DNA of 64,000 bases from Candidatus Omnitrophota bacterium (GCA_029571225.1 JAKPTF010000013.1:16344-80343); one strand, 5' to 3'; positions 1 through 64,000 are shown, numbered from the stretch's first letter. The notes: a model not told the origin generated them from the sequence alone. Made by a program: numbers and translations.

Positions 1-876
1 GAGCTTTTATCTGGCGGCAGGATTATCGCGTACGCGTTGTTCGTTGCGGGGCTTATCGGTTTGACCGCCATCTTCCTGCGGCGCCGCAGGGCAGCCGGTT
101 TTGGCCTGTTATGGTTTCTTCTGGGCACAGCGCCTTTATATTATCTCATGTTCTCCAGGCCCCAGATGGGGCTAATCATGCAGGATAACTGGGGGTATGC
201 TCCTTCGCTGGGCCTGATTGCTTTGATTTCTGGGGGGCTCTCAGCCCTGAAGGGCCGTCTGCGCGCGCATATATGGCTTGCGCTTATAGCGGCTCTCGTA
301 TTATTTTATGCAGGCAAAAGCGTTTCCTATTCTCTGCTATGGAAGGACGAGAAGACCTATTGCTCTTACTGGCTTTCAGCAGTGCCCCGGAATCCGTACG
401 CGCTCAACAGCCTCGGCGTGATTTACGCTAAAGAAGGGGATTATGAAAAGGCAAAAAGATTTTTCTGGAAAGGCATTGATTGTTTCAGGGAAAAAGGGGC
501 TTCGCAGTCATCCGGCAGGATCAGCGCAGGGCCGCTGTTAGGTATTCTGTACAATAATCTCGGTTCGCTTGCGGAAAAAGAGCAGGATTTATCTGCCGCA
601 CTAAAATACTACCGTAACGCCGTCCTGGTAGATGAACGTAATGCCGAAGGCCACATCCGCATCGCAGGGGTTTACGGCAGCATGCAAGATCTTGATAGGG
701 CTATATTTCATCTCAACGAGGCGGTCAGGATTGATCCTTATCGCGCAGTCGCGTACCGTCAGCTTGCATTCTTGTATGAGGTTAAGGGAGAAAAGGAAAA
801 TGCCCTGAAGGCAGTGAGGAAGGCGCTGGCAATAGACCCAGCTTGTTTTCAGCAGCAGGGGGAAGGGATCAGATGA
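1..876 (+). CDS. TPR-repeat membrane protein, 5' end cut by window edge
   Basis: Frame 1 is open from nt 1; the ORF track begins at TTG 37. Hydrophobic segments (FVAGLIGLTAIFL, LLWFLLGTAPLYYLMF, IWLALIAALVLFYA) are followed by TPR-like repeats (ALNSLGVIYAKEGDYEKAKRFF, AALKYYRNAVLVDERNAEGH, AYRQLAFLYEVKGEKENALKAVRKALAIDP). Stop TGA at 874-876. Confidence 0.6.
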   Translation, partial: ELLSGGRIIAYALFVAGLIGLTAIFLRRRRAAGFGLLWFLLGTAPLYYLMFSRPQMGLIMQDNWGYAPSLGLIALISGGLSALKGRLRAHIWLALIAALVLFYAGKSVSYSLLWKDEKTYCSYWLSAVPRNPYALNSLGVIYAKEGDYEKAKRFFWKGIDCFREKGASQSSGRISAGPLLGILYNNLGSLAEKEQDLSAALKYYRNAVLVDERNAEGHIRIAGVYGSMQDLDRAIFHLNEAVRIDPYRAVAYRQLAFLYEVKGEKENALKAVRKALAIDPACFQQQGEGIR

Positions 877-2360
877 CGATCGATATAATAATCCTGTGGG
901 TTTCGATACTCACTCTGGTGGGCGTGCTTGCTAGCAAGCTCACGGACCGCGTGGCTTTACCCGCGTTGCTGTTGTTCCTGGTCATCGGCATGCTTGCCGG
1001 TTCCGAGGGGATAGGCGGCATATATTTCGATGACTACGGCGTTGCCAAATCACTGGGGACGCTGGCTCTCATATTCATCATTTTTTTCGGCGGATTCGAT
1101 ACTGCCTGGAAGTCGGTCAAGCCGCTTTTTCTGCCGGCATTATGCCTTTCAACCGTTGGCGTGGTTATCACCGCCTTTGTCGTAGGTCTATCTGCCGCGT
1201 TGATCCTGAAAATGTCGTTGATAGAGGGGCTTCTGCTTGGATCGATCGTTTCGTCAACCGATGCCGCGGCTGTTTTCAATCTTATGAGATCGAAGAAGGT
1301 TTCCCTGAAGGGCCATCTGCGTCCTTTGCTTGAGCTTGAATCGGGAAGCAACGACCCGATGGCAGTTTTCTTGACGATCGGTTTTCTGGGCATCCTGACC
1401 AGTTCAGGCCAATCTATAGTGAGCCTGATTCCTTCGTTCGTATCGAGCATGGGCGTGGGGCTGATCATGGGGTATTTGATGGCCCGGTTAAGCGTGTTCA
1501 TCCTGAATCGCATCAGGCTTGAATATGAAGGGCTATACCCGGTACTTATAATGGGCCTGGTGTTGATCACCTACGCGATAACGACGCTGGTCAACGGCAG
1601 CGGATTCCTTGCAGTATATCTGCTTGGACTTCTGATGAGCAGAGAGGATTTCGTTCACAAAAGGTCTCTGGTGAGGTTTTATGAAGGGGTTGCCTGGCTC
1701 ATGCAGATCCTCATGTTCCTTGCGCTGGGCATGCTTGTTTTTCCGTCACAGATCGTGCCGGTTATCGGAAGCGGCCTCTTGATAGCAGGGATACTAATGT
1801 TTATAGCCAGGCCCATAGGAGTGTTTCTGTGCCTGCTACCGTTCAAATTCAAGCTGCCGCACAAGGTGATGATATCCTGGGTCGGATTGAGGGGGGCTGT
1901 GCCCATAGTCCTGGCTACGTTTCCTTTACTTGCCGGGATACCTCAAGCGCATACTATCTTTAATATCGTTTTCTTTGTTGTTTTGACTTCGGTGCTAATA
2001 CAGGGCACCTCGATCCCTGCTGTTTCGCGTCTCCTGCGCGTTGATACGCCGCTGGACATGAAAAAGAAATATCCTATCGAATTCGAATACACCGAAGGCA
2101 TCGAGGCGTCTCTCACCGACATGATCGTGCCCTACGAATCCGAAGCAGCCGGCCAGGCAATCGCATCCCTCGGCGTGCCTGCGCGCGCGCTGATCGTGCT
2201 CGTATCCCGCGGAGAAAAATTCATCGTCCCCAACGGCTCGACCGTCATCGAGGGCGGCGATGTCCTGCTCGTTCTGGCGCATGAGCGAGACCGCAAGGCG
2301 CTTCAGGCAATACTCCAGAAGCAGAAAGCAAAGAAACAGGAAAGCGGGAAAAATGAATAA
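873..2360 (+). CDS. K+/H+ (cation:proton) antiporter, NhaP2/CvrA-like, with C-terminal RCK_C/TrkA-C domain
   Basis: ATG 873 overlaps the upstream stop (ATGA) and follows a purine-rich GGGGGAAGGG. The protein is polytopic and contains LESGSNDP. The soluble C-terminus (ARALIVLVSRGEKFIVPNGSTVIEGGDVLLVLA) looks like a TrkA-C fold. Confidence 0.8.
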   Translation: MTIDIIILWVSILTLVGVLASKLTDRVALPALLLFLVIGMLAGSEGIGGIYFDDYGVAKSLGTLALIFIIFFGGFDTAWKSVKPLFLPALCLSTVGVVITAFVVGLSAALILKMSLIEGLLLGSIVSSTDAAAVFNLMRSKKVSLKGHLRPLLELESGSNDPMAVFLTIGFLGILTSSGQSIVSLIPSFVSSMGVGLIMGYLMARLSVFILNRIRLEYEGLYPVLIMGLVLITYAITTLVNGSGFLAVYLLGLLMSREDFVHKRSLVRFYEGVAWLMQILMFLALGMLVFPSQIVPVIGSGLLIAGILMFIARPIGVFLCLLPFKFKLPHKVMISWVGLRGAVPIVLATFPLLAGIPQAHTIFNIVFFVVLTSVLIQGTSIPAVSRLLRVDTPLDMKKKYPIEFEYTEGIEASLTDMIVPYESEAAGQAIASLGVPARALIVLVSRGEKFIVPNGSTVIEGGDVLLVLAHERDRKALQAILQKQKAKKQESGKNE

Positions 2361-2664
2361 AAAAGGGCAGATGGCGGTTTGCGATCAGGGCCGGTATATC
2401 AGATATTGGCAAGAGAAAGAACAGGAATGGAATGCCCGTTGCGGACGATGCGGCTCCTGCTGCGGGGCGCTCGAGGACCCTTGCGTGAATCTGCAGAAGC
2501 TTCAGTCCGGCGGGTATGCCTGCCGTTTATATGAAAACAGGCTTGGCCGGCAACGCACGGTTTCAGGCAAGGAATTCATGTGTGTGCCGGTGCGCGAGAA
2601 GATATCGGCAGGCCAGAGTTGGCCCGGAGACGAGAGGTGTGAGTATAAAAATGCCGTTACGTAA
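2353..2664 (+). CDS. YkgJ/UPF0153-type cysteine-cluster protein (function unknown)
   Basis: ATG 2353 overlaps the antiporter stop. The 103-aa Cys-rich product carries a CGRCGSCCG motif. The ORF-track N-terminal extension from 2260 lies inside the antiporter gene. Confidence 0.45.
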   Translation: MNKKGQMAVCDQGRYIRYWQEKEQEWNARCGRCGSCCGALEDPCVNLQKLQSGGYACRLYENRLGRQRTVSGKEFMCVPVREKISAGQSWPGDERCEYKNAVT

Positions 2665-2682
2665 ACAATGCAAGGAGGAGGT

Positions 2683-3234
2683 ATGGCTGCAAAAAAAATA
2701 GCTGTTATTGTAGGAAGCTTGCGAAAAGGGTCTTTTAACCGCAAGATAGCAGAAGAGCTTATGGGGTTTGCGCCGGCATCGCTAAAGCTCGAGATGGTCG
2801 GTATCGGAGACCTGCCGCTGTATAATCAGGATTTTGACGATGACTCTCCGGCCTCCTATACTCGCTTCCGTGAGCTGATCAAAGGATACGACGGATTTCT
2901 GTTCGTTACCCCTGAGCACAACCGTTCGATGCCTGCGGCGCTCAAGAATGCGCTCGATATAGGCTCCAGGCCTTACGGCAAGAACGTATGGGGTTCAAAG
3001 CCCGGGGCAGTGGTTAGCGTTTCCGTAGGCCCGATTGGGGGATTCGGGGCAAACCATCATCTGCGCCAGGCGCTCGTGTGCCTGAACGTTGCTGTCATGC
3101 CGCGGGAGGCATACATAGGCAATGTTGAGTCGCTTCTGGACCAGGCAGGGAGATTGGCCAACGAAACAACCAGGAAATCGCTTTCGCGGTTCGTGGAGGC
3201 ATTCGCTCAATGGGTTGATGCCCGCAACGGGTAA
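2683..3234 (+). CDS. NADPH-dependent FMN reductase family oxidoreductase (SsuE/ChrR/YieF-like)
   Basis: AAGGAGGAGG RBS lies just upstream of ATG 2683. KIAVIVGSLRKGSFNRK and FVTPEHNRSMPAALKNALD are flavodoxin-like FMN reductase signatures. Confidence 0.75.
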   Translation: MAAKKIAVIVGSLRKGSFNRKIAEELMGFAPASLKLEMVGIGDLPLYNQDFDDDSPASYTRFRELIKGYDGFLFVTPEHNRSMPAALKNALDIGSRPYGKNVWGSKPGAVVSVSVGPIGGFGANHHLRQALVCLNVAVMPREAYIGNVESLLDQAGRLANETTRKSLSRFVEAFAQWVDARNG

Positions 3235-3237
3235 TGA

Positions 3238-4011
3238 ATGGAGATTTCAATGAAACAATGGTATGAATCTTTATTTGAGAATTACGCTCACAAATACGAT
3301 AAGGAAAGCTATGTGCAGGGAACGGTGGGCGAGTGTGATTTTATTGAGAGGGAGATCAATCGCGATAAATCCCTTAAGATCCTTGATATCGGTTGCGGTA
3401 CCGGCCGTCATGCGATCGAGCTGACAGAGAGGGGATATAAGGTGACCGGCATTGACCTCTCCGCGAATCAGATTACAAGGGCAAGAGAGAAAGCCAGGGA
3501 GGCAGGCCTGACCATTGACTTTCTGATACAGGATGCCCGAAATCTTCCGTTTAACAATGTGTTCGATCTGGCAATCATGCTGTGCGAAGGGGGATTCTCT
3601 CTTATGGAAACTGATGAGATGAACTTCGCAATACTGAAGGAAGCGGCAAAAGCCCTTAAAAGTAAAGGTAAGTTCATTTTCACCACATTAAACGGATTGT
3701 TCCCGCTGTTTCATTCTGTCAATGACTTCTATAAGTCGGAGCAGAAAGAAGGCCAGTCCCGGTGTAATCAGTGTTCCTTTGATTTGATGACCTTCCGCGA
3801 TCATAACACCGTTGATTTTGAGGACGATTCCGGCAACAAAAGGGAGCTATCGTGCAACGAGCGGTACTACGTGCCCAGCTAGATAACCTGGCTGCTGAAA
3901 AGCCTCGGATTCAGGAAAGTCGACATTTTCGGAGCCAGGCTCGGGGCGTATTCAAGGAGCGAAAAGCTCACGCCCGATCATTTCGAAATGCTCGTGGTTG
4001 CGGAAAAATGA
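3238..4011 (+). pseudogene. Class I SAM-dependent methyltransferase interrupted by one in-frame TAG (3880-3882)
   Basis: SAM motif I is present (ILDIGCGTGRHAIEL). The ORF ends YYVPS-TAG. The same frame then continues for 42 codons as ITWLLKSLGFRKVDIFGARLGAYSRSEKLTPDHFEMLVVAEK-TGA (stop 4009-4011), a typical methyltransferase C-terminus. Confidence 0.6.
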
Positions 4012-4145
4012 GCCGGCCGCGGAGAATAAGCGCAAAATATGTCATCCTTGCTGGGTTATCAGAGCAATCGGGAAACCCCATGCATTAAAAGCAATGAAAA
4101 GGTTCAAGATGCTTTGATAATGATAAAAAGTTAAAATAGAGCCTG

Positions 4146-5423
4146 ATGAAAAGACGTATCAAAGAAGAAAGCATTCTTTTATACAGTGTCGCTAAATGGG
4201 TCTTCCTATCGATTATCGTGGGGTGCATGGTAGGGGTATCCACAGCGATATTTCTCAAAGCATTAAGCTGGTCATCGGATACCGCGGGTCAGCATGCGTA
4301 TTATTTTTTTCTTCTGCCTGCCGCATTATTTATAAGCGCATTACTGATCAAGTCCTTTGCCCCTGACGCCGAGGGCCACGGCACGGAGAAAGTCATAGAA
4401 GCCATTCATAAGCAAAATGGCGTCATCAAGGCAGAGGTTGTTCCGGTCAAGCTTGCGGCTACTATTATCACGATCGCCTTAGGCGGCTCTGCCGGTAAAG
4501 AAGGCCCATGCGCCCAGATCGGCGCCGGAATAGCTTCGACATTCGCAAGGTTATTCCGCTTTGACGCTCACGACCGCAGGAAACTGGTTATCTGCGGTAT
4601 CAGCGCCGGTTTTGCTTCCGTGTTCGGGACACCGATTGCAGGCGCAATCTTTGGGGTAGAGGTGCTTTTTGTCGGGAGCATTCTTTACGACGTGATGTTG
4701 CCTTCGTTTATCTCTGGAGTTGTCAGCTATAATGTTGCCTCTGCTCTGGGCATACGGTATTTTCATTACGCCCTTACCGCGCCCCTTAATTTCTCCGCCG
4801 TCCTGTTTTATGAAATCCTCCTGTCGGGAGTATTTTTTGGATTATGCTCTTTTTTATTGATCGAGGTATTGAACGCCGGCAAAAAGGTATCCGAAAGAAT
4901 CAGAATCCCGAAACCCTTGAAAGGTTTAATCGGCGGGGCGGCCCTAATTGCTGTCGCGCTGCTCTTTTCGCCCGATTATCTTGGCCTCGGTTTTAATTCG
5001 ATAGAGTCTTCTTTAAGAGGGCATCCTCTTCCTTGGTATGCGTTTATCCTCAAATCGGTTACGACCAGCATAACGCTTAATTTCGGAGGCAGCGGCGGAA
5101 TAGTGACGCCGATTTTCTTTATCGGGTCCAGCGCAGGTAACGTATTTGCTCAACTGCTGCGGCTCGACATCATACTTTTCTCTTGTCTAGGGTTCGTCGG
5201 ACTTCTGGCGGGAGCGGCCAATACGCCTATAGCCGCCAGTATTATGGCGATTGAGTTATTCGGGCCCCAGATAGCGCCCTATGCTGCCATGGTGTGCGTG
5301 ATCAGCTTTCTTGTGACAGGGTACAGAAGCGTTTATCCGTCGCAGATACTGGCATTTAAGAAGTCAAAACTGATAGATGTCGAACTGGGCAAGGAAATTG
5401 AAAAGGTCAAACCGAAAATATAG
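4146..5423 (+). CDS. ClC family voltage-gated chloride channel / Cl-:H+ antiporter homologue
   Basis: Polytopic 425-aa protein with GGSAGKEGP (the GKEGP gating-Glu motif), FGTPIAGAIFGVE and GGIVTPIFFIG. The first filter motif reads GHGTE rather than GSGIP. Confidence 0.85.
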   Translation: MKRRIKEESILLYSVAKWVFLSIIVGCMVGVSTAIFLKALSWSSDTAGQHAYYFFLLPAALFISALLIKSFAPDAEGHGTEKVIEAIHKQNGVIKAEVVPVKLAATIITIALGGSAGKEGPCAQIGAGIASTFARLFRFDAHDRRKLVICGISAGFASVFGTPIAGAIFGVEVLFVGSILYDVMLPSFISGVVSYNVASALGIRYFHYALTAPLNFSAVLFYEILLSGVFFGLCSFLLIEVLNAGKKVSERIRIPKPLKGLIGGAALIAVALLFSPDYLGLGFNSIESSLRGHPLPWYAFILKSVTTSITLNFGGSGGIVTPIFFIGSSAGNVFAQLLRLDIILFSCLGFVGLLAGAANTPIAASIMAIELFGPQIAPYAAMVCVISFLVTGYRSVYPSQILAFKKSKLIDVELGKEIEKVKPKI

Positions 5424-5631
5424 GCAGAAATATGACAAAGATTATATCAAAAAAAGTTTTTATTAAAAATTTTGGATGACCGATGGAAACGTTACTACAA
5501 ACCAATACTACAATTTTTACGGGAGCTGTATAATAAAGGTTAACTTGAAGTAGAATAAGTAGTTGTAGAAATAAAGTGGAAGAGAACCGAACGTAAGTGA
5601 AAACGGACGCATTGCAAAAAAGGAATATCTT

Positions 5632-6465
5632 ATGATCAGAAAAACAGCGCTCTTCATCTTTGCACACGTATTCCTGTTAATAACCGCAGTGTTTGCGGAA
5701 ATTCCAAATCATCCGCTTGTAGAGAAAGCCAAGCAGGAGAGGAGGGCGCGTGTCCAATACGCGCTTGCCAACGATGCACAGGTCATTCTAACGCAAGACG
5801 CAAAGAGTTTCTATCTTTTATGGTTGCCCGAAAACAGCCGTGTTGATAACCTCCCGCCAATGGTGGTAACTTTGCATGGCCATAGCGGGTATGCATTTGA
5901 AGATTTTTATGTATGGCACAATTTTCTGAAAGAGAGGGGGTATGGTTTACTCGCTCTTCAGTGGTGGCTTGGGGCAGGAGAGGCGATCACCGATTACCTT
6001 TTGCCCAATGAAATATACCGCGTTATTGATCAGGCTTTGCGCAAATTGCACGCGAAACCTGGCCAGGCATTGCTGCATGGTTTTAGCCGTGCCTCGGCAA
6101 ATATCTACGCGGTCGCCGCGATGGATCGAAGCACCAAAAACCATTATTTTTCACTTTTCATAGCCAATGCGGGCAAAGCAAGCCGCGATTATCCGCCAAC
6201 GCGCGAGATCGAGCAGGGGCGTTTTGGGGACAAGCCTCTTGCGGGTTCACATTGGGTGACTTTTGCCGGAGGAAAGGATCCGAACCCTGGCCGCGACGGC
6301 GTATTAGGTATGCGTGAAACGGTTGATTGGATCCGAAGGTACGGGGGTAACGTGGACCTTGTAATTGAAGATCCTGATGCCGGACACGGAGGTTTTCATC
6401 AAGTACCTAAGAATACCAATGCGGCGCTCGATGTTTTTGATAAATTGCGGGCAAGAGTTGACTAA
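5632..6465 (+). CDS. Secreted alpha/beta-hydrolase (esterase/depolymerase-like)
   Basis: N-terminal signal peptide (MIRKTALFIFAHVFLLITAVFA). HGFSRAS is a nucleophile-elbow-like motif and there is a C-terminal DAGHGGF. It is preceded by a 208-nt AT-rich spacer. Confidence 0.5.
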   Translation: MIRKTALFIFAHVFLLITAVFAEIPNHPLVEKAKQERRARVQYALANDAQVILTQDAKSFYLLWLPENSRVDNLPPMVVTLHGHSGYAFEDFYVWHNFLKERGYGLLALQWWLGAGEAITDYLLPNEIYRVIDQALRKLHAKPGQALLHGFSRASANIYAVAAMDRSTKNHYFSLFIANAGKASRDYPPTREIEQGRFGDKPLAGSHWVTFAGGKDPNPGRDGVLGMRETVDWIRRYGGNVDLVIEDPDAGHGGFHQVPKNTNAALDVFDKLRARVD

Positions 6466-6469
6466 AAAT

Positions 6470-7681
6470 ATGAAAAAACACGTGTACCTGCGGACTTTCG
6501 GATGTCAGATGAACGTGCGCGATTCTGAGGTGGTCGCGGGCCTGATGAAAAAAGCGGGTTTTGCGCTCACCGATGACGAAACAAAAGCCGGCATCGTGAT
6601 TTTCATGACATGCTCGGTTCGTCAGCATGCCGAGGACAAGGTGTGGAGCGAGATCGGCAGGATATCGAAGCCCGGCAGAAAGAACAGGGGCGCCGGCTCG
6701 GTCCGGCCGGTTATCGGCTTGATAGGTTGTATGGCGCAGAATTACCGTGAACGCGTATTTGAACGAGCTCCCTCAGTAGATTTTGTCGTTGGGCCGGCGG
6801 ATATCGATAAGATACCAGGCATTGTCAAAAAGATTCTCGAACACCGGAGCGTCAGCAAGCAGGCCTGCGGACTCTTCGATCTGAAGATTTGGGAAACAGA
6901 CGGGCTGGGCCGGCCGGAACACATATACCATACGGGGTTTTACGAAGAAAAGGGCCACGCCTATGCGGTGATTTCTGAAGGATGCTCTAATTTCTGCACG
7001 TATTGCATTGTACCGTATGTGCGCGGCCCTGTGAGGCATAGGAACGCGCAGGATATTATCGATGAGATAAATAAAGCTGTCGCAGGGGGGATCACGAGGT
7101 TCACGCTTCTAGGCCAGAACGTGAATTCCTATAGGTCCCCGGACCCGCTCAATGGCAAGCCTGTTGATTTTGTTTCTTTGCTGAAGCATGTTAACAGGAT
7201 CGAGGGCGTTGAGGAAATCGGTTTTATAACATCACATCCCAGGGATACGACCCCAAGACTGTTTGAGGCAATGGCAGAATTCGATAAGGTTAGGAAATAT
7301 CTTCACCTGCCCGTGCAGTCAGGTTCTGACAGGATACTCAGGGCAATGAACCGCGGTTATACCCGGCAGGAATATCTGAAATTGGCGCGGGAATACCGCA
7401 GGATCGTCAAGGGCGGGATATTGACTACCGATATAATCGTTGGTTTTCCCGGAGAGACAAAAGAGGATTTCTGTCTGACCAGGGACATCGTCAGGGATAC
7501 GGAATTTGACGCTGCATATATCTTCAAGTATTCGCCGCGGCCCAATACGCAGGCGGAGATGATGGGCGATGATGTCCCGCGATCCGAGAAAGAGCGCCGG
7601 CATAAGGTCATACTCGATCTGCAGAGGGCTATTTCACGGGCTAAAAAAGAAGCGTTGCTTAATTCCGAAAGCAACCTATAA
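6470..7681 (+). CDS. miaB: tRNA-2-methylthio-N6-dimethylallyladenosine synthase
   Basis: MKKHVYLRTFGCQMN N-terminal Cys domain, radical-SAM CSNFCTYC, and a C-terminal TRAM-like region. ATG 6470 is in frame with ORF 6365 and lies just after the upstream stop. Confidence 0.9.
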   Translation: MKKHVYLRTFGCQMNVRDSEVVAGLMKKAGFALTDDETKAGIVIFMTCSVRQHAEDKVWSEIGRISKPGRKNRGAGSVRPVIGLIGCMAQNYRERVFERAPSVDFVVGPADIDKIPGIVKKILEHRSVSKQACGLFDLKIWETDGLGRPEHIYHTGFYEEKGHAYAVISEGCSNFCTYCIVPYVRGPVRHRNAQDIIDEINKAVAGGITRFTLLGQNVNSYRSPDPLNGKPVDFVSLLKHVNRIEGVEEIGFITSHPRDTTPRLFEAMAEFDKVRKYLHLPVQSGSDRILRAMNRGYTRQEYLKLAREYRRIVKGGILTTDIIVGFPGETKEDFCLTRDIVRDTEFDAAYIFKYSPRPNTQAEMMGDDVPRSEKERRHKVILDLQRAISRAKKEALLNSESNL

Positions 7682-7688
7682 TAAAAGC

Positions 7689-8513
7689 ATGAAGAAAATA
7701 GTTTGTATATTTATCCTGGCCATGATGCTTGCCTCTGGCGCGTTTGCAATGGATCTTGACGCGATCAAGCGCCATTTCCTGAACAGCGACTGGAAGGCCG
7801 GTATCCGGGAAGGCGAGAGGCTTCTGGCGCAGGCGAACCGCAGGACGGAAGGCCTTGATGAGCTTTATTATTACCTTGCGTTGTGTTATCTTAAGGACGG
7901 CAATTATCTGCGAACGTCAGATATCTGCGAAATCCTCCTTGACGAATTCCCCAAGACCAGATTCAGGGAACAGGCGCATTTTGTGCTAATCGAAGCTTAC
8001 GACCGTCTTGATAATGTTGAGAAGGCCCGTTCGCACGCCGTGGATTTCTTGAAGAAATACCCCGGTTCTACCCATAAGAATGAAGTCGAAACCAGGCTTT
8101 CGAGGCTAAACGAGCGCGCCGCGGCACGGGCTTTACCTTTACCTATATTTCCGAGCCCGACTGTTTCAGCGCCGATTCCTGCTATGCCAGCTTCCCTGGA
8201 CGCCGTTCCGGTTGCTGTGAATGATGAGGGCCCAGATATTGTGCTTGCGCCGGGGCTGAGCCATGAAGCCGTTGCCGGAAATAATCAGAGGCTGTGGTGG
8301 GTGCAGGTCGGCGCGTTTTCAAACAATAGGAATGCCGGGAGGCTCGCGAACAGATTGCGCGAGGCTTCATATAAGGCCTCAGTGATCAAAAGCACCCTCA
8401 AGGGCAAGGATGTGTTCAAGGTCAGGGTCGGGCCTTATTCATCCGGCGATGAAGCGGCAGCCATAGCCAGGAGGTTGAGCAATCAGGGTTATCCGACCAA
8501 GATAATTCCGTGA
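7689..8513 (+). CDS. Exported TPR-like protein with C-terminal SPOR (peptidoglycan-binding) domain
   Basis: Signal peptide MKKIVCIFILAMMLASGAFA. TPR-like helices (LYYYLALCYLKDGNYL). C-terminal WWVQVGAFSNNRNAGRLANRL...FKVRVGPYSSGDEAAAIARRL is a SPOR repeat pattern. Confidence 0.65.
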   Translation: MKKIVCIFILAMMLASGAFAMDLDAIKRHFLNSDWKAGIREGERLLAQANRRTEGLDELYYYLALCYLKDGNYLRTSDICEILLDEFPKTRFREQAHFVLIEAYDRLDNVEKARSHAVDFLKKYPGSTHKNEVETRLSRLNERAAARALPLPIFPSPTVSAPIPAMPASLDAVPVAVNDEGPDIVLAPGLSHEAVAGNNQRLWWVQVGAFSNNRNAGRLANRLREASYKASVIKSTLKGKDVFKVRVGPYSSGDEAAAIARRLSNQGYPTKIIP

Positions 8514-8516
8514 GCC

Positions 8517-9431
8517 ATGAAACCCCGTCTTATATTCCTTGTCGGTCCTACGGCATCAGGCAAGACCGAAGTCTCCATTGCACTTGCGCGAAGGTTAAAT
8601 GCCGAGATCATCTGCTGTGATTCCATGCAGGTGTACAGGGGCATGGATATACTGACGTCAAAAGCGCCGGCCCGGGCGCGGAAAAAGATTCCGCATCATT
8701 GCGTCAATTTTGTCCCGGTGGCGTCGGAATATGACGTGTCGCAGTATCGCCTCAAGGCCCTGGCCGCAGCGAGGGCTATATTGAAAAGGGGCAGAGTCCC
8801 GCTTTTTGTAGGGGGCACGGGATTGTACATGTCCGTTCTGATCGACGGGATCTTCGACATGAAGGCAGGGGATGAGAGGGTGCGCCGAAGGCTTTACGCC
8901 AGGATCGAGCGTATTGGCAGCGCTGCCCTTCACCGGCGGCTCGCCTTGGTTGATCCGTCTGCGGCCCTGAAGATACACCCCAACGATGCACGGCGGATCG
9001 TCCGCGCGCTTGAGGTGTATGAGGTTACCGGAAAGCCCATTTCTGAACTGCAGAAGACGCGTCGCGGGCTTGCGGATGAATTCGACGTTCGCATATTCTG
9101 CCTTGATCTGCAGCGGGATGAGCTTTACCGCCGTATCGATGAGCGGGTGGAATTGATGTTCAGCCGGGGGCTTATTCCTGAAGTAAAACGGCTTTTGAAA
9201 AAACGTTTGAGCAGGACAGCGTCGCGCGCGATCGGGGTCAGTGAAGTGGCCGCATATCTGGCCGGCAGGATATCGCGCGATGGCGCCGCTTTATTGATGA
9301 AAAAAAATACGCGCAATTATGCGCGCAGGCAGATGACCTGGTTTCGCAAGGACAGGCGCATTGAATGGATACGAGTCTTCCCGGGCGAGACTGCCGCGGC
9401 GGTGTGCGCAAAAATAGAAAAGAGGCTTTAA
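8517..9431 (+). CDS. miaA: tRNA dimethylallyltransferase
   Basis: P-loop GPTASGKT, CDSMQVYRGMDI, and the overall IPPT pattern. Confidence 0.9.
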   Translation: MKPRLIFLVGPTASGKTEVSIALARRLNAEIICCDSMQVYRGMDILTSKAPARARKKIPHHCVNFVPVASEYDVSQYRLKALAAARAILKRGRVPLFVGGTGLYMSVLIDGIFDMKAGDERVRRRLYARIERIGSAALHRRLALVDPSAALKIHPNDARRIVRALEVYEVTGKPISELQKTRRGLADEFDVRIFCLDLQRDELYRRIDERVELMFSRGLIPEVKRLLKKRLSRTASRAIGVSEVAAYLAGRISRDGAALLMKKNTRNYARRQMTWFRKDRRIEWIRVFPGETAAAVCAKIEKRL

Positions 9432-9434
9432 ACC

Positions 9435-10691
9435 ATGGAAAGGGTGCTGCTGGTCACGATAAAGTGGCGTCATGAAAATGACGCTTGGACTCTTGATGAC
9501 CTGGCGCAGGAGATGGAGGAGTTGATCGGTGCCACCGATGCGGTCATAGTGGAGCATATTGCCTGCAATGTGGACGGGCCCACGCCCAATTATTTCGTCG
9601 GCAAGGGTAAGGCCGAAGAGATCTCCATGGTGGCTGCGGACGCACAGGCGGACGCGGTTATTTTCAGCAGGGACCTTTCGGGAACGCAACAGCGGAATCT
9701 TGAGGACGTCATCGGCCGCAAGACCATAGACCGTACGCAGTTGATCCTGGACATATTCGCTCGCCATGCAAAAAGCCCAGACGGAAAAATGCAGGTGGAG
9801 CTTGCGCAGCTGCAGTATCTGATGCCCAGGCTTCTTGGCAAGGGATTGATACTGTCGCGCCAGGGCGGGGGTATAGGCACAAGCGGCCCGGGCGAGACCA
9901 AGCTGGAGATAGACCGCAGGCGCATCAGAGCCAGGATAGAAAAATTGCAGGAGGACCTCCGTCATGTAAAGATGCACCGGGCCACGGCGCGCAAGAAACG
10001 CAAGGAGAATGCGGTTCCATCAGTGGCGCTTGTGGGCTACACGAACGCGGGCAAGTCAACGCTGTTGAACGCGCTAACCGAAGCGGGCACGACCGTTCAC
10101 GACGGCATGTTCACGACGCTCGATCCGCTTTCGAAGTCGTTGCGTCTGCCTAACGGCGAGAATATCGTTATTTCCGATACCGTGGGTTTCCTTCACAAAC
10201 TCCCGCATAACCTGATCGAAGCTTTTAAGGCTACGCTCGAAGAGGTGGTGGAGGCGGATCTGCTGTTGCATGTGCTGGATATCAGCCATCCGCGCGCGCT
10301 TGAACATTATCGCTCGGTAATCGCGGTTCTGGAAGAGCTGGGAGTGCATGAAAAGCCGGCGGTCAGCGTCCTGAATAAGATAGACCTCGTTGAGGACCAG
10401 GCGCTGTTAAGGACATACGAAAAAGAATACCCTGACGCGATACTTGTCAGCGCAATCTCAAAAATGAATCTTTCAGGGCTGCTGGAAAAAATACAGGATA
10501 ATTTCAAGGATACCGTAGTTACGCTCAAGCTGAAAATTCCGCATACCCGCATGGACCTGGTGAGCCAGTTCTACAAGCTCGGCAAGGTTATTGATATCCA
10601 GTATCAGCAAAAGGCCATCAAGGTTCATATCAACCTGCCCAGGGTTACCTCTGAGAAGCTCCTTCGCGAAAAAGACATCGAGCAACTATAA
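9435..10691 (+). CDS. hflX: GTPase HflX
   Basis: HflX N-terminal domain (IFARHAKSPDGKMQVELAQLQY, GPGETKLEIDRR). G-domain motifs GYTNAGKST and DTVGF. Confidence 0.9.
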   Translation: MERVLLVTIKWRHENDAWTLDDLAQEMEELIGATDAVIVEHIACNVDGPTPNYFVGKGKAEEISMVAADAQADAVIFSRDLSGTQQRNLEDVIGRKTIDRTQLILDIFARHAKSPDGKMQVELAQLQYLMPRLLGKGLILSRQGGGIGTSGPGETKLEIDRRRIRARIEKLQEDLRHVKMHRATARKKRKENAVPSVALVGYTNAGKSTLLNALTEAGTTVHDGMFTTLDPLSKSLRLPNGENIVISDTVGFLHKLPHNLIEAFKATLEEVVEADLLLHVLDISHPRALEHYRSVIAVLEELGVHEKPAVSVLNKIDLVEDQALLRTYEKEYPDAILVSAISKMNLSGLLEKIQDNFKDTVVTLKLKIPHTRMDLVSQFYKLGKVIDIQYQQKAIKVHINLPRVTSEKLLREKDIEQL

Positions 10692-10773
10692 AAAGGCCAG
10701 GCACATTTAAATGATCCAAAGATTTAACCAATTTCTATCTATTAGAATATCTAACAAAAATTGTAATAAAAAC

Positions 10774-10802
10774 TTGACAAAATTGTTAAAATATGCTACA
10801 TT
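10774..10802 (+). promoter_or_regulatory. Sigma70-type promoter upstream of the hspR-like gene
   Basis: TTGACA (10774-10779), a 17-nt spacer, then TACATT (10797-10802), 25 nt before the ATG. The imperfect palindrome TTGACAAAATTGTTAA overlaps the -35. Confidence 0.5.
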
Positions 10803-10826
10803 TTTTCTGGAATCAAGGAGAATTAT

Positions 10827-11090
10827 ATGGGAACGTACGAGTTACGCATAAGTCCTGACGAGCCTGTTTATGTTATAAGCGTAGTGAGTAAGCTTGTAGG
10901 GATACCTATCTGGACTTTAAGGCAGCTTGATAAGGCAGGGGTTGTATGCCCAAAGCGCGTGGGAAAGAAGAGCCGCCTTTATTCCAATAAGGATATCAGG
11001 AAGCTCGAATACGTTCACTATCTTATGGAAGAAAAGCACGTTAATGTGCGCGGTATCAAGCTGATTATAGAAATGGAAAAGTTTGAATAG
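10827..11090 (+). CDS. hspR: MerR-family heat-shock regulator, HspR-like
   Basis: 87 aa. MerR HTH (YVISVVSKLVGIPIWTLRQLDKAGVVCPKRVGKKSRLYSNKDIRKLEYV) followed by VNVRGIKLIIEME, as in HspR. It sits directly upstream of clpB. Confidence 0.65.
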   Translation: MGTYELRISPDEPVYVISVVSKLVGIPIWTLRQLDKAGVVCPKRVGKKSRLYSNKDIRKLEYVHYLMEEKHVNVRGIKLIIEMEKFE

Positions 11091-11108
11091 GTTTTTTTTG
11101 TTTTCGAG

Positions 11109-11135
11109 TTGGCACTCGCAGCGGATGACTGCTAA
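11109..11135 (+). promoter_or_regulatory. CIRCE-like operator (HrcA box) overlapping a putative clpB promoter
   Basis: TTGGCACTC-N9-GACTGCTAA versus consensus TTAGCACTC-N9-GAGTGCTAA, a 16/18 match with correct spacing. It overlaps TTGGCA-N18-TAATAT. clpB ATG is at 11150. Confidence 0.7.
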
Positions 11136-11149
11136 TATAAGGAGAGATT

Positions 11150-13726
11150 ATGAAGCTTGACAAGATGACACAGAAGTTGAAAGAGGCGTTAGAGGCGGCT
11201 GTTGCATTTGCGCAGAGCAAAAATCATCAGCAGATAGAGCCCGAGCACCTGGACCTTGCGTTTTTACGCCAGGAGGACAGCGTGCTAGTGCATATCCTTG
11301 ATGCTCTGGCTGTGCCTTCGTATAATATAATCAATGCGGTTGAGGCAGCGGTTAACGGATTCCCGGAGGTTTCGGGCAGCCACGCGCAACCGTATTTTTC
11401 GCAGAGGCTCAACAAGGTGTTCAAGGATGCCGAGAGAGAGGCCATGGGCCTTCACGATGAGTTTATGTCGGTCGAGCACATTTTGCTTGCTGAATTCTCT
11501 GAACCCCGCTCTGCGCTTATCGCAGAGTTAAAGAAACACAACGTCTCTAAAGACGGAGTTTTGACCGCGCTTGCCGGGATACGCGGCACCCAGCGCGTGA
11601 CTGACGAGAACCCGGAGGCTAAATACAAGCCGCTTGAGAAATACGGCAGGGACCTGACGCAGCTTGCCAACCAGGGCAAGCTCGACCCCGTCATCGGCAG
11701 GGATGATGAGATCAGGCGCGTCATCCAGGTTATATTGCGCAGGACAAAGAACAATCCTGTCTTGATCGGCGAAGCTGGCGTGGGCAAGACCGCGATCGTT
11801 GAAGGGCTTGCACAGCGTATTGCACAGAAGGACGTGCCTGAAGGACTCAAAAATAAAAAGATCATCGTGCTCGACATGGGTAGCCTTATCGCCGGAGCGA
11901 AGTTCCGCGGTGAGTTCGAGGACAGGTTAAAGGCTGTGCTTAAAGAGGTCGAATCAAAGAACGGCGAGATCATTCTGTTTATAGACGAAATGCACACGCT
12001 TGTAGGCGCCGGAGCGGCTGAAGGGGCGGTTGACGCGTCGAACATGCTCAAGCCTGCGCTTGCCAGAGGGCAACTGCGCTGCATCGGCGCGACCACACTT
12101 GACGAATACCGAAAGTATATAGAGAAAGACGCGGCTCTGGAGCGCAGGTTTCAGCCCGTTTTTGTTGAGCAACCTACGGTTGAAGACACGATCGCGATAT
12201 TGCGCGGCCTGAAAGAACGCTATGAATTGTATCACGGCGTACGCATTAAGGACGGTGCGTTGATTGCGGCTGCGCAGTTGTCGAACCGGTATATCACAGA
12301 GCGTTTCCTCCCGGATAAGGCGATAGACCTTGTTGACGAAGCGGCGTCGCATTTGCGCATGGAGATTGATTCCAAGCCGCAGGCGCTGGATGTCGCAGAC
12401 CGCAGGATCCTGCAGCTTGAGATAGAACGCCAGGGGCTCAAGAAAGAGAAGGACGATGCCTCCAAGGAGCGGCTCAAGGCGCTCGAGGCCGAACTGGAGC
12501 AGACCAAGAAGACGTCTGCGGAGTTGACAGCCCGGTGGAAAAAAGAAAAGGACCTTATTCTTGAAGTGCGCAGGATCAAGGAGCAGCTCGAGGATGCCAG
12601 GCAGCAGGAAAAAGATGCCGAGAAAAAGGCGGATCTGAACCGCGTTGCCCAGATTCGATACGGACTTGTGCGCGAGCTTGAAGAGAAACTGAAGTCCGCG
12701 AGCGCGAAAATGGCGAAGGCGCAGACGGAAGGCTCGCTTTTGAAAGAAGAGGTTGATGAAGACGATATTGCCACGGTAGTCGCGAAATGGACAGGGATTC
12801 CGCTGACAAAACTGCTTGAGGGAGAGACCGAGAAGCTGCTTCATATGGAAGACAGGCTTCGCGACCGCGTGGTCGGCCAGGACGCTGCGGTGGCGGAGGT
12901 TGCCTCATGCATCCGGCGCGCGCGCTCCGGCCTTTCCGATCCTCACAGGCCGGCGGGCGTGTTCATTTTTGTGGGGCCGACCGGAGTCGGCAAGACGGAA
13001 CTGGCCAAATCGCTGGCGTGGTTTTTGTTTGACGACGAGCAGGCGCTGGTGCGCATCGATATGTCTGAGTATATGGAAAAGCATTCGGTGTCCAGGCTCA
13101 TCGGAGCTCCGCCGGGATACGTAGGATACGAGGAAGGCGGTCAGCTCACGGAGGCGGTGCGCAGGCGGCCGTATTCTGTCGTTCTGTTCGACGAGATCGA
13201 GAAGGCGCATAGCGATGTATTCAACGTGCTGCTGCAGATTTTCGACGACGGCAGGCTGACCGACGGCCAGGGAAGGGTGGTTAATTTCAAGAACACGGTG
13301 ATCGTCATGACCTCGAACATAGGGACCCAGCTGATCGACCGTGATAACCCGAGGGAGGTGATCGAACGCAAGATCGACGAGGAGTTTAAACGGCATTTCA
13401 AGCCGGAGTTCCTCAACCGCGTTGACGAAACGATCATTTTCAATTATCTGCTTGAAGCGGATATGGAGAAGATCGTCAGAATCCAGCTTGACCAGATATC
13501 GAAGCGGCTAAAGGAAAACAATAATGTAGAGCTTTCGGTATCTAAGAAGGCAGTCGAGCTTCTTGCTAAAGAGGGATTTGATCCCGTGTACGGTGCGCGG
13601 CCGCTAAAGCGCTTGATTCAGCGCAAGCTCGTTGACCCGCTTGCGCTTAAGGTGCTTGAGGGGGCCATTAAGCAGGGCGAAACGGTCAAGGTTGACTCGC
13701 GGGGAGGAGAGATTATCTTTGGTTGA
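11150..13726 (+). CDS. clpB: ATP-dependent chaperone/disaggregase ClpB
   Basis: 858 aa. Two AAA+ modules ([18 protein letters not shown] and [15 protein letters not shown]), a long coiled-coil middle domain, and the Clp N-domain. Confidence 0.95.
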
Positions 13727-13750
13727 CACAGCCGGGTTATGTGCTAAAAT
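13723..13750 (+). promoter_or_regulatory. Sigma70-type promoter upstream of hrcA
   Basis: TTGACA (13723-13728, overlapping the clpB stop), a 16-nt spacer, then TAAAAT (13745-13750). hrcA ATG is at 13760. Confidence 0.5.
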
Positions 13751-13759
13751 ATTAAGCCT

Positions 13760-14503
13760 ATGGTTAGACAAGTAGATCACCAGGACAGGAAAAACAGGAT
13801 ACTCGCGGCTACCATAAGTTTTTATATTAAAAGCGGTAACCCTGTGAGTTCGCTTGAGTTAGCTCAATATTTCAACTTAAGCTCTGCCACGATGCGCAAC
13901 ATCCTGGCGGAGCTTGAGGATGACGGGTACCTGTTCCAGCCGCACACGTCAGCTGGAAGGGTGCCTACGGACAAAGGCTACAGGTATTATGTGGATTTCC
14001 TCATGGGCCAGGTGCAGTTGACCGAGGTTCAGAAAGAGGCGATACTCAATGAATATAAGAAGCGCATCAATTCGCTTGAGGACGTCCTTGAGAAAACGAC
14101 CGAGATTATTGCGACGCTGACGCATTACACGGCGATCGTTTCGTTTCCTGACTGGGATGACCGGTTCATATTCTCCGGTTTAAGCAATATAATCCAGCAG
14201 CCTGAATTCGCCGACAAGCAAAAGCTGTTTTTGATCATCAAACTGCTTGAAGAGAAGCGGCAGCTCCTGAGGCTATTGAACGCAGATATCTCGCGGCCAA
14301 CGATATACATCGGCAACGAGATGGAGTGCGCTTACGTCAATGACGAATGTTCTCTGGTCGTGTCGCCTTATAAGAAAGGCAAGAGGGATACCAGAAAGGG
14401 CAAAATAGCCGTTCTGGGGCCGCGCCGCATGTCGTACGAACAGGCGGTATCTACGCTTGAGTTCGTGACGCGGACCCTGAGCGAATTACTGGAAAACTAC
14501 TGA
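13760..14503 (+). CDS. hrcA: Heat-inducible transcription repressor HrcA (short form, 247 aa)
   Basis: N-terminal winged helix (ILAATISFYIKSGNPVSSLELAQYF...MRNILAELEDDGYLFQPHTSAGRVPTDKGYRYYVD). C-terminal VLGPRRMSYEQAVSTLEFVTRTLSELL. Confidence 0.8.
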   Translation: MVRQVDHQDRKNRILAATISFYIKSGNPVSSLELAQYFNLSSATMRNILAELEDDGYLFQPHTSAGRVPTDKGYRYYVDFLMGQVQLTEVQKEAILNEYKKRINSLEDVLEKTTEIIATLTHYTAIVSFPDWDDRFIFSGLSNIIQQPEFADKQKLFLIIKLLEEKRQLLRLLNADISRPTIYIGNEMECAYVNDECSLVVSPYKKGKRDTRKGKIAVLGPRRMSYEQAVSTLEFVTRTLSELLENY

Positions 14504-14504
14504 T

Positions 14505-15080
14505 ATGGAAAAGAAGAACCACGAAGAAAAAAAAGACAACGAGCAAAAGCCGGAAGGCCGGCAGCAGACCGGGACGGTTACGATCACTGCGGCCGAGTAT
14601 GAACAGTTGAAAGCGGATGCTCAGAAGGCAAGCGAGAACGCGGAAAAAATCATCCGCATGCAGGCCGATTTTGAGAACATCCGCAAACGCTGGGAACGGG
14701 AACGCCAGGAGTTCGCCAAATTCGCCAATGAAGAGCTTCTGTGCGATATCCTCAACATCGTGGATGAGCTGGAGCGCAGCCTCGAGCTTTCCCAGCAGAA
14801 GAGCGAGAATTATGCAGCCTTTTTGAAAGGCGTTGAGATGATCCTTGCGCATATACATGATCTCCTGAAAAAACACGGGGTTACCTGTATGGACGCGCAG
14901 GGAAAGTGTTTTGACCCGCAGTACCATGAGGCGCTTATGACCGTAGAGAAGGACGACTGCCCCGAGCACACGATAATCGACGAGATGCAGAAGGGGTACA
15001 TGATGCACGACCGGGTCCTCCGCACTGCCAAGGTGCAGGTCTCGCGCAAGAAACAGCAGGAACAGGGAAAGGAAAAATAA
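14505..15080 (+). CDS. grpE: Nucleotide exchange factor GrpE
   Basis: RMQADFENIRKRWERE motif, C-terminal GKCFDPQYHEAL and GYMMHDRVLRTAKV. Confidence 0.9.
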   Translation: MEKKNHEEKKDNEQKPEGRQQTGTVTITAAEYEQLKADAQKASENAEKIIRMQADFENIRKRWERERQEFAKFANEELLCDILNIVDELERSLELSQQKSENYAAFLKGVEMILAHIHDLLKKHGVTCMDAQGKCFDPQYHEALMTVEKDDCPEHTIIDEMQKGYMMHDRVLRTAKVQVSRKKQQEQGKEK

Positions 15081-15135
15081 CATATCACGCCGCAATGCCC
15101 TGGCAGGCGAAGCGGCATGAAACAAGGAGGCACAT

Positions 15136-17043
15136 ATGGCAAAAGTAATCGGAATTGACCTGGGGACATCTAACTCGGCTGCTGCTGTTATGGAAGCGGG
15201 CAGGCCGGTCATCATCCCGTCGGCTGAAGGCGCGGGCGTAGCGTCGGGGAAGGCCTTCCCGTCATACGTCGCGTTCACCAAGGACGGCCAGCGGCTCGTC
15301 GGCGAGCCTGCGCGCAGGCAGGCGGCAGTTAACCCGGAAGGCACGATCTTCGCCGCCAAGCGCAGGATGGGGCAGGATTACAAGTTCAAGGTGATGGGCA
15401 AGGAATACACGCCCCAGCAGATATCCGCTTTCGTCCTGCAGAAGATAAAGCAGGACGCCGAAGCCTACCTGGGAGATAAGGTTGAAGAGGCGGTTATCAC
15501 GTGTCCCGCATATTTCGACGATAACCAGCGCCAGGCGACAAAGGACGCGGGCGAGATCGCCGGATTGAAGGTCCTCCGCATCGTCAACGAACCCACGGCG
15601 GCGTGCCTTGCGTACGGCCTCGAGAAGGCGCAGCAGGAACAAAAGATCATGGTGTTCGACCTGGGAGGCGGTACGCTCGACGTTACCATCATGGAAATGG
15701 CGCAGGGCGTTTTCGAGGTCAAGGCCACGTCCGGCGATACGCAGCTGGGCGGAACCGACATGGACAACGCGCTTATCGAATACATCGCGTCGCAGTTCAT
15801 GAAGGAGACCGGTATCAACCTGCGAAACGATAAGATGGCAATGATGCGCCTCAAAGAGGGCGCGGAAAAGGCGAAGATCGAACTGTCGTCGAGCCTGACG
15901 ACCGATATCAACCTGCCGTTTATCACAGCTGACGCATCCGGGCCCAAGCATCTGACCATGTCCATAAACCGGGCAAAGCTCGAGGAGCTGGTGGCGCCCA
16001 TCATCGAGCGTTGCAAGCATCCGATGGAGCAGGCGCTTAACGACGCGAAGCTAACAGGGCAGCAGGTGGACCGTATAATCATGGTGGGCGGCCCGACCCG
16101 AATGCCGATCGTGCAGAAATTCGTAGAGGATTACGTCGGAAAGAAGATCGAGCGCGGCATAGACCCAATGGAATGCGTGGCTTTGGGCGCGGCCGTGCAG
16201 GCGGCGATCATCAAAGGCGATATGAAGGATGTTCTGCTTCTGGACGTAACCCCGCTTTCTCTCGGGATCGAGACGCTCGGGGGCGTATGCACAAAGCTTA
16301 TCGAGCGCAACACTACAATCCCTACGAAAAAGGGGCAGATCTTCTCTACCGCTGCGGACAATCAAACCGCAGTCACGATCCGCGTGCTTCAGGGAGAGCG
16401 CCAGATGGCGGATGACAACGTGGAACTGGGGCGTTTCGACCTTGTCGGCATACCGCCTGCGCCGCGAGGCATCCCGCAGATCGAGGTTACCTTTGATATT
16501 GACGCCAACGGCCTCGTGCACGTTGCCGCAAAGGACCTGGGCACGGGCAAGGAACAGTCGATCAGGATCACCGCGCCGAAGAAACTCTCAAAGGAAGAGA
16601 TTGACAGGATGGTCCGCGACGCGGAGAAATTCGCCGCCGAGGATGCCAGGCGGAAGGAAGAGGTTGAAACGATTAACCAGGCGGATACGCTTGCGTATTC
16701 GACTGAGAAAGCGCTCAAGGATTACGGCGACAAAGTCAGCGCTTCCGAACGCGCTGATATCGAGGCGAAGCTTAACGACCTCAAGACCGCGATCAAGGAT
16801 AAGAACATAGAGCGCATCAAAAAGAACATGGAAGAGCTGCAGAAGGTGTCGCATAAACTTGCCGAAGAGGTTTACAGGCAGGCGCAGGCAAAGCAGGGAC
16901 AGGCGGGCGCAGCCGGCGCCGGCCAGGCAGGCCCGGGCCCTGATTCCGGATCTGCCGGGCAGCAGGAATCCCATGATGGAGCCGGGTCCCGCAAGGGCAA
17001 GGACGACGATATCATTGATGCGGATTTCAAAGAAGAGAAATAA
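15136..17043 (+). CDS. dnaK: Molecular chaperone DnaK (Hsp70)
   Basis: [19 protein letters not shown], and a C-terminal EEVD-like acidic tail. AAGGAGG RBS upstream. Confidence 0.97.
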
Positions 17044-18198
17044 ATGACCACGAAGCGCGATTATTACGAAATACTCGGCGTGAGCAAAAGCGCCAGTGTC
17101 GATGAGATAAAAAAGACTTACCGGACACTGGCGCTGAAGTTCCACCCTGACCGCGTGCCGCATGACCAGAAAAAGGCGGCTGAAGAGAAGTTCAAGGAGA
17201 TATCAGAGGCGTACGCCGTGCTTTCCGATCCTGAAAAGCGCAAGATGTACGATCAGTACGGCCACGCTGGCATTGACCAGCGTTACGCCCAGGAGGATAT
17301 CTTCAGGGGAGCCGATTTCAGCTCGATATTCGGCAGTATGGGCGGCGGCGGGATGTTTGAGGACCTTTTCGCCGACCTGGGCTTTGATATTTTCGGCGGA
17401 GGAAGGTCGCAAGGCCGCGCGGGCGCTGGAAGGCAGCGCAGGGGAAGGGATCTTGAGATTACCGTGAACATATCCCTGGAAGAGGCCGCATCCGGCTTGG
17501 AAAAGACCATCACGGTACCGCGGTACGAGATGTGCCCGGTATGTTCCGGTTCGGGCGCCAAGCCCGGGACAAAAAAATCGGCCTGCCAGCAGTGCCACGG
17601 TTCAGGCAGGGTTGTCGTATCGAGCGGATTCTTTCAGCTCGCGCAGACCTGCCCCAGATGCCACGGCCAGGGAGAGACCATACAGACGCCTTGCCCTGAG
17701 TGCAGGGGCGAAGGCAGGGTCAGAAAGACCTCAAATATCAAGGTGAAGATACCTCCGGGCGTGGATACGGGCAGTAACCTGCGAGTTCGCGGCGAAGGCG
17801 AGGCAGGTGCAGGCGGCAGGGGCGATTTGTATGTCATCATCGATATCAGCCGTCATCCTGTATTCGAACGTCGCGACAACGATATCATAACGGAGGTAAC
17901 GGTCAGCGTCACCAAGGCTATTCTCGGCGGGGACGTGCAGGTGCCTACACTGAACGGACACGTCGAGATGAAGATCCCGCCCGGAACGCAGAGCGGAAAG
18001 ATTTTCCGGCTTAAGGAAAAAGGCATCCCTGACGTGCACGGCCGCGGGATCGGCGATGAGCTGGTCAGGGTCAATGTGGAGATTCCAACAAGGCTCAACA
18101 GCGAGCAGCGCAGGCTCATTGAGGAATTCGCCCGCGCTTCGGGCGAAAGCGTTTCGAAGGACAGTTTTACCGATAAAATCAAGAAGACATTCAGATAA
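17044..18198 (+). CDS. dnaJ: Molecular chaperone DnaJ
   Basis: J-domain with HPD (KFHPDRV), a G/F-rich region, and four CxxCxGxG zinc-finger repeats. Confidence 0.95.
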
Positions 18199-18207
18199 GG
18201 GAGAGAT

Positions 18208-18489
18208 ATGCCAAATTACGATTACGAATGCGCAAAATGCGGGTATACGTTCGAGGTCTTTCAAAAGATGACGGACCATAAGCTCACCAGGTGCCCTAAG
18301 TGCAAGGGCAAAGTCAAGCGCCTGATCGGAGCCGGGACGGGCATCATCTTCAAAGGCAGCGGGTTTTACCAGACGGATTACAAGAAAACGTCCCGTGCGG
18401 GCGGTACCGTTAATGATTCACCGAAGCCTGCCCAGGCAAAGCCGGACGAGTGCCCAGCAAAAAAAGAAGGATGTAATGGTTGCCGCTAG
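18208..18489 (+). CDS. FmdB-family zinc-ribbon protein
   Basis: MPNYDYECAKCGYTFEVFQKM...CPKCKG, the CxxC...CxxC FmdB pattern. It starts 9 nt after dnaJ and has a GGGAGAGA RBS. Confidence 0.7.
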   Translation: MPNYDYECAKCGYTFEVFQKMTDHKLTRCPKCKGKVKRLIGAGTGIIFKGSGFYQTDYKKTSRAGGTVNDSPKPAQAKPDECPAKKEGCNGCR

Positions 18490-18835
18490 GATGCGGTACT
18501 GGTCGCCGGTCCTTTTTTTCATGGGGTATATCTTCTACACATCCTGCCAGAGCGGCGCGGATATTCCCGACCTATTCTCAAACCAGGATATAGTTTACCA
18601 TTTTCTCATATACGCGTTACTCGGGTTGTCTTTTGCGAGGGCGCTTCGTTTCGAGAAACCTTCAGCAGGGCTGCTGAAAATCATTTGCGTATGCGCGGTT
18701 TTCGGGTTATTATATGGATTCAGCGATGAATTCCACCAGAGTTTTGTCAATGGCCGTTCAAGCCAGGCGTTTGACGTCGCGATAGATACGATAGGTTCCT
18801 TGTCCGGAGGGATATTGATCCGATGGCTACGATAA
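18476..18835 (+). CDS. VanZ-like membrane protein
   Basis: Four TM segments and a GFSDEFHQSFVNGRS motif typical of VanZ. The start is uncertain: ATG 18476 has an AAGGA RBS, and ATG 18491 is the alternative. Confidence 0.6.
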   Translation: MVAARMRYWSPVLFFMGYIFYTSCQSGADIPDLFSNQDIVYHFLIYALLGLSFARALRFEKPSAGLLKIICVCAVFGLLYGFSDEFHQSFVNGRSSQAFDVAIDTIGSLSGGILIRWLR

Positions 18836-20100
18836 AACCGTTTTGCGCCGTGTCCTACAACCAGGAAAAGATACGCAACCTTTCCCGTGTCATCTGCCCC
18901 CCGTACGATATCATCTCCCCTCGCAAACAGGAATATTACCACGATCTCGATCCTTATAATTTCATCCATATGGACCTGGGCAGGGATATCCCGGGAGAGG
19001 ACAAATATCTTCGGGCGGCGAATTATTTCGAGCAGTGGCTCAAGGACAGGGTCCTGGTTGTGGATCCGGAGCCTGCAATCTATTTCTACAGCCATCAGTA
19101 CTGGGTGAACCGCGAGAAGAAGATGCGTCTCGGTTTTCTGGCTCTGCTCAAGCTTGACGAGCGCAAGGCCGGCGTGTTCGGACATGAACACACGAGGCTG
19201 GCACCCAAGGAGGACCGCCTGAAGCTCATCCGGCAGGTCAAGGCCAACCTTAGCCCCATATTCGTAGTTTTTGCCGACAAGAAGCGTGTCGTCAACCAGA
19301 TGTGGAACCATTATGTTCAGAACCATCAGCCGTTCATAGATATCGTTGACGAGGACCGCAATGTCCATAAAGTGTGGAGGATTACGGAAGCAAAGGTCCT
19401 GGATAAAGTGGTTTCTCTCATGGAGAAGGAGAGCATGTTCATCGCCGACGGCCATCACCGCTACGAGGTGGCCTGCGCCTATCGCGACGAAATGAGGGCC
19501 GCTCACCGCGGCGACGGCAGCGGCGACTACGATTACGCGTTGACCTATTTCACCAATATTGACCCCGTGGGGCTGACCATACTGCCGATCCACCGGCTCG
19601 TTACTCTAGAGAAGCGGCCGGATATTGACAGGCTGGCGCGGGAGCTGGGCGAATATTTCCACGTTGATGAGCTCAAGGACCGGCATAAGTTCTTTTTTAT
19701 GCTTGAAAAAGCAGGAGTGGCAGAGCATGCGATCGGCATGTACCATGGAAAACGGACGTGGCTTCTGCGGCTCAAGAATGTAAAGACCGTTGATAAACTC
19801 ATCACGGACAAGCCGCAGGAATACCGCAGGCTCGACGTGTCGATCCTGAACGCCCTTATACTAGAGAAGATCATCGCGGGCGATCTCGCGGAGAATAAGG
19901 ACGTGGCGTTTGTCCCGGAGCGGGATGAGCTTATTGACGCGGTTGACGCCGACGATCGCAAGATCGCCTTTTTCCTGAATCCGACCAAGATCGACCAGAT
20001 CGTATCGGTCGCGCTGGCGGGCGAGAAGATGCCTCCGAAATCGACATATTTCTACCCCAAGCCGGTATCAGGCCTGGTAATATACAAACACGGAGATTGA
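18823..20100 (+). CDS. DUF1015 family protein
   Basis: MATIKPFCAVSYN...ICPPYDIISP...DPYNFIHM and IADGHHRYEVA are characteristic DUF1015 motifs. Confidence 0.75.
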   Translation: MATIKPFCAVSYNQEKIRNLSRVICPPYDIISPRKQEYYHDLDPYNFIHMDLGRDIPGEDKYLRAANYFEQWLKDRVLVVDPEPAIYFYSHQYWVNREKKMRLGFLALLKLDERKAGVFGHEHTRLAPKEDRLKLIRQVKANLSPIFVVFADKKRVVNQMWNHYVQNHQPFIDIVDEDRNVHKVWRITEAKVLDKVVSLMEKESMFIADGHHRYEVACAYRDEMRAAHRGDGSGDYDYALTYFTNIDPVGLTILPIHRLVTLEKRPDIDRLARELGEYFHVDELKDRHKFFFMLEKAGVAEHAIGMYHGKRTWLLRLKNVKTVDKLITDKPQEYRRLDVSILNALILEKIIAGDLAENKDVAFVPERDELIDAVDADDRKIAFFLNPTKIDQIVSVALAGEKMPPKSTYFYPKPVSGLVIYKHGD

Positions 20101-20105
20101 AAGGT

Positions 20106-20133
20106 GAGGCCCGGCCTTGAAAGGCCGGGCCTC
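20106..20133 (+). other. GC-rich perfect stem-loop immediately upstream of accD
   Basis: GAGGCCCGGCCT-TGAA-AGGCCGGGCCTC, a 12-bp perfect stem (13 bp if the closing T-A pairs). It lies 7 nt before accD ATG. No U-tract follows and no SD is visible for accD. Confidence 0.55.
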
Positions 20134-20140
20134 AAATATT

Positions 20141-20980
20141 ATGGCTTTGTTCGGAAAACCCAAATACACAATCGTGAGGCTCAAGAAAAAGGAGATCCCT
20201 GACGGCCTCTGGACCAAATGCGAGGAATGCAGCGAGGTCCTCTATAACAAGGTCCTTGACGAGAACCTGAAGGTCTGCCCGAAATGCGGGTATCATTTTA
20301 TCCTGGCGGCGCCGGAGCGCCTCAAGATGCTCGTTGATGAGGGTAGTTTCGTCGAATTCGACCCTGACATGGTGTCGAACGACCCGCTCGATTTCAAGGG
20401 CCCCAAGACCTACAGGGATAAGCTTGCCCAGGACCAGGCGGCAACGGGATTGAAGGACGCGGTTATCACCGGCGAGTGCGAGATTAACTCGAAAAAGGCT
20501 GTTATTGCCGTCACCGATTCGCGCTTTATCATGGGCACGATGGGATCGGTTCTCGGGGAGAAAATCACACGGGCGATCGAGCGGGCTACGGAGAGGCGCC
20601 TCCCCGTCATAATCGTTTCCGGTTCAGGCGGCGGTGCGCGCATGTACGAAGGCATGTTCAGCCTGATGCAGATGGCAAAGACGTGCGCGGCGTTAGATTA
20701 TCATCATAGGGCCAGGCTCCTGTATATTTCCGTGCTGACCAACCCTACGATGGCAGGCATTATGGCGTCTTTCGCCGGCGTTGGGGACGTGATCCTCGCA
20801 GAGCCTAAGGCGCTCATAGGCTTCACGGGCCCGCGCGTAATCGAACAGACGATCAGGCAGAAGCTCCCCCCGGGTTTTCAGCGTTCGGAGTTCCTGCTGG
20901 AGCATGGCCTTATCGATATGATCGTCAACCGGAAGAACCTGAAGAACACGTTGAGCAATCTGATAGATTACCTGACCTGA
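20141..20980 (+). CDS. accD: Acetyl-CoA carboxylase carboxyltransferase beta subunit
   Basis: N-terminal zinc ribbon (CEECSEVLY...CPKCGYH). Carboxyltransferase core (GSMGSVLGEKITRAIE, SGGARMYEG). Confidence 0.9.
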   Translation: MALFGKPKYTIVRLKKKEIPDGLWTKCEECSEVLYNKVLDENLKVCPKCGYHFILAAPERLKMLVDEGSFVEFDPDMVSNDPLDFKGPKTYRDKLAQDQAATGLKDAVITGECEINSKKAVIAVTDSRFIMGTMGSVLGEKITRAIERATERRLPVIIVSGSGGGARMYEGMFSLMQMAKTCAALDYHHRARLLYISVLTNPTMAGIMASFAGVGDVILAEPKALIGFTGPRVIEQTIRQKLPPGFQRSEFLLEHGLIDMIVNRKNLKNTLSNLIDYLT

Positions 20981-21903
20981 TGGCAAAAAAACATATCATC
21001 GGTATCGATCTGGGCGGAACCAACCTGAAGATCGCGCTTCTTGACCGCTCATGCCGCATAATCCACAAGCATACCCAGCCGACGGACATCCTTGCAAGCA
21101 AGGAGATGCTGATCACTGCGATCGCAGACGCCATAACCCGCATACTTTCATTATATAATCTGACCAGGAGCGGTATAATGGGGGTCGGGCTCGGACTGCC
21201 CGGTCCTATCGATTTTGACAGGGGCATCGTCCATTTTTTTCCCAACATTCCGGGGTGGAAGGACGTTCCCTTGCAGAAGATCCTTGAAAAAAGGACAGCC
21301 ATCCCGGTTGCGGTTGACAATGACGCCAATGTCATGGCGCTGGCTGAATTCACCCTCGGCGCCGCAAAGGGGGCACGCAATGCGGTCTGTCTGACCCTTG
21401 GGACCGGCGTAGGAGGGGGGCTCATCCTTGACGGCAGGCTGTTCCGGGGTTCTTCGTACGCCGCCGGCGAGATCGGGCACATTCCCGTCAACGAGAAGGG
21501 GCCGGCGTGCAATTGCGGCGGCATAGCGTGCCTTGAATCCTATATCGGCAACAGGCGGATTGCGCAAAAAGTCAAGGCGGTTTTCGGAAAAGACATCCCC
21601 CTTGAAGAGGTATCGGCCATGGCGCACCGCGGCAACCGCAAGGCTTTAGCTATATGGGAATCGGTCGCCGTGCATCTGGGTGTGGGGCTCACCGCAGTCG
21701 TCAATCTGTTGAATCCCGATTGCATCGTCATAGGAGGAGGGGTCGCAGGCGCAGGCTCGATTCTTTTTAACAAGGTTACCGAAACGATACTGCTTCGCGC
21801 CATGCTCGTGCACGCGCGGACGGTCAGGGTCGTGAAGGCAAAATTAGGCAATGACGCCGGCATGATCGGCGCTGGATTACTGGTCAAGGAGAAGAGACGA
21901 TGA
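20980..21903 (+). CDS. ROK family sugar kinase (glucokinase-like)
   Basis: [11 protein letters not shown], a ROK Cys motif ([23 protein letters not shown]), and [11 protein letters not shown]. Confidence 0.8.
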
Positions 21904-22547
21904 AAATATTTATCGATTCTGCGAATGTGAACGATATCAGGGAAGCGGCCTCGCTGGGCGTCATAGACGGCGTGACCACGAATCCAACGCTCGTTGCCAA
22001 AGAGAAACGGCCTGCGGATGATCTTTTAAAGGAGATCTGCGGCATTGTGGCAGGGCCGGTCAGCGCAGAGGTCATTTCCGTGCATGCCGATGGCATGGTG
22101 GAAGAAGCGCAGAAGCTCGTCAGGATCGCGTCTAACATCGTGATCAAGATACCGCTTATCAAGGAAGGGCTCAAGGCCGTGAAGATCCTGTCCGGCCAGA
22201 AGATCAAAACAAACGTGACGCTGTGCTTTTCAGCCTCACAGGCGCTTCTTGCGGCGAAAGCCGGCGCAACGTTCATATCCCCGTTTATCGGCAGGCTCGA
22301 TGACATCAGCCAGACCGGCATGGACCTGATCGCGGATATCAGGCAAATATACGACAATTACTCATTCAAGACTGAGATCATCGTCGCCTCCGTGCGCAAC
22401 CCGGTCCACGTTGTTGACGCTGCGAAGATAGGCGCTGATATCGCGACTGTCCCGTTTGCGGTCATCGAACAGCTTTTGAAACATCCCCTGACCGATATAG
22501 GCATCGCGCGTTTTCTGGAAGACTACAAAAAGATCCCCCAAAAATGA
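21900..22547 (+). CDS. Fructose-6-phosphate aldolase / short transaldolase (type 3B)
   Basis: [16 protein letters not shown]...GVTTNPTL, Schiff-base Lys context IVIKIP, 215 aa. Confidence 0.85.
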
Positions 22548-24751
22548 ACAGGCGCAGTAACCTCATTCTATTCTTTTTGGCCTCTGCGGCGCTCATGTCC
22601 TGCCCGCCGCGCGCACTCGCCAGCGCGATCGATGCTGTAAAAGACAAGGTGGCTGAAAAAAGCGGCCTTGCCGCTGCGGGTGAGATCGACTCGCCTGTTA
22701 CGGTCAACGGCGACACGGTAGAATATTCGACCGAGGAAAAAAGGGTCGTCGCAACCGGCAACGTATTGATAATATATAAGGGCACGACGCTTTCCTGCGA
22801 CAGGGTCTCTGTTGATACCGTGACCAAGGATGCCATCGCCGAAGGCAATGTCCACATCAAGGACGATAAGGAAGGGGTGATGACCGGAAGTCGGGTTTTG
22901 TATAATTTCTCGACCAGGACAGGCACGGTAATTGACGGGGATTTTATGTCCGACCCTTATTACGGGCGCGCGCGAGAGATCTCCAGGGTCAGCGAGTCGG
23001 AGTTTCGCGCCAATAACGGATACGCTACGACCTGCGGCATGGATACGCCTCATTACCGCGTCACCTCAAAGCGCATCACTATATACCCGGGCGATAAGAT
23101 AAAGTCGGAAAATGACGTCGTGTATATCGGCAAATGCCCGGTCGCTTGGCTGCCGTTTTATAATCACAGTTTGAAAGAACCTCTCATGCACGTGCAGCTC
23201 TCGCCGGGCCACAGCAAGGACTGGGGGTATTATCTGCTGTCGGCGTGGAGGTATTATTTCAGCGACGATTTAAGCGGCAGGATATACGCCGATTACCGCA
23301 ACGAACTCGGCTTTGCTGAAGGATTCGGCGCTAATTACCGAACAGGCGGCTTGGGCAGGGGTGACCTGAAATATTACTATATCCAGGAACGGCCGCGCTC
23401 TTATGAAGAGGATCAGCCTGCCGAATTCGAGCGTTCGTTGATCCGCTGGCGCCATAAATGGATCATCGATGACAATACCGATTACGTGTCCGAGTATTAC
23501 AAGATCAACGACGCCAAGCGTGCGGCGTACGGGGCTGAACACAATATGCTGAAAGATTTCTTCTACCGCGAATACGAAAAAGATTCCCAGCCCAGGTCGT
23601 ATGCGCAGGTGCACCGCAATTTCGATTACTCAAGCATGGATGTGCTCGTGCAGGCGCGCGTCAACGACTGGTACAACGCCGGATTCATAGAAAAGCTGCC
23701 TGAGGTTACCTATAGCCTTCCTTCATTCCAGCTCGGGGATTCGAGGTTCTATTTCGACGATTCATCCACCATAGCCAACCTCAACAAGAAAAACACCACG
23801 TCGACTTCACGGGACCCGAACGTGCACGTGAACAGGCTCGACTCCACAAACAAGGTGCTTTTACCCATGAAGGTGGCATTCCTTCAGTTGACGCCGTTCA
23901 CCGGCACGCGGGAGACCGTGTATAACGCTGACCTTGATGCGGATGCGCGCATCAGGACGATATACCTGACCGGCACTGACGTCAGCACGAAATTTTTCCG
24001 CGTATTCGATGTCAGGACAAACGCGTACGGCCTGGACGTCAACCAGCTTCGCCATGTCATCACGCCGACCGTAGGATATGCCTATGACCATGAGCCGACG
24101 ATACCTGCGTCAAAGCTCCGCCAGATAGATTCAACGGACAGCATATCCTACAGCAGTAACAGGTTCACTCTCGGTTTGACCAATGCCTTGCAGACGAAAC
24201 GCCAGAAAAAGACAGTGGACCTGGCTTTGTTTACCGTGTCCAGCTCATATTACATAAGGCCCAAGACCGGGCCGGGCAGTTACATGAGCGATTATTCGTT
24301 TGATCTCGAACTCAAGCCCTATTCCTGGCTTTCCTTCATGAGCGATGCGGTGTACAGCCACAGGTATGATTATTTCTCCAACGCCAATTATGATATCATC
24401 CTGAATATCGCTTCTGAGCGCACATTCAATCTCGGCCAGCGTTATCAGCGCAAAGGCACAAACGAAATCACATTCGGCTATGATTGGCGGTTGACGCCTA
24501 AATGGAAACTCGGGTTATACGAACGATATCAGGTGAATGACGCGCCCCGTGTCCCAAGCGGATGGCGGTATCAGGAATACCGCGTAAGCAGGGACCTCCA
24601 TTGCTGGACTATGGACCTTTCATATACCGTTGAGCCGGATCATGGCACTGGTATCTGGCTGGTTTTCAGCTTAAAAGCCTTTCCGGAAACTTCTTTCAAA
24701 TTCGATAAGACCTACCACGCTCCCAAACCTGGCTCCCAGAGCCCGTATTAA
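22544..24751 (+). CDS. lptD: LPS-assembly outer-membrane protein LptD (OstA family)
   Basis: Signal peptide. OstA_N beta-jellyroll pattern ([40 protein letters not shown]...AEGNVHIKD). Large beta-rich, aromatic-rich C-terminal domain. Confidence 0.75.
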
Positions 24752-24785
24752 CGCACCTAAAAATTGAACAAAATTCATCAAGAGC

Positions 24786-24814
24786 TTGACAAAAGGCGTT
24801 TTATATGCTATATT
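24786..24814 (+). promoter_or_regulatory. Sigma70-type promoter P1 in the lptD-pilA spacer
   Basis: TTGACA (24786-24791), a 17-nt spacer, then TATATT (24809-24814). It lies ~250 nt upstream of pilA ATG. Confidence 0.5.
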
Positions 24815-24902
24815 CAGAATGAGATTGAGCTTCGCATTTATATTTTGTTGGATTATATCAACATAGCGCACGGTGGCGCTGTTGAAATAAAACAAAATTT
24901 CC

Positions 24903-24931
24903 TTGACAAAAAACAAAGGAGGTGATATAAA
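24903..24931 (+). promoter_or_regulatory. Sigma70-type promoter P2 in the lptD-pilA spacer
   Basis: TTGACA (24903-24908), a 17-nt spacer, then TATAAA (24926-24931). It lies ~135 nt upstream of pilA ATG. Confidence 0.4.
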
Positions 24932-25067
24932 AGGTCAAGGTATGCGAATGCTGTTTTCCAGGAAACCTCTTGGCATAAAAAGAAATCATCGATACATCTG
25001 TATATTCAATAAGAGGTTAAGAAAGCAGCAGTAACGTAATCATACCATAAGAAAGGGGGACGTTGAA

Positions 25068-25511
25068 ATGAGGAACAGAAAAGGCTTCACGCTCGTGGAG
25101 ATCATGATTGTTGTTGCGATAATCGCATTGCTGGCAGCTATAGCGATCCCTAACCTTTTGAGGGCTCGCCTTGCAGCTAACGAGTCAGCGGCTATCGCAG
25201 CGTTGAAGACGATCGCATCAGCTGCGCATACGTTCAGGGCGGCGAATTCTGCGTATCCGACATCATTGCAAGACCTAGGTAACGCGACCCCTCCGTATAT
25301 TGATTCAGTCCTGGCAGACGGCACGAAGCAGGGTTATGAGTTCAACCTTATCGGCCTGGGCACTTCCGGCGACTCAGGCTTTGAAGCTACAGCCGTGCCT
25401 GCCACACCCGGCACAACAGGCAACAGAGGGTTCTTTGTGGATACTTCAGGGGTCATACGGTATACTACGGACGGTACTCCACCGACGTCTGGTGACAGAC
25501 CCATAGAATAA
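25068..25511 (+). CDS. pilA: Major type IV pilin / pseudopilin (prepilin-type N-terminal methylation domain)
   Basis: MRNRKG|FTLVEIMIVVAIIALLAAIAIPNLL class III signal with E+5. GGGGGA RBS. Followed by a strong terminator. Confidence 0.85.
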   Translation: MRNRKGFTLVEIMIVVAIIALLAAIAIPNLLRARLAANESAAIAALKTIASAAHTFRAANSAYPTSLQDLGNATPPYIDSVLADGTKQGYEFNLIGLGTSGDSGFEATAVPATPGTTGNRGFFVDTSGVIRYTTDGTPPTSGDRPIE

Positions 25512-25532
25512 CACACAAGCGTAGGTATCGTG

Positions 25533-25575
25533 AAAACTACCCGCACCCGGTACCCGTGGTGCGGGTAGTTTTATT
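25533..25575 (+). terminator. Rho-independent terminator after pilA
   Basis: AAAACTACCCGCACC-(10-nt loop)-GGTGCGGGTAGTTTT, a 15-bp perfect stem followed by TTATT. Confidence 0.8.
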
Positions 25576-25587
25576 ATGGGGTAATTA

Positions 25588-26010
25588 ATGAAGGATAATA
25601 AAGCTCGCAGTTTCTTAACCGTCATCATTATAATGGCTTTTGTAGCACTGATCTTACGATTTTCGGTAGAACAGGTGATGCAATGGGCGATCGACCAGAA
25701 CGAGGCGGCGGCGCAGGAATCCCTTAAGCTGGTCTCAACCGCTCTTGAATTATATGCGAAGGATCATATGGGGCAGTATCCGCAGAACCTGAAATCACTG
25801 ATTCAGAGCAGGCCGGCGTACATCAATCCGGATTACATCTCCGAGTCGAGCAAACGCAAAGGGTATGTGTTTTCCTGCTCGCGGCTTGAACAGGCAAGCT
25901 ACAGCTGTTCGGAACGGCCTGCATCGTGCGGCATAACGGGAAAAAGGGTCTTTACGGCTACAACGGGCGGGTCCATGATCATCGAGGAGTGTGCGAAGGA
26001 TGAACGGTAA
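25588..26010 (+). CDS. Pilin-like protein, degenerate pilA paralogue lacking G-1/E+5
   Basis: N-terminus MKDNKARSFLTVIIIMAFVALIL. QNEAAAQESLKLVSTALELYAKDHMGQYPQNLKSL aligns to pilA ANESAAIAALKTIASAAHTFRAANSAYPTSLQDL. The C-terminus is Cys-rich. Confidence 0.45.
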   Translation: MKDNKARSFLTVIIIMAFVALILRFSVEQVMQWAIDQNEAAAQESLKLVSTALELYAKDHMGQYPQNLKSLIQSRPAYINPDYISESSKRKGYVFSCSRLEQASYSCSERPASCGITGKRVFTATTGGSMIIEECAKDER

Positions 26011-26371
26011 AGGCGAACGAGGCCCGGCATCCGGTTTTACGCTCATGGAGCTCATGATCGCTGCTGGTATCCTTGCCTTTGCTATCGTCGGGCTAATGGG
26101 AACTTACATATCGGGTTCGCTCATGGGCGTGGCAAACCGCGGCCTGGTCATTGCAGCGACGGACGCGCAATACGTTCTCGAAAAACTTAAGGATACGACT
26201 TACGCGGACATCGCGTCGTACACGGACACGAATTTCACAAATCTTGACAATGAATCGATCGCGGTTAACGTGACGGCAGGGACGAATGAGAAGGATGTGG
26301 CCGTTAACGTCGCATGGACAGAGGGTGGAAGGCAGAGAAGCTATGTGCTTACGACCAAAATATCCTGGTGA
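26000..26371 (+). CDS. Minor pilin / pseudopilin (prepilin-type)
   Basis: MNGKGERGPASG|FTLMELMIAAGILAFAIVGLMG. ATG 26000 overlaps the upstream stop. Confidence 0.75.
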   Translation: MNGKGERGPASGFTLMELMIAAGILAFAIVGLMGTYISGSLMGVANRGLVIAATDAQYVLEKLKDTTYADIASYTDTNFTNLDNESIAVNVTAGTNEKDVAVNVAWTEGGRQRSYVLTTKISW

Positions 26372-26924
26372 TCAGCGGGGATTCACGCTGGTAGAGGTGA
26401 TGATTGCCAGTTTTATCATGGTCGTGATCATGGGTGCGCTTGTCATGACCCTGCGCGTAGGCGATCTTTCCACAGCCGTAGGCACAGAGCGCGTTGACCT
26501 GGAATCCGAAGTGAAGATGCTTATGCACTGGATGTCAAAGGACATCCGCCAGGCCAAGATCCAGGAGCTTTACAATAACACCCCCTCGACCGACCATATC
26601 ATGTTCAACCTGTGGGAGTGGGATAACGCTACGCTCTCGCAGCTCAAGACAGATGAGTTTGTCGAGTACGAGTATGACCCGTCAGCTCATGTTCTGGCGC
26701 GCAGGTATATCGTTGACAACGTGATTGAGCACGAAGTGAATTTTACCGGCATCGCGATGCATCCGTTCTACACGTCTTACGCTAATGAAAGCTCGAACAG
26801 CTTTAACGGCACGGCATTGCTCACGGGCAGGAGATTGATCGTAGCCATTAAGAAGGAAAAAGAAGCCAGGGGAAGAATAATGAATTTCACGATGCACGAG
26901 GAGATAAGGATACGAAATGAATAA
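26343..26924 (+). CDS. Minor pilin / pseudopilin (prepilin-type, PilW/GspJ-size)
   Basis: MCLRPKYPGDQRG|FTLVEVMIASFIMVVIMGALV. The start at 26343 was chosen as the first ATG giving a short basic leader. Confidence 0.7.
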   Translation: MCLRPKYPGDQRGFTLVEVMIASFIMVVIMGALVMTLRVGDLSTAVGTERVDLESEVKMLMHWMSKDIRQAKIQELYNNTPSTDHIMFNLWEWDNATLSQLKTDEFVEYEYDPSAHVLARRYIVDNVIEHEVNFTGIAMHPFYTSYANESSNSFNGTALLTGRRLIVAIKKEKEARGRIMNFTMHEEIRIRNE

Positions 26925-27798
26925 GCGTGGGTCTGCTCTGATCATGGGGCTTTTCGTGGTCCTTGTGCTTTCCATACTCACCTCGACGTTCCTGTATAAG
27001 CGGGTGAACCAGAACTTTTTGTCCCTGCGTTACGCTGACGAGATACAGGCGCTCTGGGCCGCGGAGGCTGGCATTCAGGCTGTCAGGAACAATAACCTGC
27101 TTTCGAGCGTGGTAACGGGAACTACGGGAAACGCGACCTACAGCGCAACTAGCGATCAGATAGGAATGAGCGATTATTACCACGTCGTATCCACGGGGAC
27201 TTCGGGAACAGTCTCCAGGACCGTCGAGACGGTTATCAGCACGCGCGAGGTGGACGCTACCAAATTCAAATACGGCGTCGAATCCACCGTCACGATAAAT
27301 TTCAAAGGATCATCGACGGTATACGGCGAGAATACGACCAGGCCGGTGCCGTCCAAATACAGGGATCCCGAATATTACCATCAGAACTCGACGTTTAGCT
27401 TTGCGGACCTGTTCTGTTTTTCAACGGATGAGGTCAAGTCTTTGAGCACGGTATATAACGGCTCCTGGCCGTCGGGCAGTATTTCAGGCGTGAACTGGGT
27501 CGTCGCTCCAAGCAATCATTTCAAGGGCAATGTATACGGTTCGGGCATACTGATCGTCGAAGGCGACCTGCGGGTCACCGGGACCATAGATTTCGACGGT
27601 ATTATTTACGTGATGGGCGAGCTCGACATGGCCGGGACCGCTATTGTAGGAGGAGCTATTCTTGCCGAAAGCTCGGCGACCGTGGATACGACGCTAACCG
27701 GCACATGCGACGTCGAGCATAATACCACCAAGATCCAGGCGGCGCTTGACCTGATCAAATACCGGTCGCCCAGGGTCGTGTCCTGGAAGGAATTGTAA
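26917..27798 (+). CDS. PilX_N-type pilus protein with beta-helix-like C-terminal region
   Basis: MNKRGSALIMGLFVVLVLSILTSTF...ALWAAEAGIQ (PilX N-terminal pattern). The C-terminus is GILIVEGDLRVTGTIDFDGIIYVMGELDMAGTAIVGGAILAES. Confidence 0.6.
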   Translation: MNKRGSALIMGLFVVLVLSILTSTFLYKRVNQNFLSLRYADEIQALWAAEAGIQAVRNNNLLSSVVTGTTGNATYSATSDQIGMSDYYHVVSTGTSGTVSRTVETVISTREVDATKFKYGVESTVTINFKGSSTVYGENTTRPVPSKYRDPEYYHQNSTFSFADLFCFSTDEVKSLSTVYNGSWPSGSISGVNWVVAPSNHFKGNVYGSGILIVEGDLRVTGTIDFDGIIYVMGELDMAGTAIVGGAILAESSATVDTTLTGTCDVEHNTTKIQAALDLIKYRSPRVVSWKEL

Positions 27799-27820
27799 TG
27801 TGATCGAGGGAGCAATCTCC

Positions 27821-28315
27821 ATGCGCGCGGTTCGTGCTGATAAGAAGAAAAATCAATCAGGGCTCACCCTTATCGAAGTGCTCGCTGCCACAGGCATCAT
27901 GGCGGCGTGCATATCCGGCCTTTTACTGACGTATATCAATCTTTTTACCATTACCGACCTGATGCGCGATTTCACGCTCGCGGCCAACGCCGCTTCGCAG
28001 AAGGCAGAGGAGTTGAAACGCCTTTCATACGATTCGATCCTCGCATATAATAATACCACGTTTCCCGTTGCCGGTTTCCCGAATCCTGCCGACGCGATCG
28101 GCAGGATAGAGGTAAGCAATGCGACGATCGCGCATTTGAGGCGGATCCGCGTCGTAGTCTCGTTCCGCACCAGGGGCAGGGTGATCGGTGAGGATTTGAA
28201 CCTGAACGGTATGCTGGACGACGGCGAAAATACCGCCCTGTACGCGGAGGCGTCAGGGCCGAGGCTTGATTCTCCGGTGGAGATCGTTACCTATGCCGGC
28301 AATTTTACATTCTGA
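27821..28315 (+). CDS. Minor pilin / pseudopilin (prepilin-type)
   Basis: MRAVRADKKKNQSG|LTLIEVLAATGIMAACISGLLL. GTG 27800 is an alternative start. Confidence 0.7.
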   Translation: MRAVRADKKKNQSGLTLIEVLAATGIMAACISGLLLTYINLFTITDLMRDFTLAANAASQKAEELKRLSYDSILAYNNTTFPVAGFPNPADAIGRIEVSNATIAHLRRIRVVVSFRTRGRVIGEDLNLNGMLDDGENTALYAEASGPRLDSPVEIVTYAGNFTF

Positions 28316-28318
28316 GCC

Positions 28319-28930
28319 ATGAAGAACAGAGGATTTACGTTAATGGAGGCGATGGTGGTGACGGGGCTGGTCAGCGTCATCTTTGCCATCCTTGTGTCCA
28401 TTTTGATCAATTCCGATACCTACTGGAAGACGGGCCAGGACAAAATCCTGGAATACAGCGAGGCGCGCCGCGTTATCGATACAATTGTCAAGGTTATCCG
28501 CGATTCAAATCCGAGCTGGAACGTGAACGGCACCTGCTATAACGTGTCCATATCGGATAATAATACGCGCATAGACGCCTATGTCCCGTTATATAACGAT
28601 GACAATACGGTGAATTCCCTTCAAAAAGTAACATACAAACTTGATCCGTCAAACAGCAGGCAGCTGTTGTTCAAGCGCGGTACCGATGCCGAAACGGTGG
28701 TTTCGGCCATGGTGAGCAATATAGTTTTCGGCGGATCGTGCGACTGTACCTCATCGGACGCCATGAACTGCAACTCGGTCAACACGTCGTGCCCTGCGGT
28801 AAGGGTATTTGTCGCGACCGTCAAGCATGACGTCTTCAACCTGACCACCGACGTGACGCTGCGCAACCGCGTCAATTTGACCTTATCGAACTCGACCGGC
28901 ATAGAGGAGCCGGAGGAAGGAGAGTTCTGA
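28319..28930 (+). CDS. Minor pilin / pseudopilin (prepilin-type)
   Basis: MKNRG|FTLMEAMVVTGLVSVIFAILVSIL. Confidence 0.75.
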   Translation: MKNRGFTLMEAMVVTGLVSVIFAILVSILINSDTYWKTGQDKILEYSEARRVIDTIVKVIRDSNPSWNVNGTCYNVSISDNNTRIDAYVPLYNDDNTVNSLQKVTYKLDPSNSRQLLFKRGTDAETVVSAMVSNIVFGGSCDCTSSDAMNCNSVNTSCPAVRVFVATVKHDVFNLTTDVTLRNRVNLTLSNSTGIEEPEEGEF

Positions 28931-30687
28931 TGAAGATTATGTTCGCCGATGAGCGGGGGGTGCTTCTGATTATCTCGATGGTCGTGATGGTTGTCCTGGC
29001 TGTCTTGACCTCCGTGTACCTCATGACCGTGGTGACCGAGAAGCATTCAACGGATACCGAGCGCTTTGTAATACAGGCAGTGCATCTTGCCGAAGCGGGT
29101 GCTAATCTTGCCTGGGCCGAAATGCGCGCGCGCATCGAAACGGACCTTCGCACACGCATCGAGAATTATACGCCGCGCAACCAGCAGGGTAATGCCCTTA
29201 TGGCGTACGTGACCGGAAACGCCGCCCTTGAATTCCTGAGGGATTACGCCTACCCGGCGTCAGGGACTCAGTTCTCTATACATGACGATGAGGCGGTATT
29301 GACGATCGCGACCGACGTCAATAGCGACCTTGATTCTGCCATTGAAGGTGATACGATTACCTCTGTTTTGCGCATTACCTCGCGCCAGGCTCCGACCGGT
29401 GACGCTGCCAATCAGATATACAGGTTCTATTACCGCTATACGGTGGAAGCCACGGCGCGGCTGACACGGTTCAATCCTCCGTTGGTCAAGACGATTGCCT
29501 TTGCCCCAAACGATTTTGACCTTGTCGTGCGGCAGGACAACTTCGCCAAATACGCGCTGTTCACGTTCCACCACCGCACGCCTTCGGGAACGACCGTGTG
29601 GTTCACCGCAGACACGAATTTCTTCGGCCCGGTGCATACCAATGAGCGGTTCAGCTTCGCCAATAACCCTTCGGCGCACTTCACCAATGAGGTTACCCAG
29701 TCGCAGGCCACTGCCCGTTTTTACAACAACGGCAGTTCCATCTTGCTTGATGACGACCGCAACGGTTCGCGCGACGTGCCCGTGTTCGACAACGGATTCC
29801 TGAGATCACAGGATACGATTCCGCTTCCCGCTGCGATCTCGCAGACCGAATTGCGCGAGGCTGCGCTGGGCGGCATGGCAGTGCCCGGCGCGTCAAGCCC
29901 CGGGGTGTACGTGCCCGAATCTGGCGGGACCCTGACAGGAGGGATATATCTTAACGGCAATAGCGGGCAATCATCCGATAATCCCAAAGTTACGCTGTCG
30001 GTTGATGCATCGAATAACCCCGTTTATACGATAACACAGCATATACATCCTGTCGATCATACGACAGTCATCACGGTTGACAACTCTGCCAATACGACGA
30101 CCGTTGTAAGAGACGGCGTATCAACGACCTATAACGGCAGGCCTGATGGCGCGACCCATGAAGGCACGATCATATACGCCAATGACGACATATCCGGTTT
30201 GTCAGGGACCGTGCAGCAGGATACGCAGATCACCGTTTCCAGCGAACGCGACATTGTAATCACGGGAAACGTAATGTATCAGGGATACAACACAACTCCG
30301 TCTTTGAACGCAGCGGGGTATAACAACCTTATGGGCATCCTGTCCTGGGGAGGCAATGTGCGGATCGGCACGACTGCTCCTAATGACGTCAACGTTCATG
30401 CGGTCGTCATGGCGCCGCATGGCGTATTTACCGTTGATAATTATGATTCCGGGATTTCGCGCGGCACGGCTACTTTGCTCGGAGGCGTAATTTCAGACTG
30501 GTACGGGGCATTCGGAACATTTTCCGGTACTTCAGGCATGAGAACGGGATACGGCAGAAATTTCATATACGACAACCGCGTACTTCAGGGTATGGCGCCG
30601 CCTTATTTTCCGTATATGGACAGATTCACTATCGACAATCCCGTTGAACTTTCCAGGAAAATGATCTGGCGCGAACTGGACGAATAA
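28930..30687 (+). CDS. Large PilX_N-anchored pilus-associated protein (candidate tip/adhesin subunit)
   Basis: 585 aa. ERGVLLIISMVVMVVLAVLTSVYL...AVHLAEAGANLAWAEM N-terminus. The C-terminal region GNVRIGTTAPNDVNVHAVVMAPHGVFTV...LLGGVISDWYG resembles the ends of PilX-like proteins. Confidence 0.55.
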   Translation: MKIMFADERGVLLIISMVVMVVLAVLTSVYLMTVVTEKHSTDTERFVIQAVHLAEAGANLAWAEMRARIETDLRTRIENYTPRNQQGNALMAYVTGNAALEFLRDYAYPASGTQFSIHDDEAVLTIATDVNSDLDSAIEGDTITSVLRITSRQAPTGDAANQIYRFYYRYTVEATARLTRFNPPLVKTIAFAPNDFDLVVRQDNFAKYALFTFHHRTPSGTTVWFTADTNFFGPVHTNERFSFANNPSAHFTNEVTQSQATARFYNNGSSILLDDDRNGSRDVPVFDNGFLRSQDTIPLPAAISQTELREAALGGMAVPGASSPGVYVPESGGTLTGGIYLNGNSGQSSDNPKVTLSVDASNNPVYTITQHIHPVDHTTVITVDNSANTTTVVRDGVSTTYNGRPDGATHEGTIIYANDDISGLSGTVQQDTQITVSSERDIVITGNVMYQGYNTTPSLNAAGYNNLMGILSWGGNVRIGTTAPNDVNVHAVVMAPHGVFTVDNYDSGISRGTATLLGGVISDWYGAFGTFSGTSGMRTGYGRNFIYDNRVLQGMAPPYFPYMDRFTIDNPVELSRKMIWRELDE

Positions 30688-30690
30688 AAA

Positions 30691-30927
30691 ATGAAAAAAA
30701 ACACTATACTTTTTTTGGGATTAGTGGTAATATGTGTTGTGGTAGTTATAGTTATGAACATTGTTCTTAATATTTCAGAAGAAAAAGCTTCGGAACAACC
30801 GTTTTATAAACCGCCTGCACGTACTTCTTTGCAACAACATGAGGCGCAGCCGGTTATCTCAGAGTCATCACCTCCGGCTCAGCCGGAACATGAGGCTTCG
30901 GTAAGCAACGGCACCATATTATTCTAA
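30691..30927 (+). CDS. Small single-pass membrane protein, Pro/Gln-rich tail
   Basis: MKKNTILFLGLVVICVVVVIVMNIVL TM segment followed by a low-complexity tail. It sits between the pilin block and pilM and is tightly spaced (3 nt gaps). Confidence 0.4.
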   Translation: MKKNTILFLGLVVICVVVVIVMNIVLNISEEKASEQPFYKPPARTSLQQHEAQPVISESSPPAQPEHEASVSNGTILF

Positions 30928-30930
30928 CGG

Positions 30931-31956
30931 ATGATACCATTCATAGGTAAGTTCTCTTCTCGGTTCGAACCTGAGAAAGTATCGATCGGCCTGAATATAG
31001 GCGTGTCAACCATCAAGCTGGCAAAGCTCAAGTTCGGCAGGGATAACATCGAACTTACGGGATATGCCATTGAGCCCAGCGTATTCGACCAGGAAGAGAT
31101 TCTCAAGAGATTAATCCAGTCGCAGTCCATCAGATCCGTCAATATTTCCCTGTCGGGCCAGCAGGCCATCATACGGTATATCGAGCTGTTGCGCATGACC
31201 CCTTCAGAGCTGAAACAGGCGCTCAAATTCGAGGCCCAGAAGCATATCCCTTTCCCGATATCTGAAGTCAATATAGACGGCTGCATCATAAAGGATAATC
31301 TCCCCGATAATAAAATGCGTGTATTGCTTGCCGCGGTCAAGAAAGAGTCCCTTGACCAGAAGCTAAAGCAGATGCGCCAGCTGGGCATAGACGTTTCTCT
31401 TGTCGAGATCGATTCCATCTCCCTCATCAATGCCTTTAATTTCAGCTATCAGGACGATCCTGACGTGAAGAATAAGGCCGTAGGCCTTATCAATATAGGA
31501 TCCGCGACCAGCAACCTGAACATACTTGAGGCTGGGGTTCCCATGCTTTCCCGCGACATCCCGATAGGCGGGAATCATTTCACGCAGCGCATCGCCGACG
31601 TTATGGGGACGGATTTCAAGTCGGCCGAAGCCATGAAGATGAGCGCTGAAAAGGCCCAGCGCGAGAAGGTATCGTCGGCAATCGAAACGATCCTGGCGAA
31701 GCTGGCGCAGGAAATCCGGACGTCCTTCGATTATTACGAAAGCCGCAGCGTATCATCGGTGGAGAAGATATTCATTTCCGGAGGCGCCACTCTCTACGAA
31801 GGGTTCAAGGATATGCTCGGCGGGTTTCTCGGCCTGACGGTCGAGAACTGGGACCCGTTCAAGAAGATAACCATCGCGTCAGCTCTAGACGCGGCAAAGG
31901 TCAGGTCCGTCGGCAGCCAGCTCGCCGTAGCCATCGGCCTTGCGTTACGGGGTTAG
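30931..31956 (+). CDS. pilM: Type IV pilus assembly protein PilM (actin-like ATPase fold)
   Basis: 341 aa. IGLNIGVSTIKLAKL, INIGSATSNLNIL, FISGGATLYEGF. It is followed by pilN/O. Confidence 0.85.
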   Translation: MIPFIGKFSSRFEPEKVSIGLNIGVSTIKLAKLKFGRDNIELTGYAIEPSVFDQEEILKRLIQSQSIRSVNISLSGQQAIIRYIELLRMTPSELKQALKFEAQKHIPFPISEVNIDGCIIKDNLPDNKMRVLLAAVKKESLDQKLKQMRQLGIDVSLVEIDSISLINAFNFSYQDDPDVKNKAVGLINIGSATSNLNILEAGVPMLSRDIPIGGNHFTQRIADVMGTDFKSAEAMKMSAEKAQREKVSSAIETILAKLAQEIRTSFDYYESRSVSSVEKIFISGGATLYEGFKDMLGGFLGLTVENWDPFKKITIASALDAAKVRSVGSQLAVAIGLALRG

Positions 31957-31959
31957 TGA

Positions 31960-32550
31960 ATGATAGAAATTAATTTGCTGCCTGAAGAGCTCCGGGTCAA
32001 GAAGAAAGCTGTCAAGGAAACGCCCGATAAGCCTACCCAGCTGGACAATCTTATATACGTAATACCGGCGATACTGCTGGTCGTCATTCTTATCCACCTC
32101 TACATGGGCATCGTGTTCTTCGCCCGCAGCAGGGTCCTGGCCGGCCTCGAAAAGACATGGAAAAAGCTTGAGCCGCAGCGCGCCCAGATCATGGGCCTGA
32201 AGAACGTGCTTACGGCCGAATCGGCGGACGCGCGGACCGTCCAGGCATTGCTCGCCAGACGCGTGCGCGTGGCGCCGAAATTGAATAAATTAAGCCTGGA
32301 TCTTCTGCCGGGTATCTGGTTTAACAGCGTAACGTTCGACCAGAAGAATCTCGTAGCGCGGGCGTCGGTGGTATCGCTCAAGATGGACGAAATGGACGTG
32401 ATCAATACCTTTGTCGATACTTTAAAGGAAGATAAAGATTTCAGCGCTGACTTCACAAATATTGAAGTAGGTTCGGTTCAGCGTAAAATGGTCGGGACAT
32501 ACGACGTGGTCGATTTTGTTTTGACCGCGACGATTGCTCCGAAAGGGTAG
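31960..32550 (+). CDS. pilN: Type IV pilus assembly protein PilN
   Basis: MIEINLLPEELR N-terminus, a single TM, and its position after pilM. Confidence 0.75.
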   Translation: MIEINLLPEELRVKKKAVKETPDKPTQLDNLIYVIPAILLVVILIHLYMGIVFFARSRVLAGLEKTWKKLEPQRAQIMGLKNVLTAESADARTVQALLARRVRVAPKLNKLSLDLLPGIWFNSVTFDQKNLVARASVVSLKMDEMDVINTFVDTLKEDKDFSADFTNIEVGSVQRKMVGTYDVVDFVLTATIAPKG

Positions 32551-32552
32551 GC

Positions 32553-33158
32553 ATGATTCCGTTTCTAAACGACATCGCGCACGATAAGAAAAAACTGGCC
32601 GCGACGATTGTGGGGCTGCTGGTGTTTCTTTACGTCGATTTTGCGTTCGTGATAGGCGGCCAGATAAAGGGCGCCAACGCCATCAAGAAAAAAATCGTTG
32701 CCCTTCGCAAGGATATCGACGCGTTCAATAGCGACAGCGCGTTTGTCAAAAAGACTTCTTTGCCGTCATCCGCGCCCATTGCGCTTAAGAAACTGCCGAC
32801 CGAGCGCGAGATTCCGTCCGTCATGCAGGCAATATCGGCGATCGCCAATGAGAACGGTGTCAGGATAATGCAGATCGACGCGTCGCGAGATGTCAAGACA
32901 TCCAAAATGGGGGCCGCGCAATCGGGGCCCAAAAAAGGCGCAAAAGGCGGCCAGCAGGCGGACATTGCCGCCGGCCTTATGCCGGTCAATATCAGACTGG
33001 ATATCGTGACCGGATATCACAATCTCGGGAATTTCATAAACGGGATTGAGAACGCGGAGAAGCTTTGCATCATCGATGGGATGACCATCAACCGCGACGC
33101 TTCAAATCCGCTCAAACAGAATGTCAGCCTGGTCGTGAAAACGTATGTCAAAAGGTAA
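32553..33158 (+). CDS. pilO: PilO-like pilus assembly protein
   Basis: Single TM (LAATIVGLLVFLYVDFAFVIGG), a coiled-coil, a ferredoxin-like C-terminus, and syntenic position. Confidence 0.6.
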   Translation: MIPFLNDIAHDKKKLAATIVGLLVFLYVDFAFVIGGQIKGANAIKKKIVALRKDIDAFNSDSAFVKKTSLPSSAPIALKKLPTEREIPSVMQAISAIANENGVRIMQIDASRDVKTSKMGAAQSGPKKGAKGGQQADIAAGLMPVNIRLDIVTGYHNLGNFINGIENAEKLCIIDGMTINRDASNPLKQNVSLVVKTYVKR

Positions 33159-33570
33159 GAGATTCATATATTCCGGGCTTCTTTCAATCCTTTTGCCTGC
33201 GGCAATATTAGTTTCGCAGGCCCACTCAGCCCCGAAACAGGAACCAAAAAGCTCCGAGCCCCTGCCGTTGCCGCCACCCGATTACGTGTATGAAACAGGT
33301 AATAAGCGCGATCCTTTTATTCCGCTTATCACGTCTGACGGCAGGTTTGTGCCGCTTGAAAAGACTCCCGGGGAGGAATCGGAGTCCGTTCTTAAAGTCG
33401 AAGGCATCATTTATGATAAATTCGGCTTGTCGTATGCGATCGTGGACGGGTCCGTTGTCAAAATAGGGGATTTGATATCGGATTACCAGGTCCTTGCGAT
33501 CGAGGAGAAGAAGGTCATTTTCATACGTGAGGGTCAGCTCAAAGAAGTGCCACTGAAAAAGGAGGAGTGA
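33145..33570 (+). CDS. PilP-like periplasmic pilus assembly protein
   Basis: Signal peptide, KRDPFIPL motif, C-terminal beta domain (LKVEGIIYDKFGLSYAIVDGSVVKIGDLI), and position before the secretin. Confidence 0.5.
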   Translation: MSKGKRFIYSGLLSILLPAAILVSQAHSAPKQEPKSSEPLPLPPPDYVYETGNKRDPFIPLITSDGRFVPLEKTPGEESESVLKVEGIIYDKFGLSYAIVDGSVVKIGDLISDYQVLAIEEKKVIFIREGQLKEVPLKKEE

Positions 33571-33571
33571 G

Positions 33572-35260
33572 ATGAAATACGCTGCAGCCGGGATTCTCAT
33601 ATTGTGCATGTTAGTAGTTGCGGGGCCGTTCGGCGCGTTCGCGCAGATTCCGGCACAGGAAGACCGTTTGGCGGCCGGTGGAGTCCAGGCCCCGGCAGCC
33701 ATGCCTGACAGCCTTGCCGCTGCGGAAAATGTTACCCTCGATTTCAAGGAAGCCGATATACATAACGTGCTTAAGATCCTCGCCCAGAAATCGGGTTTGA
33801 ATATAGTCTCGACGCCTGACGTCATGGGAACGGTTACGATCAAATTGACAGATGTTCCCTGGGAGCGGGCTCTCGATATTATCCTGAAATCCAACGGCTT
33901 CGGCTTTCAGCGCCAGGGCAACGTCATCCTCGTCACCAAGATCGAGAATATGGCAAAGATCCAGTCCGACGAGCCTCTGCGCACGGAAATCGTAAATCTG
34001 AAATTCCTTGATGCCCAGGATGCCCAGCGCATCCTGATACCGATGCTTTCCGCCCGGGGCAAGGTCTCTATCCTTTATACGAGAGGCCAGAAGGGATGGC
34101 AGTTCGGTTCGTTCAAGATCGGAGGAGAGACGGCCGCCACCACGGCGCTGCAGAAGGAATCAGCCGAGAAGCCCAGGCAGGAGATAATCGCAGTCGAGAA
34201 AACCGGAGAGGGCAAATTTACTGCTGCAAAGATCGATTATGAGCCGTCCATAAAATCGAAGACCCTGCTGATCACGGACACGGATTCGACACTCGACCGT
34301 ATCATCAACCAGATATTGCCGAAGATCGACCGCAAACCGCGACAGGTCCTGATCGAGGCCAGGATCATGGAAGTCAACACGGACAAACTCAAGGATATCG
34401 GGTTTGATTATGCCACAGGAACGACGGGAGCGGAATCCACGACGCTTCAGACCGTGAACCTCGCTGCCAAAGGCGGTTCGTTTACGCAGAGCGGCGCCGG
34501 CTCGCTGGCGACATCCCTGGTTACTCCGGCCGCGTTCGGCCCGAAAGCAAGCGGCGCATCCGGCATACTCGGTGCGTATCCTTACAACCTGGGCCTTGAG
34601 CTCATGTTCAAGAAGCTGACCGGGACGCAGTTCGAGGTCCTCATGCATGCGCTTGAAGAGGATGTGAACACCAATACCCTGTCTGCGCCGCGCATCCTGA
34701 CGCTCGACAATCAGGAGGCCTCGATGCTGGTCGGATACCACACGCCGATCCTCAAGGCAGAGGTATCCAGCGATTCAACCAGCGGCACGTCAAAGCTGAC
34801 GCAGACGCTTGACTATTACCAGGAGATCGGTATCCGGCTGAATGTTGTGCCGCAGATCAGCCAGGAAGGATACATCAACATGATCATCCACCCGAGCATT
34901 ACGTCGTCGGCGTCGAGCGTATCCGCCACGTCGTATTCGGGAACCGCCAACTCTACGATCAGTTATCCGGTCATCGACGTGCGTGAGGCGCAGACGCAGA
35001 TCCTCATGAAGGACGGCGAAACAATCGTTATCGGAGGACTGCTCAAGGACGTCAAGACGGTCGGAAGATCAGGCGTCCCGTTTTTAGGCAAACTGCCTCT
35101 GATCGGAATATTTTTCAGCAGGGAGACCGTGGATACGGCTAAAATCGATCTGTTGATATTCATCAATGCTCGCATTATCGATGAAGACCAGTATTCAGGG
35201 CCCGAGATCAGCAGGCTGGAAAACGCGTTCAACTACAAGAAGGATAAGGGGAAGAAATAA
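33572..35260 (+). CDS. pilQ: Secretin PilQ/GspD family
   Basis: Signal peptide. N0/secretin_N (VTLDFKEADIHNVLKILAQKSGLNIV...VPWERALDIIL). C-terminal secretin core (LSAPRILTLDNQEASMLVG...GVPFLGKLPLIGIFF). Confidence 0.85.
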   Translation: MKYAAAGILILCMLVVAGPFGAFAQIPAQEDRLAAGGVQAPAAMPDSLAAAENVTLDFKEADIHNVLKILAQKSGLNIVSTPDVMGTVTIKLTDVPWERALDIILKSNGFGFQRQGNVILVTKIENMAKIQSDEPLRTEIVNLKFLDAQDAQRILIPMLSARGKVSILYTRGQKGWQFGSFKIGGETAATTALQKESAEKPRQEIIAVEKTGEGKFTAAKIDYEPSIKSKTLLITDTDSTLDRIINQILPKIDRKPRQVLIEARIMEVNTDKLKDIGFDYATGTTGAESTTLQTVNLAAKGGSFTQSGAGSLATSLVTPAAFGPKASGASGILGAYPYNLGLELMFKKLTGTQFEVLMHALEEDVNTNTLSAPRILTLDNQEASMLVGYHTPILKAEVSSDSTSGTSKLTQTLDYYQEIGIRLNVVPQISQEGYINMIIHPSITSSASSVSATSYSGTANSTISYPVIDVREAQTQILMKDGETIVIGGLLKDVKTVGRSGVPFLGKLPLIGIFFSRETVDTAKIDLLIFINARIIDEDQYSGPEISRLENAFNYKKDKGKK

Positions 35261-35323
35261 GGCTTCGGGGCCGGATCAGATTATTGAGCGATGATAATAG
35301 GATTCGGCCCTTTTATTTTGAAT

Positions 35324-35749
35324 ATGAAACCCACAGGCCCGAAAAAAAACGATGACGGGTTCACGCTGGTAGAGCTTATGCTCGCCTCGTCAATCCTTGC
35401 CGTGGTCCTTACCGGCTTGATACAGCTCTTTCTCGCGTGCCGTTACCTTAATGAGTCAAACCAGAATCTTGTTGTAGCGGTGGCGCATGCGCAATTCGTG
35501 ACCGAAGCGATTAAGGGATCTTCGACGAGCGTTTCTACTATCGAGGCTGCCATCAATAACGGCTCCTGGAACCTGTCTTCGGACGACCTGGTTGAGGCGC
35601 CCTACGAGTTTAGCGGGCTGTATAACGAGTCGGTGACCGCTGAGGTGTTCCAGCCGGGGAATCCTTTGGGTTTCAATGTTACTGTTCGCTGGAGGCAGGG
35701 GAGCATGGTGGACCATGAATATGTGATCCGGACGGCGGTGTCGCAGTGA
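35324..35749 (+). CDS. Minor pilin / pseudopilin (prepilin-type)
   Basis: MKPTGPKKNDDG|FTLVELMLASSILAVVLTGLIQLF. Coordinates are taken from the ORF track (35291 frame). Confidence 0.7.
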   Translation: MKPTGPKKNDDGFTLVELMLASSILAVVLTGLIQLFLACRYLNESNQNLVVAVAHAQFVTEAIKGSSTSVSTIEAAINNGSWNLSSDDLVEAPYEFSGLYNESVTAEVFQPGNPLGFNVTVRWRQGSMVDHEYVIRTAVSQ

Positions 35750-36270
35750 ATGAGCGCGCGTTCACGGTCTTGGAGTTGATGGTTGCGGCTGCCATCTTCA
35801 TTTTTATAATCGCCGGGATTTACGGCATCATGAACGCCGGCAGGTCAGTGTATGACGCAGATATGGGCAGGCTTGACCTGCAGGCAGCTGCGCGGCGCGC
35901 GCTCGATACAGTGACCTCCGAGATACGCCAGTCATCCATGTCCAATATTTCGATCCTGGATAGCGGGGCCAGGATCGTGTTTGAAATCCCGTCTGATATC
36001 TCTTCAGGTTCGGCCTCGTATTCCGGCCCCATATCGTATTACCTGAACGATGATTCGCAGCTCATCAGGGAATATCCGTCAGGGACCGAGAATGTAGTGG
36101 CGCAGTATGTGTCTTGGCTGGAATTCTGCTGCTGGGACGGTTCATCGTGCGCAGCCGGCTGCAACGGAGCGGATTCCCTTATAGTTCGCATGGGCTTTAA
36201 CAGGACCTACAAACAGAGGGCCATGGTTTTGAACGTAACCGAGAACGTGGTGGCCAGGAATGATTTCTAA
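35746..36270 (+). CDS. Minor pilin-like protein (A at -1)
   Basis: GTG start overlaps the upstream stop. MNERA|FTVLELMVAAAIFIFIIAGIYGIM with E+5. Confidence 0.6.
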   Translation: MNERAFTVLELMVAAAIFIFIIAGIYGIMNAGRSVYDADMGRLDLQAAARRALDTVTSEIRQSSMSNISILDSGARIVFEIPSDISSGSASYSGPISYYLNDDSQLIREYPSGTENVVAQYVSWLEFCCWDGSSCAAGCNGADSLIVRMGFNRTYKQRAMVLNVTENVVARNDF

Positions 36271-37417
36271 TAACAAAGGTTCGGCGCTTATAATAGTATA
36301 TATGATCGTCGCGGTCTTGACGATCCTGGGCACCGGCATCATGTCGAGGGAGCTGAGCGAGATTAAATATACCCAACGGTATTCGGATGCGGTAAGGGCC
36401 TTCTGGTACGCTGAAGCGGGCATACATAAGGAATTATACACCCTGAACCACTCAGATGCCAACATCACCTGGCCCGGCTCCGGCGAGATCAGCAATGTCG
36501 AGATATCCGATATTTCATCCACCAGCAAGCTCATCAACGTGACCGGATACGCTGGCAACAGTACAAGCACTATCAGCGTTGTCGCGGTGCAATCCGGGTC
36601 AATATTCAACTTTGCCGCTTTCGGCAACACGTCATTGAGCATGTCTGGCCAGGGAAGCGTCAGCAGCTATAATTCTACGTCAGACCCGACCGCGTCTACG
36701 AACCTCAATAACGGAGATATAGGCACCAACGGCGATATAACCATGTCAGGCCAGGCGTTTGTGTACGGCGACGCCTCTACAGGCCCGGACGGCGAATTCG
36801 AGGATGAGGACCATGATTATATTTCAGGTGACGTTTCCCATGCATCGGATGTTTCCCTGCCGGAGGTCAACATCCCGTCGTCGGTGGCCAACGCGACTCT
36901 GGGCAGCAGTGTCACCTCGTCGTGGGCGCCGGCTGCCGGGGATTACCGAATCCCGTCCATATCGCTTTCCGGAAAGAACACAATCACCCTGACCGGCCCG
37001 ACCAATCTGTATTTGACCAGCACCGGCACGGCTTTATCGGTTACCGGCCAGGCGAAGATTGTAATCTCTAACGCCAGCACAGGACCGGTCACCATTTATA
37101 CGCCCGGCGATATATCCCTTGCCGGCCAGGGCATCACTAATGAGGCGGCGACGCCTTCGAAACTGCTTATTTACGGCACAAGTACGACCTCGCAGTCCTT
37201 CGCGTGCTCGGGACAGGGCGACTTCTACGGGGCTTATTACGCTCCAAACGGGGATATCCGATTAACCGGCCAGGGGGACCTGTACGGATCGTTCATCGGC
37301 AACACCGTGGCTATATCCGGGCAGGGGAGCCTTAAATACGACGAAGCGCTCAAGTCGCTGAATACAGGATCCGGTTCGTATTCTATCGCGGCGTGGAAGG
37401 AATCCCGTGATTTTTAG
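36260..37417 (+). CDS. PilX_N-type pilus protein with repeated (S/T/A)GQG beta-helix-like motifs
   Basis: NKGSALIIVYMIVAVLTILGTGIM...AFWYAEAGIHK. The C-terminal half carries MSGQGSV, MSGQAFV, LSGKNTI, VTGQAKI, LAGQGIT, CSGQGDF, LTGQGDL and ISGQGSL. Confidence 0.55.
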   Translation: MISNNKGSALIIVYMIVAVLTILGTGIMSRELSEIKYTQRYSDAVRAFWYAEAGIHKELYTLNHSDANITWPGSGEISNVEISDISSTSKLINVTGYAGNSTSTISVVAVQSGSIFNFAAFGNTSLSMSGQGSVSSYNSTSDPTASTNLNNGDIGTNGDITMSGQAFVYGDASTGPDGEFEDEDHDYISGDVSHASDVSLPEVNIPSSVANATLGSSVTSSWAPAAGDYRIPSISLSGKNTITLTGPTNLYLTSTGTALSVTGQAKIVISNASTGPVTIYTPGDISLAGQGITNEAATPSKLLIYGTSTTSQSFACSGQGDFYGAYYAPNGDIRLTGQGDLYGSFIGNTVAISGQGSLKYDEALKSLNTGSGSYSIAAWKESRDF

Positions 37418-37492
37418 AATTTTAATAAACAGGCGGATGACGCCGATTCTTTTAGCTTGCGCGCTGCAGGTAACTGTTGTAGACTAACAAAT

Positions 37493-37789
37493 ATGTATAA
37501 GGTCCATTTTGAATTTACAAAAAAAAGAGCGATGCGATATATTTCGCATCTTGATTTGATGAGGCTTCTTGCGCGCGCGATGCGCAGAGCCGGCCTGCCG
37601 CTGAAATTGAGCGAGGGTTTCAGCCCGCATGTGCGGTTGTCCCTTGCCAGGGCGCTCAAGCTGGGAGCGGAAAGCGATTGCGAGCAGGGCTCTATAGTTT
37701 TGAAGGAGTTTGTCAGGACCGACGAGATCAGGCGCCTTTTGCAGGAGCAGCTGCCTGACGGGATCGAGGTCCTCGCCGTACATTTATAG
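37493..37789 (+). CDS. DUF2344 (radical-SAM-associated, TIGR03936-like) mini-protein
   Basis: KVHFEFTKKRAMRYISHLDLMRLLARAMRRAGLPLKLSEGFSPHVRLSLARALKLGAES matches the DUF2344 N-terminal pattern. It is only 98 aa and sits directly upstream of rng. Confidence 0.6.
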   Translation: MYKVHFEFTKKRAMRYISHLDLMRLLARAMRRAGLPLKLSEGFSPHVRLSLARALKLGAESDCEQGSIVLKEFVRTDEIRRLLQEQLPDGIEVLAVHL

Positions 37790-37841
37790 GGCTGTTTAAA
37801 TTTGAATGCCGGTTAATCCGGCGGAAAGGGATGCAGGGATC

Positions 37842-39329
37842 ATGGCACGGGAGATACTCGTTAACGTTGAACACCAGGAAAAAAGGGTCGTTATCGTCAA
37901 TGACGGCAGAATAGAGGAATTTTACATCGAACGGCCCGGAGACAAGACGATCGTAGGGAATATCTACAAGGGAACCATAGAAGCCGCGCTTGCGTCCATA
38001 AACGGGGCGTTTGTCGAGATGGGCATGGTAAAAAAGGGTTTTTTGTATCTGTCCGAGATCGAATCGGGGTATGAATTTGAAGAGCCGCATTCGCAGCAGC
38101 CTCAGCAGGTGCTTAACCAGCGTCGCCATACGCCGGCCAAACTGGCCGGAGGGGTGAAGAAGGGCCAGGAAGTCCTTGTGCAGGTCGTTAAGGAATCTTT
38201 CGGGACAAAAGGGCCCAGGTTGTCCTGCCATATCGGCATTCCCGGGCGGTACCTCGTCATCATGCCGCTTGAGAACCAGATCGGCATATCGCGGCGCATT
38301 GAGAACGTCGAAGAGCGCAAAAGGCTTCGCCAGATTCTTACCGAGGCGCAGCTGCCAAAGGATATAGGTTTTATCGTCCGCACGGTCTGCCAGGGCAAAT
38401 CCAAGAACGAGCTTGTCCGCGACGCCAATTACCTTATCAAAACATGGCGCAGAATAGAGAAACAGATCCAGCGTATGCGGCCTCCGGCGCTCGTTTACTC
38501 GGAGTTGGACCTGGTGCTGCGCGTCGTTCGCGATTCGTTCTCCGAAGACGTTCATAAGTTGATTGTTGATTCCAAGCCCGAATTCTACCGTATCCATAAA
38601 TTCATGCGCGAGGCGTTCATGGGCCATATGCGCAGGAAAGTAGAATTCTACCGCGGAAACGATTTGTTCGCGGACAAAGATATAGAACGCCAGATCAATA
38701 AGGTGTTCGAGACCAAGGTGTACATGAAGTCCAAGGCCTACATCATCATCGAGCCTACGGAAGGGCTTGTCGTCATAGACGTCAACTCAGGCGGATTCAA
38801 AGAGCGCATCGACCAGGAGGACGCGGCGTTCAAGATTAACTGCGAGGCTGCAGTCGAGATTGCGCATCAACTGCGCCTCAGGGACCTCGGCGGCATCATT
38901 GTCGTGGATTTTATCGACATGGAGCGCGAGGGCCATCGCAGGGAGGTCTTGAGGGTCCTGCGCAACGCGCTCGACCAGGACAGGGCGAAATACGATATTC
39001 TGGGCATATCAAAATTCGGGCTTGTGGAGATGACAAGGGAGCGCGTGCATAATACGGTCCATACCATGGCTTTTCAGGCATGCCCCTATTGTTCCGGCCG
39101 GGGTAAGATTAAATCTCCTGTCACAATGTCCATAGCGGTCGTGAAGGAACTTCGCAGGTTCCTCCAGGGCAAGCAGCTAAAACAAGTCGAGGTATCGGTA
39201 CACCCGGTCGTTGCGGATGAGATAGCAAAAGACAAAGAGATACTTCGCCAGGTCGAGCGCAGGTATCGCGTACGCGTTGTCCTTACCCCCAATTCCGCGC
39301 TTAAGATAGAAGACATTGCAATAGCATAA
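37842..39329 (+). CDS. rng: Ribonuclease G / Rne-Rng family endoribonuclease
   Basis: MAREILVNVEHQEKRVVIVNDGRIEEFYIER, S1 domain (GNIYKGTIEA), DVNSGGF, and FIDME catalytic-region motifs. Confidence 0.85.
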   Translation: MAREILVNVEHQEKRVVIVNDGRIEEFYIERPGDKTIVGNIYKGTIEAALASINGAFVEMGMVKKGFLYLSEIESGYEFEEPHSQQPQQVLNQRRHTPAKLAGGVKKGQEVLVQVVKESFGTKGPRLSCHIGIPGRYLVIMPLENQIGISRRIENVEERKRLRQILTEAQLPKDIGFIVRTVCQGKSKNELVRDANYLIKTWRRIEKQIQRMRPPALVYSELDLVLRVVRDSFSEDVHKLIVDSKPEFYRIHKFMREAFMGHMRRKVEFYRGNDLFADKDIERQINKVFETKVYMKSKAYIIIEPTEGLVVIDVNSGGFKERIDQEDAAFKINCEAAVEIAHQLRLRDLGGIIVVDFIDMEREGHRREVLRVLRNALDQDRAKYDILGISKFGLVEMTRERVHNTVHTMAFQACPYCSGRGKIKSPVTMSIAVVKELRRFLQGKQLKQVEVSVHPVVADEIAKDKEILRQVERRYRVRVVLTPNSALKIEDIAIA

Positions 39330-39333
39330 TTTG

Positions 39334-39424
39334 CCCGCTTATAAAGGCAGCACCACCAGGCGAGGAATGTTCGAGCGACTGACGCTGCCTTTATAAGCGG
39401 GTATATTATTCTTGGCTTTTTTTC
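39334..39424 (+). terminator. Long inverted repeat plus T-rich tract after rng (putative terminator)
   Basis: CCCGCTTATAAAGGCAGC (39334-39351) pairs perfectly with GCTGCCTTTATAAGCGGG (39384-39401) across a 32-nt loop. It is followed by TATATTATTCTTGGCTTTTTTTC. Confidence 0.55.
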
Positions 39425-39452
39425 TTGATTTTCGGTTAAAATCGGGTATAAT
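39425..39452 (+). promoter_or_regulatory. Sigma70-type promoter upstream of rplU
   Basis: TTGATT (39425-39430), a 16-nt spacer, then TATAAT (39447-39452). The ~70-nt leader contains a hairpin at 39472-39492. Confidence 0.5.
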
Positions 39453-39524
39453 ATCACTCTATTCTATGTGCTTGGATGCCATGGGCATCTGGCACGAAAC
39501 TTATTACCTTTAAGGAGGTTACTA

Positions 39525-39839
39525 ATGTACGCCGTTATAGCAATATCCGGTAAGCAGTTTGTAGTAAAGGAAGGCGATACCATTGAGGTTGACAGGCAGC
39601 AGGTGGAAGCAGGCAAATCCATAACCATAAAGGATGTCCTGCTTGTTGCCGATGGGGATAATGTCATTATAGGCCAGCCTGTTGTGGGCCAGGCGTCGGT
39701 GCAGGCTGAGGCGCTGGCTCATACCCGCGGCGATAAACTGATCACGTTCAAATACCGCCGCCGGAAATCGTCCCATACGAAAAAGGGCCACCGTCAGGAC
39801 CTGACAAGGCTCTTGATAAGGAAGATAGCCGCTGGGTAA
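39525..39839 (+). CDS. rplU: 50S ribosomal protein L21
   Basis: MYAVIAISGKQFVVKEGDTIEVD...FKYRRRKSSHTKKGHRQ. AAGGAGG RBS 7 nt upstream. Confidence 0.95.
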   Translation: MYAVIAISGKQFVVKEGDTIEVDRQQVEAGKSITIKDVLLVADGDNVIIGQPVVGQASVQAEALAHTRGDKLITFKYRRRKSSHTKKGHRQDLTRLLIRKIAAG

Positions 39840-39870
39840 TCAGCCGTCATCCCGGAGACTATAATATCCC

Positions 39871-40824
39871 ATGTTTGTCGATCAGGTGCGGATTGTTGTG
39901 AAGGCCGGAAACGGCGGCAACGGCTGCTCAAGCTTCTATCAGGACAGGTTCAATATGCGCGGCTTTCCCGACGGAGGAGACGGCGGCAGGGGCGCTGATA
40001 TCATCGTCAAGGCAGACCGCAACCTCCGGACGCTCATTGACCTGCAGTACAGGCGGCATTTTATCGGCGCGCACGGCACCCACGGGTCAAGCAAGAATCA
40101 GCGGGGCCGAGACGCGGAGCCCGTAGTGATCAGGGTGCCCTGCGGAACCATAATCAGGGACGCCGGAATGGATTGCCTTCTGGGCGAGCTCGATATTGAC
40201 GGGCAGGAGCTGATTGTCGCCCACGGCGGCAAAGGAGGGCGCGGCAACCAGAACCACCGAGATGCGACCCCTGGCGCAGCCGGTGAGGAAAAAAAGCTGC
40301 AGTTTGACCTGAAAGTGCTGGCGGACGCGGGGATTGTGGGCTTTCCCAACGCGGGCAAATCGACGATCGTGTCAAGGATATCGAATGCAAAGCCTAAAAT
40401 CGCAGCTTACCCGTTCACTACCAAAACGCCGACGCTGGGTATGGTCCTGTCGGATAAAGGGCCGTTTGTGGTTGCCGATATTCCGGGATTGATAGAGGGT
40501 TCGTCTGACGGCAAGGGGCTCGGGGACAGGTTTCTGCGCCATATCGAGCGGACTAAGCTGCTGGTCCATGTGATCGACATGTCGGGTTTTGAGGGGCGTG
40601 ACCCTGTTGAGGACTACCGCGTCATCAACCGTGAATTAAAAAAATACAGTGCCGCTGTGTCAAAAAAACCCCAGATCTTATGCGCGAATAAGATGGATCT
40701 CGACGGATCATGGGAGAACCTGAAACGGTTCAGGAAAGCTGTCAGGAAAAAAGTGTATCCCGTTTCAGCGCTGAAAAAAGAAGGGCTGGAGGAGCTCGTT
40801 GAAGCAATCGGAAAAAAAATTTGA
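39871..40824 (+). CDS. obg: GTPase Obg/CgtA
   Basis: MFVDQVRIVVKAGNGGNGCSSF Obg fold. G-domain motifs GFPNAGKST and DIPGLIEG. Confidence 0.9.
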   Translation: MFVDQVRIVVKAGNGGNGCSSFYQDRFNMRGFPDGGDGGRGADIIVKADRNLRTLIDLQYRRHFIGAHGTHGSSKNQRGRDAEPVVIRVPCGTIIRDAGMDCLLGELDIDGQELIVAHGGKGGRGNQNHRDATPGAAGEEKKLQFDLKVLADAGIVGFPNAGKSTIVSRISNAKPKIAAYPFTTKTPTLGMVLSDKGPFVVADIPGLIEGSSDGKGLGDRFLRHIERTKLLVHVIDMSGFEGRDPVEDYRVINRELKKYSAAVSKKPQILCANKMDLDGSWENLKRFRKAVRKKVYPVSALKKEGLEELVEAIGKKI

Positions 40825-41860
40825 GCGGATCGTCGTAAAAATAGGCTCAAGCCTTTTCTACGGCGCTGACAGGCGGGTCGATTTCGGCCTTCTTGAGCGT
40901 TTATGCGCCGATATAGCCTCGTTATACGCCGAAAAGAAAGAGATTATCATCGTTACCTCGGGCGCGATAGCGCTGGGTATGGAAGCGCTGGGGCTTAAAA
41001 CCAGGCCTAAAGAACTTGCCACCCTTCAGGCTGCCGCCGCCATCGGACAGAACGAGCTGATGGATGTGTACCGCGCCATATTCAGAAAAAAAGGGCTTCA
41101 ATGCGGCCAGGTTCTCCTTACCTGGGACGATTTTGCAAACCGCGCTCGGTACCTGATCGCCCGCAATACCCTTGCCAGGTTATTGAAGCTGGGCGTTGTG
41201 CCCGTTATTAATGAGAACGACGCAGTATCAATAGACGAGATTAAGTTCGGCGATAATGACCAGCTTTCAGCGCTGGTCGCCAATATAGCCGGTGCGGACC
41301 TGCTTGTAATCCTGTCTGACGTGGACGGCCTTCTGGGCCGCGACAAAAAGACCGTTGTCAGGATTGTCACGCAGATCAATGACGGGATTACGGGCCTTGC
41401 GTCCGCCACACGGCGCTGCACATCGGTCGGGGGAATGATCACCAAGATAAAGGCCGCCAAGATAACTACGGACGCCGGTATCCCGTGCGTCATCGCAAAC
41501 GGCCGCGCGCCAAACATTATACGGGCGCTTGCGCATGACCCATGCGCGTGCGGCACGATGTTCGTGCCAAAGCAGGCAGGCCTGAATCATAAACAGCGCT
41601 GGCTTGCGTACTCCACGAAACCAAGAGGCAAAATCAGCGTTGATGACGGCGCAAAGGCCGCGCTTTTGAGCAAGAAGAGCCTTTTGTCAGTGGGCATCGA
41701 CGCCTGCTCAGGTAATTTCAAAGCAGGCGACGTCGTGGAGATCCTCAACAGGGGGGCCGTATTCGCCCGCGGAAGGGTTAATGTAGATTACGGCGATGTG
41801 GTTCCGCGCGCGCGGTCGGGCCGCGAGGTGGTCCACTGCGATAACATTGTCATACTTTAA
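40799..41860 (+). CDS. proB: Glutamate 5-kinase (with PUA domain)
   Basis: TTG start overlaps the obg 3' end. IVVKIGSSLF, VPVINENDAV, and a C-terminal PUA-like region. Confidence 0.9.
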   Translation: MKQSEKKFERIVVKIGSSLFYGADRRVDFGLLERLCADIASLYAEKKEIIIVTSGAIALGMEALGLKTRPKELATLQAAAAIGQNELMDVYRAIFRKKGLQCGQVLLTWDDFANRARYLIARNTLARLLKLGVVPVINENDAVSIDEIKFGDNDQLSALVANIAGADLLVILSDVDGLLGRDKKTVVRIVTQINDGITGLASATRRCTSVGGMITKIKAAKITTDAGIPCVIANGRAPNIIRALAHDPCACGTMFVPKQAGLNHKQRWLAYSTKPRGKISVDDGAKAALLSKKSLLSVGIDACSGNFKAGDVVEILNRGAVFARGRVNVDYGDVVPRARSGREVVHCDNIVIL

Positions 41861-41870
41861 CGGTGCGCAT

Positions 41871-43133
41871 ATGGCTACGGTAAAACAGCAGGTTCTGGAA
41901 ATCGCGCAGGCGGCGCAGGAGGCTTTCCGCAACGCAATGAACACCCCTGCCGACATCAAGGACGCGGTGCTTAAGGATATGTCCCGTGCGCTTATCCTGT
42001 CGCAGGATACGATCATAAAGGCAAATAAAAAGGACCTGACTAAGGCAAAGTCTCAAAACAGGCCTAAAGCCTTCCTTGAGAGGCTTGTCCTGGATGAAAA
42101 GCGCATTTCTCAGATGGCGGATTCGCTTCTGGATATCGCAGCGCTGCATGATCCGGTTGATGAGGTTATGACATCGGTGCGCAGGCCCAACGGCCTATGG
42201 ATACACAAGGTCCGGGCGTCTATCGGCGTGATTGCGATTATCTATGAGTCGAGGCCGAACGTCACCTCGGATTGCATAGGCCTTTGTTTCAAATCAGGCA
42301 ATGCGGTGATACTGCGCGGAGGCAGCGAAGCGGTAAATTCAAATACCGCAATTTTCTATGCCCTTCGGGCAGTGCTCAGGCAATACGGCCTGCCGGAGGC
42401 GCTGGTATCCATGATCCAGTCGCAGGACCATAAGGCGGTCGCGGAGCTTTTGAAACTCAACGATTATATCGACCTGGTAATGCCGCGCGGAGGAGAGTCC
42501 CTCATTAAGACGGTTGTAAAGGCTTCTCGCATACCCGTCATAAAGCATTACAAGGGCATTTGCCACGTTTATGTTGACGAATGGGCTGATCTGAACATGG
42601 CGCAGAAGATTTGTTTTAACGCCAAGGTCCAGAGGCCGGGAGTATGCAACGCCATGGAATGTATGCTGGTCCATCGCGATGTCGCCGCGCGCTTTCTGCC
42701 CGGGATGATCAAACAGTTCAGCGAGGCCGGCGTCGAGATCAGGGGAGATGAATTTACCAGAAAGATCGGGAAGGACAGGGTCAAAAAGGCAAAAGTATCC
42801 GATTACTCGACCGAATTCCTTGACCTGATCCTTTCGGTCAAGGTCGTCAATACCCTGCAGGACGCGATCGCCCATATAAACCGGTTCGGTTCCCACCATT
42901 CTGACGCAATCGTGACGGACAATTACCAGTCGTCGCTTGAGTTCATGCGCCGGGTGGACTCAGCCTGCGTGTACACCAACGCCTCGACCCGTTTTACTGA
43001 CGGCGGACAGTTCGGCATGGGCGCTGAGATCGGTATCTCGACGGATAAATTGCACGCGCGCGGGCCCATGGCCCTGGAGGAGCTCACAACGTACAAATAT
43101 ATGGTATTCGGAAACGGCCAGGTGCGCCAATGA
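41871..43133 (+). CDS. proA: Glutamate-5-semialdehyde dehydrogenase
   Basis: ATG 41871 (MATVKQQVLEIAQAA), IYESRPNVT, CNAMECMLVH catalytic Cys context. Confidence 0.9.
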   Translation: MATVKQQVLEIAQAAQEAFRNAMNTPADIKDAVLKDMSRALILSQDTIIKANKKDLTKAKSQNRPKAFLERLVLDEKRISQMADSLLDIAALHDPVDEVMTSVRRPNGLWIHKVRASIGVIAIIYESRPNVTSDCIGLCFKSGNAVILRGGSEAVNSNTAIFYALRAVLRQYGLPEALVSMIQSQDHKAVAELLKLNDYIDLVMPRGGESLIKTVVKASRIPVIKHYKGICHVYVDEWADLNMAQKICFNAKVQRPGVCNAMECMLVHRDVAARFLPGMIKQFSEAGVEIRGDEFTRKIGKDRVKKAKVSDYSTEFLDLILSVKVVNTLQDAIAHINRFGSHHSDAIVTDNYQSSLEFMRRVDSACVYTNASTRFTDGGQFGMGAEIGISTDKLHARGPMALEELTTYKYMVFGNGQVRQ

Positions 43134-43696
43134 GGCTGGGCATACTCGGAGGGACGTTCAACCCCGTGCATATAGGCCATCTGATCCTCGCTGAAGAGGT
43201 AAGGGAGAAACTGAAGCTCGACAGGGTCATATTCGTTCCGACGTACATACCGCCTCACAAGACGTCCAGGCACATAGCCCCGGCAAAGGACAGGTACGCG
43301 ATGATACGTGCCGCGATCAGGACCAACCCGTTCTTTGAAGTCTCCGATATTGAGATACGGCGCAAAGGGGCCTCGTACACCATAGACACCCTTCGGGAGT
43401 TCAAGCGGCTCTTCCCCGGGGACGAAATGTACTTTATCACCGGCTCAGACCTGCTGAATTATCTTGATAAGTGGAGGGACCTCAAGAACGTCATCGAGCT
43501 GGTAAAGTTCGTTGTCGCGACGCGCCCCGGGTATCCGCTTGAGAAGATTCCGGCGTATATCAAAACGGTCGCCATACGCGCAGTTGACGTGTCGGCGTAT
43601 GAGATAAGGCATTGCGTGAAAAAACGCCTGTCGTTCCGGTATCTAGTCCCTGATCCTGTGTTTGAATATATCACAAGGAAGAGGCTTTATCGATGA
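43130..43696 (+). CDS. nadD: Nicotinate-nucleotide adenylyltransferase
   Basis: GILGGTFNPVHIGHL (the (H/T)xGH motif), 188 aa, ATGA overlap with proA. Confidence 0.9.
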   Translation: MRLGILGGTFNPVHIGHLILAEEVREKLKLDRVIFVPTYIPPHKTSRHIAPAKDRYAMIRAAIRTNPFFEVSDIEIRRKGASYTIDTLREFKRLFPGDEMYFITGSDLLNYLDKWRDLKNVIELVKFVVATRPGYPLEKIPAYIKTVAIRAVDVSAYEIRHCVKKRLSFRYLVPDPVFEYITRKRLYR

Positions 43697-44340
43697 ATAT
43701 CAAGGTGGCGCCGTCATTGCTGTCGGCGGATTTCAGCAGGCTTGCCAGCGACATCCATCAGGTGGAAAAGGCAGGGGCGGATTTGCTTCACGTGGATATA
43801 ATGGACGGGCATTTCGTCCCGAACATCACCATCGGCCCTGTCGTGGTCAAGGATATCCGCCGCGTCACTGCCCTGCCGCTTGAGACGCATTTGATGATCG
43901 AGAATCCGCAGAAGTTCATAGGGCCCTTTATCAAGGCCGGCAGCTCCATGATCACGGTCCATGTCGAGACGGTAACGGCAGAAACGTTCGGTGCCATCAG
44001 GAAGGAAACCTCCGCATCAGGCGTGAAGCTGGGAATATCGCTGAACCCGCCGACGCCGATTGATGCCATAACGCCGTATCTGGAAGCTGCGGATTTCGTG
44101 CTTGTTATGTCGGTTAATCCCGGGTTCGGCGGGCAGGATTTTATTCCCGGAGCTGCGGATAAGATCCGCGGTTTGCGCGGCAGATTCTCAAAGGATATAG
44201 CCGTTGACGGAGGCATAAACGACAGAACTGCCAGGCTCGTCATCGAGGCGGGCGCCAGTATCCTGGCTGCGGGGTCATATATATTCAGGTCTGACGATTA
44301 CGGTAAAGCGATAAGGAGCTTACGATGTGCGACGCAGTGA
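43693..44340 (+). CDS. rpe: Ribulose-phosphate 3-epimerase
   Basis: APSLLSADFSRLA...HVDIMDGHFVPNITIGP and MSVNPGFGGQ. Confidence 0.9.
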   Translation: MNIKVAPSLLSADFSRLASDIHQVEKAGADLLHVDIMDGHFVPNITIGPVVVKDIRRVTALPLETHLMIENPQKFIGPFIKAGSSMITVHVETVTAETFGAIRKETSASGVKLGISLNPPTPIDAITPYLEAADFVLVMSVNPGFGGQDFIPGAADKIRGLRGRFSKDIAVDGGINDRTARLVIEAGASILAAGSYIFRSDDYGKAIRSLRCATQ

Positions 44341-45734
44341 CAAAGATCAAATTCGGCACCGACGGATGGCGCGGGGTCATCAGCGATGATTTCACCTTTG
44401 CAAACGTCCGGCGGGTAGGTCAGGCGGTATCGGACTATTACCGCGGCAAAAACGCAGGCCAAAGGGTGTCGATCGCCATAGGATACGATTACCGTTTCAT
44501 GTCCGACCGTTACGCGCATATTATGGCTGAGGTGTTTTCCCATAACGGCATCGATGTCTGGGTGTCCGATCAGGCGATCCCGACTCCGACATTGAGCTAT
44601 GCGGTCAAGCGGATGGGTTTGACTGCCGGCATCATGATTACCGCAAGCCATAACCCCGGAGAATATAACGGCATCAAGATCAAGACCGCTGAAGGCGGCG
44701 CAGCGGGCGCCGATGTGACCGGTGAGGTGGAAAAGTTCCTTGATTTTCCGGCACCGCACGAACACGGGCCGGCCGGATCTATACGAAAAACCGACATGAC
44801 AGCCGAGTATGTCAGGTTCCTGCGCTCGTACGTTGACATCAAAAGGTTCAAGAAGGCGAAATTCAAGATCCTGGTAGATACCATGCACGGGTCGGGCAAG
44901 GATTTTCTCAGCCGCGTGCTTAAAGGCACCGATATTAAACTTGAATACACGCGGCTCGATCATAATCCGTCGTTCGAAGGATTAAGGCCTGAGCCTATCC
45001 CCGAGAATCTCGGCGCCACTATCGAGAAGGTCAAAAAGGGCAGGTATGACCTGTGCCTTGTGCTCGACGGCGACGCAGACCGCATCGCCGCGGTCACCGG
45101 CGAGGGAGAGTTCATCAGCCCGCAGAAGATACTTGGCCTTTTGATACTGCATCTCGTCCAGGACCGCAGGATGACCGGCGGCGTCGTCAAAACCCTTGTC
45201 GGGACAAACCTTATTGATAACATCACCTCGAAGCTCGGTTTGAAGCTATACGAGACCCCCGTCGGGTTCAAATATATCTCAGAGCTCATGATCAACGAGG
45301 ATATCGTTGTCGGCGGCGAGGAGGCCGGCGGAATGGGGTTCAAGGATTATGTGCCCGAGCGCGACGGTTCGCTCGCGGGACTGCTCCTTATGGAGATGAT
45401 GGTGATGCGCCGCAAGACAATCACCGGAGTGCTCAAGGACATGGAAAAGGAATTCGGCAGGTATTATTACCTGCGCGAATACATCACCGTCCAGGCGCTT
45501 GGATCGTTCAAAATGGAATCGGTCAAGGCGGTCAGGCAGGTCCTTGGAGTTGAAGTCATGAAAGTCAATGATTCCGACGGCGTCAAACTGATCCTCAAAG
45601 ACGGGGCATGGCTTATGCTGCGCGCCTCCGGCACCGAGCCGATCATACGGATCTATGCCGAGTCAAAATCGCTCAAACGCACGCGCGACATGCTTGCGTT
45701 CGGCAGGAGCCTGATCATGAAAAATGCTGTATAA
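44325..45734 (+). CDS. Phosphoglucomutase/phosphomannomutase family protein
   Basis: Active-site loop TASHNPGEYNGIK, metal loop DGDADR, and GEEAGG sugar-binding loop. Confidence 0.85.
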   Translation: MCDAVTKIKFGTDGWRGVISDDFTFANVRRVGQAVSDYYRGKNAGQRVSIAIGYDYRFMSDRYAHIMAEVFSHNGIDVWVSDQAIPTPTLSYAVKRMGLTAGIMITASHNPGEYNGIKIKTAEGGAAGADVTGEVEKFLDFPAPHEHGPAGSIRKTDMTAEYVRFLRSYVDIKRFKKAKFKILVDTMHGSGKDFLSRVLKGTDIKLEYTRLDHNPSFEGLRPEPIPENLGATIEKVKKGRYDLCLVLDGDADRIAAVTGEGEFISPQKILGLLILHLVQDRRMTGGVVKTLVGTNLIDNITSKLGLKLYETPVGFKYISELMINEDIVVGGEEAGGMGFKDYVPERDGSLAGLLLMEMMVMRRKTITGVLKDMEKEFGRYYYLREYITVQALGSFKMESVKAVRQVLGVEVMKVNDSDGVKLILKDGAWLMLRASGTEPIIRIYAESKSLKRTRDMLAFGRSLIMKNAV

Positions 45735-46317
45735 TCTGGGTAAATTTCTCTCATTCGTTCTGTTAAAATTATTCTTTGGCTTAAGCGTTTCCGGCAAGGG
45801 GTCGGTGCCGGATAGCGGCGGCTTCATACTCGCGACGAACCACGCGAGCAATATCGACCCGCTGGTGATCGGCGTCGCGAGCCCTCAACCGCTTCATTTT
45901 ATGGCAAAGGCCGAGCTGTTCGGCAACCCTTTTTTCGCTGCGGTTCTAAGAGCGGTAAATGCGTTCCCTGTCAAACGCGGGACCGGCGATATTCAAGCCA
46001 TACGCGAGGCAATCCGCCGCGTCCGTTCCGGAGGAGGGCTGCTTATCTTCCCTGAAGGCGGCAGGTCTTCCGACGGAAGCATAGGCCGCGGCCATGAAGG
46101 GATAGGTTTTTTAGCCGAAAAACTTAACGTGCCGATTGTGCCTGCGTATATCGAAGGAACGGCGCACGTCCTTCCCAAGGGGTCGAGCCGTTTGAGGCCG
46201 GGGCGGGTATCGGTGCGTTTTGGAAAAAAAATCTTGTTTGAAAGGAGGATGCCTTATCAGGCTGTCGCTGATAAGATTATGGACGAGATCAGGCAACTGT
46301 CATGCGGGTCAAATTAG
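45724..46317 (+). CDS. plsC: 1-acyl-sn-glycerol-3-phosphate acyltransferase
   Basis: NHASNIDP (HX4D) and FPEGGRS motifs. Confidence 0.8.
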   Translation: MLYNLGKFLSFVLLKLFFGLSVSGKGSVPDSGGFILATNHASNIDPLVIGVASPQPLHFMAKAELFGNPFFAAVLRAVNAFPVKRGTGDIQAIREAIRRVRSGGGLLIFPEGGRSSDGSIGRGHEGIGFLAEKLNVPIVPAYIEGTAHVLPKGSSRLRPGRVSVRFGKKILFERRMPYQAVADKIMDEIRQLSCGSN

Positions 46318-47150
46318 CCAGGCATACCGGCTTCTGCGCGGGCGTCAAGCGCGCCATCAGCATCACGGAGAAGACGCTTGAGGCGTCAGACGATGCCGTT
46401 TACTGCCTGGGCGCGATTATACACAACGCCCAGGTCATGGCACGGCTTCAGTCGCGCAATCTCGTGCAGGTTGATTCCCCGGCAAAGGTGCCAGCGGGTT
46501 CTAAGCTAATCCTGCCGTCTCACGGGAGCCCTCACAAAGTCCGCTCGGAGGCTCGCAGGCGCCGTATCCGGCTTATTGACGTCATGTGCCCTTATGTCTC
46601 CTCGGTCCACGCGATCTGCTCGCGGATACGCAAGGCAGGCATGAAGGTGGTGATAATCGGAGACAAGGACCATCCTGAAGTGCGCGCGCTCGCGGAGCTG
46701 GCGCCCGATGCTTCCATTATCAGCGACATAGGCGGTATCAGGCATAATGCGTTTTGCGCCTGCGATGTCGGCATCATCTCGCAAACGACACAGTCGCGTG
46801 AGAAGTTCCTGGCGATGGTAAGCGGTATCCTGGAGAAGAATCCGAAGGTCAGGTCTGTCCACATCTACAACACGATATGTCTCGATACGTCCTGCAGGCA
46901 GGAGGAGGTCAGGGATCTGGCTCGTAGCGTCGACCAGCTTCTTGTTATCGGCTCTCGCTCGAGCGCGAACACCAACCGCTTATACAATATCGGCCGCAGG
47001 ATCAATAGAAGGACGTACCTGGTTGAATCGGCCGCCTCCGGCGTGTTTAACAGGATCGGAAGGCATGGGACAGTGGGCATCATCAGCGGCGCTTCGGCGC
47101 CTGACTGGCTGGTGCAGCAGATAGTACGAAAACTTAAGGAGCCGCGGTGA
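46302..47150 (+). CDS. ispH: 4-hydroxy-3-methylbut-2-enyl diphosphate reductase
   Basis: FCAGVKRAI, conserved Cys residues (CPYV, NTICLDT), 282 aa. It lies upstream of rpsA, as is often seen. Confidence 0.9.
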   Translation: MRVKLARHTGFCAGVKRAISITEKTLEASDDAVYCLGAIIHNAQVMARLQSRNLVQVDSPAKVPAGSKLILPSHGSPHKVRSEARRRRIRLIDVMCPYVSSVHAICSRIRKAGMKVVIIGDKDHPEVRALAELAPDASIISDIGGIRHNAFCACDVGIISQTTQSREKFLAMVSGILEKNPKVRSVHIYNTICLDTSCRQEEVRDLARSVDQLLVIGSRSSANTNRLYNIGRRINRRTYLVESAASGVFNRIGRHGTVGIISGASAPDWLVQQIVRKLKEPR

Positions 47151-47185
47151 AGACGGCTGATTAAAAACAATGAGGAGGTAACGCA

Positions 47186-48727
47186 ATGTCAGAAGACAGA
47201 AACACGATGGAGCAGTTGTACAACGAAAGCATCAGAATGATCAATGAGGGCGCGATCGTCAAAGGGAAGATCGTGTCTTTGAAGCAGAAGGAGGTTCTTG
47301 TAGACGTCGGGTTCAAATCCGAAGGCGTGGTCCCGATAACCGAGTTCAAGCCGGAAGAGCTGGTCGTGGGCAAAGAGCTTGATTTTTTCGTCAACTCTAT
47401 AGAAGACGATTCGGGCATGATATCGCTTTCTCACGAGAAGGCGCGCTGCATGCAGGGATGGGATTCGATCGTGGCGCACTCGGTTTCCGGAGAGCTCATG
47501 GACGGCAGGCCGGTCAAGAAGGTCAAGGGCGGGTTTATCGTCGATGTCATGGGCATGGAAGGATTCCTGCCTGCCTCGCTGTCCGCGTTCAAGGGCATGA
47601 TGGATAAGGATATTCTCGGCCGGACGTTCAAGTTCAAGATCATCAAGATCAACAAACTGCGTTACGGGATCATCCTGTCGCGCCGCGAGGCTATTCAGAA
47701 GGAACGCGAAGAGGCGCGTGAAAGGATCTGGAAAGATCTCAAGATCGGCAATATTTATCCTGGAACCGTCAAGGCGATCACCGATTTTGGCGCGTTCATC
47801 GACCTGGGCGGTGTAGACGGCCTTTTGCATATCACCGATATGTCGTGGTCGAAGATATCCCACCCGTCCGAGATTGTCGCCGTCGGGGACAGGATCGAGG
47901 TTATGCTTTTGAATATGGACCGCGAATCGGGCAAGATATCGCTTGGCCTTAAACAGAGGCTTCCTGATCCGTGGCAGGATATCGGCAATAAATATGTCGT
48001 CCGATCGCAGGTCAAGGGCAAGGTCGTAAATATACTGCCCTACGGCGTATTCGTCGAGCTTGAGAAAGGGATCGAGGGGCTGATCCATATTTCCGAGATA
48101 TCCTGGACAAAGAAGATCAACAATCCGGGAGAGGTTTTTGCCATCGGCGATATGGTAGAGGCGATTGTCCTGACAGTGGACAAGGATGCGCGGAGGATCG
48201 CCCTGTCCATCAAACAGATGGAGCAGAACCCCTGGGTAGATGCCGATTCGAAATTCCCGGTCGGCACGCATGTGTCGGGAAAGGTGAAGTCTTTTACCAA
48301 ATACGGCGTGTTTGTCGAACTTGACTCAAACCTCGAGGGCATGATTCACATCTCGGACCTGTCATGGACAAAGCGTATCGCAAATCCGCAGGACGTGCTA
48401 AAAAAGGGCCAGAAGGTGGATGTGGTCATCCTATCGGTAGATTCACAGAATCAGCGAATCGCGCTCGGGTTGAAACAGCTTCAGACCAATCCGTGGCCCG
48501 AGATTGCGCAGAAATTCCCGCTGGAGACTGTGCTTGAGACCGAGGTCGTCAGCATCACCGATTTCGGCGTGTTCGTCAAGATCAACGAGGAGCTTGAAGG
48601 CCTCGTGTTCACCAATGAGATCGAACAGGACAGGCTCAAGTCGCTCAAGCCTGGTGACAAGGTCCGCGTCAAGATCATAAAGGTCGACGTAGATCAGGGC
48701 AAGATCGGCCTATCCGCCAAGCTTTAA
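47186..48727 (+). CDS. rpsA: 30S ribosomal protein S1
   Basis: Repeated S1 domains (G.V..I.DFGAFIDLGGVDGLLHI..., YGVFVELE.GIEGLIHISE...), 513 aa. GAGGAGG RBS. Confidence 0.9.
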   Translation: MSEDRNTMEQLYNESIRMINEGAIVKGKIVSLKQKEVLVDVGFKSEGVVPITEFKPEELVVGKELDFFVNSIEDDSGMISLSHEKARCMQGWDSIVAHSVSGELMDGRPVKKVKGGFIVDVMGMEGFLPASLSAFKGMMDKDILGRTFKFKIIKINKLRYGIILSRREAIQKEREEARERIWKDLKIGNIYPGTVKAITDFGAFIDLGGVDGLLHITDMSWSKISHPSEIVAVGDRIEVMLLNMDRESGKISLGLKQRLPDPWQDIGNKYVVRSQVKGKVVNILPYGVFVELEKGIEGLIHISEISWTKKINNPGEVFAIGDMVEAIVLTVDKDARRIALSIKQMEQNPWVDADSKFPVGTHVSGKVKSFTKYGVFVELDSNLEGMIHISDLSWTKRIANPQDVLKKGQKVDVVILSVDSQNQRIALGLKQLQTNPWPEIAQKFPLETVLETEVVSITDFGVFVKINEELEGLVFTNEIEQDRLKSLKPGDKVRVKIIKVDVDQGKIGLSAKL

Positions 48728-48752
48728 AAATGGGGTCCGTCCCCATTTTTTG
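48726..48752 (+). terminator. Rho-independent terminator after rpsA
   Basis: AAAAATGGGG-TCCGT-CCCCATTTTT, a 10-bp perfect stem followed by TT. Confidence 0.8.
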
Positions 48753-48769
48753 TTAATAACTCTGCGGAT

Positions 48770-48794
48770 AAAAGGTGGGGACGGACCCCTTTTG
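48770..48794 (+). other. Second hairpin, inverted copy of the rpsA terminator core, just upstream of tyrS
   Basis: AAAAGGTGGGG-ACGGA-CCCCTTTTG. TGGGGACGGACCCC (48776-48789) is the exact reverse complement of GGGGTCCGTCCCCA (48732-48745). Confidence 0.5.
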
Positions 48795-48808
48795 TTCAAA
48801 AGGTGCGT

Positions 48809-49975
48809 ATGGATATTCAAAAACAGGTCGAGATCATTAAACGCGGCGCTGCGGGGATCGTTTCCGAGGAGGAACTGGTAAAGAAGCTTGAGGCCGCGCA
48901 GAAAGAGAATCGCCCGCTGCGTATCAAGGCCGGCTTTGACCCGACAGCCCCCGATATCCATATCGGCCATACGGTGCTTTTGCGGAAGCTGCGCCAATTC
49001 CAGGACCTCGGCCATGAGGTCTATTTCCTCATCGGAGACTTTACCGCTCAGATCGGGGACCCGACCGGAAGGTCGGCGATACGCAAGACCTTGAGCAAAG
49101 AAGAAGCCAGGGAGAACGCCAGGACCTATCAGATGCAGGTTTCGAAGATACTTGACCTCGATAAGATCAAGGTCGTGTTCAACAGCGACTGGTTCGAGAA
49201 AATGTCGGTCGCCCGGTTCCTCGGCCTGACCATGCACACTACAGTGTCGCAGATGGCTCAGCGCGAGGATTTCAAAAAACGGCTTGACAATAACCAGGAC
49301 GTCTCGCTTCTGGAGTTCATGTATCCGATACTGCAGGGGTACGATTCCGTGTTCCTGCACGCTGACGTAGAGCTAGGCGGCACCGACCAGATATTCAATC
49401 TTCTGCAGGGCAGGGAAATGCAGCGCGATTTCGGCCAGGAACCGCAGGTTGTCATCACCATGCCGCTTCTGGAGGGCACTGACGGCGTGAACAAGATGAG
49501 CAAGTCTCTGGGCAATTACGTCGCCATCAATGACAGGCCGCAGGACATGTTCGGAAAGCTTATGTCAATCTCCGATGAGCTCATGGTGAAGTATTACACG
49601 CTTTTGACCGACGAAAATATAGATGCGGTCAGGGCCATGCATCCGAAGGATGCCAAGGTTAAACTCGCCAAATTGATCATTACGCAGTATTATTCGTCCA
49701 ACATAGCCGAACAGGCCGCGGAGGAGTTCAGCCGCGTTTTTTCGTCCGGAGAGCTTCCGCAGGACATGCCGGAATTCAGGATTTCAGGTGAAATGCCCAT
49801 TGTTGATGTCGTGGTTGCCAGCGGCCAGGTCAAGAGCAAAAACGAAGTCCGCAGGCTCATCCAGCAGGGCGGCCTGGTATTTGAAGGGCAAAGGGTGTCG
49901 GACGTTAATGCGAAGGTCTCTGCCCCGGGAGTGCTTAAGATAGGGTCGCGCCGTTTCCTCAGGATAATTGCATGA
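48809..49975 (+). CDS. tyrS: Tyrosine--tRNA ligase
   Basis: HIGH motif (DIHIGHTV), KMSKS motif (KMSKSLGN), and a C-terminal S4-like domain. GTG 48803 is an alternative start. Confidence 0.92.
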
Positions 49976-50322
49976 TGGATATCATCAGGTCCAGGATTTC
50001 ACGCCAGGAATTGATAGCAAGGTATCTGACCCATTTTGAAACGGCCAGCAAGGCGGTCATTGACGTGAAACGCGGGATATTGGCGCTTGACGCCGAGCTG
50101 CACTCGGACCTTGAGGCCGCTTTGCTCAAGGACGGCTCCGTGCAGGATGACCTCTGGGGCATTAACCTGTATCCGCATAAGGAACGGAAGGATTTCATCG
50201 AGTACACGTCCCTGATCAACATCAGGCCTCATCAGGGCAATAAGAGCATGGTTGTCAGTGATCCGGCAGTCCGCGACCGAATATCCAGTGTAATCGACAC
50301 CCTAATTGACTATGGCGCTTAA
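49972..50322 (+). CDS. DUF5674-like protein
   Basis: [41 protein letters not shown]...[11 protein letters not shown] matches my recollection of the DUF5674 pattern. ATGA overlap with tyrS. Confidence 0.5.
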
Positions 50323-50656
50323 ATATCACGCGACGCTGACGCCCCAACGGTGGCAGTCATTCGGTTTCACCCGGCAGGTCCTTATGATCGCCAATGAATT
50401 GAACCGCGCGGGTGCCTGGCTCGAGAAGTCCGACGTTGAAGAGGCAAAACGCTCGTATGAGCGAGCTATGGAACTGACATATCTGACCATAGGCCTGCAG
50501 AAGGATGAAGGGCGCCTGCGGGAGCTTGCGCGGTTCAAGGAGGCCCTCGCCGGCCTCTATATTGACGAGTCGCCAGACGTCCGGGATAACGCGTTGCTGC
50601 TTCGCGTGCTCATTATGTTAGACGGCGCCAGCTTCGCGTCGCTAGACCACTCTTGA
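50312..50656 (+). CDS. Hypothetical helical protein, translationally coupled to the DUF5674 gene
   Basis: ATG 50312 (or TTG 50306) overlaps the DUF5674 stop. The sequence looks helical (VLMIANELNRAGAWLEK, AKRSYERAMELTYLTIG). I recognise no motif. Confidence 0.35.
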   Translation: MALKYHATLTPQRWQSFGFTRQVLMIANELNRAGAWLEKSDVEEAKRSYERAMELTYLTIGLQKDEGRLRELARFKEALAGLYIDESPDVRDNALLLRVLIMLDGASFASLDHS

Positions 50657-50668
50657 GAAGGGGGGTAT

Positions 50669-52051
50669 ATGGCAAGCCACGATTATGCTGTGCTTCTGGC
50701 AGGCGGACAGGGAAGCAGGTTCTGGCCGCAAAGCAGGACGCTTGAGCCAAAGCAGTTTCTGTCCCTTCACCAGGATAAAAGCCTTTTTGAGCAGACTATC
50801 CTTCGTATCCTTCCCCTCATGCCCGGCCAGAATATTTTCATAGCCACGTCCGAATTATACCGCAGCCAGATCTGCGAGATCCTTAAACCTTACCGGATAC
50901 CCCAGGAAAATATCATATACGAGCCTGACGGAAGGAATACCGCGCCCTCGATCGGCGTCTGCGCAGCCCTCATTCACCGCAGGGATCCGCATAGCCGCAT
51001 CGCAGTTCTTCCGTGCGACCACCTGATAAAAAACAAAAAAAGGTTCCTTCAGTTGCTGCGCAAGGCGCTGGCTCTTTGCGATCGCAATATCGTGATCCTG
51101 GGTATCCCGCCGACCAGGCCTGCGACCGGGTACGGGTATATCCAGCGCGGCAAAGGAATGTCAGTCAAACGTTTTACCGAGAAGCCCTGTCTCACAACTG
51201 CCAGGAGGTTCGTCTCAAGCGGCGATTATTACTGGAACGGCGGTATTTTTGTTGGGTCCAGCGCCGTGTTCCTCAGGGCGTTCAGGGAGCACCTGCCGCA
51301 GATATACCGCCTCTTCCCTGCGATAGGGCGGCCAGCGGATATCTCCGGTGTCTGGAAAAAGATGCCGTCGATATCCTTCGATTACGGCATACTTGAAAAA
51401 AACAGAGACCTTATCATGATATCCGCCTCAGGGCTCGGGTGGTCTGACCTCGGCTCATGGCAGGCATGGGACGAGTTGTTGCCCAGGGATAAGCAGGGCA
51501 ATGTGATGAAGGCGGATGTGGTCAATATAGACAGCAGGAACATAACCGTTGTAGGCTCAAGCCGGCTCATTGCGACCATTGGCCTTGATAACCTCGTCAT
51601 CGTAGATACGCCCGACGCGCTGCTCGTTACGAGAAAAGACAGGACTGAAGAGGTAAAGAAGGTCGTTGATAGCCTGAAGGCTGCAAGGCGCCAGGAACAT
51701 TACGTGCATAAAACTGCCAGGCGGCCATGGGGTTCTTATACCGTGCTTGACACGGGAGACGGATTCAAGGTAAAGCAGGTCGAGGTCAAGCCCGGGTGTG
51801 CATTGAGCCTGCAGTACCATAAAAAACGCAGCGAGCACTGGGTTGTCGTCGAAGGAACGGCAAAGATCGTCAGGGGGGGGAAGAGTTTTATTTTCGGTGC
51901 TAACGAGAGCACTTACATTCCCGTCGGCTGCAAGCACAGGCTTTGTAATCCGTCAAAAAACCAGGTATTGAAGATTATCGAAGTGCAGGCAGGAAGGTAT
52001 CTCGAGGAAGACGATATCGTGCGGTTGAAGGACGATTTCGGCAGGAAGTAA
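50669..52051 (+). CDS. manC: Mannose-1-phosphate guanylyltransferase / mannose-6-phosphate isomerase (bifunctional)
   Basis: LAGGQGSRFWP nucleotidyltransferase loop. C-terminal cupin (GSYTVLDTGDGFKVKQVEVKPG...HKKRSEHWVVVEG). Confidence 0.9.
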   Translation: MASHDYAVLLAGGQGSRFWPQSRTLEPKQFLSLHQDKSLFEQTILRILPLMPGQNIFIATSELYRSQICEILKPYRIPQENIIYEPDGRNTAPSIGVCAALIHRRDPHSRIAVLPCDHLIKNKKRFLQLLRKALALCDRNIVILGIPPTRPATGYGYIQRGKGMSVKRFTEKPCLTTARRFVSSGDYYWNGGIFVGSSAVFLRAFREHLPQIYRLFPAIGRPADISGVWKKMPSISFDYGILEKNRDLIMISASGLGWSDLGSWQAWDELLPRDKQGNVMKADVVNIDSRNITVVGSSRLIATIGLDNLVIVDTPDALLVTRKDRTEEVKKVVDSLKAARRQEHYVHKTARRPWGSYTVLDTGDGFKVKQVEVKPGCALSLQYHKKRSEHWVVVEGTAKIVRGGKSFIFGANESTYIPVGCKHRLCNPSKNQVLKIIEVQAGRYLEEDDIVRLKDDFGRK

Positions 52052-52082
52052 ACCCGTTAACATATTTATAAGGAGCGCTACA

Positions 52083-53390
52083 ATGCAAAAGGCAGCTGTG
52101 ATAGGCGCAGGATACGTCGGCCTTGTCACCGCAACATGCCTCGCTGAATTGGGGCACAGGGTCATATGCGTTGACAACGACCGGAAAAAGCTTCAGGGCT
52201 TGAAAAAAGGGCGTATTCCCATTTTTGAACCCGGGCTGACTGAGCTGGTGCATAGGAACCAGAAGGCTAAACGGCTGGTTTTTTCGAGCAGTATCGCGGA
52301 TGCGACAAAAGGGTCGCAGGTCATCTTTATCTGCGTCAACACCCCGCCGCTTCCCGACGGCGGCGCAGACCTGTCCATGGTAGAGCGTGTCGCCTCGGAG
52401 ATCGGCCGCGCCATGAATGAGTACAAGGTCATTGTCGGCAAGAGCACGGTGCCCGCGGAGACCCATGAGAAGATCAAGAGGACCGTCCGCATGATCACCA
52501 AGGGCAAGGGCGACTTTGACGTTGCCTCAAACCCCGAGTTCCTGCGCGAGGGACATGCGGTGGAGGATACGCTGCATCCGGACCGTATTGTCGTGGGAGT
52601 CGAAAGCAAGCGCGCGGAAAAGATCATGCGGGACCTGTACCGGCCCATCAAGGCTCCGCTTCTGGTTACGAACATCACGACCGCAGAGATCATCAAGCAC
52701 GCGTGCAATTCGTTCCTCTCGACAAAAATCTCATACATAAACGCGGTCGCCAATATCTGCGAGCGCGTCAACGCTGACGTGGAGAAGGTTGCCGAAGGCA
52801 TGGGATTCGACAGGAGGATCTCCAGGCATTTCCTCAATGCCGGAGCCGGTTTCGGCGGCAACTGTTTCCCCAAGGACCTTGACGCGTTTATACATCTGGC
52901 TGAAACGAAGGGTTACAATTTTGAGCTCCTCAAGGCAGTCCGGAAGATTAATCACGACCAGAAAAAGCTTATACTTAAAAAAATAGCAGACGCTTTGTGG
53001 ATCATAAAGGGAAAGACGATAGCGGTTCTCGGATTGAGCTTCAAGGCATTGACAGACGATATCCGCAATTCAATAGCAATCGATATGGTCAATCTGCTCA
53101 GGGACGAAGGCGCCAGGATACGCGCCTATGATCCTCAGGCGCTTGAAAAGGCAAAGCAGTCGCTTAAGGGCGTTACCCTGTGCAAAGACGCCTATGATGC
53201 CTGCAGGGGCGCCGACTGCTGCCTGGTCATGACCGAATGGGACGAGTTCAGAAAACTCGATATCGCTAAACTAAAGAAGCATCTCCGCCAGCCCGTAGTG
53301 ATAGATGCAAGGAACATCTATGACCCGCGGACGATGGTTGACGCGGGGTTCGTTTACAAGTGCATCGGAAGGGGAAGCGCGTTTGCATGA
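52083..53390 (+). CDS. ugd: UDP-glucose 6-dehydrogenase
   Basis: VIGAGYVGLVTATCLAELGH Rossmann motif, catalytic GFGGNCFPKD. Confidence 0.9.
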   Translation: MQKAAVIGAGYVGLVTATCLAELGHRVICVDNDRKKLQGLKKGRIPIFEPGLTELVHRNQKAKRLVFSSSIADATKGSQVIFICVNTPPLPDGGADLSMVERVASEIGRAMNEYKVIVGKSTVPAETHEKIKRTVRMITKGKGDFDVASNPEFLREGHAVEDTLHPDRIVVGVESKRAEKIMRDLYRPIKAPLLVTNITTAEIIKHACNSFLSTKISYINAVANICERVNADVEKVAEGMGFDRRISRHFLNAGAGFGGNCFPKDLDAFIHLAETKGYNFELLKAVRKINHDQKKLILKKIADALWIIKGKTIAVLGLSFKALTDDIRNSIAIDMVNLLRDEGARIRAYDPQALEKAKQSLKGVTLCKDAYDACRGADCCLVMTEWDEFRKLDIAKLKKHLRQPVVIDARNIYDPRTMVDAGFVYKCIGRGSAFA

Positions 53391-53400
53391 GGGTTTATCC

Positions 53401-54363
53401 ATGAATATACTCTTGACCGGTGGGGCAGGGTTTCTGGGGTCGCATCTCTGCCGCAGGTTTCTGGCAGACGGCAATCGCGTTATCTGCGTTGACAATTTTA
53501 TCACCGGAAGCTATGACAATATCCGGGACCTTCAAAGAGATACGCGCTTCAGGCTGATCAGGCACGATATAACCAAGACGTTGTTCGTGCCGGGCAGGAT
53601 AGACTGGGTTATGCATTTCGCATCGCCTGCGTCGCCCAAGGATTATCTGATGCATCCCATCAAGACGGTCAAGGTCGGGACCCTCGGCACGCATACTTGC
53701 CTCGGGATCGCGAGGGAAAAGAAGGCGAAATTCTTTCTTGCCTCGACGTCCGAGGTGTACGGCGATCCCCAGGTTAATCCGCAGCCGGAGTCTTACTGGG
53801 GTCACGTGAACCCGATCGGCGAGCGGTCATGTTACGACGAATCCAAGCGCGCGGCAGAGGCCATGACGTTCGCATACTGGAGGGAGCACGGGATCGATAT
53901 CAGGGTCATCCGCATATTCAACACCTACGGCCCGCGCATGCGCTTCGACGACGGAAGGGTTATTTCGAATTTCGTCTATCAGGCGCTCACCGGCAAGGAC
54001 ATTACCGTGTACGGCAAGGGTTCGTATACCCGCTCGTTCTGCTACGTTGACGATCTCGTTGAGGGTATATGCCGCTTTATGAAAGTGAAGCATACCGGGC
54101 CGTTGAACCTGGGCACCACATACGAGTTTACGGTGCTTGAGCTTGCCAGGAAAGTCATCAAACTTACGGGCTCAAAATCCAGGATCGTGTACCTGCCTCT
54201 TCCCAAGGATGACCCGAAGCAAAGAAGGCCGGATCTTTCAATGGCCAGGAAACTGCTTAAATGGGAGCCAAAGGTCAGCCTCGATGAGGGGTTGAAAAGG
54301 ACCATTAACTGGTTCAGGGAAGAGATAGATTCCCGCAAGGTCCGTACAACTCCTGTTCAGTAG
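53401..54363 (+). CDS. UDP-glucuronate decarboxylase (UDP-xylose synthase)
   Basis: ILLTGGAGFLGSHL, ASTSEVYGDP, YDESKRAAE (the SDR YxxxK motif). It follows ugd. Confidence 0.88.
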   Translation: MNILLTGGAGFLGSHLCRRFLADGNRVICVDNFITGSYDNIRDLQRDTRFRLIRHDITKTLFVPGRIDWVMHFASPASPKDYLMHPIKTVKVGTLGTHTCLGIAREKKAKFFLASTSEVYGDPQVNPQPESYWGHVNPIGERSCYDESKRAAEAMTFAYWREHGIDIRVIRIFNTYGPRMRFDDGRVISNFVYQALTGKDITVYGKGSYTRSFCYVDDLVEGICRFMKVKHTGPLNLGTTYEFTVLELARKVIKLTGSKSRIVYLPLPKDDPKQRRPDLSMARKLLKWEPKVSLDEGLKRTINWFREEIDSRKVRTTPVQ

Positions 54364-54380
54364 CATATCCCTAGTCTGCG

Positions 54381-55394
54381 GTGAGATATTCCTCGGATAT
54401 AAAAACCAACCGTTTGCGCATAGTCCGTCAGGGAAGGTCAGCCTGCATCGACGGCGCCTGGCGCATTTCCTCCGGAAACAGTCTTGAGTATTGGCTTAAC
54501 AGCCCTGCGCAATGGAAGCGCACGAGCGGCCTTCCCCCGAAGATTTCATTTGACGGGAAATGGAAGCTGTCGGAGCAGGACGACCTGCAGTTGTCCGTCG
54601 CCAGAGCATCGTACATGCCCGAGGCGATTTCAGGGCTATCCCGTATAACCCTCAACGGCAGGATCATTTCTGCCGAACAGGATTCCCTGGTATTCGAAAC
54701 CAGGTCCATAGACGACAACGGGAATCTTCATGCTGGCCTGTTAAGGCTGACGGGCTCATGGGGCACCGATGATTCCAACAGGATAACGTTCAGGGTTTGC
54801 AGGCGTGCAGAGCCGGATACGCTCACGCTTTCAGGCTCGTGGTTCATCAACGATTCACAGCATATAACCTATACGATGGAAAAACGCGGCCTTGCCGGCG
54901 GGGACAGGTCAGCATCATCGGTCGAATTTGCCGGCTACTGGAACATTGATTCATCAAAACGCGTTGCTTACATCCTCCAGGGAAACGGCGCGTCGCGTTT
55001 TGATCTCAAAGCGCAGATTGAGACCCCAAACGTATATCCCCAGGCAGGCGTTATAAAATACCGGCTCGGAGCGGGGATTCGCGGCCAGGGTGGCAGGATA
55101 CCGCGGGTAATATGCCTCTATGGCCAGTGGAAGATAGGCAGGAAGCTGGGCGTCTCGTACGAGATGGAATATGAGAAGGGCAGGATCAGGTCGATCGAGT
55201 TCGGCGGACGCGTTGATCTGTCGCGTAAAGACAGAATTGAACTCAGCCTGCTCAACGCGCGCGGCGAAGCTATCGGCGCGCGGCTCATATTCACGCGAAG
55301 GTTTCTCAAGGCACTTGACGCCGAGCTTTTTCTACGTTTGAAGCAGGCCGGCAAGGAGAGGTCCATCGATGCCGGCGTAACCATTCCATTCTAA
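54381..55394 (+). CDS. Hypothetical protein built of ~8 G-x-W beta-hairpin-like repeats
   Basis: GTG start with no obvious SD, so the start is uncertain. Repeats: IDGAWRISSGNSLEYWL, FDGKWKLSEQDDLQLSV, LTGSWGTDDSNRITFRV, LSGSWFINDSQHITYTM, FAGYWNIDSSKRVAYIL, LYGQWKIGRKLGVSYEM, plus degenerate copies. No signal peptide. The protein ends ...GVTIPF. Confidence 0.4.
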   Translation: MRYSSDIKTNRLRIVRQGRSACIDGAWRISSGNSLEYWLNSPAQWKRTSGLPPKISFDGKWKLSEQDDLQLSVARASYMPEAISGLSRITLNGRIISAEQDSLVFETRSIDDNGNLHAGLLRLTGSWGTDDSNRITFRVCRRAEPDTLTLSGSWFINDSQHITYTMEKRGLAGGDRSASSVEFAGYWNIDSSKRVAYILQGNGASRFDLKAQIETPNVYPQAGVIKYRLGAGIRGQGGRIPRVICLYGQWKIGRKLGVSYEMEYEKGRIRSIEFGGRVDLSRKDRIELSLLNARGEAIGARLIFTRRFLKALDAELFLRLKQAGKERSIDAGVTIPF

Positions 55395-55406
55395 AAAAGG
55401 AGCTAT

Positions 55407-55661
55407 ATGAACTGGGAGATCGTGGGGTTTACTGCGGCATTGATGACGTCCTTCGGATTCCTGCCGCAGGTCATCAAGATATATAAGACAAAGTCTGTCC
55501 AGGACATAAGCCTGCTGGCGCTCGTCCAGTTCGCCGTCGGGATCTCGCTGTGGGTCGCCTACGGCGCGCACCTGCGCAACATAGTCATCATCACAGCCAA
55601 TACCGTTACTCTTCTGGTTTTATGCGCGGCGTTTGTACTGTATTTTCTTTACAGAAAATAG
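55407..55661 (+). CDS. SemiSWEET / PQ-loop family sugar transporter
   Basis: 84 aa, 3 TM, PQ motif (FGFLPQVIKIYKTKS). AAGGAG RBS. Confidence 0.7.
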   Translation: MNWEIVGFTAALMTSFGFLPQVIKIYKTKSVQDISLLALVQFAVGISLWVAYGAHLRNIVIITANTVTLLVLCAAFVLYFLYRK

Positions 55662-55671
55662 GAGGGCTTTG

Positions 55672-56472
55672 ATGGTGTATGCGCTTGGCTGCAGGAAGGA
55701 CCCCGTTGACCTTCGGGATTTGCCCATGGGGCTGGTTCTGCCCCAGATACCCGTGCCTTCGGTTGTGGATTATACGAGCCGCATGACCCCTGTCCGGGAT
55801 CAGGGAGATGAAGGGACATGCGTGGCATTTGCCAGCGTTGTGGGGGTAAAGGAATACGAGGATACGAAGGAATACAAAAAAAACGTGTCTCTGTCGCCGC
55901 GGTACGTGTACAGCCTGTGCAAAAAGTATGACGGCATTCCCGACGAAGAAGGCACGTACCCGCGCGTTGCCATGAAGGTGCTGCTCAAACACGGGGTATG
56001 CCCCGAATCGTTCTGGCCGTATAAGCCGCATCAGACCGATGATCATAGAAAAGGCGCTGACCAGAAAGCAAGGAGGTATCGCATCGAGGCATACGCGCGT
56101 CTGCAATCGGTCCAGGAGATGAAGCGCAGCCTCTACGTCAACGGCCCTTTCCTTGCCGGTGTGCGCGTATATGAGTCATGGTTCACAGAATGTGTTAAAA
56201 GGACGGGTATGATACCGCTACCGCGCAAGGGAGAAGAGATGCTCGGGGGCCATGCGGTTTGTATCGTAGCATACGATGATAATAAACAGCTTTTCAAATT
56301 CAAGAATTCCTGGGGCAAGGGCTGGGCGCGCAAAGGATACGGGCATCTGCCATATATATATATGCAACGCTATTGTTCTGATGCGTGGAGCGCTACGGAT
56401 CTTATAGAAGACCCGAGAACGCTTGTAAAATCGCGCGTAAACATCCTGAAAAAATTTTTTGTAACTGTTTAG
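55672..56472 (+). CDS. Papain-like (C1 family) cysteine peptidase, no signal peptide
   Basis: VRDQGDEGTCVAFA (catalytic Cys context), GGHAVCIVAYD (catalytic His), FKNSWGKGWARKGYG. AGGAGGG RBS before ATG 55672. Confidence 0.75.
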   Translation: MVYALGCRKDPVDLRDLPMGLVLPQIPVPSVVDYTSRMTPVRDQGDEGTCVAFASVVGVKEYEDTKEYKKNVSLSPRYVYSLCKKYDGIPDEEGTYPRVAMKVLLKHGVCPESFWPYKPHQTDDHRKGADQKARRYRIEAYARLQSVQEMKRSLYVNGPFLAGVRVYESWFTECVKRTGMIPLPRKGEEMLGGHAVCIVAYDDNKQLFKFKNSWGKGWARKGYGHLPYIYMQRYCSDAWSATDLIEDPRTLVKSRVNILKKFFVTV

Positions 56473-56513
56473 ATTGCAAGGTAATATGTTGCTTTTTCTG
56501 CCGTAAGATTTGC

Positions 56514-56541
56514 TTGACAAAAAGCCTCGGCGTATTATAAT
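56514..56541 (+). promoter_or_regulatory. Sigma70-type promoter heading the phosphonate locus
   Basis: TTGACA (56514-56519), a 16-nt spacer, then TATAAT (56536-56541), in an AT-rich 139-nt spacer. Confidence 0.55.
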
Positions 56542-56611
56542 AATTTCTCAAACATAACTTATTGTATTAAATACTAAATATAATAATATCAATAGGATAC
56601 AATAAAAGAGC

Positions 56612-58345
56612 ATGTTCAAAAAAAGGTTTATTGCTGAAGATTTTTCAAAAAAAAATAAACCTGTCAGTGTGCTTGATGAAGCGGTCAGAAAGATAGCAGG
56701 CAAGGCGCTTCCTTCATCAGGACAGAAGACACTGATTTTGTGCATTGACGGCATTAGCATTGATAAAATCCGGGCCATGATCGAACTCGGAAAATTGCCT
56801 GCCTTCAAGCGCTTGATCTTTGGCGGCGTCTCCGGCTATTTGCGCTCCACGATACCTCCTGACAGCCTGCCAGCCTGGCCAAGTTTCACAACCGGTAAGA
56901 ATCCAGCAAGGCACGGCATTACTGCCTATTTCAAGTCCTGTGGAGGGGAGGAAACCGCTGTGAACGCGACCATGATCGAGTCGCGTAAATTCTGGGACAG
57001 TTTCGATGACGCAGGTCTGAATTCGGTTGTCATGAACCTTCCAGCGACATATCCGCCGCAAGATATCCGCGGCATCATGATTTCCGATTATTTGAGCCCT
57101 GCCGGGGCGGTATTCACTCATCCGGCTGAATTGAGCGATGCCTTGACGCAAACAGGTTATTTCACTGACCTTGCGGCCACGAAGTTCTTCGAATATGACC
57201 TCACCAGACCGGAGCCGTTTTTGTATAAGATCGATAAGACGCTCGAAGCGGCCTTGAGCATTATGAGGAATTACCCCTGGGACACGTTCACCCTGTGTTT
57301 TATAGATCCCGACAAGGCGCATCACATATTCGGCCTTGAAGGCGGCGGCATCGACGCGGTTTATACACGCATCGACGAGTCCCTGGCAGAAATCATCAAA
57401 GCCGTGGACCTTGATAACACCGATATCTTCATCCTGTCTGACCATGGCGTTTCTAATTACAGCAGGGAATTCGCGCTTCATCCGTGGCTGTTCGAGAAAG
57501 GTTTGCTTGGTCTCAACAGCCTTCACGATCAGATTTCGGCAGCGAAGGGAACATCTGGCTGGCGTATGGATCTTTTGTGCCTCGCATACCGCCTTAAGGT
57601 GTCGCTGAACCTGCCAGGGATTCCGTTTTTCCATTTCCCCAAAGAAGTTCTTGCTTTGAATGCAAAAAATCCGTGCCCGTTCGACTGGTCGCGCACTCAG
57701 GCATACAGCCTTCAGCCTCCGACAAGCAATTACCTCCCGGTTTTTATCAATACAAACGGAGAGCGCCCGCACGGTATTGTCGAAAAAGGCAATAAATACG
57801 AAAGGCTTAAAGACATGCTGGTGCGCGAATTTTCCGATCTGCGCGATCCGGACACTGGCCGGCTTATTGTCAGGAGGATATGGGAGCGTGAGGAGCTGTT
57901 TTCGGGGAAGTACATGGCCGATATGCCCGACCTTGTCGTTGAGCTCGAGGAGGAATATATAGGCTTTTCCGGATATACCGACAGGAAACGTATTCAGAAC
58001 GGGCCTGTTTTCAGGAAGTTCGATACGCCGGTCCTTGACCACAGTATCAACGGGGCGTTCGTGTTCGCAGGGCCCAGGGCCCAGCATAACGCGAATGTCG
58101 AAGGCATGGCCCTTATGGACGTAATGCCTACGATTCTTTATTCCAGGCAGCTGCCTGTCCCATCGGATTTAGACGGCAGGGTCAGGACCGATATCTTTAC
58201 CGATGCGTTCATCAGTTCCTCAAGAATTATGACCGTTGATCCAGCCTGCAAAGCAGGGGCTGATAAGCTGCGGGCAAGGCACCATTCCCCCGAAGATCTG
58301 GAGCGGATTAACAGGGAGCTCAAACGCATGGGATACGTAAAATAG
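56612..58345 (+). CDS. Alkaline-phosphatase-superfamily protein (type I phosphodiesterase/nucleotide pyrophosphatase-like)
   Basis: LILCIDGISIDKI (metal-site Asp), PDSLPAWPSFTTGKNPARHGI, ILSDHGV. No signal peptide or TM. Confidence 0.7.
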   Translation: MFKKRFIAEDFSKKNKPVSVLDEAVRKIAGKALPSSGQKTLILCIDGISIDKIRAMIELGKLPAFKRLIFGGVSGYLRSTIPPDSLPAWPSFTTGKNPARHGITAYFKSCGGEETAVNATMIESRKFWDSFDDAGLNSVVMNLPATYPPQDIRGIMISDYLSPAGAVFTHPAELSDALTQTGYFTDLAATKFFEYDLTRPEPFLYKIDKTLEAALSIMRNYPWDTFTLCFIDPDKAHHIFGLEGGGIDAVYTRIDESLAEIIKAVDLDNTDIFILSDHGVSNYSREFALHPWLFEKGLLGLNSLHDQISAAKGTSGWRMDLLCLAYRLKVSLNLPGIPFFHFPKEVLALNAKNPCPFDWSRTQAYSLQPPTSNYLPVFINTNGERPHGIVEKGNKYERLKDMLVREFSDLRDPDTGRLIVRRIWEREELFSGKYMADMPDLVVELEEEYIGFSGYTDRKRIQNGPVFRKFDTPVLDHSINGAFVFAGPRAQHNANVEGMALMDVMPTILYSRQLPVPSDLDGRVRTDIFTDAFISSSRIMTVDPACKAGADKLRARHHSPEDLERINRELKRMGYVK

Positions 58346-58365
58346 AGCTTGCAAGGAGATTCTCA

Positions 58366-60012
58366 ATGGATAAAGGCAAGAAAAAATCCGGCATGACCAA
58401 GGCGGCGAAACTGAGGGCCCTTTTTGGGTCGGGCAAAGTCGTCAGGATCATGGGCGCGCATAATGCCCTTGGGGCAAAGCTTATAGAGCGAGCCGGTTTT
58501 GACGGGGTGTGGGCAAGCGGCCTTGAGATATCGACCAGTTTCGGCGTGCCTGACGCGAATATACTGACCATGACGGACTTCCTCAATGCCGCCGAATCCA
58601 TGAACGAGTCTGTCGGCATCCCTGTTGTTGCCGATTGCGACACGGGCTTCGGCAATTCCAATAATGTCATACACATGGTCAGGAAATACGAGGCTGCAGG
58701 GATCGCTGCGGTGTGCATCGAGGACAAGCATTTTCCCAAGGTCAACAGCTTTATCCCCGGCAGGCAGGAACTGGCCTCGGTTTCCGAGTTTATGGGCAAG
58801 ATCCTTGCTGCGAAAAACGCTCAGGTCGATCCGGATTTCATGGTGATCGCGCGCGTTGAGGCGCTTATCGCGGGCTGGGGCATGGAAGAGGCGCTGCGCA
58901 GGGCCTGCGCATACGTGGAGGCAGGGGCGGACGCTATACTTATACACAGCAAATCAAAGACAATCGAGGAGATCTCAGAGTTCTGCCGCGCCTGGAAGGA
59001 CAAGGCGCCGCTGGTAGCCGTGCCGACAACCTATTACGATGTGCCTATCGCGACGTTCCAGAAACTCGGCATATCCATGGTTATTTACGCCAACCATGGC
59101 CTGCGCGCTTCCATCAAAGCGATGCAGGATACGTTTCGGCGCATCCATGAAAATGGCAGCACGGCCGCGGTTGAGGGCAACATCGCCTCCATGCAGGAGG
59201 TGTTCGAACTGCAGGGCATGAACAAGATGAAAGAGGACGAATTGATCTATTCTGGGTCCGGAACAACCAGGACCGTGGCAATCCTGCCCGCTGCGGGCGA
59301 CCACCTCGAAGAATATTCCATGAAGGATATTTCCAGCGACATCCCGCTGTCCATGCTCGATATCAACGGAAAGCCTATACTCCAGCGCCAGGCAGAAATC
59401 CTTAACCGTGCCAGGGTCTATGATATCCGCGTGGTCGCCGGGTATAAAAAAGACAGGGTGCAGGTCGGCGGGGTGCGCGTCATACCGAATGATTCGTACA
59501 GGACCAGCGGCATACTGGATTCTGTTATGTGCGCGTTGAAGGACGTTTCCGGGCCGGCTCTTGTCATCTACGGCGACATCCTTTTCGACCATATCCTCAT
59601 CGAGCGGATCCTGAATAACCATAATGATATCACACTTGTGCTGGATAACACGTTCGATGCCTCGCGCCAGGCGCATAAGAAAAAGGCTGAACTTGCCCTT
59701 ACCGACTCAGGGGCTGTGCGCTCGCCGCGCACGCTTAACCATGACACGCTCCATCGCGTTAAAAAGATCGGCGATGGCGTGAAAAAAACGTCCGCGCAGT
59801 GCGAGTTCACCGGAATCATGTACCTTTCGGCTGAAGGCGTCAGGGTGTTTAAGGATAATTACCGTAAGAAGGCCTCCGGCCAGAGCCTTGTTGATTTTAT
59901 CGATTCCCTTATACTCAAGAAACATGACGTATCGTGCCTTGTGGTCAATTCGGGCTGGCTGGAGATACATTCGCTGGAGGATTATAAGGCCGCGTGCAGC
60001 CTTTTCAAATAA
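58366..60012 (+). CDS. pepM: Phosphoenolpyruvate mutase fused to a LicC-type nucleotidyltransferase domain
   Basis: The N-terminal ~290 aa are an isocitrate-lyase/PEP-mutase fold (RIMGAHNALGAKLIERAGFDGVWASGLEIS...PVVADCDTGFGN...CIEDKHFPK). The C-terminal ~250 aa are a nucleotidyltransferase (AILPAAGDH...LDINGKPIL...GWLEIHSLEDY). AAGGAGA RBS. Confidence 0.85.
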   Translation: MDKGKKKSGMTKAAKLRALFGSGKVVRIMGAHNALGAKLIERAGFDGVWASGLEISTSFGVPDANILTMTDFLNAAESMNESVGIPVVADCDTGFGNSNNVIHMVRKYEAAGIAAVCIEDKHFPKVNSFIPGRQELASVSEFMGKILAAKNAQVDPDFMVIARVEALIAGWGMEEALRRACAYVEAGADAILIHSKSKTIEEISEFCRAWKDKAPLVAVPTTYYDVPIATFQKLGISMVIYANHGLRASIKAMQDTFRRIHENGSTAAVEGNIASMQEVFELQGMNKMKEDELIYSGSGTTRTVAILPAAGDHLEEYSMKDISSDIPLSMLDINGKPILQRQAEILNRARVYDIRVVAGYKKDRVQVGGVRVIPNDSYRTSGILDSVMCALKDVSGPALVIYGDILFDHILIERILNNHNDITLVLDNTFDASRQAHKKKAELALTDSGAVRSPRTLNHDTLHRVKKIGDGVKKTSAQCEFTGIMYLSAEGVRVFKDNYRKKASGQSLVDFIDSLILKKHDVSCLVVNSGWLEIHSLEDYKAACSLFK

Positions 60013-60015
60013 CCG

Positions 60016-60501
60016 ATGATAACGCCCGCGCAGTTCCTTGACTATTTGAATAAGAGATCAATACGTTTCTTCGCCGGCGTGCCGTGCTCTTATGTGAAGA
60101 GCACGATAACCGCGCTGGAGCGTGACGCGCGTTTTACCTACGTCCCTGCAGTTAAGGAGGACGTTGCTTTGGGAATCAGCTCGGGTGCCTTTCTTGCAGG
60201 CAGGCGTTCCGGCATAATCATGCAGAATTCGGGTATCGGCCATGTCGTTAACGCCCTGACGTCCTTTAACATGATTTACAAGATCCCGGTGCTCATGCTG
60301 GTCACCTGGCGCGGCCGTGGGGCCGACGCCCCGGAGCACTCGGTCATGGGCAGGAAAACGCTTCCGTTATTGAAATGTCTCGGCATCCCGTGCCGTGTTC
60401 TTACCGAGGCGTACAGCACTGATATCGACTGGGCGATTCGGACCATGCGCGCTAAACGGGTTCCTGTTGCGCTGATCATCAGGGAGGGGATGATCGGATG
60501 A
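60016..60501 (+). CDS. Phosphonopyruvate decarboxylase, alpha (TPP pyrimidine-binding) subunit
   Basis: 161 aa. FFAGVPCSYVK...EDVALGISSGAFLAG...IMQNSGIGHVVNAL is a TPP-enzyme N-terminal domain, adjacent to pepM. Confidence 0.75.
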   Translation: MITPAQFLDYLNKRSIRFFAGVPCSYVKSTITALERDARFTYVPAVKEDVALGISSGAFLAGRRSGIIMQNSGIGHVVNALTSFNMIYKIPVLMLVTWRGRGADAPEHSVMGRKTLPLLKCLGIPCRVLTEAYSTDIDWAIRTMRAKRVPVALIIREGMIG

Positions 60502-61064
60502 AATGCCGTGAAGCGGTGGAGATCATGTTCAAGGTGATCGGGAAAGACGCGGTATGCTGTTTTACCAACGGCTTTATCGGCAGGATCGCTTATATCGTTA
60601 AGGACAGGCTGACTAATTTTTACATGGTCGGTTCCATGGGCCTTGTATCCTCCGTTGGGCTAGGCATTGCCATAAACTCGAAGCGCAGGGTCGTCGTTTT
60701 TGACGGCGACGGCAGCGCGCTAATGAATCTTGGCGCCCTGCCGCTTATAGGCAACCAAAAGCCAGAGAACCTGCTGCATGTTATCCTGGACAACGGTTGT
60801 TATGCGTCTACCGGAGGCCAGGCAACTGTATCGGATACAACGGATTTCTGCGGGCTGGCTAAAGCTTCCGGTTACGGGTCCGCGTTTTCGGCTGTCTCTG
60901 CCCGGGAGCTTGCGAAGAAATTATCTTCAGCCCTTCGTGCGAAAGGCCCGGCGCTGCTGCATGTCAGGATCGAGGCGGAGACTGCGACTCCGCCGGTGCG
61001 GGTCGCACTTTCGCCGGAACAGATGGCCGTCAGAATCAGGAAAAATATATTACGGAGGGGTTGA
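60498..61064 (+). CDS. Phosphonopyruvate decarboxylase, beta (TPP pyrophosphate-binding) subunit
   Basis: 188 aa. GSMGLVSSVGLGIAI...VFDGDGSALMNLGAL...LDNGCYASTGGQ (the GDGS...N TPP motif). ATGA overlap with the alpha subunit. Confidence 0.75.
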   Translation: MKCREAVEIMFKVIGKDAVCCFTNGFIGRIAYIVKDRLTNFYMVGSMGLVSSVGLGIAINSKRRVVVFDGDGSALMNLGALPLIGNQKPENLLHVILDNGCYASTGGQATVSDTTDFCGLAKASGYGSAFSAVSARELAKKLSSALRAKGPALLHVRIEAETATPPVRVALSPEQMAVRIRKNILRRG

Positions 61065-61071
61065 AACATCC

Positions 61072-61821
61072 ATGAAAGCGATTATTATAGCTGCGGGAAG
61101 GGCCAAACGCATGGAACATCTTTCGGAGAATCTGCCTAAATGCCTTTTTGAGGTCAATGGCAGGCCTGTCCTACGGCGTCAGATGGATACCTTCAGGGCG
61201 TGCGGGGTCATTGACATTGTGGTTATCAAGGGATATAAGCAGGAGCTTATCAATTATTCCGATGCGCGGTATTATATCAACGACGATTATATGAACAACA
61301 ATATCCTTAATTCGCTTTTTTACGCGGAAAAGGAAATCGAAGGTGATTGCATTATCACCTACGGCGACATTCTATTCAACGAAGGCGTTATCAGGAAGCT
61401 GGTTGCCTCCAAATCCGACATAGCAGCGGTCGTTGACACGGAATGGAAGGCTCATTATGAGAACCGGCACGCGCATCCTGTTACAGAGGCGGAGAACGTG
61501 ATCATGGATGAAGAGCACCGGTTGATAGAGATCGGCAAGATTATGGATAAAAAACACGCGGCCAACGCCGAGTTCATCGGCATGATAAAGGTGAGCGGGA
61601 AGGGTGCGAAAATCCTCACGTCCGAGTTTAACCGCGTAAAAAAGCTTTACGGCGGCAGGCCGTTCAAGCGCGCGGCTGTTTTCGCGCAGGCGTACCTGAC
61701 CGATATGCTCCAGGAACTGGTCGACGCAGGCTACCGGGTCGATTGCGTCCCGATCAGGGACGGCTGGATGGAGCTCGATACGCCTGACGATTACGCCGCT
61801 GCGGCAAAGGCGTTCGCCTGA
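61072..61821 (+). CDS. LicC-type nucleotidyltransferase (candidate phosphonate/phosphocholine cytidylyltransferase)
   Basis: MKAIIIAAGRAKRM...LPKCLFEVNGRPVL, YGDILF, GWMELDTPDDY. It is a paralogue of the C-terminal domain of the pepM fusion. GGAGGGG RBS. Confidence 0.75.
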   Translation: MKAIIIAAGRAKRMEHLSENLPKCLFEVNGRPVLRRQMDTFRACGVIDIVVIKGYKQELINYSDARYYINDDYMNNNILNSLFYAEKEIEGDCIITYGDILFNEGVIRKLVASKSDIAAVVDTEWKAHYENRHAHPVTEAENVIMDEEHRLIEIGKIMDKKHAANAEFIGMIKVSGKGAKILTSEFNRVKKLYGGRPFKRAAVFAQAYLTDMLQELVDAGYRVDCVPIRDGWMELDTPDDYAAAAKAFA

Positions 61822-61822
61822 T

Positions 61823-62704
61823 ATGTCGCGGCCAGATTCTTTCGCGCTCGGCCTCATTGTTCTGTCAGCTGCTATCCATCCTCTCTGGAATATGCTTCTC
61901 AAGAGGAGCGACGAAAAGGTCGTGTTCTATTTCAATATACACCTGTTCTTTACAATCTTTTTTTCGTTCACGCTATTTGTCCTGCCGGTTGCCTCTGTGA
62001 CAGGCAGGGGATGGCTCATGGTCCTTCTATCGAGCGTTGCGCATTTCTTCTATCAGATATATCTTTGCCGGACATACGAGCTGGGCGACATGTCCCTGAC
62101 ATACCCGATTATCAGGTCAGCCCCGTTATTTGTCGTGATCATGGCAGCGGTGTTCCTGAAGGAGCGGCTGTCGCCTTTGGCGATCGCTGGTATCGTCATT
62201 ATCGTGATCGGCGCGCAGATGATCAACCAGCAGAAGATATCGCTCAAGCAGTTCTTCGGGGCATGGCGGCATGCCCGGCCGCGCGTCGTGGCAGCTGCGG
62301 TATTGACCGCGTTTTTCTCAGCATTGTATTCCGTTATTGACAAAAAGGGTGCGCTTATCATTCACCCGGTGCTTTTCTTTTACCTTTTTTTTGCGGTGTC
62401 TGGGCTAATGTTCGGCTTATATCTGCTGTTTGCCCCTGGAAGAAAAAAGAACTATATAGCGTTAACGCGGGCCAACGCGCACAAGATCGCGCTTGCCGCC
62501 TTACTTGAATTCGCTTCGTACGTCCTTATCCTTTACGCGTTCAGGCTCACCGCGGTCGCGACCGTTGTAGCCATAAGGCAGATATCGGTCGTCTTTGGAG
62601 CGATGATCGGCATCTTTTTCCTGAAAGAGAAATACGGCAAGGCGCGCCTCTTGGCCTCCGTCGTGATATTTACCGGCATCTATTTACTGATTATTACAAA
62701 ATAA
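61823..62704 (+). CDS. EamA/DMT-superfamily transporter
   Basis: 293 aa with ten hydrophobic segments in two EamA-like halves. Confidence 0.75.
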   Translation: MSRPDSFALGLIVLSAAIHPLWNMLLKRSDEKVVFYFNIHLFFTIFFSFTLFVLPVASVTGRGWLMVLLSSVAHFFYQIYLCRTYELGDMSLTYPIIRSAPLFVVIMAAVFLKERLSPLAIAGIVIIVIGAQMINQQKISLKQFFGAWRHARPRVVAAAVLTAFFSALYSVIDKKGALIIHPVLFFYLFFAVSGLMFGLYLLFAPGRKKNYIALTRANAHKIALAALLEFASYVLILYAFRLTAVATVVAIRQISVVFGAMIGIFFLKEKYGKARLLASVVIFTGIYLLIITK

Positions 62705-62719
62705 TCGAAAGGGGTTTGC

Positions 62720-63931
62720 ATGAAAGGCAAGAATAAACATGCTCAAAACAAAGAGAAGATAACGCTCTATCCCGGAATGGCAGGCATGACGCGGGATATC
62801 GTGACCAGGCTTAAGGCCGAGGGTGCCCGGCTGCTTTCGCTAGACATAATGCTAACTCAAAAATGCAATTTCAGATGCAATTATTGTTATGCTGAAGGAA
62901 GCCCGGAGAAAAAGAACGAGCTGCTCATGAAGGAAGTCAAGCAGATCGTCGAAGAGGCGCTCGAGCTTGGGGTGCGGATCGTCAACATGCAGGGAGGCGA
63001 GCCGCTGATCTGGCATCCTGCGGATTGGGACGGCAAAGCGGGCGAGGCGTATTTCCACATTGTGGAACACATCAGGAACCGTTTCCAGGATGAGAATAAG
63101 CCGCTGGACCTGGTCAGCTTTACCGATGTCGCGTTGATCACGCGACAAAAGGCGAAGATACTGGCAGGCTTGAACATGGCGCTGTGCTGCAAGCTCGATT
63201 CGCTCGATCCTAAGATACAGGATTCCCTGCTCGGCGTGCCAGGCGGCTTATCTAAAATGATGCAGGGTTACGAGCATCTGATTTCGGTCGGTTATGGGAA
63301 TAAAGACATGCCTCCGCTTTCAACCAATACGGTTGTAACGACCGTCAATTATGACGGCATAGAGGACGTGTTCCGCTGGTCGCGCAGCCGGGGGTTCAGG
63401 CCGTTCGTTATACCCGTACACGTGCACGGAAGGGCGCAGTCAAACAGCGATATCATGCTTTCCGGGCAGAAGACAAAGAGCACTCTCAGTCCTCTTGACA
63501 TCAAGAAGCTATTCGAGAAGCTCGCAAAGATCGATAGGGAAGAGTTCAATATTATTTGGGAACCCAAAACGCCCTGGATCGAGAACAAGGCCTGCTCGCG
63601 GCATCTGGGCGGAGTGCATATCAGGGCCGACGGGATCGTGGTGCCGTGTTCCGAAGCGCCTGATTTCTGGGCCCTCGGCGACATACGAAAGCAGTCATTG
63701 AAGGAGATAATTTCTTCACCGAAGGTAGAGAAGTTCAGGCAGATCTACAGCAATCTGCATGAGGATTCCAAATGCTCGCCCAAGAGATGCGAAATGGCGG
63801 CTCAATTCAAGTGCTATGGCTGCCGCACCCGCGCCTACGACGATTCCGCGTTTGACAAAAAGGGCACCTATGACGTGAAACGGCTCGATCCACAGGCATT
63901 CTTTGCGGGCGATCCCGCATGCTGGTTATGA
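62720..63931 (+). CDS. Radical SAM protein with C-terminal SPASM-like Cys cluster (possible anaerobic sulfatase-maturase-type enzyme)
   Basis: CNFRCNYC (CxxxCxxC). C-terminal CSRHLGGVHIRADGIVVPC and CSPKRCEMAAQFKCYGC. A sulfatase gene follows. Confidence 0.8.
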   Translation: MKGKNKHAQNKEKITLYPGMAGMTRDIVTRLKAEGARLLSLDIMLTQKCNFRCNYCYAEGSPEKKNELLMKEVKQIVEEALELGVRIVNMQGGEPLIWHPADWDGKAGEAYFHIVEHIRNRFQDENKPLDLVSFTDVALITRQKAKILAGLNMALCCKLDSLDPKIQDSLLGVPGGLSKMMQGYEHLISVGYGNKDMPPLSTNTVVTTVNYDGIEDVFRWSRSRGFRPFVIPVHVHGRAQSNSDIMLSGQKTKSTLSPLDIKKLFEKLAKIDREEFNIIWEPKTPWIENKACSRHLGGVHIRADGIVVPCSEAPDFWALGDIRKQSLKEIISSPKVEKFRQIYSNLHEDSKCSPKRCEMAAQFKCYGCRTRAYDDSAFDKKGTYDVKRLDPQAFFAGDPACWL

Positions 63932-63949
63932 ACCGGATGTTTAAGATCT

Positions 63950-64000
63950 ATGACTAAGCCCAATGTGATATTTATCGTGCTTGACCAGTTACGACCGGAC
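63950..64000 (+). CDS. Sulfatase-family protein, N-terminal 17 codons only (cut by window end)
   Basis: MTKPNVIFIVLDQLRPD is the typical sulfatase N-terminal strand with a metal-binding Asp. Confidence 0.5.
   Translation, partial: MTKPNVIFIVLDQLRPD

What the first reader, a model, noticed from the sequence alone, without database searches (positions are those of the whole stretch)
56514..64000. Phosphonate biosynthesis locus with no visible aminotransferase/dehydrogenase step, flanked by AP-superfamily, rSAM/SPASM and sulfatase genes
**Seen in sequence**
- One promoter (TTGACA-N16-TATAAT) heads a tightly coupled run of genes.
- The run is: cytoplasmic alkaline-phosphatase-family protein, PEP mutase fused to a LicC-type nucleotidyltransferase, two-subunit phosphonopyruvate decarboxylase, a second LicC-type nucleotidyltransferase, an EamA transporter, a radical SAM/SPASM protein, and a sulfatase start.

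**Established knowledge**
- PepM plus Ppd commit carbon to phosphonoacetaldehyde.
- The common routes then need an AEP transaminase (PhnW/AepZ type) or an Fe-alcohol dehydrogenase (to hydroxyethylphosphonate).
- Cytidylyl activation (PntC/LicC-like) and a transferase (LicD or CDP-alcohol type) usually follow.

**Inference**
- None of those tailoring or transfer enzymes is in the 7.5 kb seen here. Three AP-superfamily or rSAM genes occupy their places.
- The locus may therefore make and attach a non-AEP phosphonate head group, with AP-superfamily enzymes acting as transferases, as EptA/LtaS-type enzymes do.
- It directly follows manC-ugd-uxs, which is consistent with decoration of a surface glycan.
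- The window ends inside the locus, so the missing genes may simply lie downstream.
Basis: partly seen in the sequence, partly recalled or inferred. Interest (0 to 1): 0.68.

Follow-up and report, generated by a model that had tools for sequence, protein, structure and literature searches.

The report
Phosphonate glycan locus with orphan radical-SAM step
An uncultured Omnitrophota bacterium carries a surface-sugar operon that makes a carbon-phosphorus head group without either usual finishing enzyme, using instead an uncharacterised radical-SAM enzyme seen here only next to phosphonate genes, so it probably marks an unstudied branch of phosphonate biosynthesis.

Summary
A perfect TTGACA-N16-TATAAT sits at 56514-56541. 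It heads a gap-free run of genes: NPP-like alkaline-phosphatase-family protein, PepM fused to a nucleotidyltransferase, split Ppd, LicC-like nucleotidyltransferase, EamA, radical SAM/SPASM, and a sulfatase-like start.

A near-identical contig extends the window by 6 kb. Downstream lie the sulfatase-like gene, Wzx, a methyltransferase-GT4 fusion, a LegB-like dehydratase and a sugar nucleotidyltransferase. There is no aminotransferase, Fe-ADH, LicD or CDP-alcohol transferase there or anywhere in the 64 kb.

The locus is built from two units.
- **Frame.** The AP protein, the Thr-type sulfatase-like protein and the Wzx/GT genes are conserved in Omnitrophota. In sister genomes this frame encloses other cytidylyl head-group cassettes (PepM-Ppd-Fe-ADH, or no PepM at all).
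- **Cassette.** PepM-NTase, Ppd, NTase, EamA and the rSAM/SPASM recur together elsewhere, for example in a Deltaproteobacteria-labelled MAG. The rSAM family is ≥60% identical throughout. It adjoins PepM or Ppd in 23 of 26 loci, and the other three are truncated contigs.

The rSAM is not a sulfatase maturase. Most likely it tailors phosphonoacetaldehyde or its CMP ester, and the soluble AP-superfamily enzymes transfer the CMP-activated phosphonate to the glycan. The reaction and product are unknown. I rate this a new variant of a known kind.

The parts
56514..56541 (+). Sigma-70-type promoter consensus TTGACA-N16-TATAAT in the 139-nt AT-rich gap before the operon
   Evidence: Read directly. It is the only 12/12 match in 54-64 kb. 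Function not tested.
56612..58345 (+). Soluble NPP-like alkaline-phosphatase-superfamily protein (577 aa), the 5' gene of the conserved glycan frame. Candidate CMP-phosphonate phosphonyl transferase or phosphodiesterase.
   Evidence: PF01663, E 5e-33. AlphaFold model pLDDT 86; best folds are ENPP5, Xac NPP and phosphonoacetate hydrolase, TM about 0.65-0.69 on the target. Ser/Thr at the nucleophile position 85. D46, D234, D277, H278 and H477 are invariant and H238 nearly so. No hydrophobic segment. Orthologues of 50-71% identity head the equivalent loci L009-L013 and L050.
58366..60012 (+). PEP mutase fused to a C-terminal NTP_transf_3 nucleotidyltransferase (548 aa)
   Evidence: TIGR02320 at 347 bits, above cut-off. 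PF13714 and PF12804. EDKHFPKVNS motif in the translation. This fusion type is described in PMC6697681.
60016..60501 (+). Phosphonopyruvate decarboxylase, N-terminal (TPP_enzyme_N) subunit
   Evidence: PF02776; TIGR03297 E 1e-37.
60498..61064 (+). Phosphonopyruvate decarboxylase, C-terminal (TPP_enzyme_C) subunit; 4-nt overlap with the previous gene
   Evidence: PF02775; TIGR03297 E 9e-51.
61072..61821 (+). Stand-alone LicC/PntC-type nucleotidyltransferase (249 aa)
   Evidence: PF12804 E 8e-14. Best solved relative is LicC 1jyk, E 8e-14. 28% identical to the NTase domain fused to PepM.
61823..62704 (+). EamA/DMT membrane protein (293 aa, about 9-10 TM segments), probable small-phosphonate transporter
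   Evidence: PF00892. TIGR03340 'phosphonate utilization associated' at 153 bits, below cut-off. Nine hydrophobic segments. Directly upstream of the rSAM in 13 of 26 loci.
62720..63931 (+). Radical SAM/SPASM enzyme (403 aa) of a tight, uncharacterised family linked to PepM. Candidate branch-point enzyme acting on phosphonoacetaldehyde or its CMP ester.
   Evidence: PF04055 and PF13186. CX3CX2C at C49/C53/C56, seven SPASM cysteines and an invariant CC156-157. 81 homologues of 60-95% identity collapse into one 50% cluster. Next to PepM or Ppd in 23 of 26 loci (PepM in 22); the other three are truncated contigs. No NCBIfam model reaches cut-off.
63950..64000 (+). Start of a soluble 376-aa sulfatase-fold protein with Thr, not Cys/Ser-x-P-x-R, at the nucleophile position. 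Continues past the window end. Candidate phosphonyl transferase.
   Evidence: Full gene at L001 9546-10676: PF00884 plus SGSH_C. T-V-G-S-L aligns to C-x-P-x-R. T45 is nearly invariant; D12, R15, D17, H123, H146, D209 and H210 are invariant. NTase fusion P0225 lies next to pepM.
55407..55661 (+). 84-aa PQ-loop/SemiSWEET-type membrane protein upstream of the promoter. Possibly part of the conserved glycan frame.
   Evidence: PF04193 and PF03083. The same gene lies two genes upstream of the AP gene in L009. Association not tested further.

Best explanation
The region is the 5' half of an operon of at least 13.5 kb. The operon decorates a Wzx-flipped surface glycan of an uncultured Omnitrophota bacterium with a phosphonate. 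It consists of two evolutionary units.

**Unit 1: a conserved Omnitrophota glycan frame.** It comprises a cytoplasmic NPP-like AP-superfamily protein at the 5' end and a cytoplasmic Thr-type sulfatase-fold protein. After these come Wzx, a methyltransferase-GT4 fusion, a LegB-like dehydratase and a sugar-1-P nucleotidyltransferase.

**Unit 2: a horizontally mobile phosphonate cassette inserted between the two AP-superfamily genes.** It comprises PepM-NTase, split Ppd, a LicC-like NTase, EamA and the rSAM/SPASM.

**Proposed mechanism**
1. PEP is converted to phosphonopyruvate (PepM) and then to phosphonoacetaldehyde (Ppd). The enzyme identities are shown by family membership.
2. The rSAM/SPASM enzyme replaces the usual aminotransferase or Fe-ADH branch point. 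It converts phosphonoacetaldehyde, or its CMP ester, into a head group that has not yet been identified. This step is inferred, by analogy with Fom3 acting on CMP-hydroxyethylphosphonate.
3. A nucleotidyltransferase supplies the CMP-phosphonate (inferred).
4. One or both soluble AP-superfamily enzymes attack the phosphonyl phosphorus of the CMP donor with their Ser/Thr nucleophile. They pass the phosphonyl group to the undecaprenyl-linked glycan on the cytoplasmic face, before Wzx flipping (inferred).
5. EamA moves the free phosphonate across the membrane. The direction is unknown (inferred).
For: **Gene identities**.

**Downstream extension**: no AT, ADH, LicD or CDP-alcohol transferase. None in the 64-kb window either.

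**Frame versus cassette**
- AP orthologues (50-71% identity) and sulfatase-like orthologues (56-64%) bracket three different modules.
  - CTP_transf_like plus MFS, without pepM (L009).
  - CTP_transf_like-PepM, Ppd and Fe-ADH (L010-L012).
  - The rSAM cassette (window, L013, L050/L051).
- The window's PepM is 80% identical to L013, 75% to a Planctomycetia MAG and 65% to a contig NCBI labels as a Deltaproteobacteria MAG. It is only 36% identical to the PepM of L010-L012.

**rSAM linkage**
- PepM/NTase in 22 of 26 loci, Ppd in 19, EamA in 13. No other family recurs widely.
- Pfam census of 133 neighbouring genes: Fe-ADH is absent from the 25 most frequent families and aminotransferases occur twice.
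- L014, L022 and L023 are self-contained operons in housekeeping surroundings.

**rSAM is not a maturase**
- The sulfatase-like protein has Thr and Leu where a formylglycine sulfatase has Cys/Ser and Arg.
- The AP protein has Ser at the nucleophile position whether or not an rSAM is present.

**Transferase idea**
- NPP fold of the AP protein.
- Intact catalytic residues.
- No TM segment or signal peptide.
- No other head-group transferase in any of these Omnitrophota loci.
- A sulfatase-like/NTase fusion sits next to pepM.
Against: - No biochemical datum exists for any of the three key proteins.
- The rSAM's substrate, reaction and product are unknown. Fold search gives only generic SPASM neighbours.
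- A distant paralogue (33% identity) coexists with Fe-ADH in L049. The wider family therefore does not always replace the ADH.
- An aminotransferase or reductase elsewhere in the genome cannot be excluded from 70 kb of sequence.
- Distant homologues of the AP protein (27-31% identity) sit in glycan loci with no nucleotidyl head-group genes. That family is therefore not specific to phosphonates.
- The AP and sulfatase-like proteins could be hydrolases.
- The minimal cassettes in L014, L022 and L023 encode no transferase at all.
Confidence: 0.55

Rival explanations
1. The pathway is ordinary AEP or HEP synthesis. The aminotransferase or alcohol dehydrogenase is encoded elsewhere, or the step is done by a housekeeping enzyme. 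The rSAM/SPASM performs a later modification of AEP, HEP or the CMP ester, not the branch-point step.
For: - A 33%-identical rSAM paralogue sits between PepM and Ppd in a cluster that also has Fe-ADH.
- L015/L034 combine the rSAM with a class-V aminotransferase.
- Only about 70 kb of this genome was seen.
Against: - Across 26 rSAM loci from several lineages, no ADH occurs and aminotransferases are rare and not conserved.
- The closest PepM-NTase relatives that lack the rSAM keep an aminotransferase or Fe-ADH immediately after Ppd.
- AEPT and PhpC are normally clustered with ppm (PMC8942020).
Confidence: 0.2
2. The rSAM/SPASM is an anaerobic sulfatase-maturating-type enzyme. It makes formylglycine in the adjacent sulfatase-like protein or in the AP protein.
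For: - The rSAM/SPASM is adjacent to a PF00884 gene.
- anSME is among the best structural matches.
- The AP protein has S-L-P at its nucleophile position.
Against: - The sulfatase-like protein has T-V-G-S-L instead of C/S-x-P-x-R. The Thr is nearly invariant across 20 homologues.
- The frame exists without the rSAM in L009-L012.
- The rSAM occurs with PepM and without any sulfatase or AP gene in L014, L016, L022-L028 and others.
- The AP nucleophile is Ser with or without an rSAM nearby.
- Sequence similarity to anSME is only E about 1e-5.
Confidence: 0.03
3. The AP-family and sulfatase-like proteins are hydrolases. They would release free phosphonate from its CMP ester, as FomD does in fosfomycin synthesis, or trim head groups. 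The real transferase would be another gene, or would lie outside the locus.
For: - The nearest folds and sequences are hydrolases: NPPs, phosphonoacetate hydrolase and sulfatases.
- The minimal cassettes need no transferase.
- An EamA exporter is present.
Against: - Both genes are fixed parts of a Wzx/GT glycan operon and are kept whichever head-group cassette is inserted.
- No alternative transferase is present in those loci.
- A fusion with a nucleotidyltransferase would make and then destroy the same ester if the domain were a hydrolase.
- From general knowledge: PF01663 and PF00884 include true phospho-head-group transferases (PigN/Mcd4, EptA, LtaS).
Confidence: 0.15
4. The EamA and stand-alone NTase form a LicB/LicC-like salvage pair. 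They would import an external head group (AEP, choline or similar) and cytidylylate it, so part of the decoration would not come from the PepM route. This is compatible with the main explanation.
For: - The NTase's best solved relative is LicC.
- The EamA resembles a membrane protein associated with phosphonate utilisation.
- In L009 an MFS transporter plus a cytidylyltransferase occupy the same slot, without pepM.
Against: - No LicA-type kinase is present.
- The EamA is tied to the rSAM and PepM even in minimal operons that have only the fused NTase (L014).
- The EamA has no detectable similarity to any solved structure.
Confidence: 0.1

Closest known systems
CMP-AEP phosphonoglycan (Pnt) clusters: Ppm-NTase fusion, Ppd, AEP transaminase, PntC, LicD (Rice et al. 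2019, PMC6697681)
   Same: - PepM with the EDKxxxxxNS motif, fused to a PF12804 nucleotidyltransferase.
- Ppd.
- A second LicC/PntC-like NTase.
- Location in a cell-surface glycan locus.
   Different: - No AEP transaminase and no LicD or CDP-alcohol transferase.
- An rSAM/SPASM and an EamA are present instead.
- Two soluble AP-superfamily proteins bracket the cassette.
'Post-Ppd other' unclassified ppm neighbourhoods of Li & Horsman 2022 (PMC8942020), e.g. Campylobacter GCF 385 with radical SAM and adenylylsulfate kinase
   Same: - Ppm and Ppd are present with none of the tested known branch-point enzymes.
- Related loci here also carry an APS-kinase/rSAM-SPASM fusion (L016), which echoes the GCF 385 description.
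   Different: - That paper lists such clusters without defining this rSAM family, its strict PepM linkage or the AP-superfamily frame.
- Homology of the Campylobacter rSAM to this family was not tested.
Fom1 cytidylyltransferase plus Fom3 radical SAM in fosfomycin biosynthesis
   Same: - A PepM-fused cytidylyltransferase (as cited in PMC6697681).
- From general knowledge: the Fom3 radical SAM enzyme acts on the CMP-activated C2 phosphonate.
- Here the NTase gene lies within one gene of the rSAM gene in most loci.
   Different: - Fom3 is a B12-dependent methyltransferase that needs HEP made by an Fe-ADH.
- This enzyme is a B12-free SPASM protein with two predicted auxiliary clusters, and the cassette has no ADH.
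EptA/MCR-1 and LtaS (PF00884) and PigN/Mcd4 (PF01663) phospho-head-group transferases
   Same: - AP-superfamily fold.
- Thr/Ser nucleophile and metal ligands conserved.
- Expected ping-pong transfer of a phosphoryl-type head group to a glycoconjugate.
   Different: - Those enzymes are membrane-anchored, act outside the cytoplasm and use lipid donors.
- These proteins are soluble with no signal peptide, so they are presumably cytoplasmic.
- They are genetically coupled to nucleotidyl (CMP/CDP) donors.
- By sequence the sulfatase-like protein is closer to arylsulfatases.
Anaerobic sulfatase-maturating enzyme with its sulfatase
   Same: An rSAM/SPASM gene lies next to a PF00884 gene, and the overall fold is similar.
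   Different: - There is no C/S-x-P-x-R target motif.
- The two genes are not co-inherited.
- The rSAM follows PepM, not the sulfatase-like gene.

Membership tests
PEP mutase (phosphonate-committing enzyme) | Reaches the equivalog model and has the EDKxxxxxNS motif | tested here: met
   TIGR02320 at 347 bits against a cut-off of 319.55. EDKHFPKVNS in the translation. Motif definition from PMC6697681.
Phosphonopyruvate decarboxylase | TPP N and C domains that match TIGR03297, adjacent to pepM | tested here: met
   The two subunits score 130 and 173 bits on the two halves of TIGR03297. Both scores exceed those for sulfopyruvate decarboxylase. The gene starts 3 nt after pepM. Each half alone is below the whole-protein cut-off because the gene is split.
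Standard CMP-AEP glycan-decoration cluster | AEP transaminase (class-V aminotransferase) in the cluster | tested here: not met
   No hit in the window at E<1e-3. None in the 6 kb downstream.
Standard CMP-AEP glycan-decoration cluster | LicD or CDP-alcohol phosphotransferase | tested here: not met
   No hit in the window. None in L001, L013 or L050.
Standard CMP-AEP glycan-decoration cluster | PntC/LicC-type cytidylyltransferase that activates AEP | tested here: inconclusive
   Family membership is met: PF12804, and LicC is the best solved relative. Substrate specificity cannot be read from the sequence.
HEP-type phosphonate cluster | Fe-dependent alcohol dehydrogenase (PhpC type) after Ppd | tested here: not met
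   Absent from the window and from all 26 loci of the tight rSAM family. Present in the sister frames L010-L012.
anSME with a formylglycine sulfatase | C/S-x-P-x-R motif in the sulfatase | tested here: not met
   T-V-G-S-L occupies that position. The Thr is nearly invariant in 20 homologues.
anSME with a formylglycine sulfatase | Co-inheritance of maturase and sulfatase | tested here: not met
   Frames occur without the rSAM. The rSAM occurs without a sulfatase.
SPASM-domain radical SAM enzymes | CX3CX2C motif plus a C-terminal seven-Cys motif for two auxiliary clusters | tested here: met
   C49, C53 and C56, plus C292, C310, C352, C357, C365, C368 and C401, are all invariant. PF04055 and PF13186. 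Fold matches SkfB, anSME and SuiB. Only about 40 residues precede the core and Pfam reports no peptide-recognition domain.
NPP/PhnA branch of the alkaline-phosphatase superfamily | NPP fold with a Thr/Ser nucleophile and six metal ligands | tested here: met
   Foldseek E about 1e-15 to ENPP5, Xac NPP and PhnA. S85, D46, D234, H238, D277, H278 and H477 are conserved. Activity not testable here.
EptA/LtaS-type head-group transferases | N-terminal transmembrane domain, extracytoplasmic catalytic domain, lipid donor | tested here: not met
   No hydrophobic segment reaches 1.6 in either protein. The donor cannot be tested here. They may work like these enzymes but are not members of those subfamilies.
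lic1-type salvage operon (LicA-LicB-LicC-LicD) | Choline kinase LicA and transferase LicD alongside the permease and cytidylyltransferase | tested here: not met
   Only EamA-family and LicC-like genes are present. No LicD is found. No Pfam domain of any operon gene is a choline-kinase family.

The most novel reading that the evidence does not exclude
The PepM-linked rSAM/SPASM could be an oxygen-independent counterpart of the O2-dependent enzymes MPnS and HEPD. It would fragment phosphonoacetaldehyde, or its CMP ester, by radical chemistry into a C1 phosphonate such as methylphosphonate or hydroxymethylphosphonate. That head group would then be esterified to surface glycans. This would be an anaerobic biological source of methylphosphonate. 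The broader form of the reading is more likely, at about 0.5: the enzyme is simply a new early branch point after phosphonoacetaldehyde that yields an undescribed head group.
Probability: 0.07. Interest if true: 0.9.

Novelty: new variant of a known kind. Interest (0 to 1): 0.64.

Why it matters
Published surveys sort phosphonate gene clusters by seven early branch-point enzymes and leave a residue of 'other' clusters. This locus gives that residue a concrete, testable candidate.

- **A candidate branch-point enzyme.** The rSAM/SPASM family is extremely conserved. It travels with PepM and Ppd in lineages labelled Omnitrophota and Deltaproteobacteria and in unassigned metagenome contigs. In nearly all of these loci neither an aminotransferase nor an ADH is present. 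Identifying its product could add a new phosphonate head group. It could also add an oxygen-independent tailoring reaction, relevant to phosphorus and possibly methane cycling in anoxic habitats.
- **Candidate transferases.** The locus points to soluble Thr/Ser-type AP-superfamily proteins as the enzymes that move nucleotide-activated phosph(on)o head groups onto glycans where LicD is absent. One of these families is found fused to a nucleotidyltransferase.

Tried and rejected
- **rSAM as an anSME for the neighbouring sulfatase.** Rejected on motif and co-inheritance.
- **rSAM maturing the Ser nucleophile of the AP protein.** Rejected because orthologues in loci without the rSAM also have Ser.
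- **Missing genes just past the window end.** Rejected by the near-identical contig L001.
- **Aminotransferase or ADH elsewhere in the window.**
  - tblastn found none.
  - The upstream Aldedh gene (41796-43133) follows an amino-acid-kinase/PUA gene, so I read the pair as proB-proA, not PhnY.
- **GTDB genome scan with the PepM fusion.**
  - It returned only 6 loci, none from this organism.
  - The two closest have standard aminotransferase or Fe-ADH routes and no AP, rSAM or sulfatase homologues. They served as a contrast only.
- **Fold search of the rSAM model.** Only generic SPASM neighbours at TM about 0.6, giving no functional lead.
- **NCBIfam scan of the rSAM.** No model came near its cut-off.
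- **Literature searches.**
  - Searches combined radical SAM or SPASM with phosphonate, PEP mutase or phosphonoacetaldehyde. They found no description of this family.
  - Metcalf 2012 and Yu 2013 are not held, so statements about them rest on memory.
- **EamA against solved structures.** No match.
- **The 271-aa ORF after the rSAM in L015.** Profile comparison to the sulfatase-like family gave only a weak match at the DHG motif.

Full report
**1. What is in the sequence**

Between 56612 and 64000 all real genes lie on the + strand and are packed with gaps of 20, 3, -4, 7, 1, 15 and 18 nt. Pfam and NCBIfam identify them as follows.

| Window coordinates | Protein | Key evidence |
|---|---|---|
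| 56612-58345 | PF01663 'Phosphodiest' protein, 577 aa | E 5e-33 |
| 58366-60012 | PEP mutase plus C-terminal NTP_transf_3 domain | TIGR02320 at 347 bits, above its cut-off; EDKHFPKVNS motif |
| 60016-60501 and 60498-61064 | Phosphonopyruvate decarboxylase split into TPP-N and TPP-C subunits | Both match TIGR03297 |
| 61072-61821 | NTP_transf_3 protein, 249 aa | Best solved relative is LicC |
| 61823-62704 | EamA protein | 153 bits to TIGR03340, 'phosphonate utilization associated' membrane protein, below cut-off |
| 62720-63931 | Radical_SAM plus SPASM protein, 403 aa | PF04055, PF13186 |
| 63950 onward | Start of a sulfatase-family gene | MTKPNVIFIVLDQLRPD |

A perfect TTGACA-N16-TATAAT lies at 56514-56541 in the AT-rich gap before the first gene. 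It is the only 12/12 match in 54-64 kb. manC and ugd upstream are confirmed. 'uxs' is an SDR of unconfirmed specificity. The observation therefore stands.

**2. Extending the window**

The rSAM protein is encoded on two public metagenome contigs. L001 matches window 54405-64000 with 2 mismatches in 9596 nt and continues 6081 nt further. Downstream come, in order:
- the complete 376-aa sulfatase-family gene;
- a Wzx-type flippase;
- a methyltransferase-GT4 fusion;
- a LegB-like NAD-dependent dehydratase;
- a sugar-1-phosphate nucleotidyltransferase.

No aminotransferase, Fe-ADH, LicD or CDP-alcohol transferase follows. tblastn with examples of these families finds none anywhere in the 64-kb window. 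The nearest upstream genes are housekeeping: RNase G, obg, a putative proB-proA pair, a phosphoglucomutase-family gene, ispH, rpsA and tyrS. An identical copy of the first protein is named by NCBI as coming from a Candidatus Omnitrophota MAG.

**3. The locus is a cassette inside a frame**

Orthologues of the AP-family protein (50-71% identity) come from Omnitrophota MAGs where a source is named. Their contexts are shown below.

| Locus | Genes between the AP gene and the sulfatase-like gene |
|---|---|
| L009 | 140-aa CTP_transf_like cytidylyltransferase and an MFS transporter; no pepM |
| L010/L011, L012 | CTP_transf_like-PepM fusion, unsplit Ppd, Fe-ADH (the classical hydroxyethylphosphonate route) |
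| L013, L050/L051, the window | PepM-NTP_transf_3, split Ppd, NTase, EamA, rSAM/SPASM |

Each locus in which both ends are visible starts with the AP gene and resumes with the sulfatase-like gene, Wzx and the MT-GT4 fusion. L050 and L051 end within or just after the rSAM gene.

Frame proteins diverge evenly whatever the insert:
- AP 50-71% identity;
- sulfatase-like 56-64%;
- Wzx 48-55%;
- MT-GT4 51-58%;
- dehydratase 77-85%.

The window's PepM behaves differently. It is 80% identical to L013, 75% to a Planctomycetia MAG and 65% to a contig NCBI labels as a Deltaproteobacteria MAG. It is only 36% identical to the PepM of L010-L012. The head-group module has thus been exchanged within a conserved glycan frame. 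None of these Omnitrophota loci encodes LicD or a CDP-alcohol transferase.

**4. The rSAM/SPASM belongs to the phosphonate cassette**

- *A very tight family.* The database search returned 83 homologues, and 81 of them are 60-95% identical to the query. A search of 1.84 billion 50%-identity representatives collapses the full-length members into a single cluster. The next full-length relatives are 33-43% identical.
- *Conserved residues.* The alignment shows invariant C49, C53 and C56, seven invariant SPASM cysteines, an invariant CC156-157 pair and many invariant basic residues. Only about 40 residues precede the core, and Pfam reports no peptide-recognition domain.
- *Neighbourhoods.* I mapped neighbours in 26 loci by tblastn and by de novo ORF clustering.
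  - PepM/NTase occurs in 22 loci, Ppd in 19 and EamA in 13. No other family recurs widely.
  - Four loci show no PepM. One of them (L032) still has Ppd beside the rSAM. The other three are contigs truncated at the relevant side.
- *Neighbour census.* A Pfam census of 133 neighbouring genes in 13 non-redundant loci gives:
  - 18 Radical_SAM, 13 of them with SPASM;
  - 11 NTP_transf_3;
  - 10 PEP_mutase;
  - 9 TPP_enzyme_C;
  - 7 CTP_transf_like;
  - 6 EamA;
  - 5 LicD;
  - 2 aminotransferases.

  Fe-ADH is not among the 25 most frequent families.
- *Self-contained operons.* In L014, L022 and L023 the operon (NTase)-EamA-rSAM-PepM/NTase-Ppd stands alone among housekeeping genes.
- *Contrast.* The closest PepM-NTase relatives that lack the rSAM keep an aminotransferase (L003) or an Fe-ADH (L004) directly after Ppd, followed by an NTase and a CDP-alcohol transferase.

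The rSAM is therefore the one conserved non-core enzyme of a PepM-Ppd cassette that lacks the known PnAA branch-point enzymes.

**5. Why it is not a sulfatase maturase**

- The 376-aa protein aligns T-V-G-S-L to the C-x-P-x-R formylglycine motif.
- The Thr is nearly invariant in 20 diverse homologues. D12, R15, D17, H123, H146, D209 and H210 are invariant.
- The AP protein has Ser at its nucleophile position in all Omnitrophota orthologues, with or without an rSAM nearby.
- Frame and rSAM are inherited independently (section 3).
- Sequence similarity of the rSAM to anSME is marginal (E about 1e-5). The AlphaFold model (pLDDT 77) matches SkfB, anSME, SuiB and CteB about equally, at TM about 0.6.

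**6. What the AP-superfamily proteins probably do**

- Both lack any hydrophobic segment or signal peptide.
- The AP protein model (pLDDT 86) is an NPP fold. Its best matches are ENPP5, Xac NPP, ENPP1/3 and phosphonoacetate hydrolase (sequence match to PhnA). It has a complete set of metal ligands. NPPs cleave nucleotide phosphodiester and pyrophosphate bonds through a covalent Thr intermediate.
- The sulfatase-like family is large: 371 or more homologues, labelled as Omnitrophota, DPANN-type archaea (Woesearchaeota, Micrarchaeia), Hydrogenedentota and Methylomirabilales.
- In one member (P0225) the sulfatase-like domain is fused to an NTP_transferase domain. That gene sits immediately upstream of CTP_transf_like-PepM, an rSAM, Ppd, Fe-ADH and a GT4.
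- Three observations point the same way: constant bracketing of interchangeable cytidylyl head-group cassettes, absence of any other transferase, and the fusion. I infer that one or both proteins transfer the head group from a CMP/CDP donor to the lipid-linked glycan in the cytoplasm.
- From general knowledge, PF01663 includes PigN/Mcd4 and PF00884 includes EptA and LtaS. All of these are true head-group transferases, but they are membrane-bound and use lipid donors.
- A hydrolase role is not excluded. More distant AP homologues (27-31% identity) sit in glycan loci without nucleotidyl head-group genes.

**7. What the rSAM may do**

Shown: strict linkage to PepM and Ppd; a cytidylyltransferase gene within one gene of it in most loci; two predicted auxiliary clusters; many conserved basic residues.

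Inferred:
- It acts on phosphonoacetaldehyde or a CMP-bound C2 phosphonate. This parallels Fom1 and Fom3, where the cytidylyl group is the handle for a radical SAM enzyme (the Fom1 fusion is cited in PMC6697681; the Fom3 substrate is from general knowledge).
- SPASM enzymes acting on non-peptide substrates typically carry out two-electron oxidations or C-C scissions (general knowledge). Candidate reactions are therefore oxidation or fragmentation of the aldehyde or its hydrate.

The product cannot be deduced. One caveat applies. A 33%-identical paralogue sits between PepM and Ppd in L049 together with Fe-ADH. The wider family is therefore not always an ADH substitute.

**8. Comparison with the literature**

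- Ppm-NTase fusions and clusters with both a fused and a stand-alone NTase are described (PMC6697681).
- Li & Horsman sorted 434 ppm neighbourhoods by seven branch-point enzymes. Fifteen gene-cluster families remained unassigned, most of them 'post-Ppd other'. These include Campylobacter clusters with radical SAM and adenylylsulfate kinase genes. The paper also mentions sulfatase-rich Selenomonas clusters (PMC8942020).
- Related loci here also carry an APS-kinase/rSAM-SPASM fusion.
- No paper in the searchable library links a SPASM radical SAM enzyme to PEP mutase.
- From memory, the Nitrosopumilus methylphosphonate cluster was noted to contain sulfatase-like and nucleotidyltransferase genes. 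That paper could not be read.

**9. Verdict**

The anatomy differs from what was proposed. The locus is a known kind of system, a phosphonoglycan locus with nucleotidyl activation, in a new variant:
- an uncharacterised PepM-linked rSAM/SPASM stands where the aminotransferase or ADH normally is;
- soluble Thr/Ser-type AP-superfamily proteins stand where LicD normally is.

All mechanistic steps after phosphonoacetaldehyde are inference.

Noticed in passing
L049 9001-10875 (protein P0225): A 624-aa fusion of the Thr-type sulfatase-like domain with an NTP_transferase/NTP_transf_3 domain. It lies directly upstream of CTP_transf_like-PepM, an rSAM, Ppd, Fe-ADH and a GT4. A second sulfatase-family gene and an APS kinase are nearby.
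   Followed up: partly
L049 12264-13790: A 508-aa rSAM, 33% identical over its full length to the window's rSAM (E 4e-74), sits between PepM and Ppd in a cluster that also has Fe-ADH. The wider rSAM family is also PepM-linked but does not always lack the ADH.
   Followed up: partly
L016 15750-17315 and 13879-15750: An APS_kinase/Radical_SAM/SPASM fusion (522 aa) and a HAD/sulfotransferase-like protein lie downstream of the PepM-Ppd-NTase-rSAM cassette. A homologous ORF recurs in five rSAM loci (L016, L019-L021, L033). This recalls the 'radical SAM and adenylsulfate kinase' remark for Campylobacter GCF 385 in PMC8942020.
   Followed up: partly
window 47186-49975 versus L012 1301-4033: The variable glycan locus lies downstream of ribosomal protein S1 and tyrosyl-tRNA synthetase in both the window and the distant Omnitrophota contig L012. 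This suggests a conserved chromosomal site for a swappable surface-glycan region.
   Followed up: no
window 54381-56472: Three genes lie between the SDR gene and the promoter. They are a 337-aa protein with no Pfam or NCBIfam match, an 84-aa PQ-loop/SemiSWEET-type protein (also upstream of the AP gene in L009) and a papain-family C1 peptidase with no hydrophobic N-terminal segment.
   Followed up: no
window 60016-61064 versus L010 13116-14255 and L014 12848-14065: Ppd is split into two overlapping genes in the window, L013, L050 and the Planctomycetales-labelled L004 (L003 looks the same). It is a single gene of 379-405 aa in L010-L012 and L014.
   Followed up: no
L015 11215-12030 (also in L033-L035): A 271-aa ORF with no Pfam hit directly follows the rSAM. 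It carries 'LLVIDACRYD' and 'ITSDHGERLGEG' motifs, which resemble the metal-binding motifs of the sulfatase-like family. The profile match is weak (hhalign probability 28%).
   Followed up: partly
window 1-64000: Nearly all ORFs of 280 aa or more are on the + strand; the few on the - strand overlap longer + strand ORFs. Cumulative GC skew rises monotonically across the whole window.
   Followed up: no
window 49972-50656: Two adjacent 116-aa ORFs of unknown function lie between tyrS and manC. They were not analysed.
   Followed up: no
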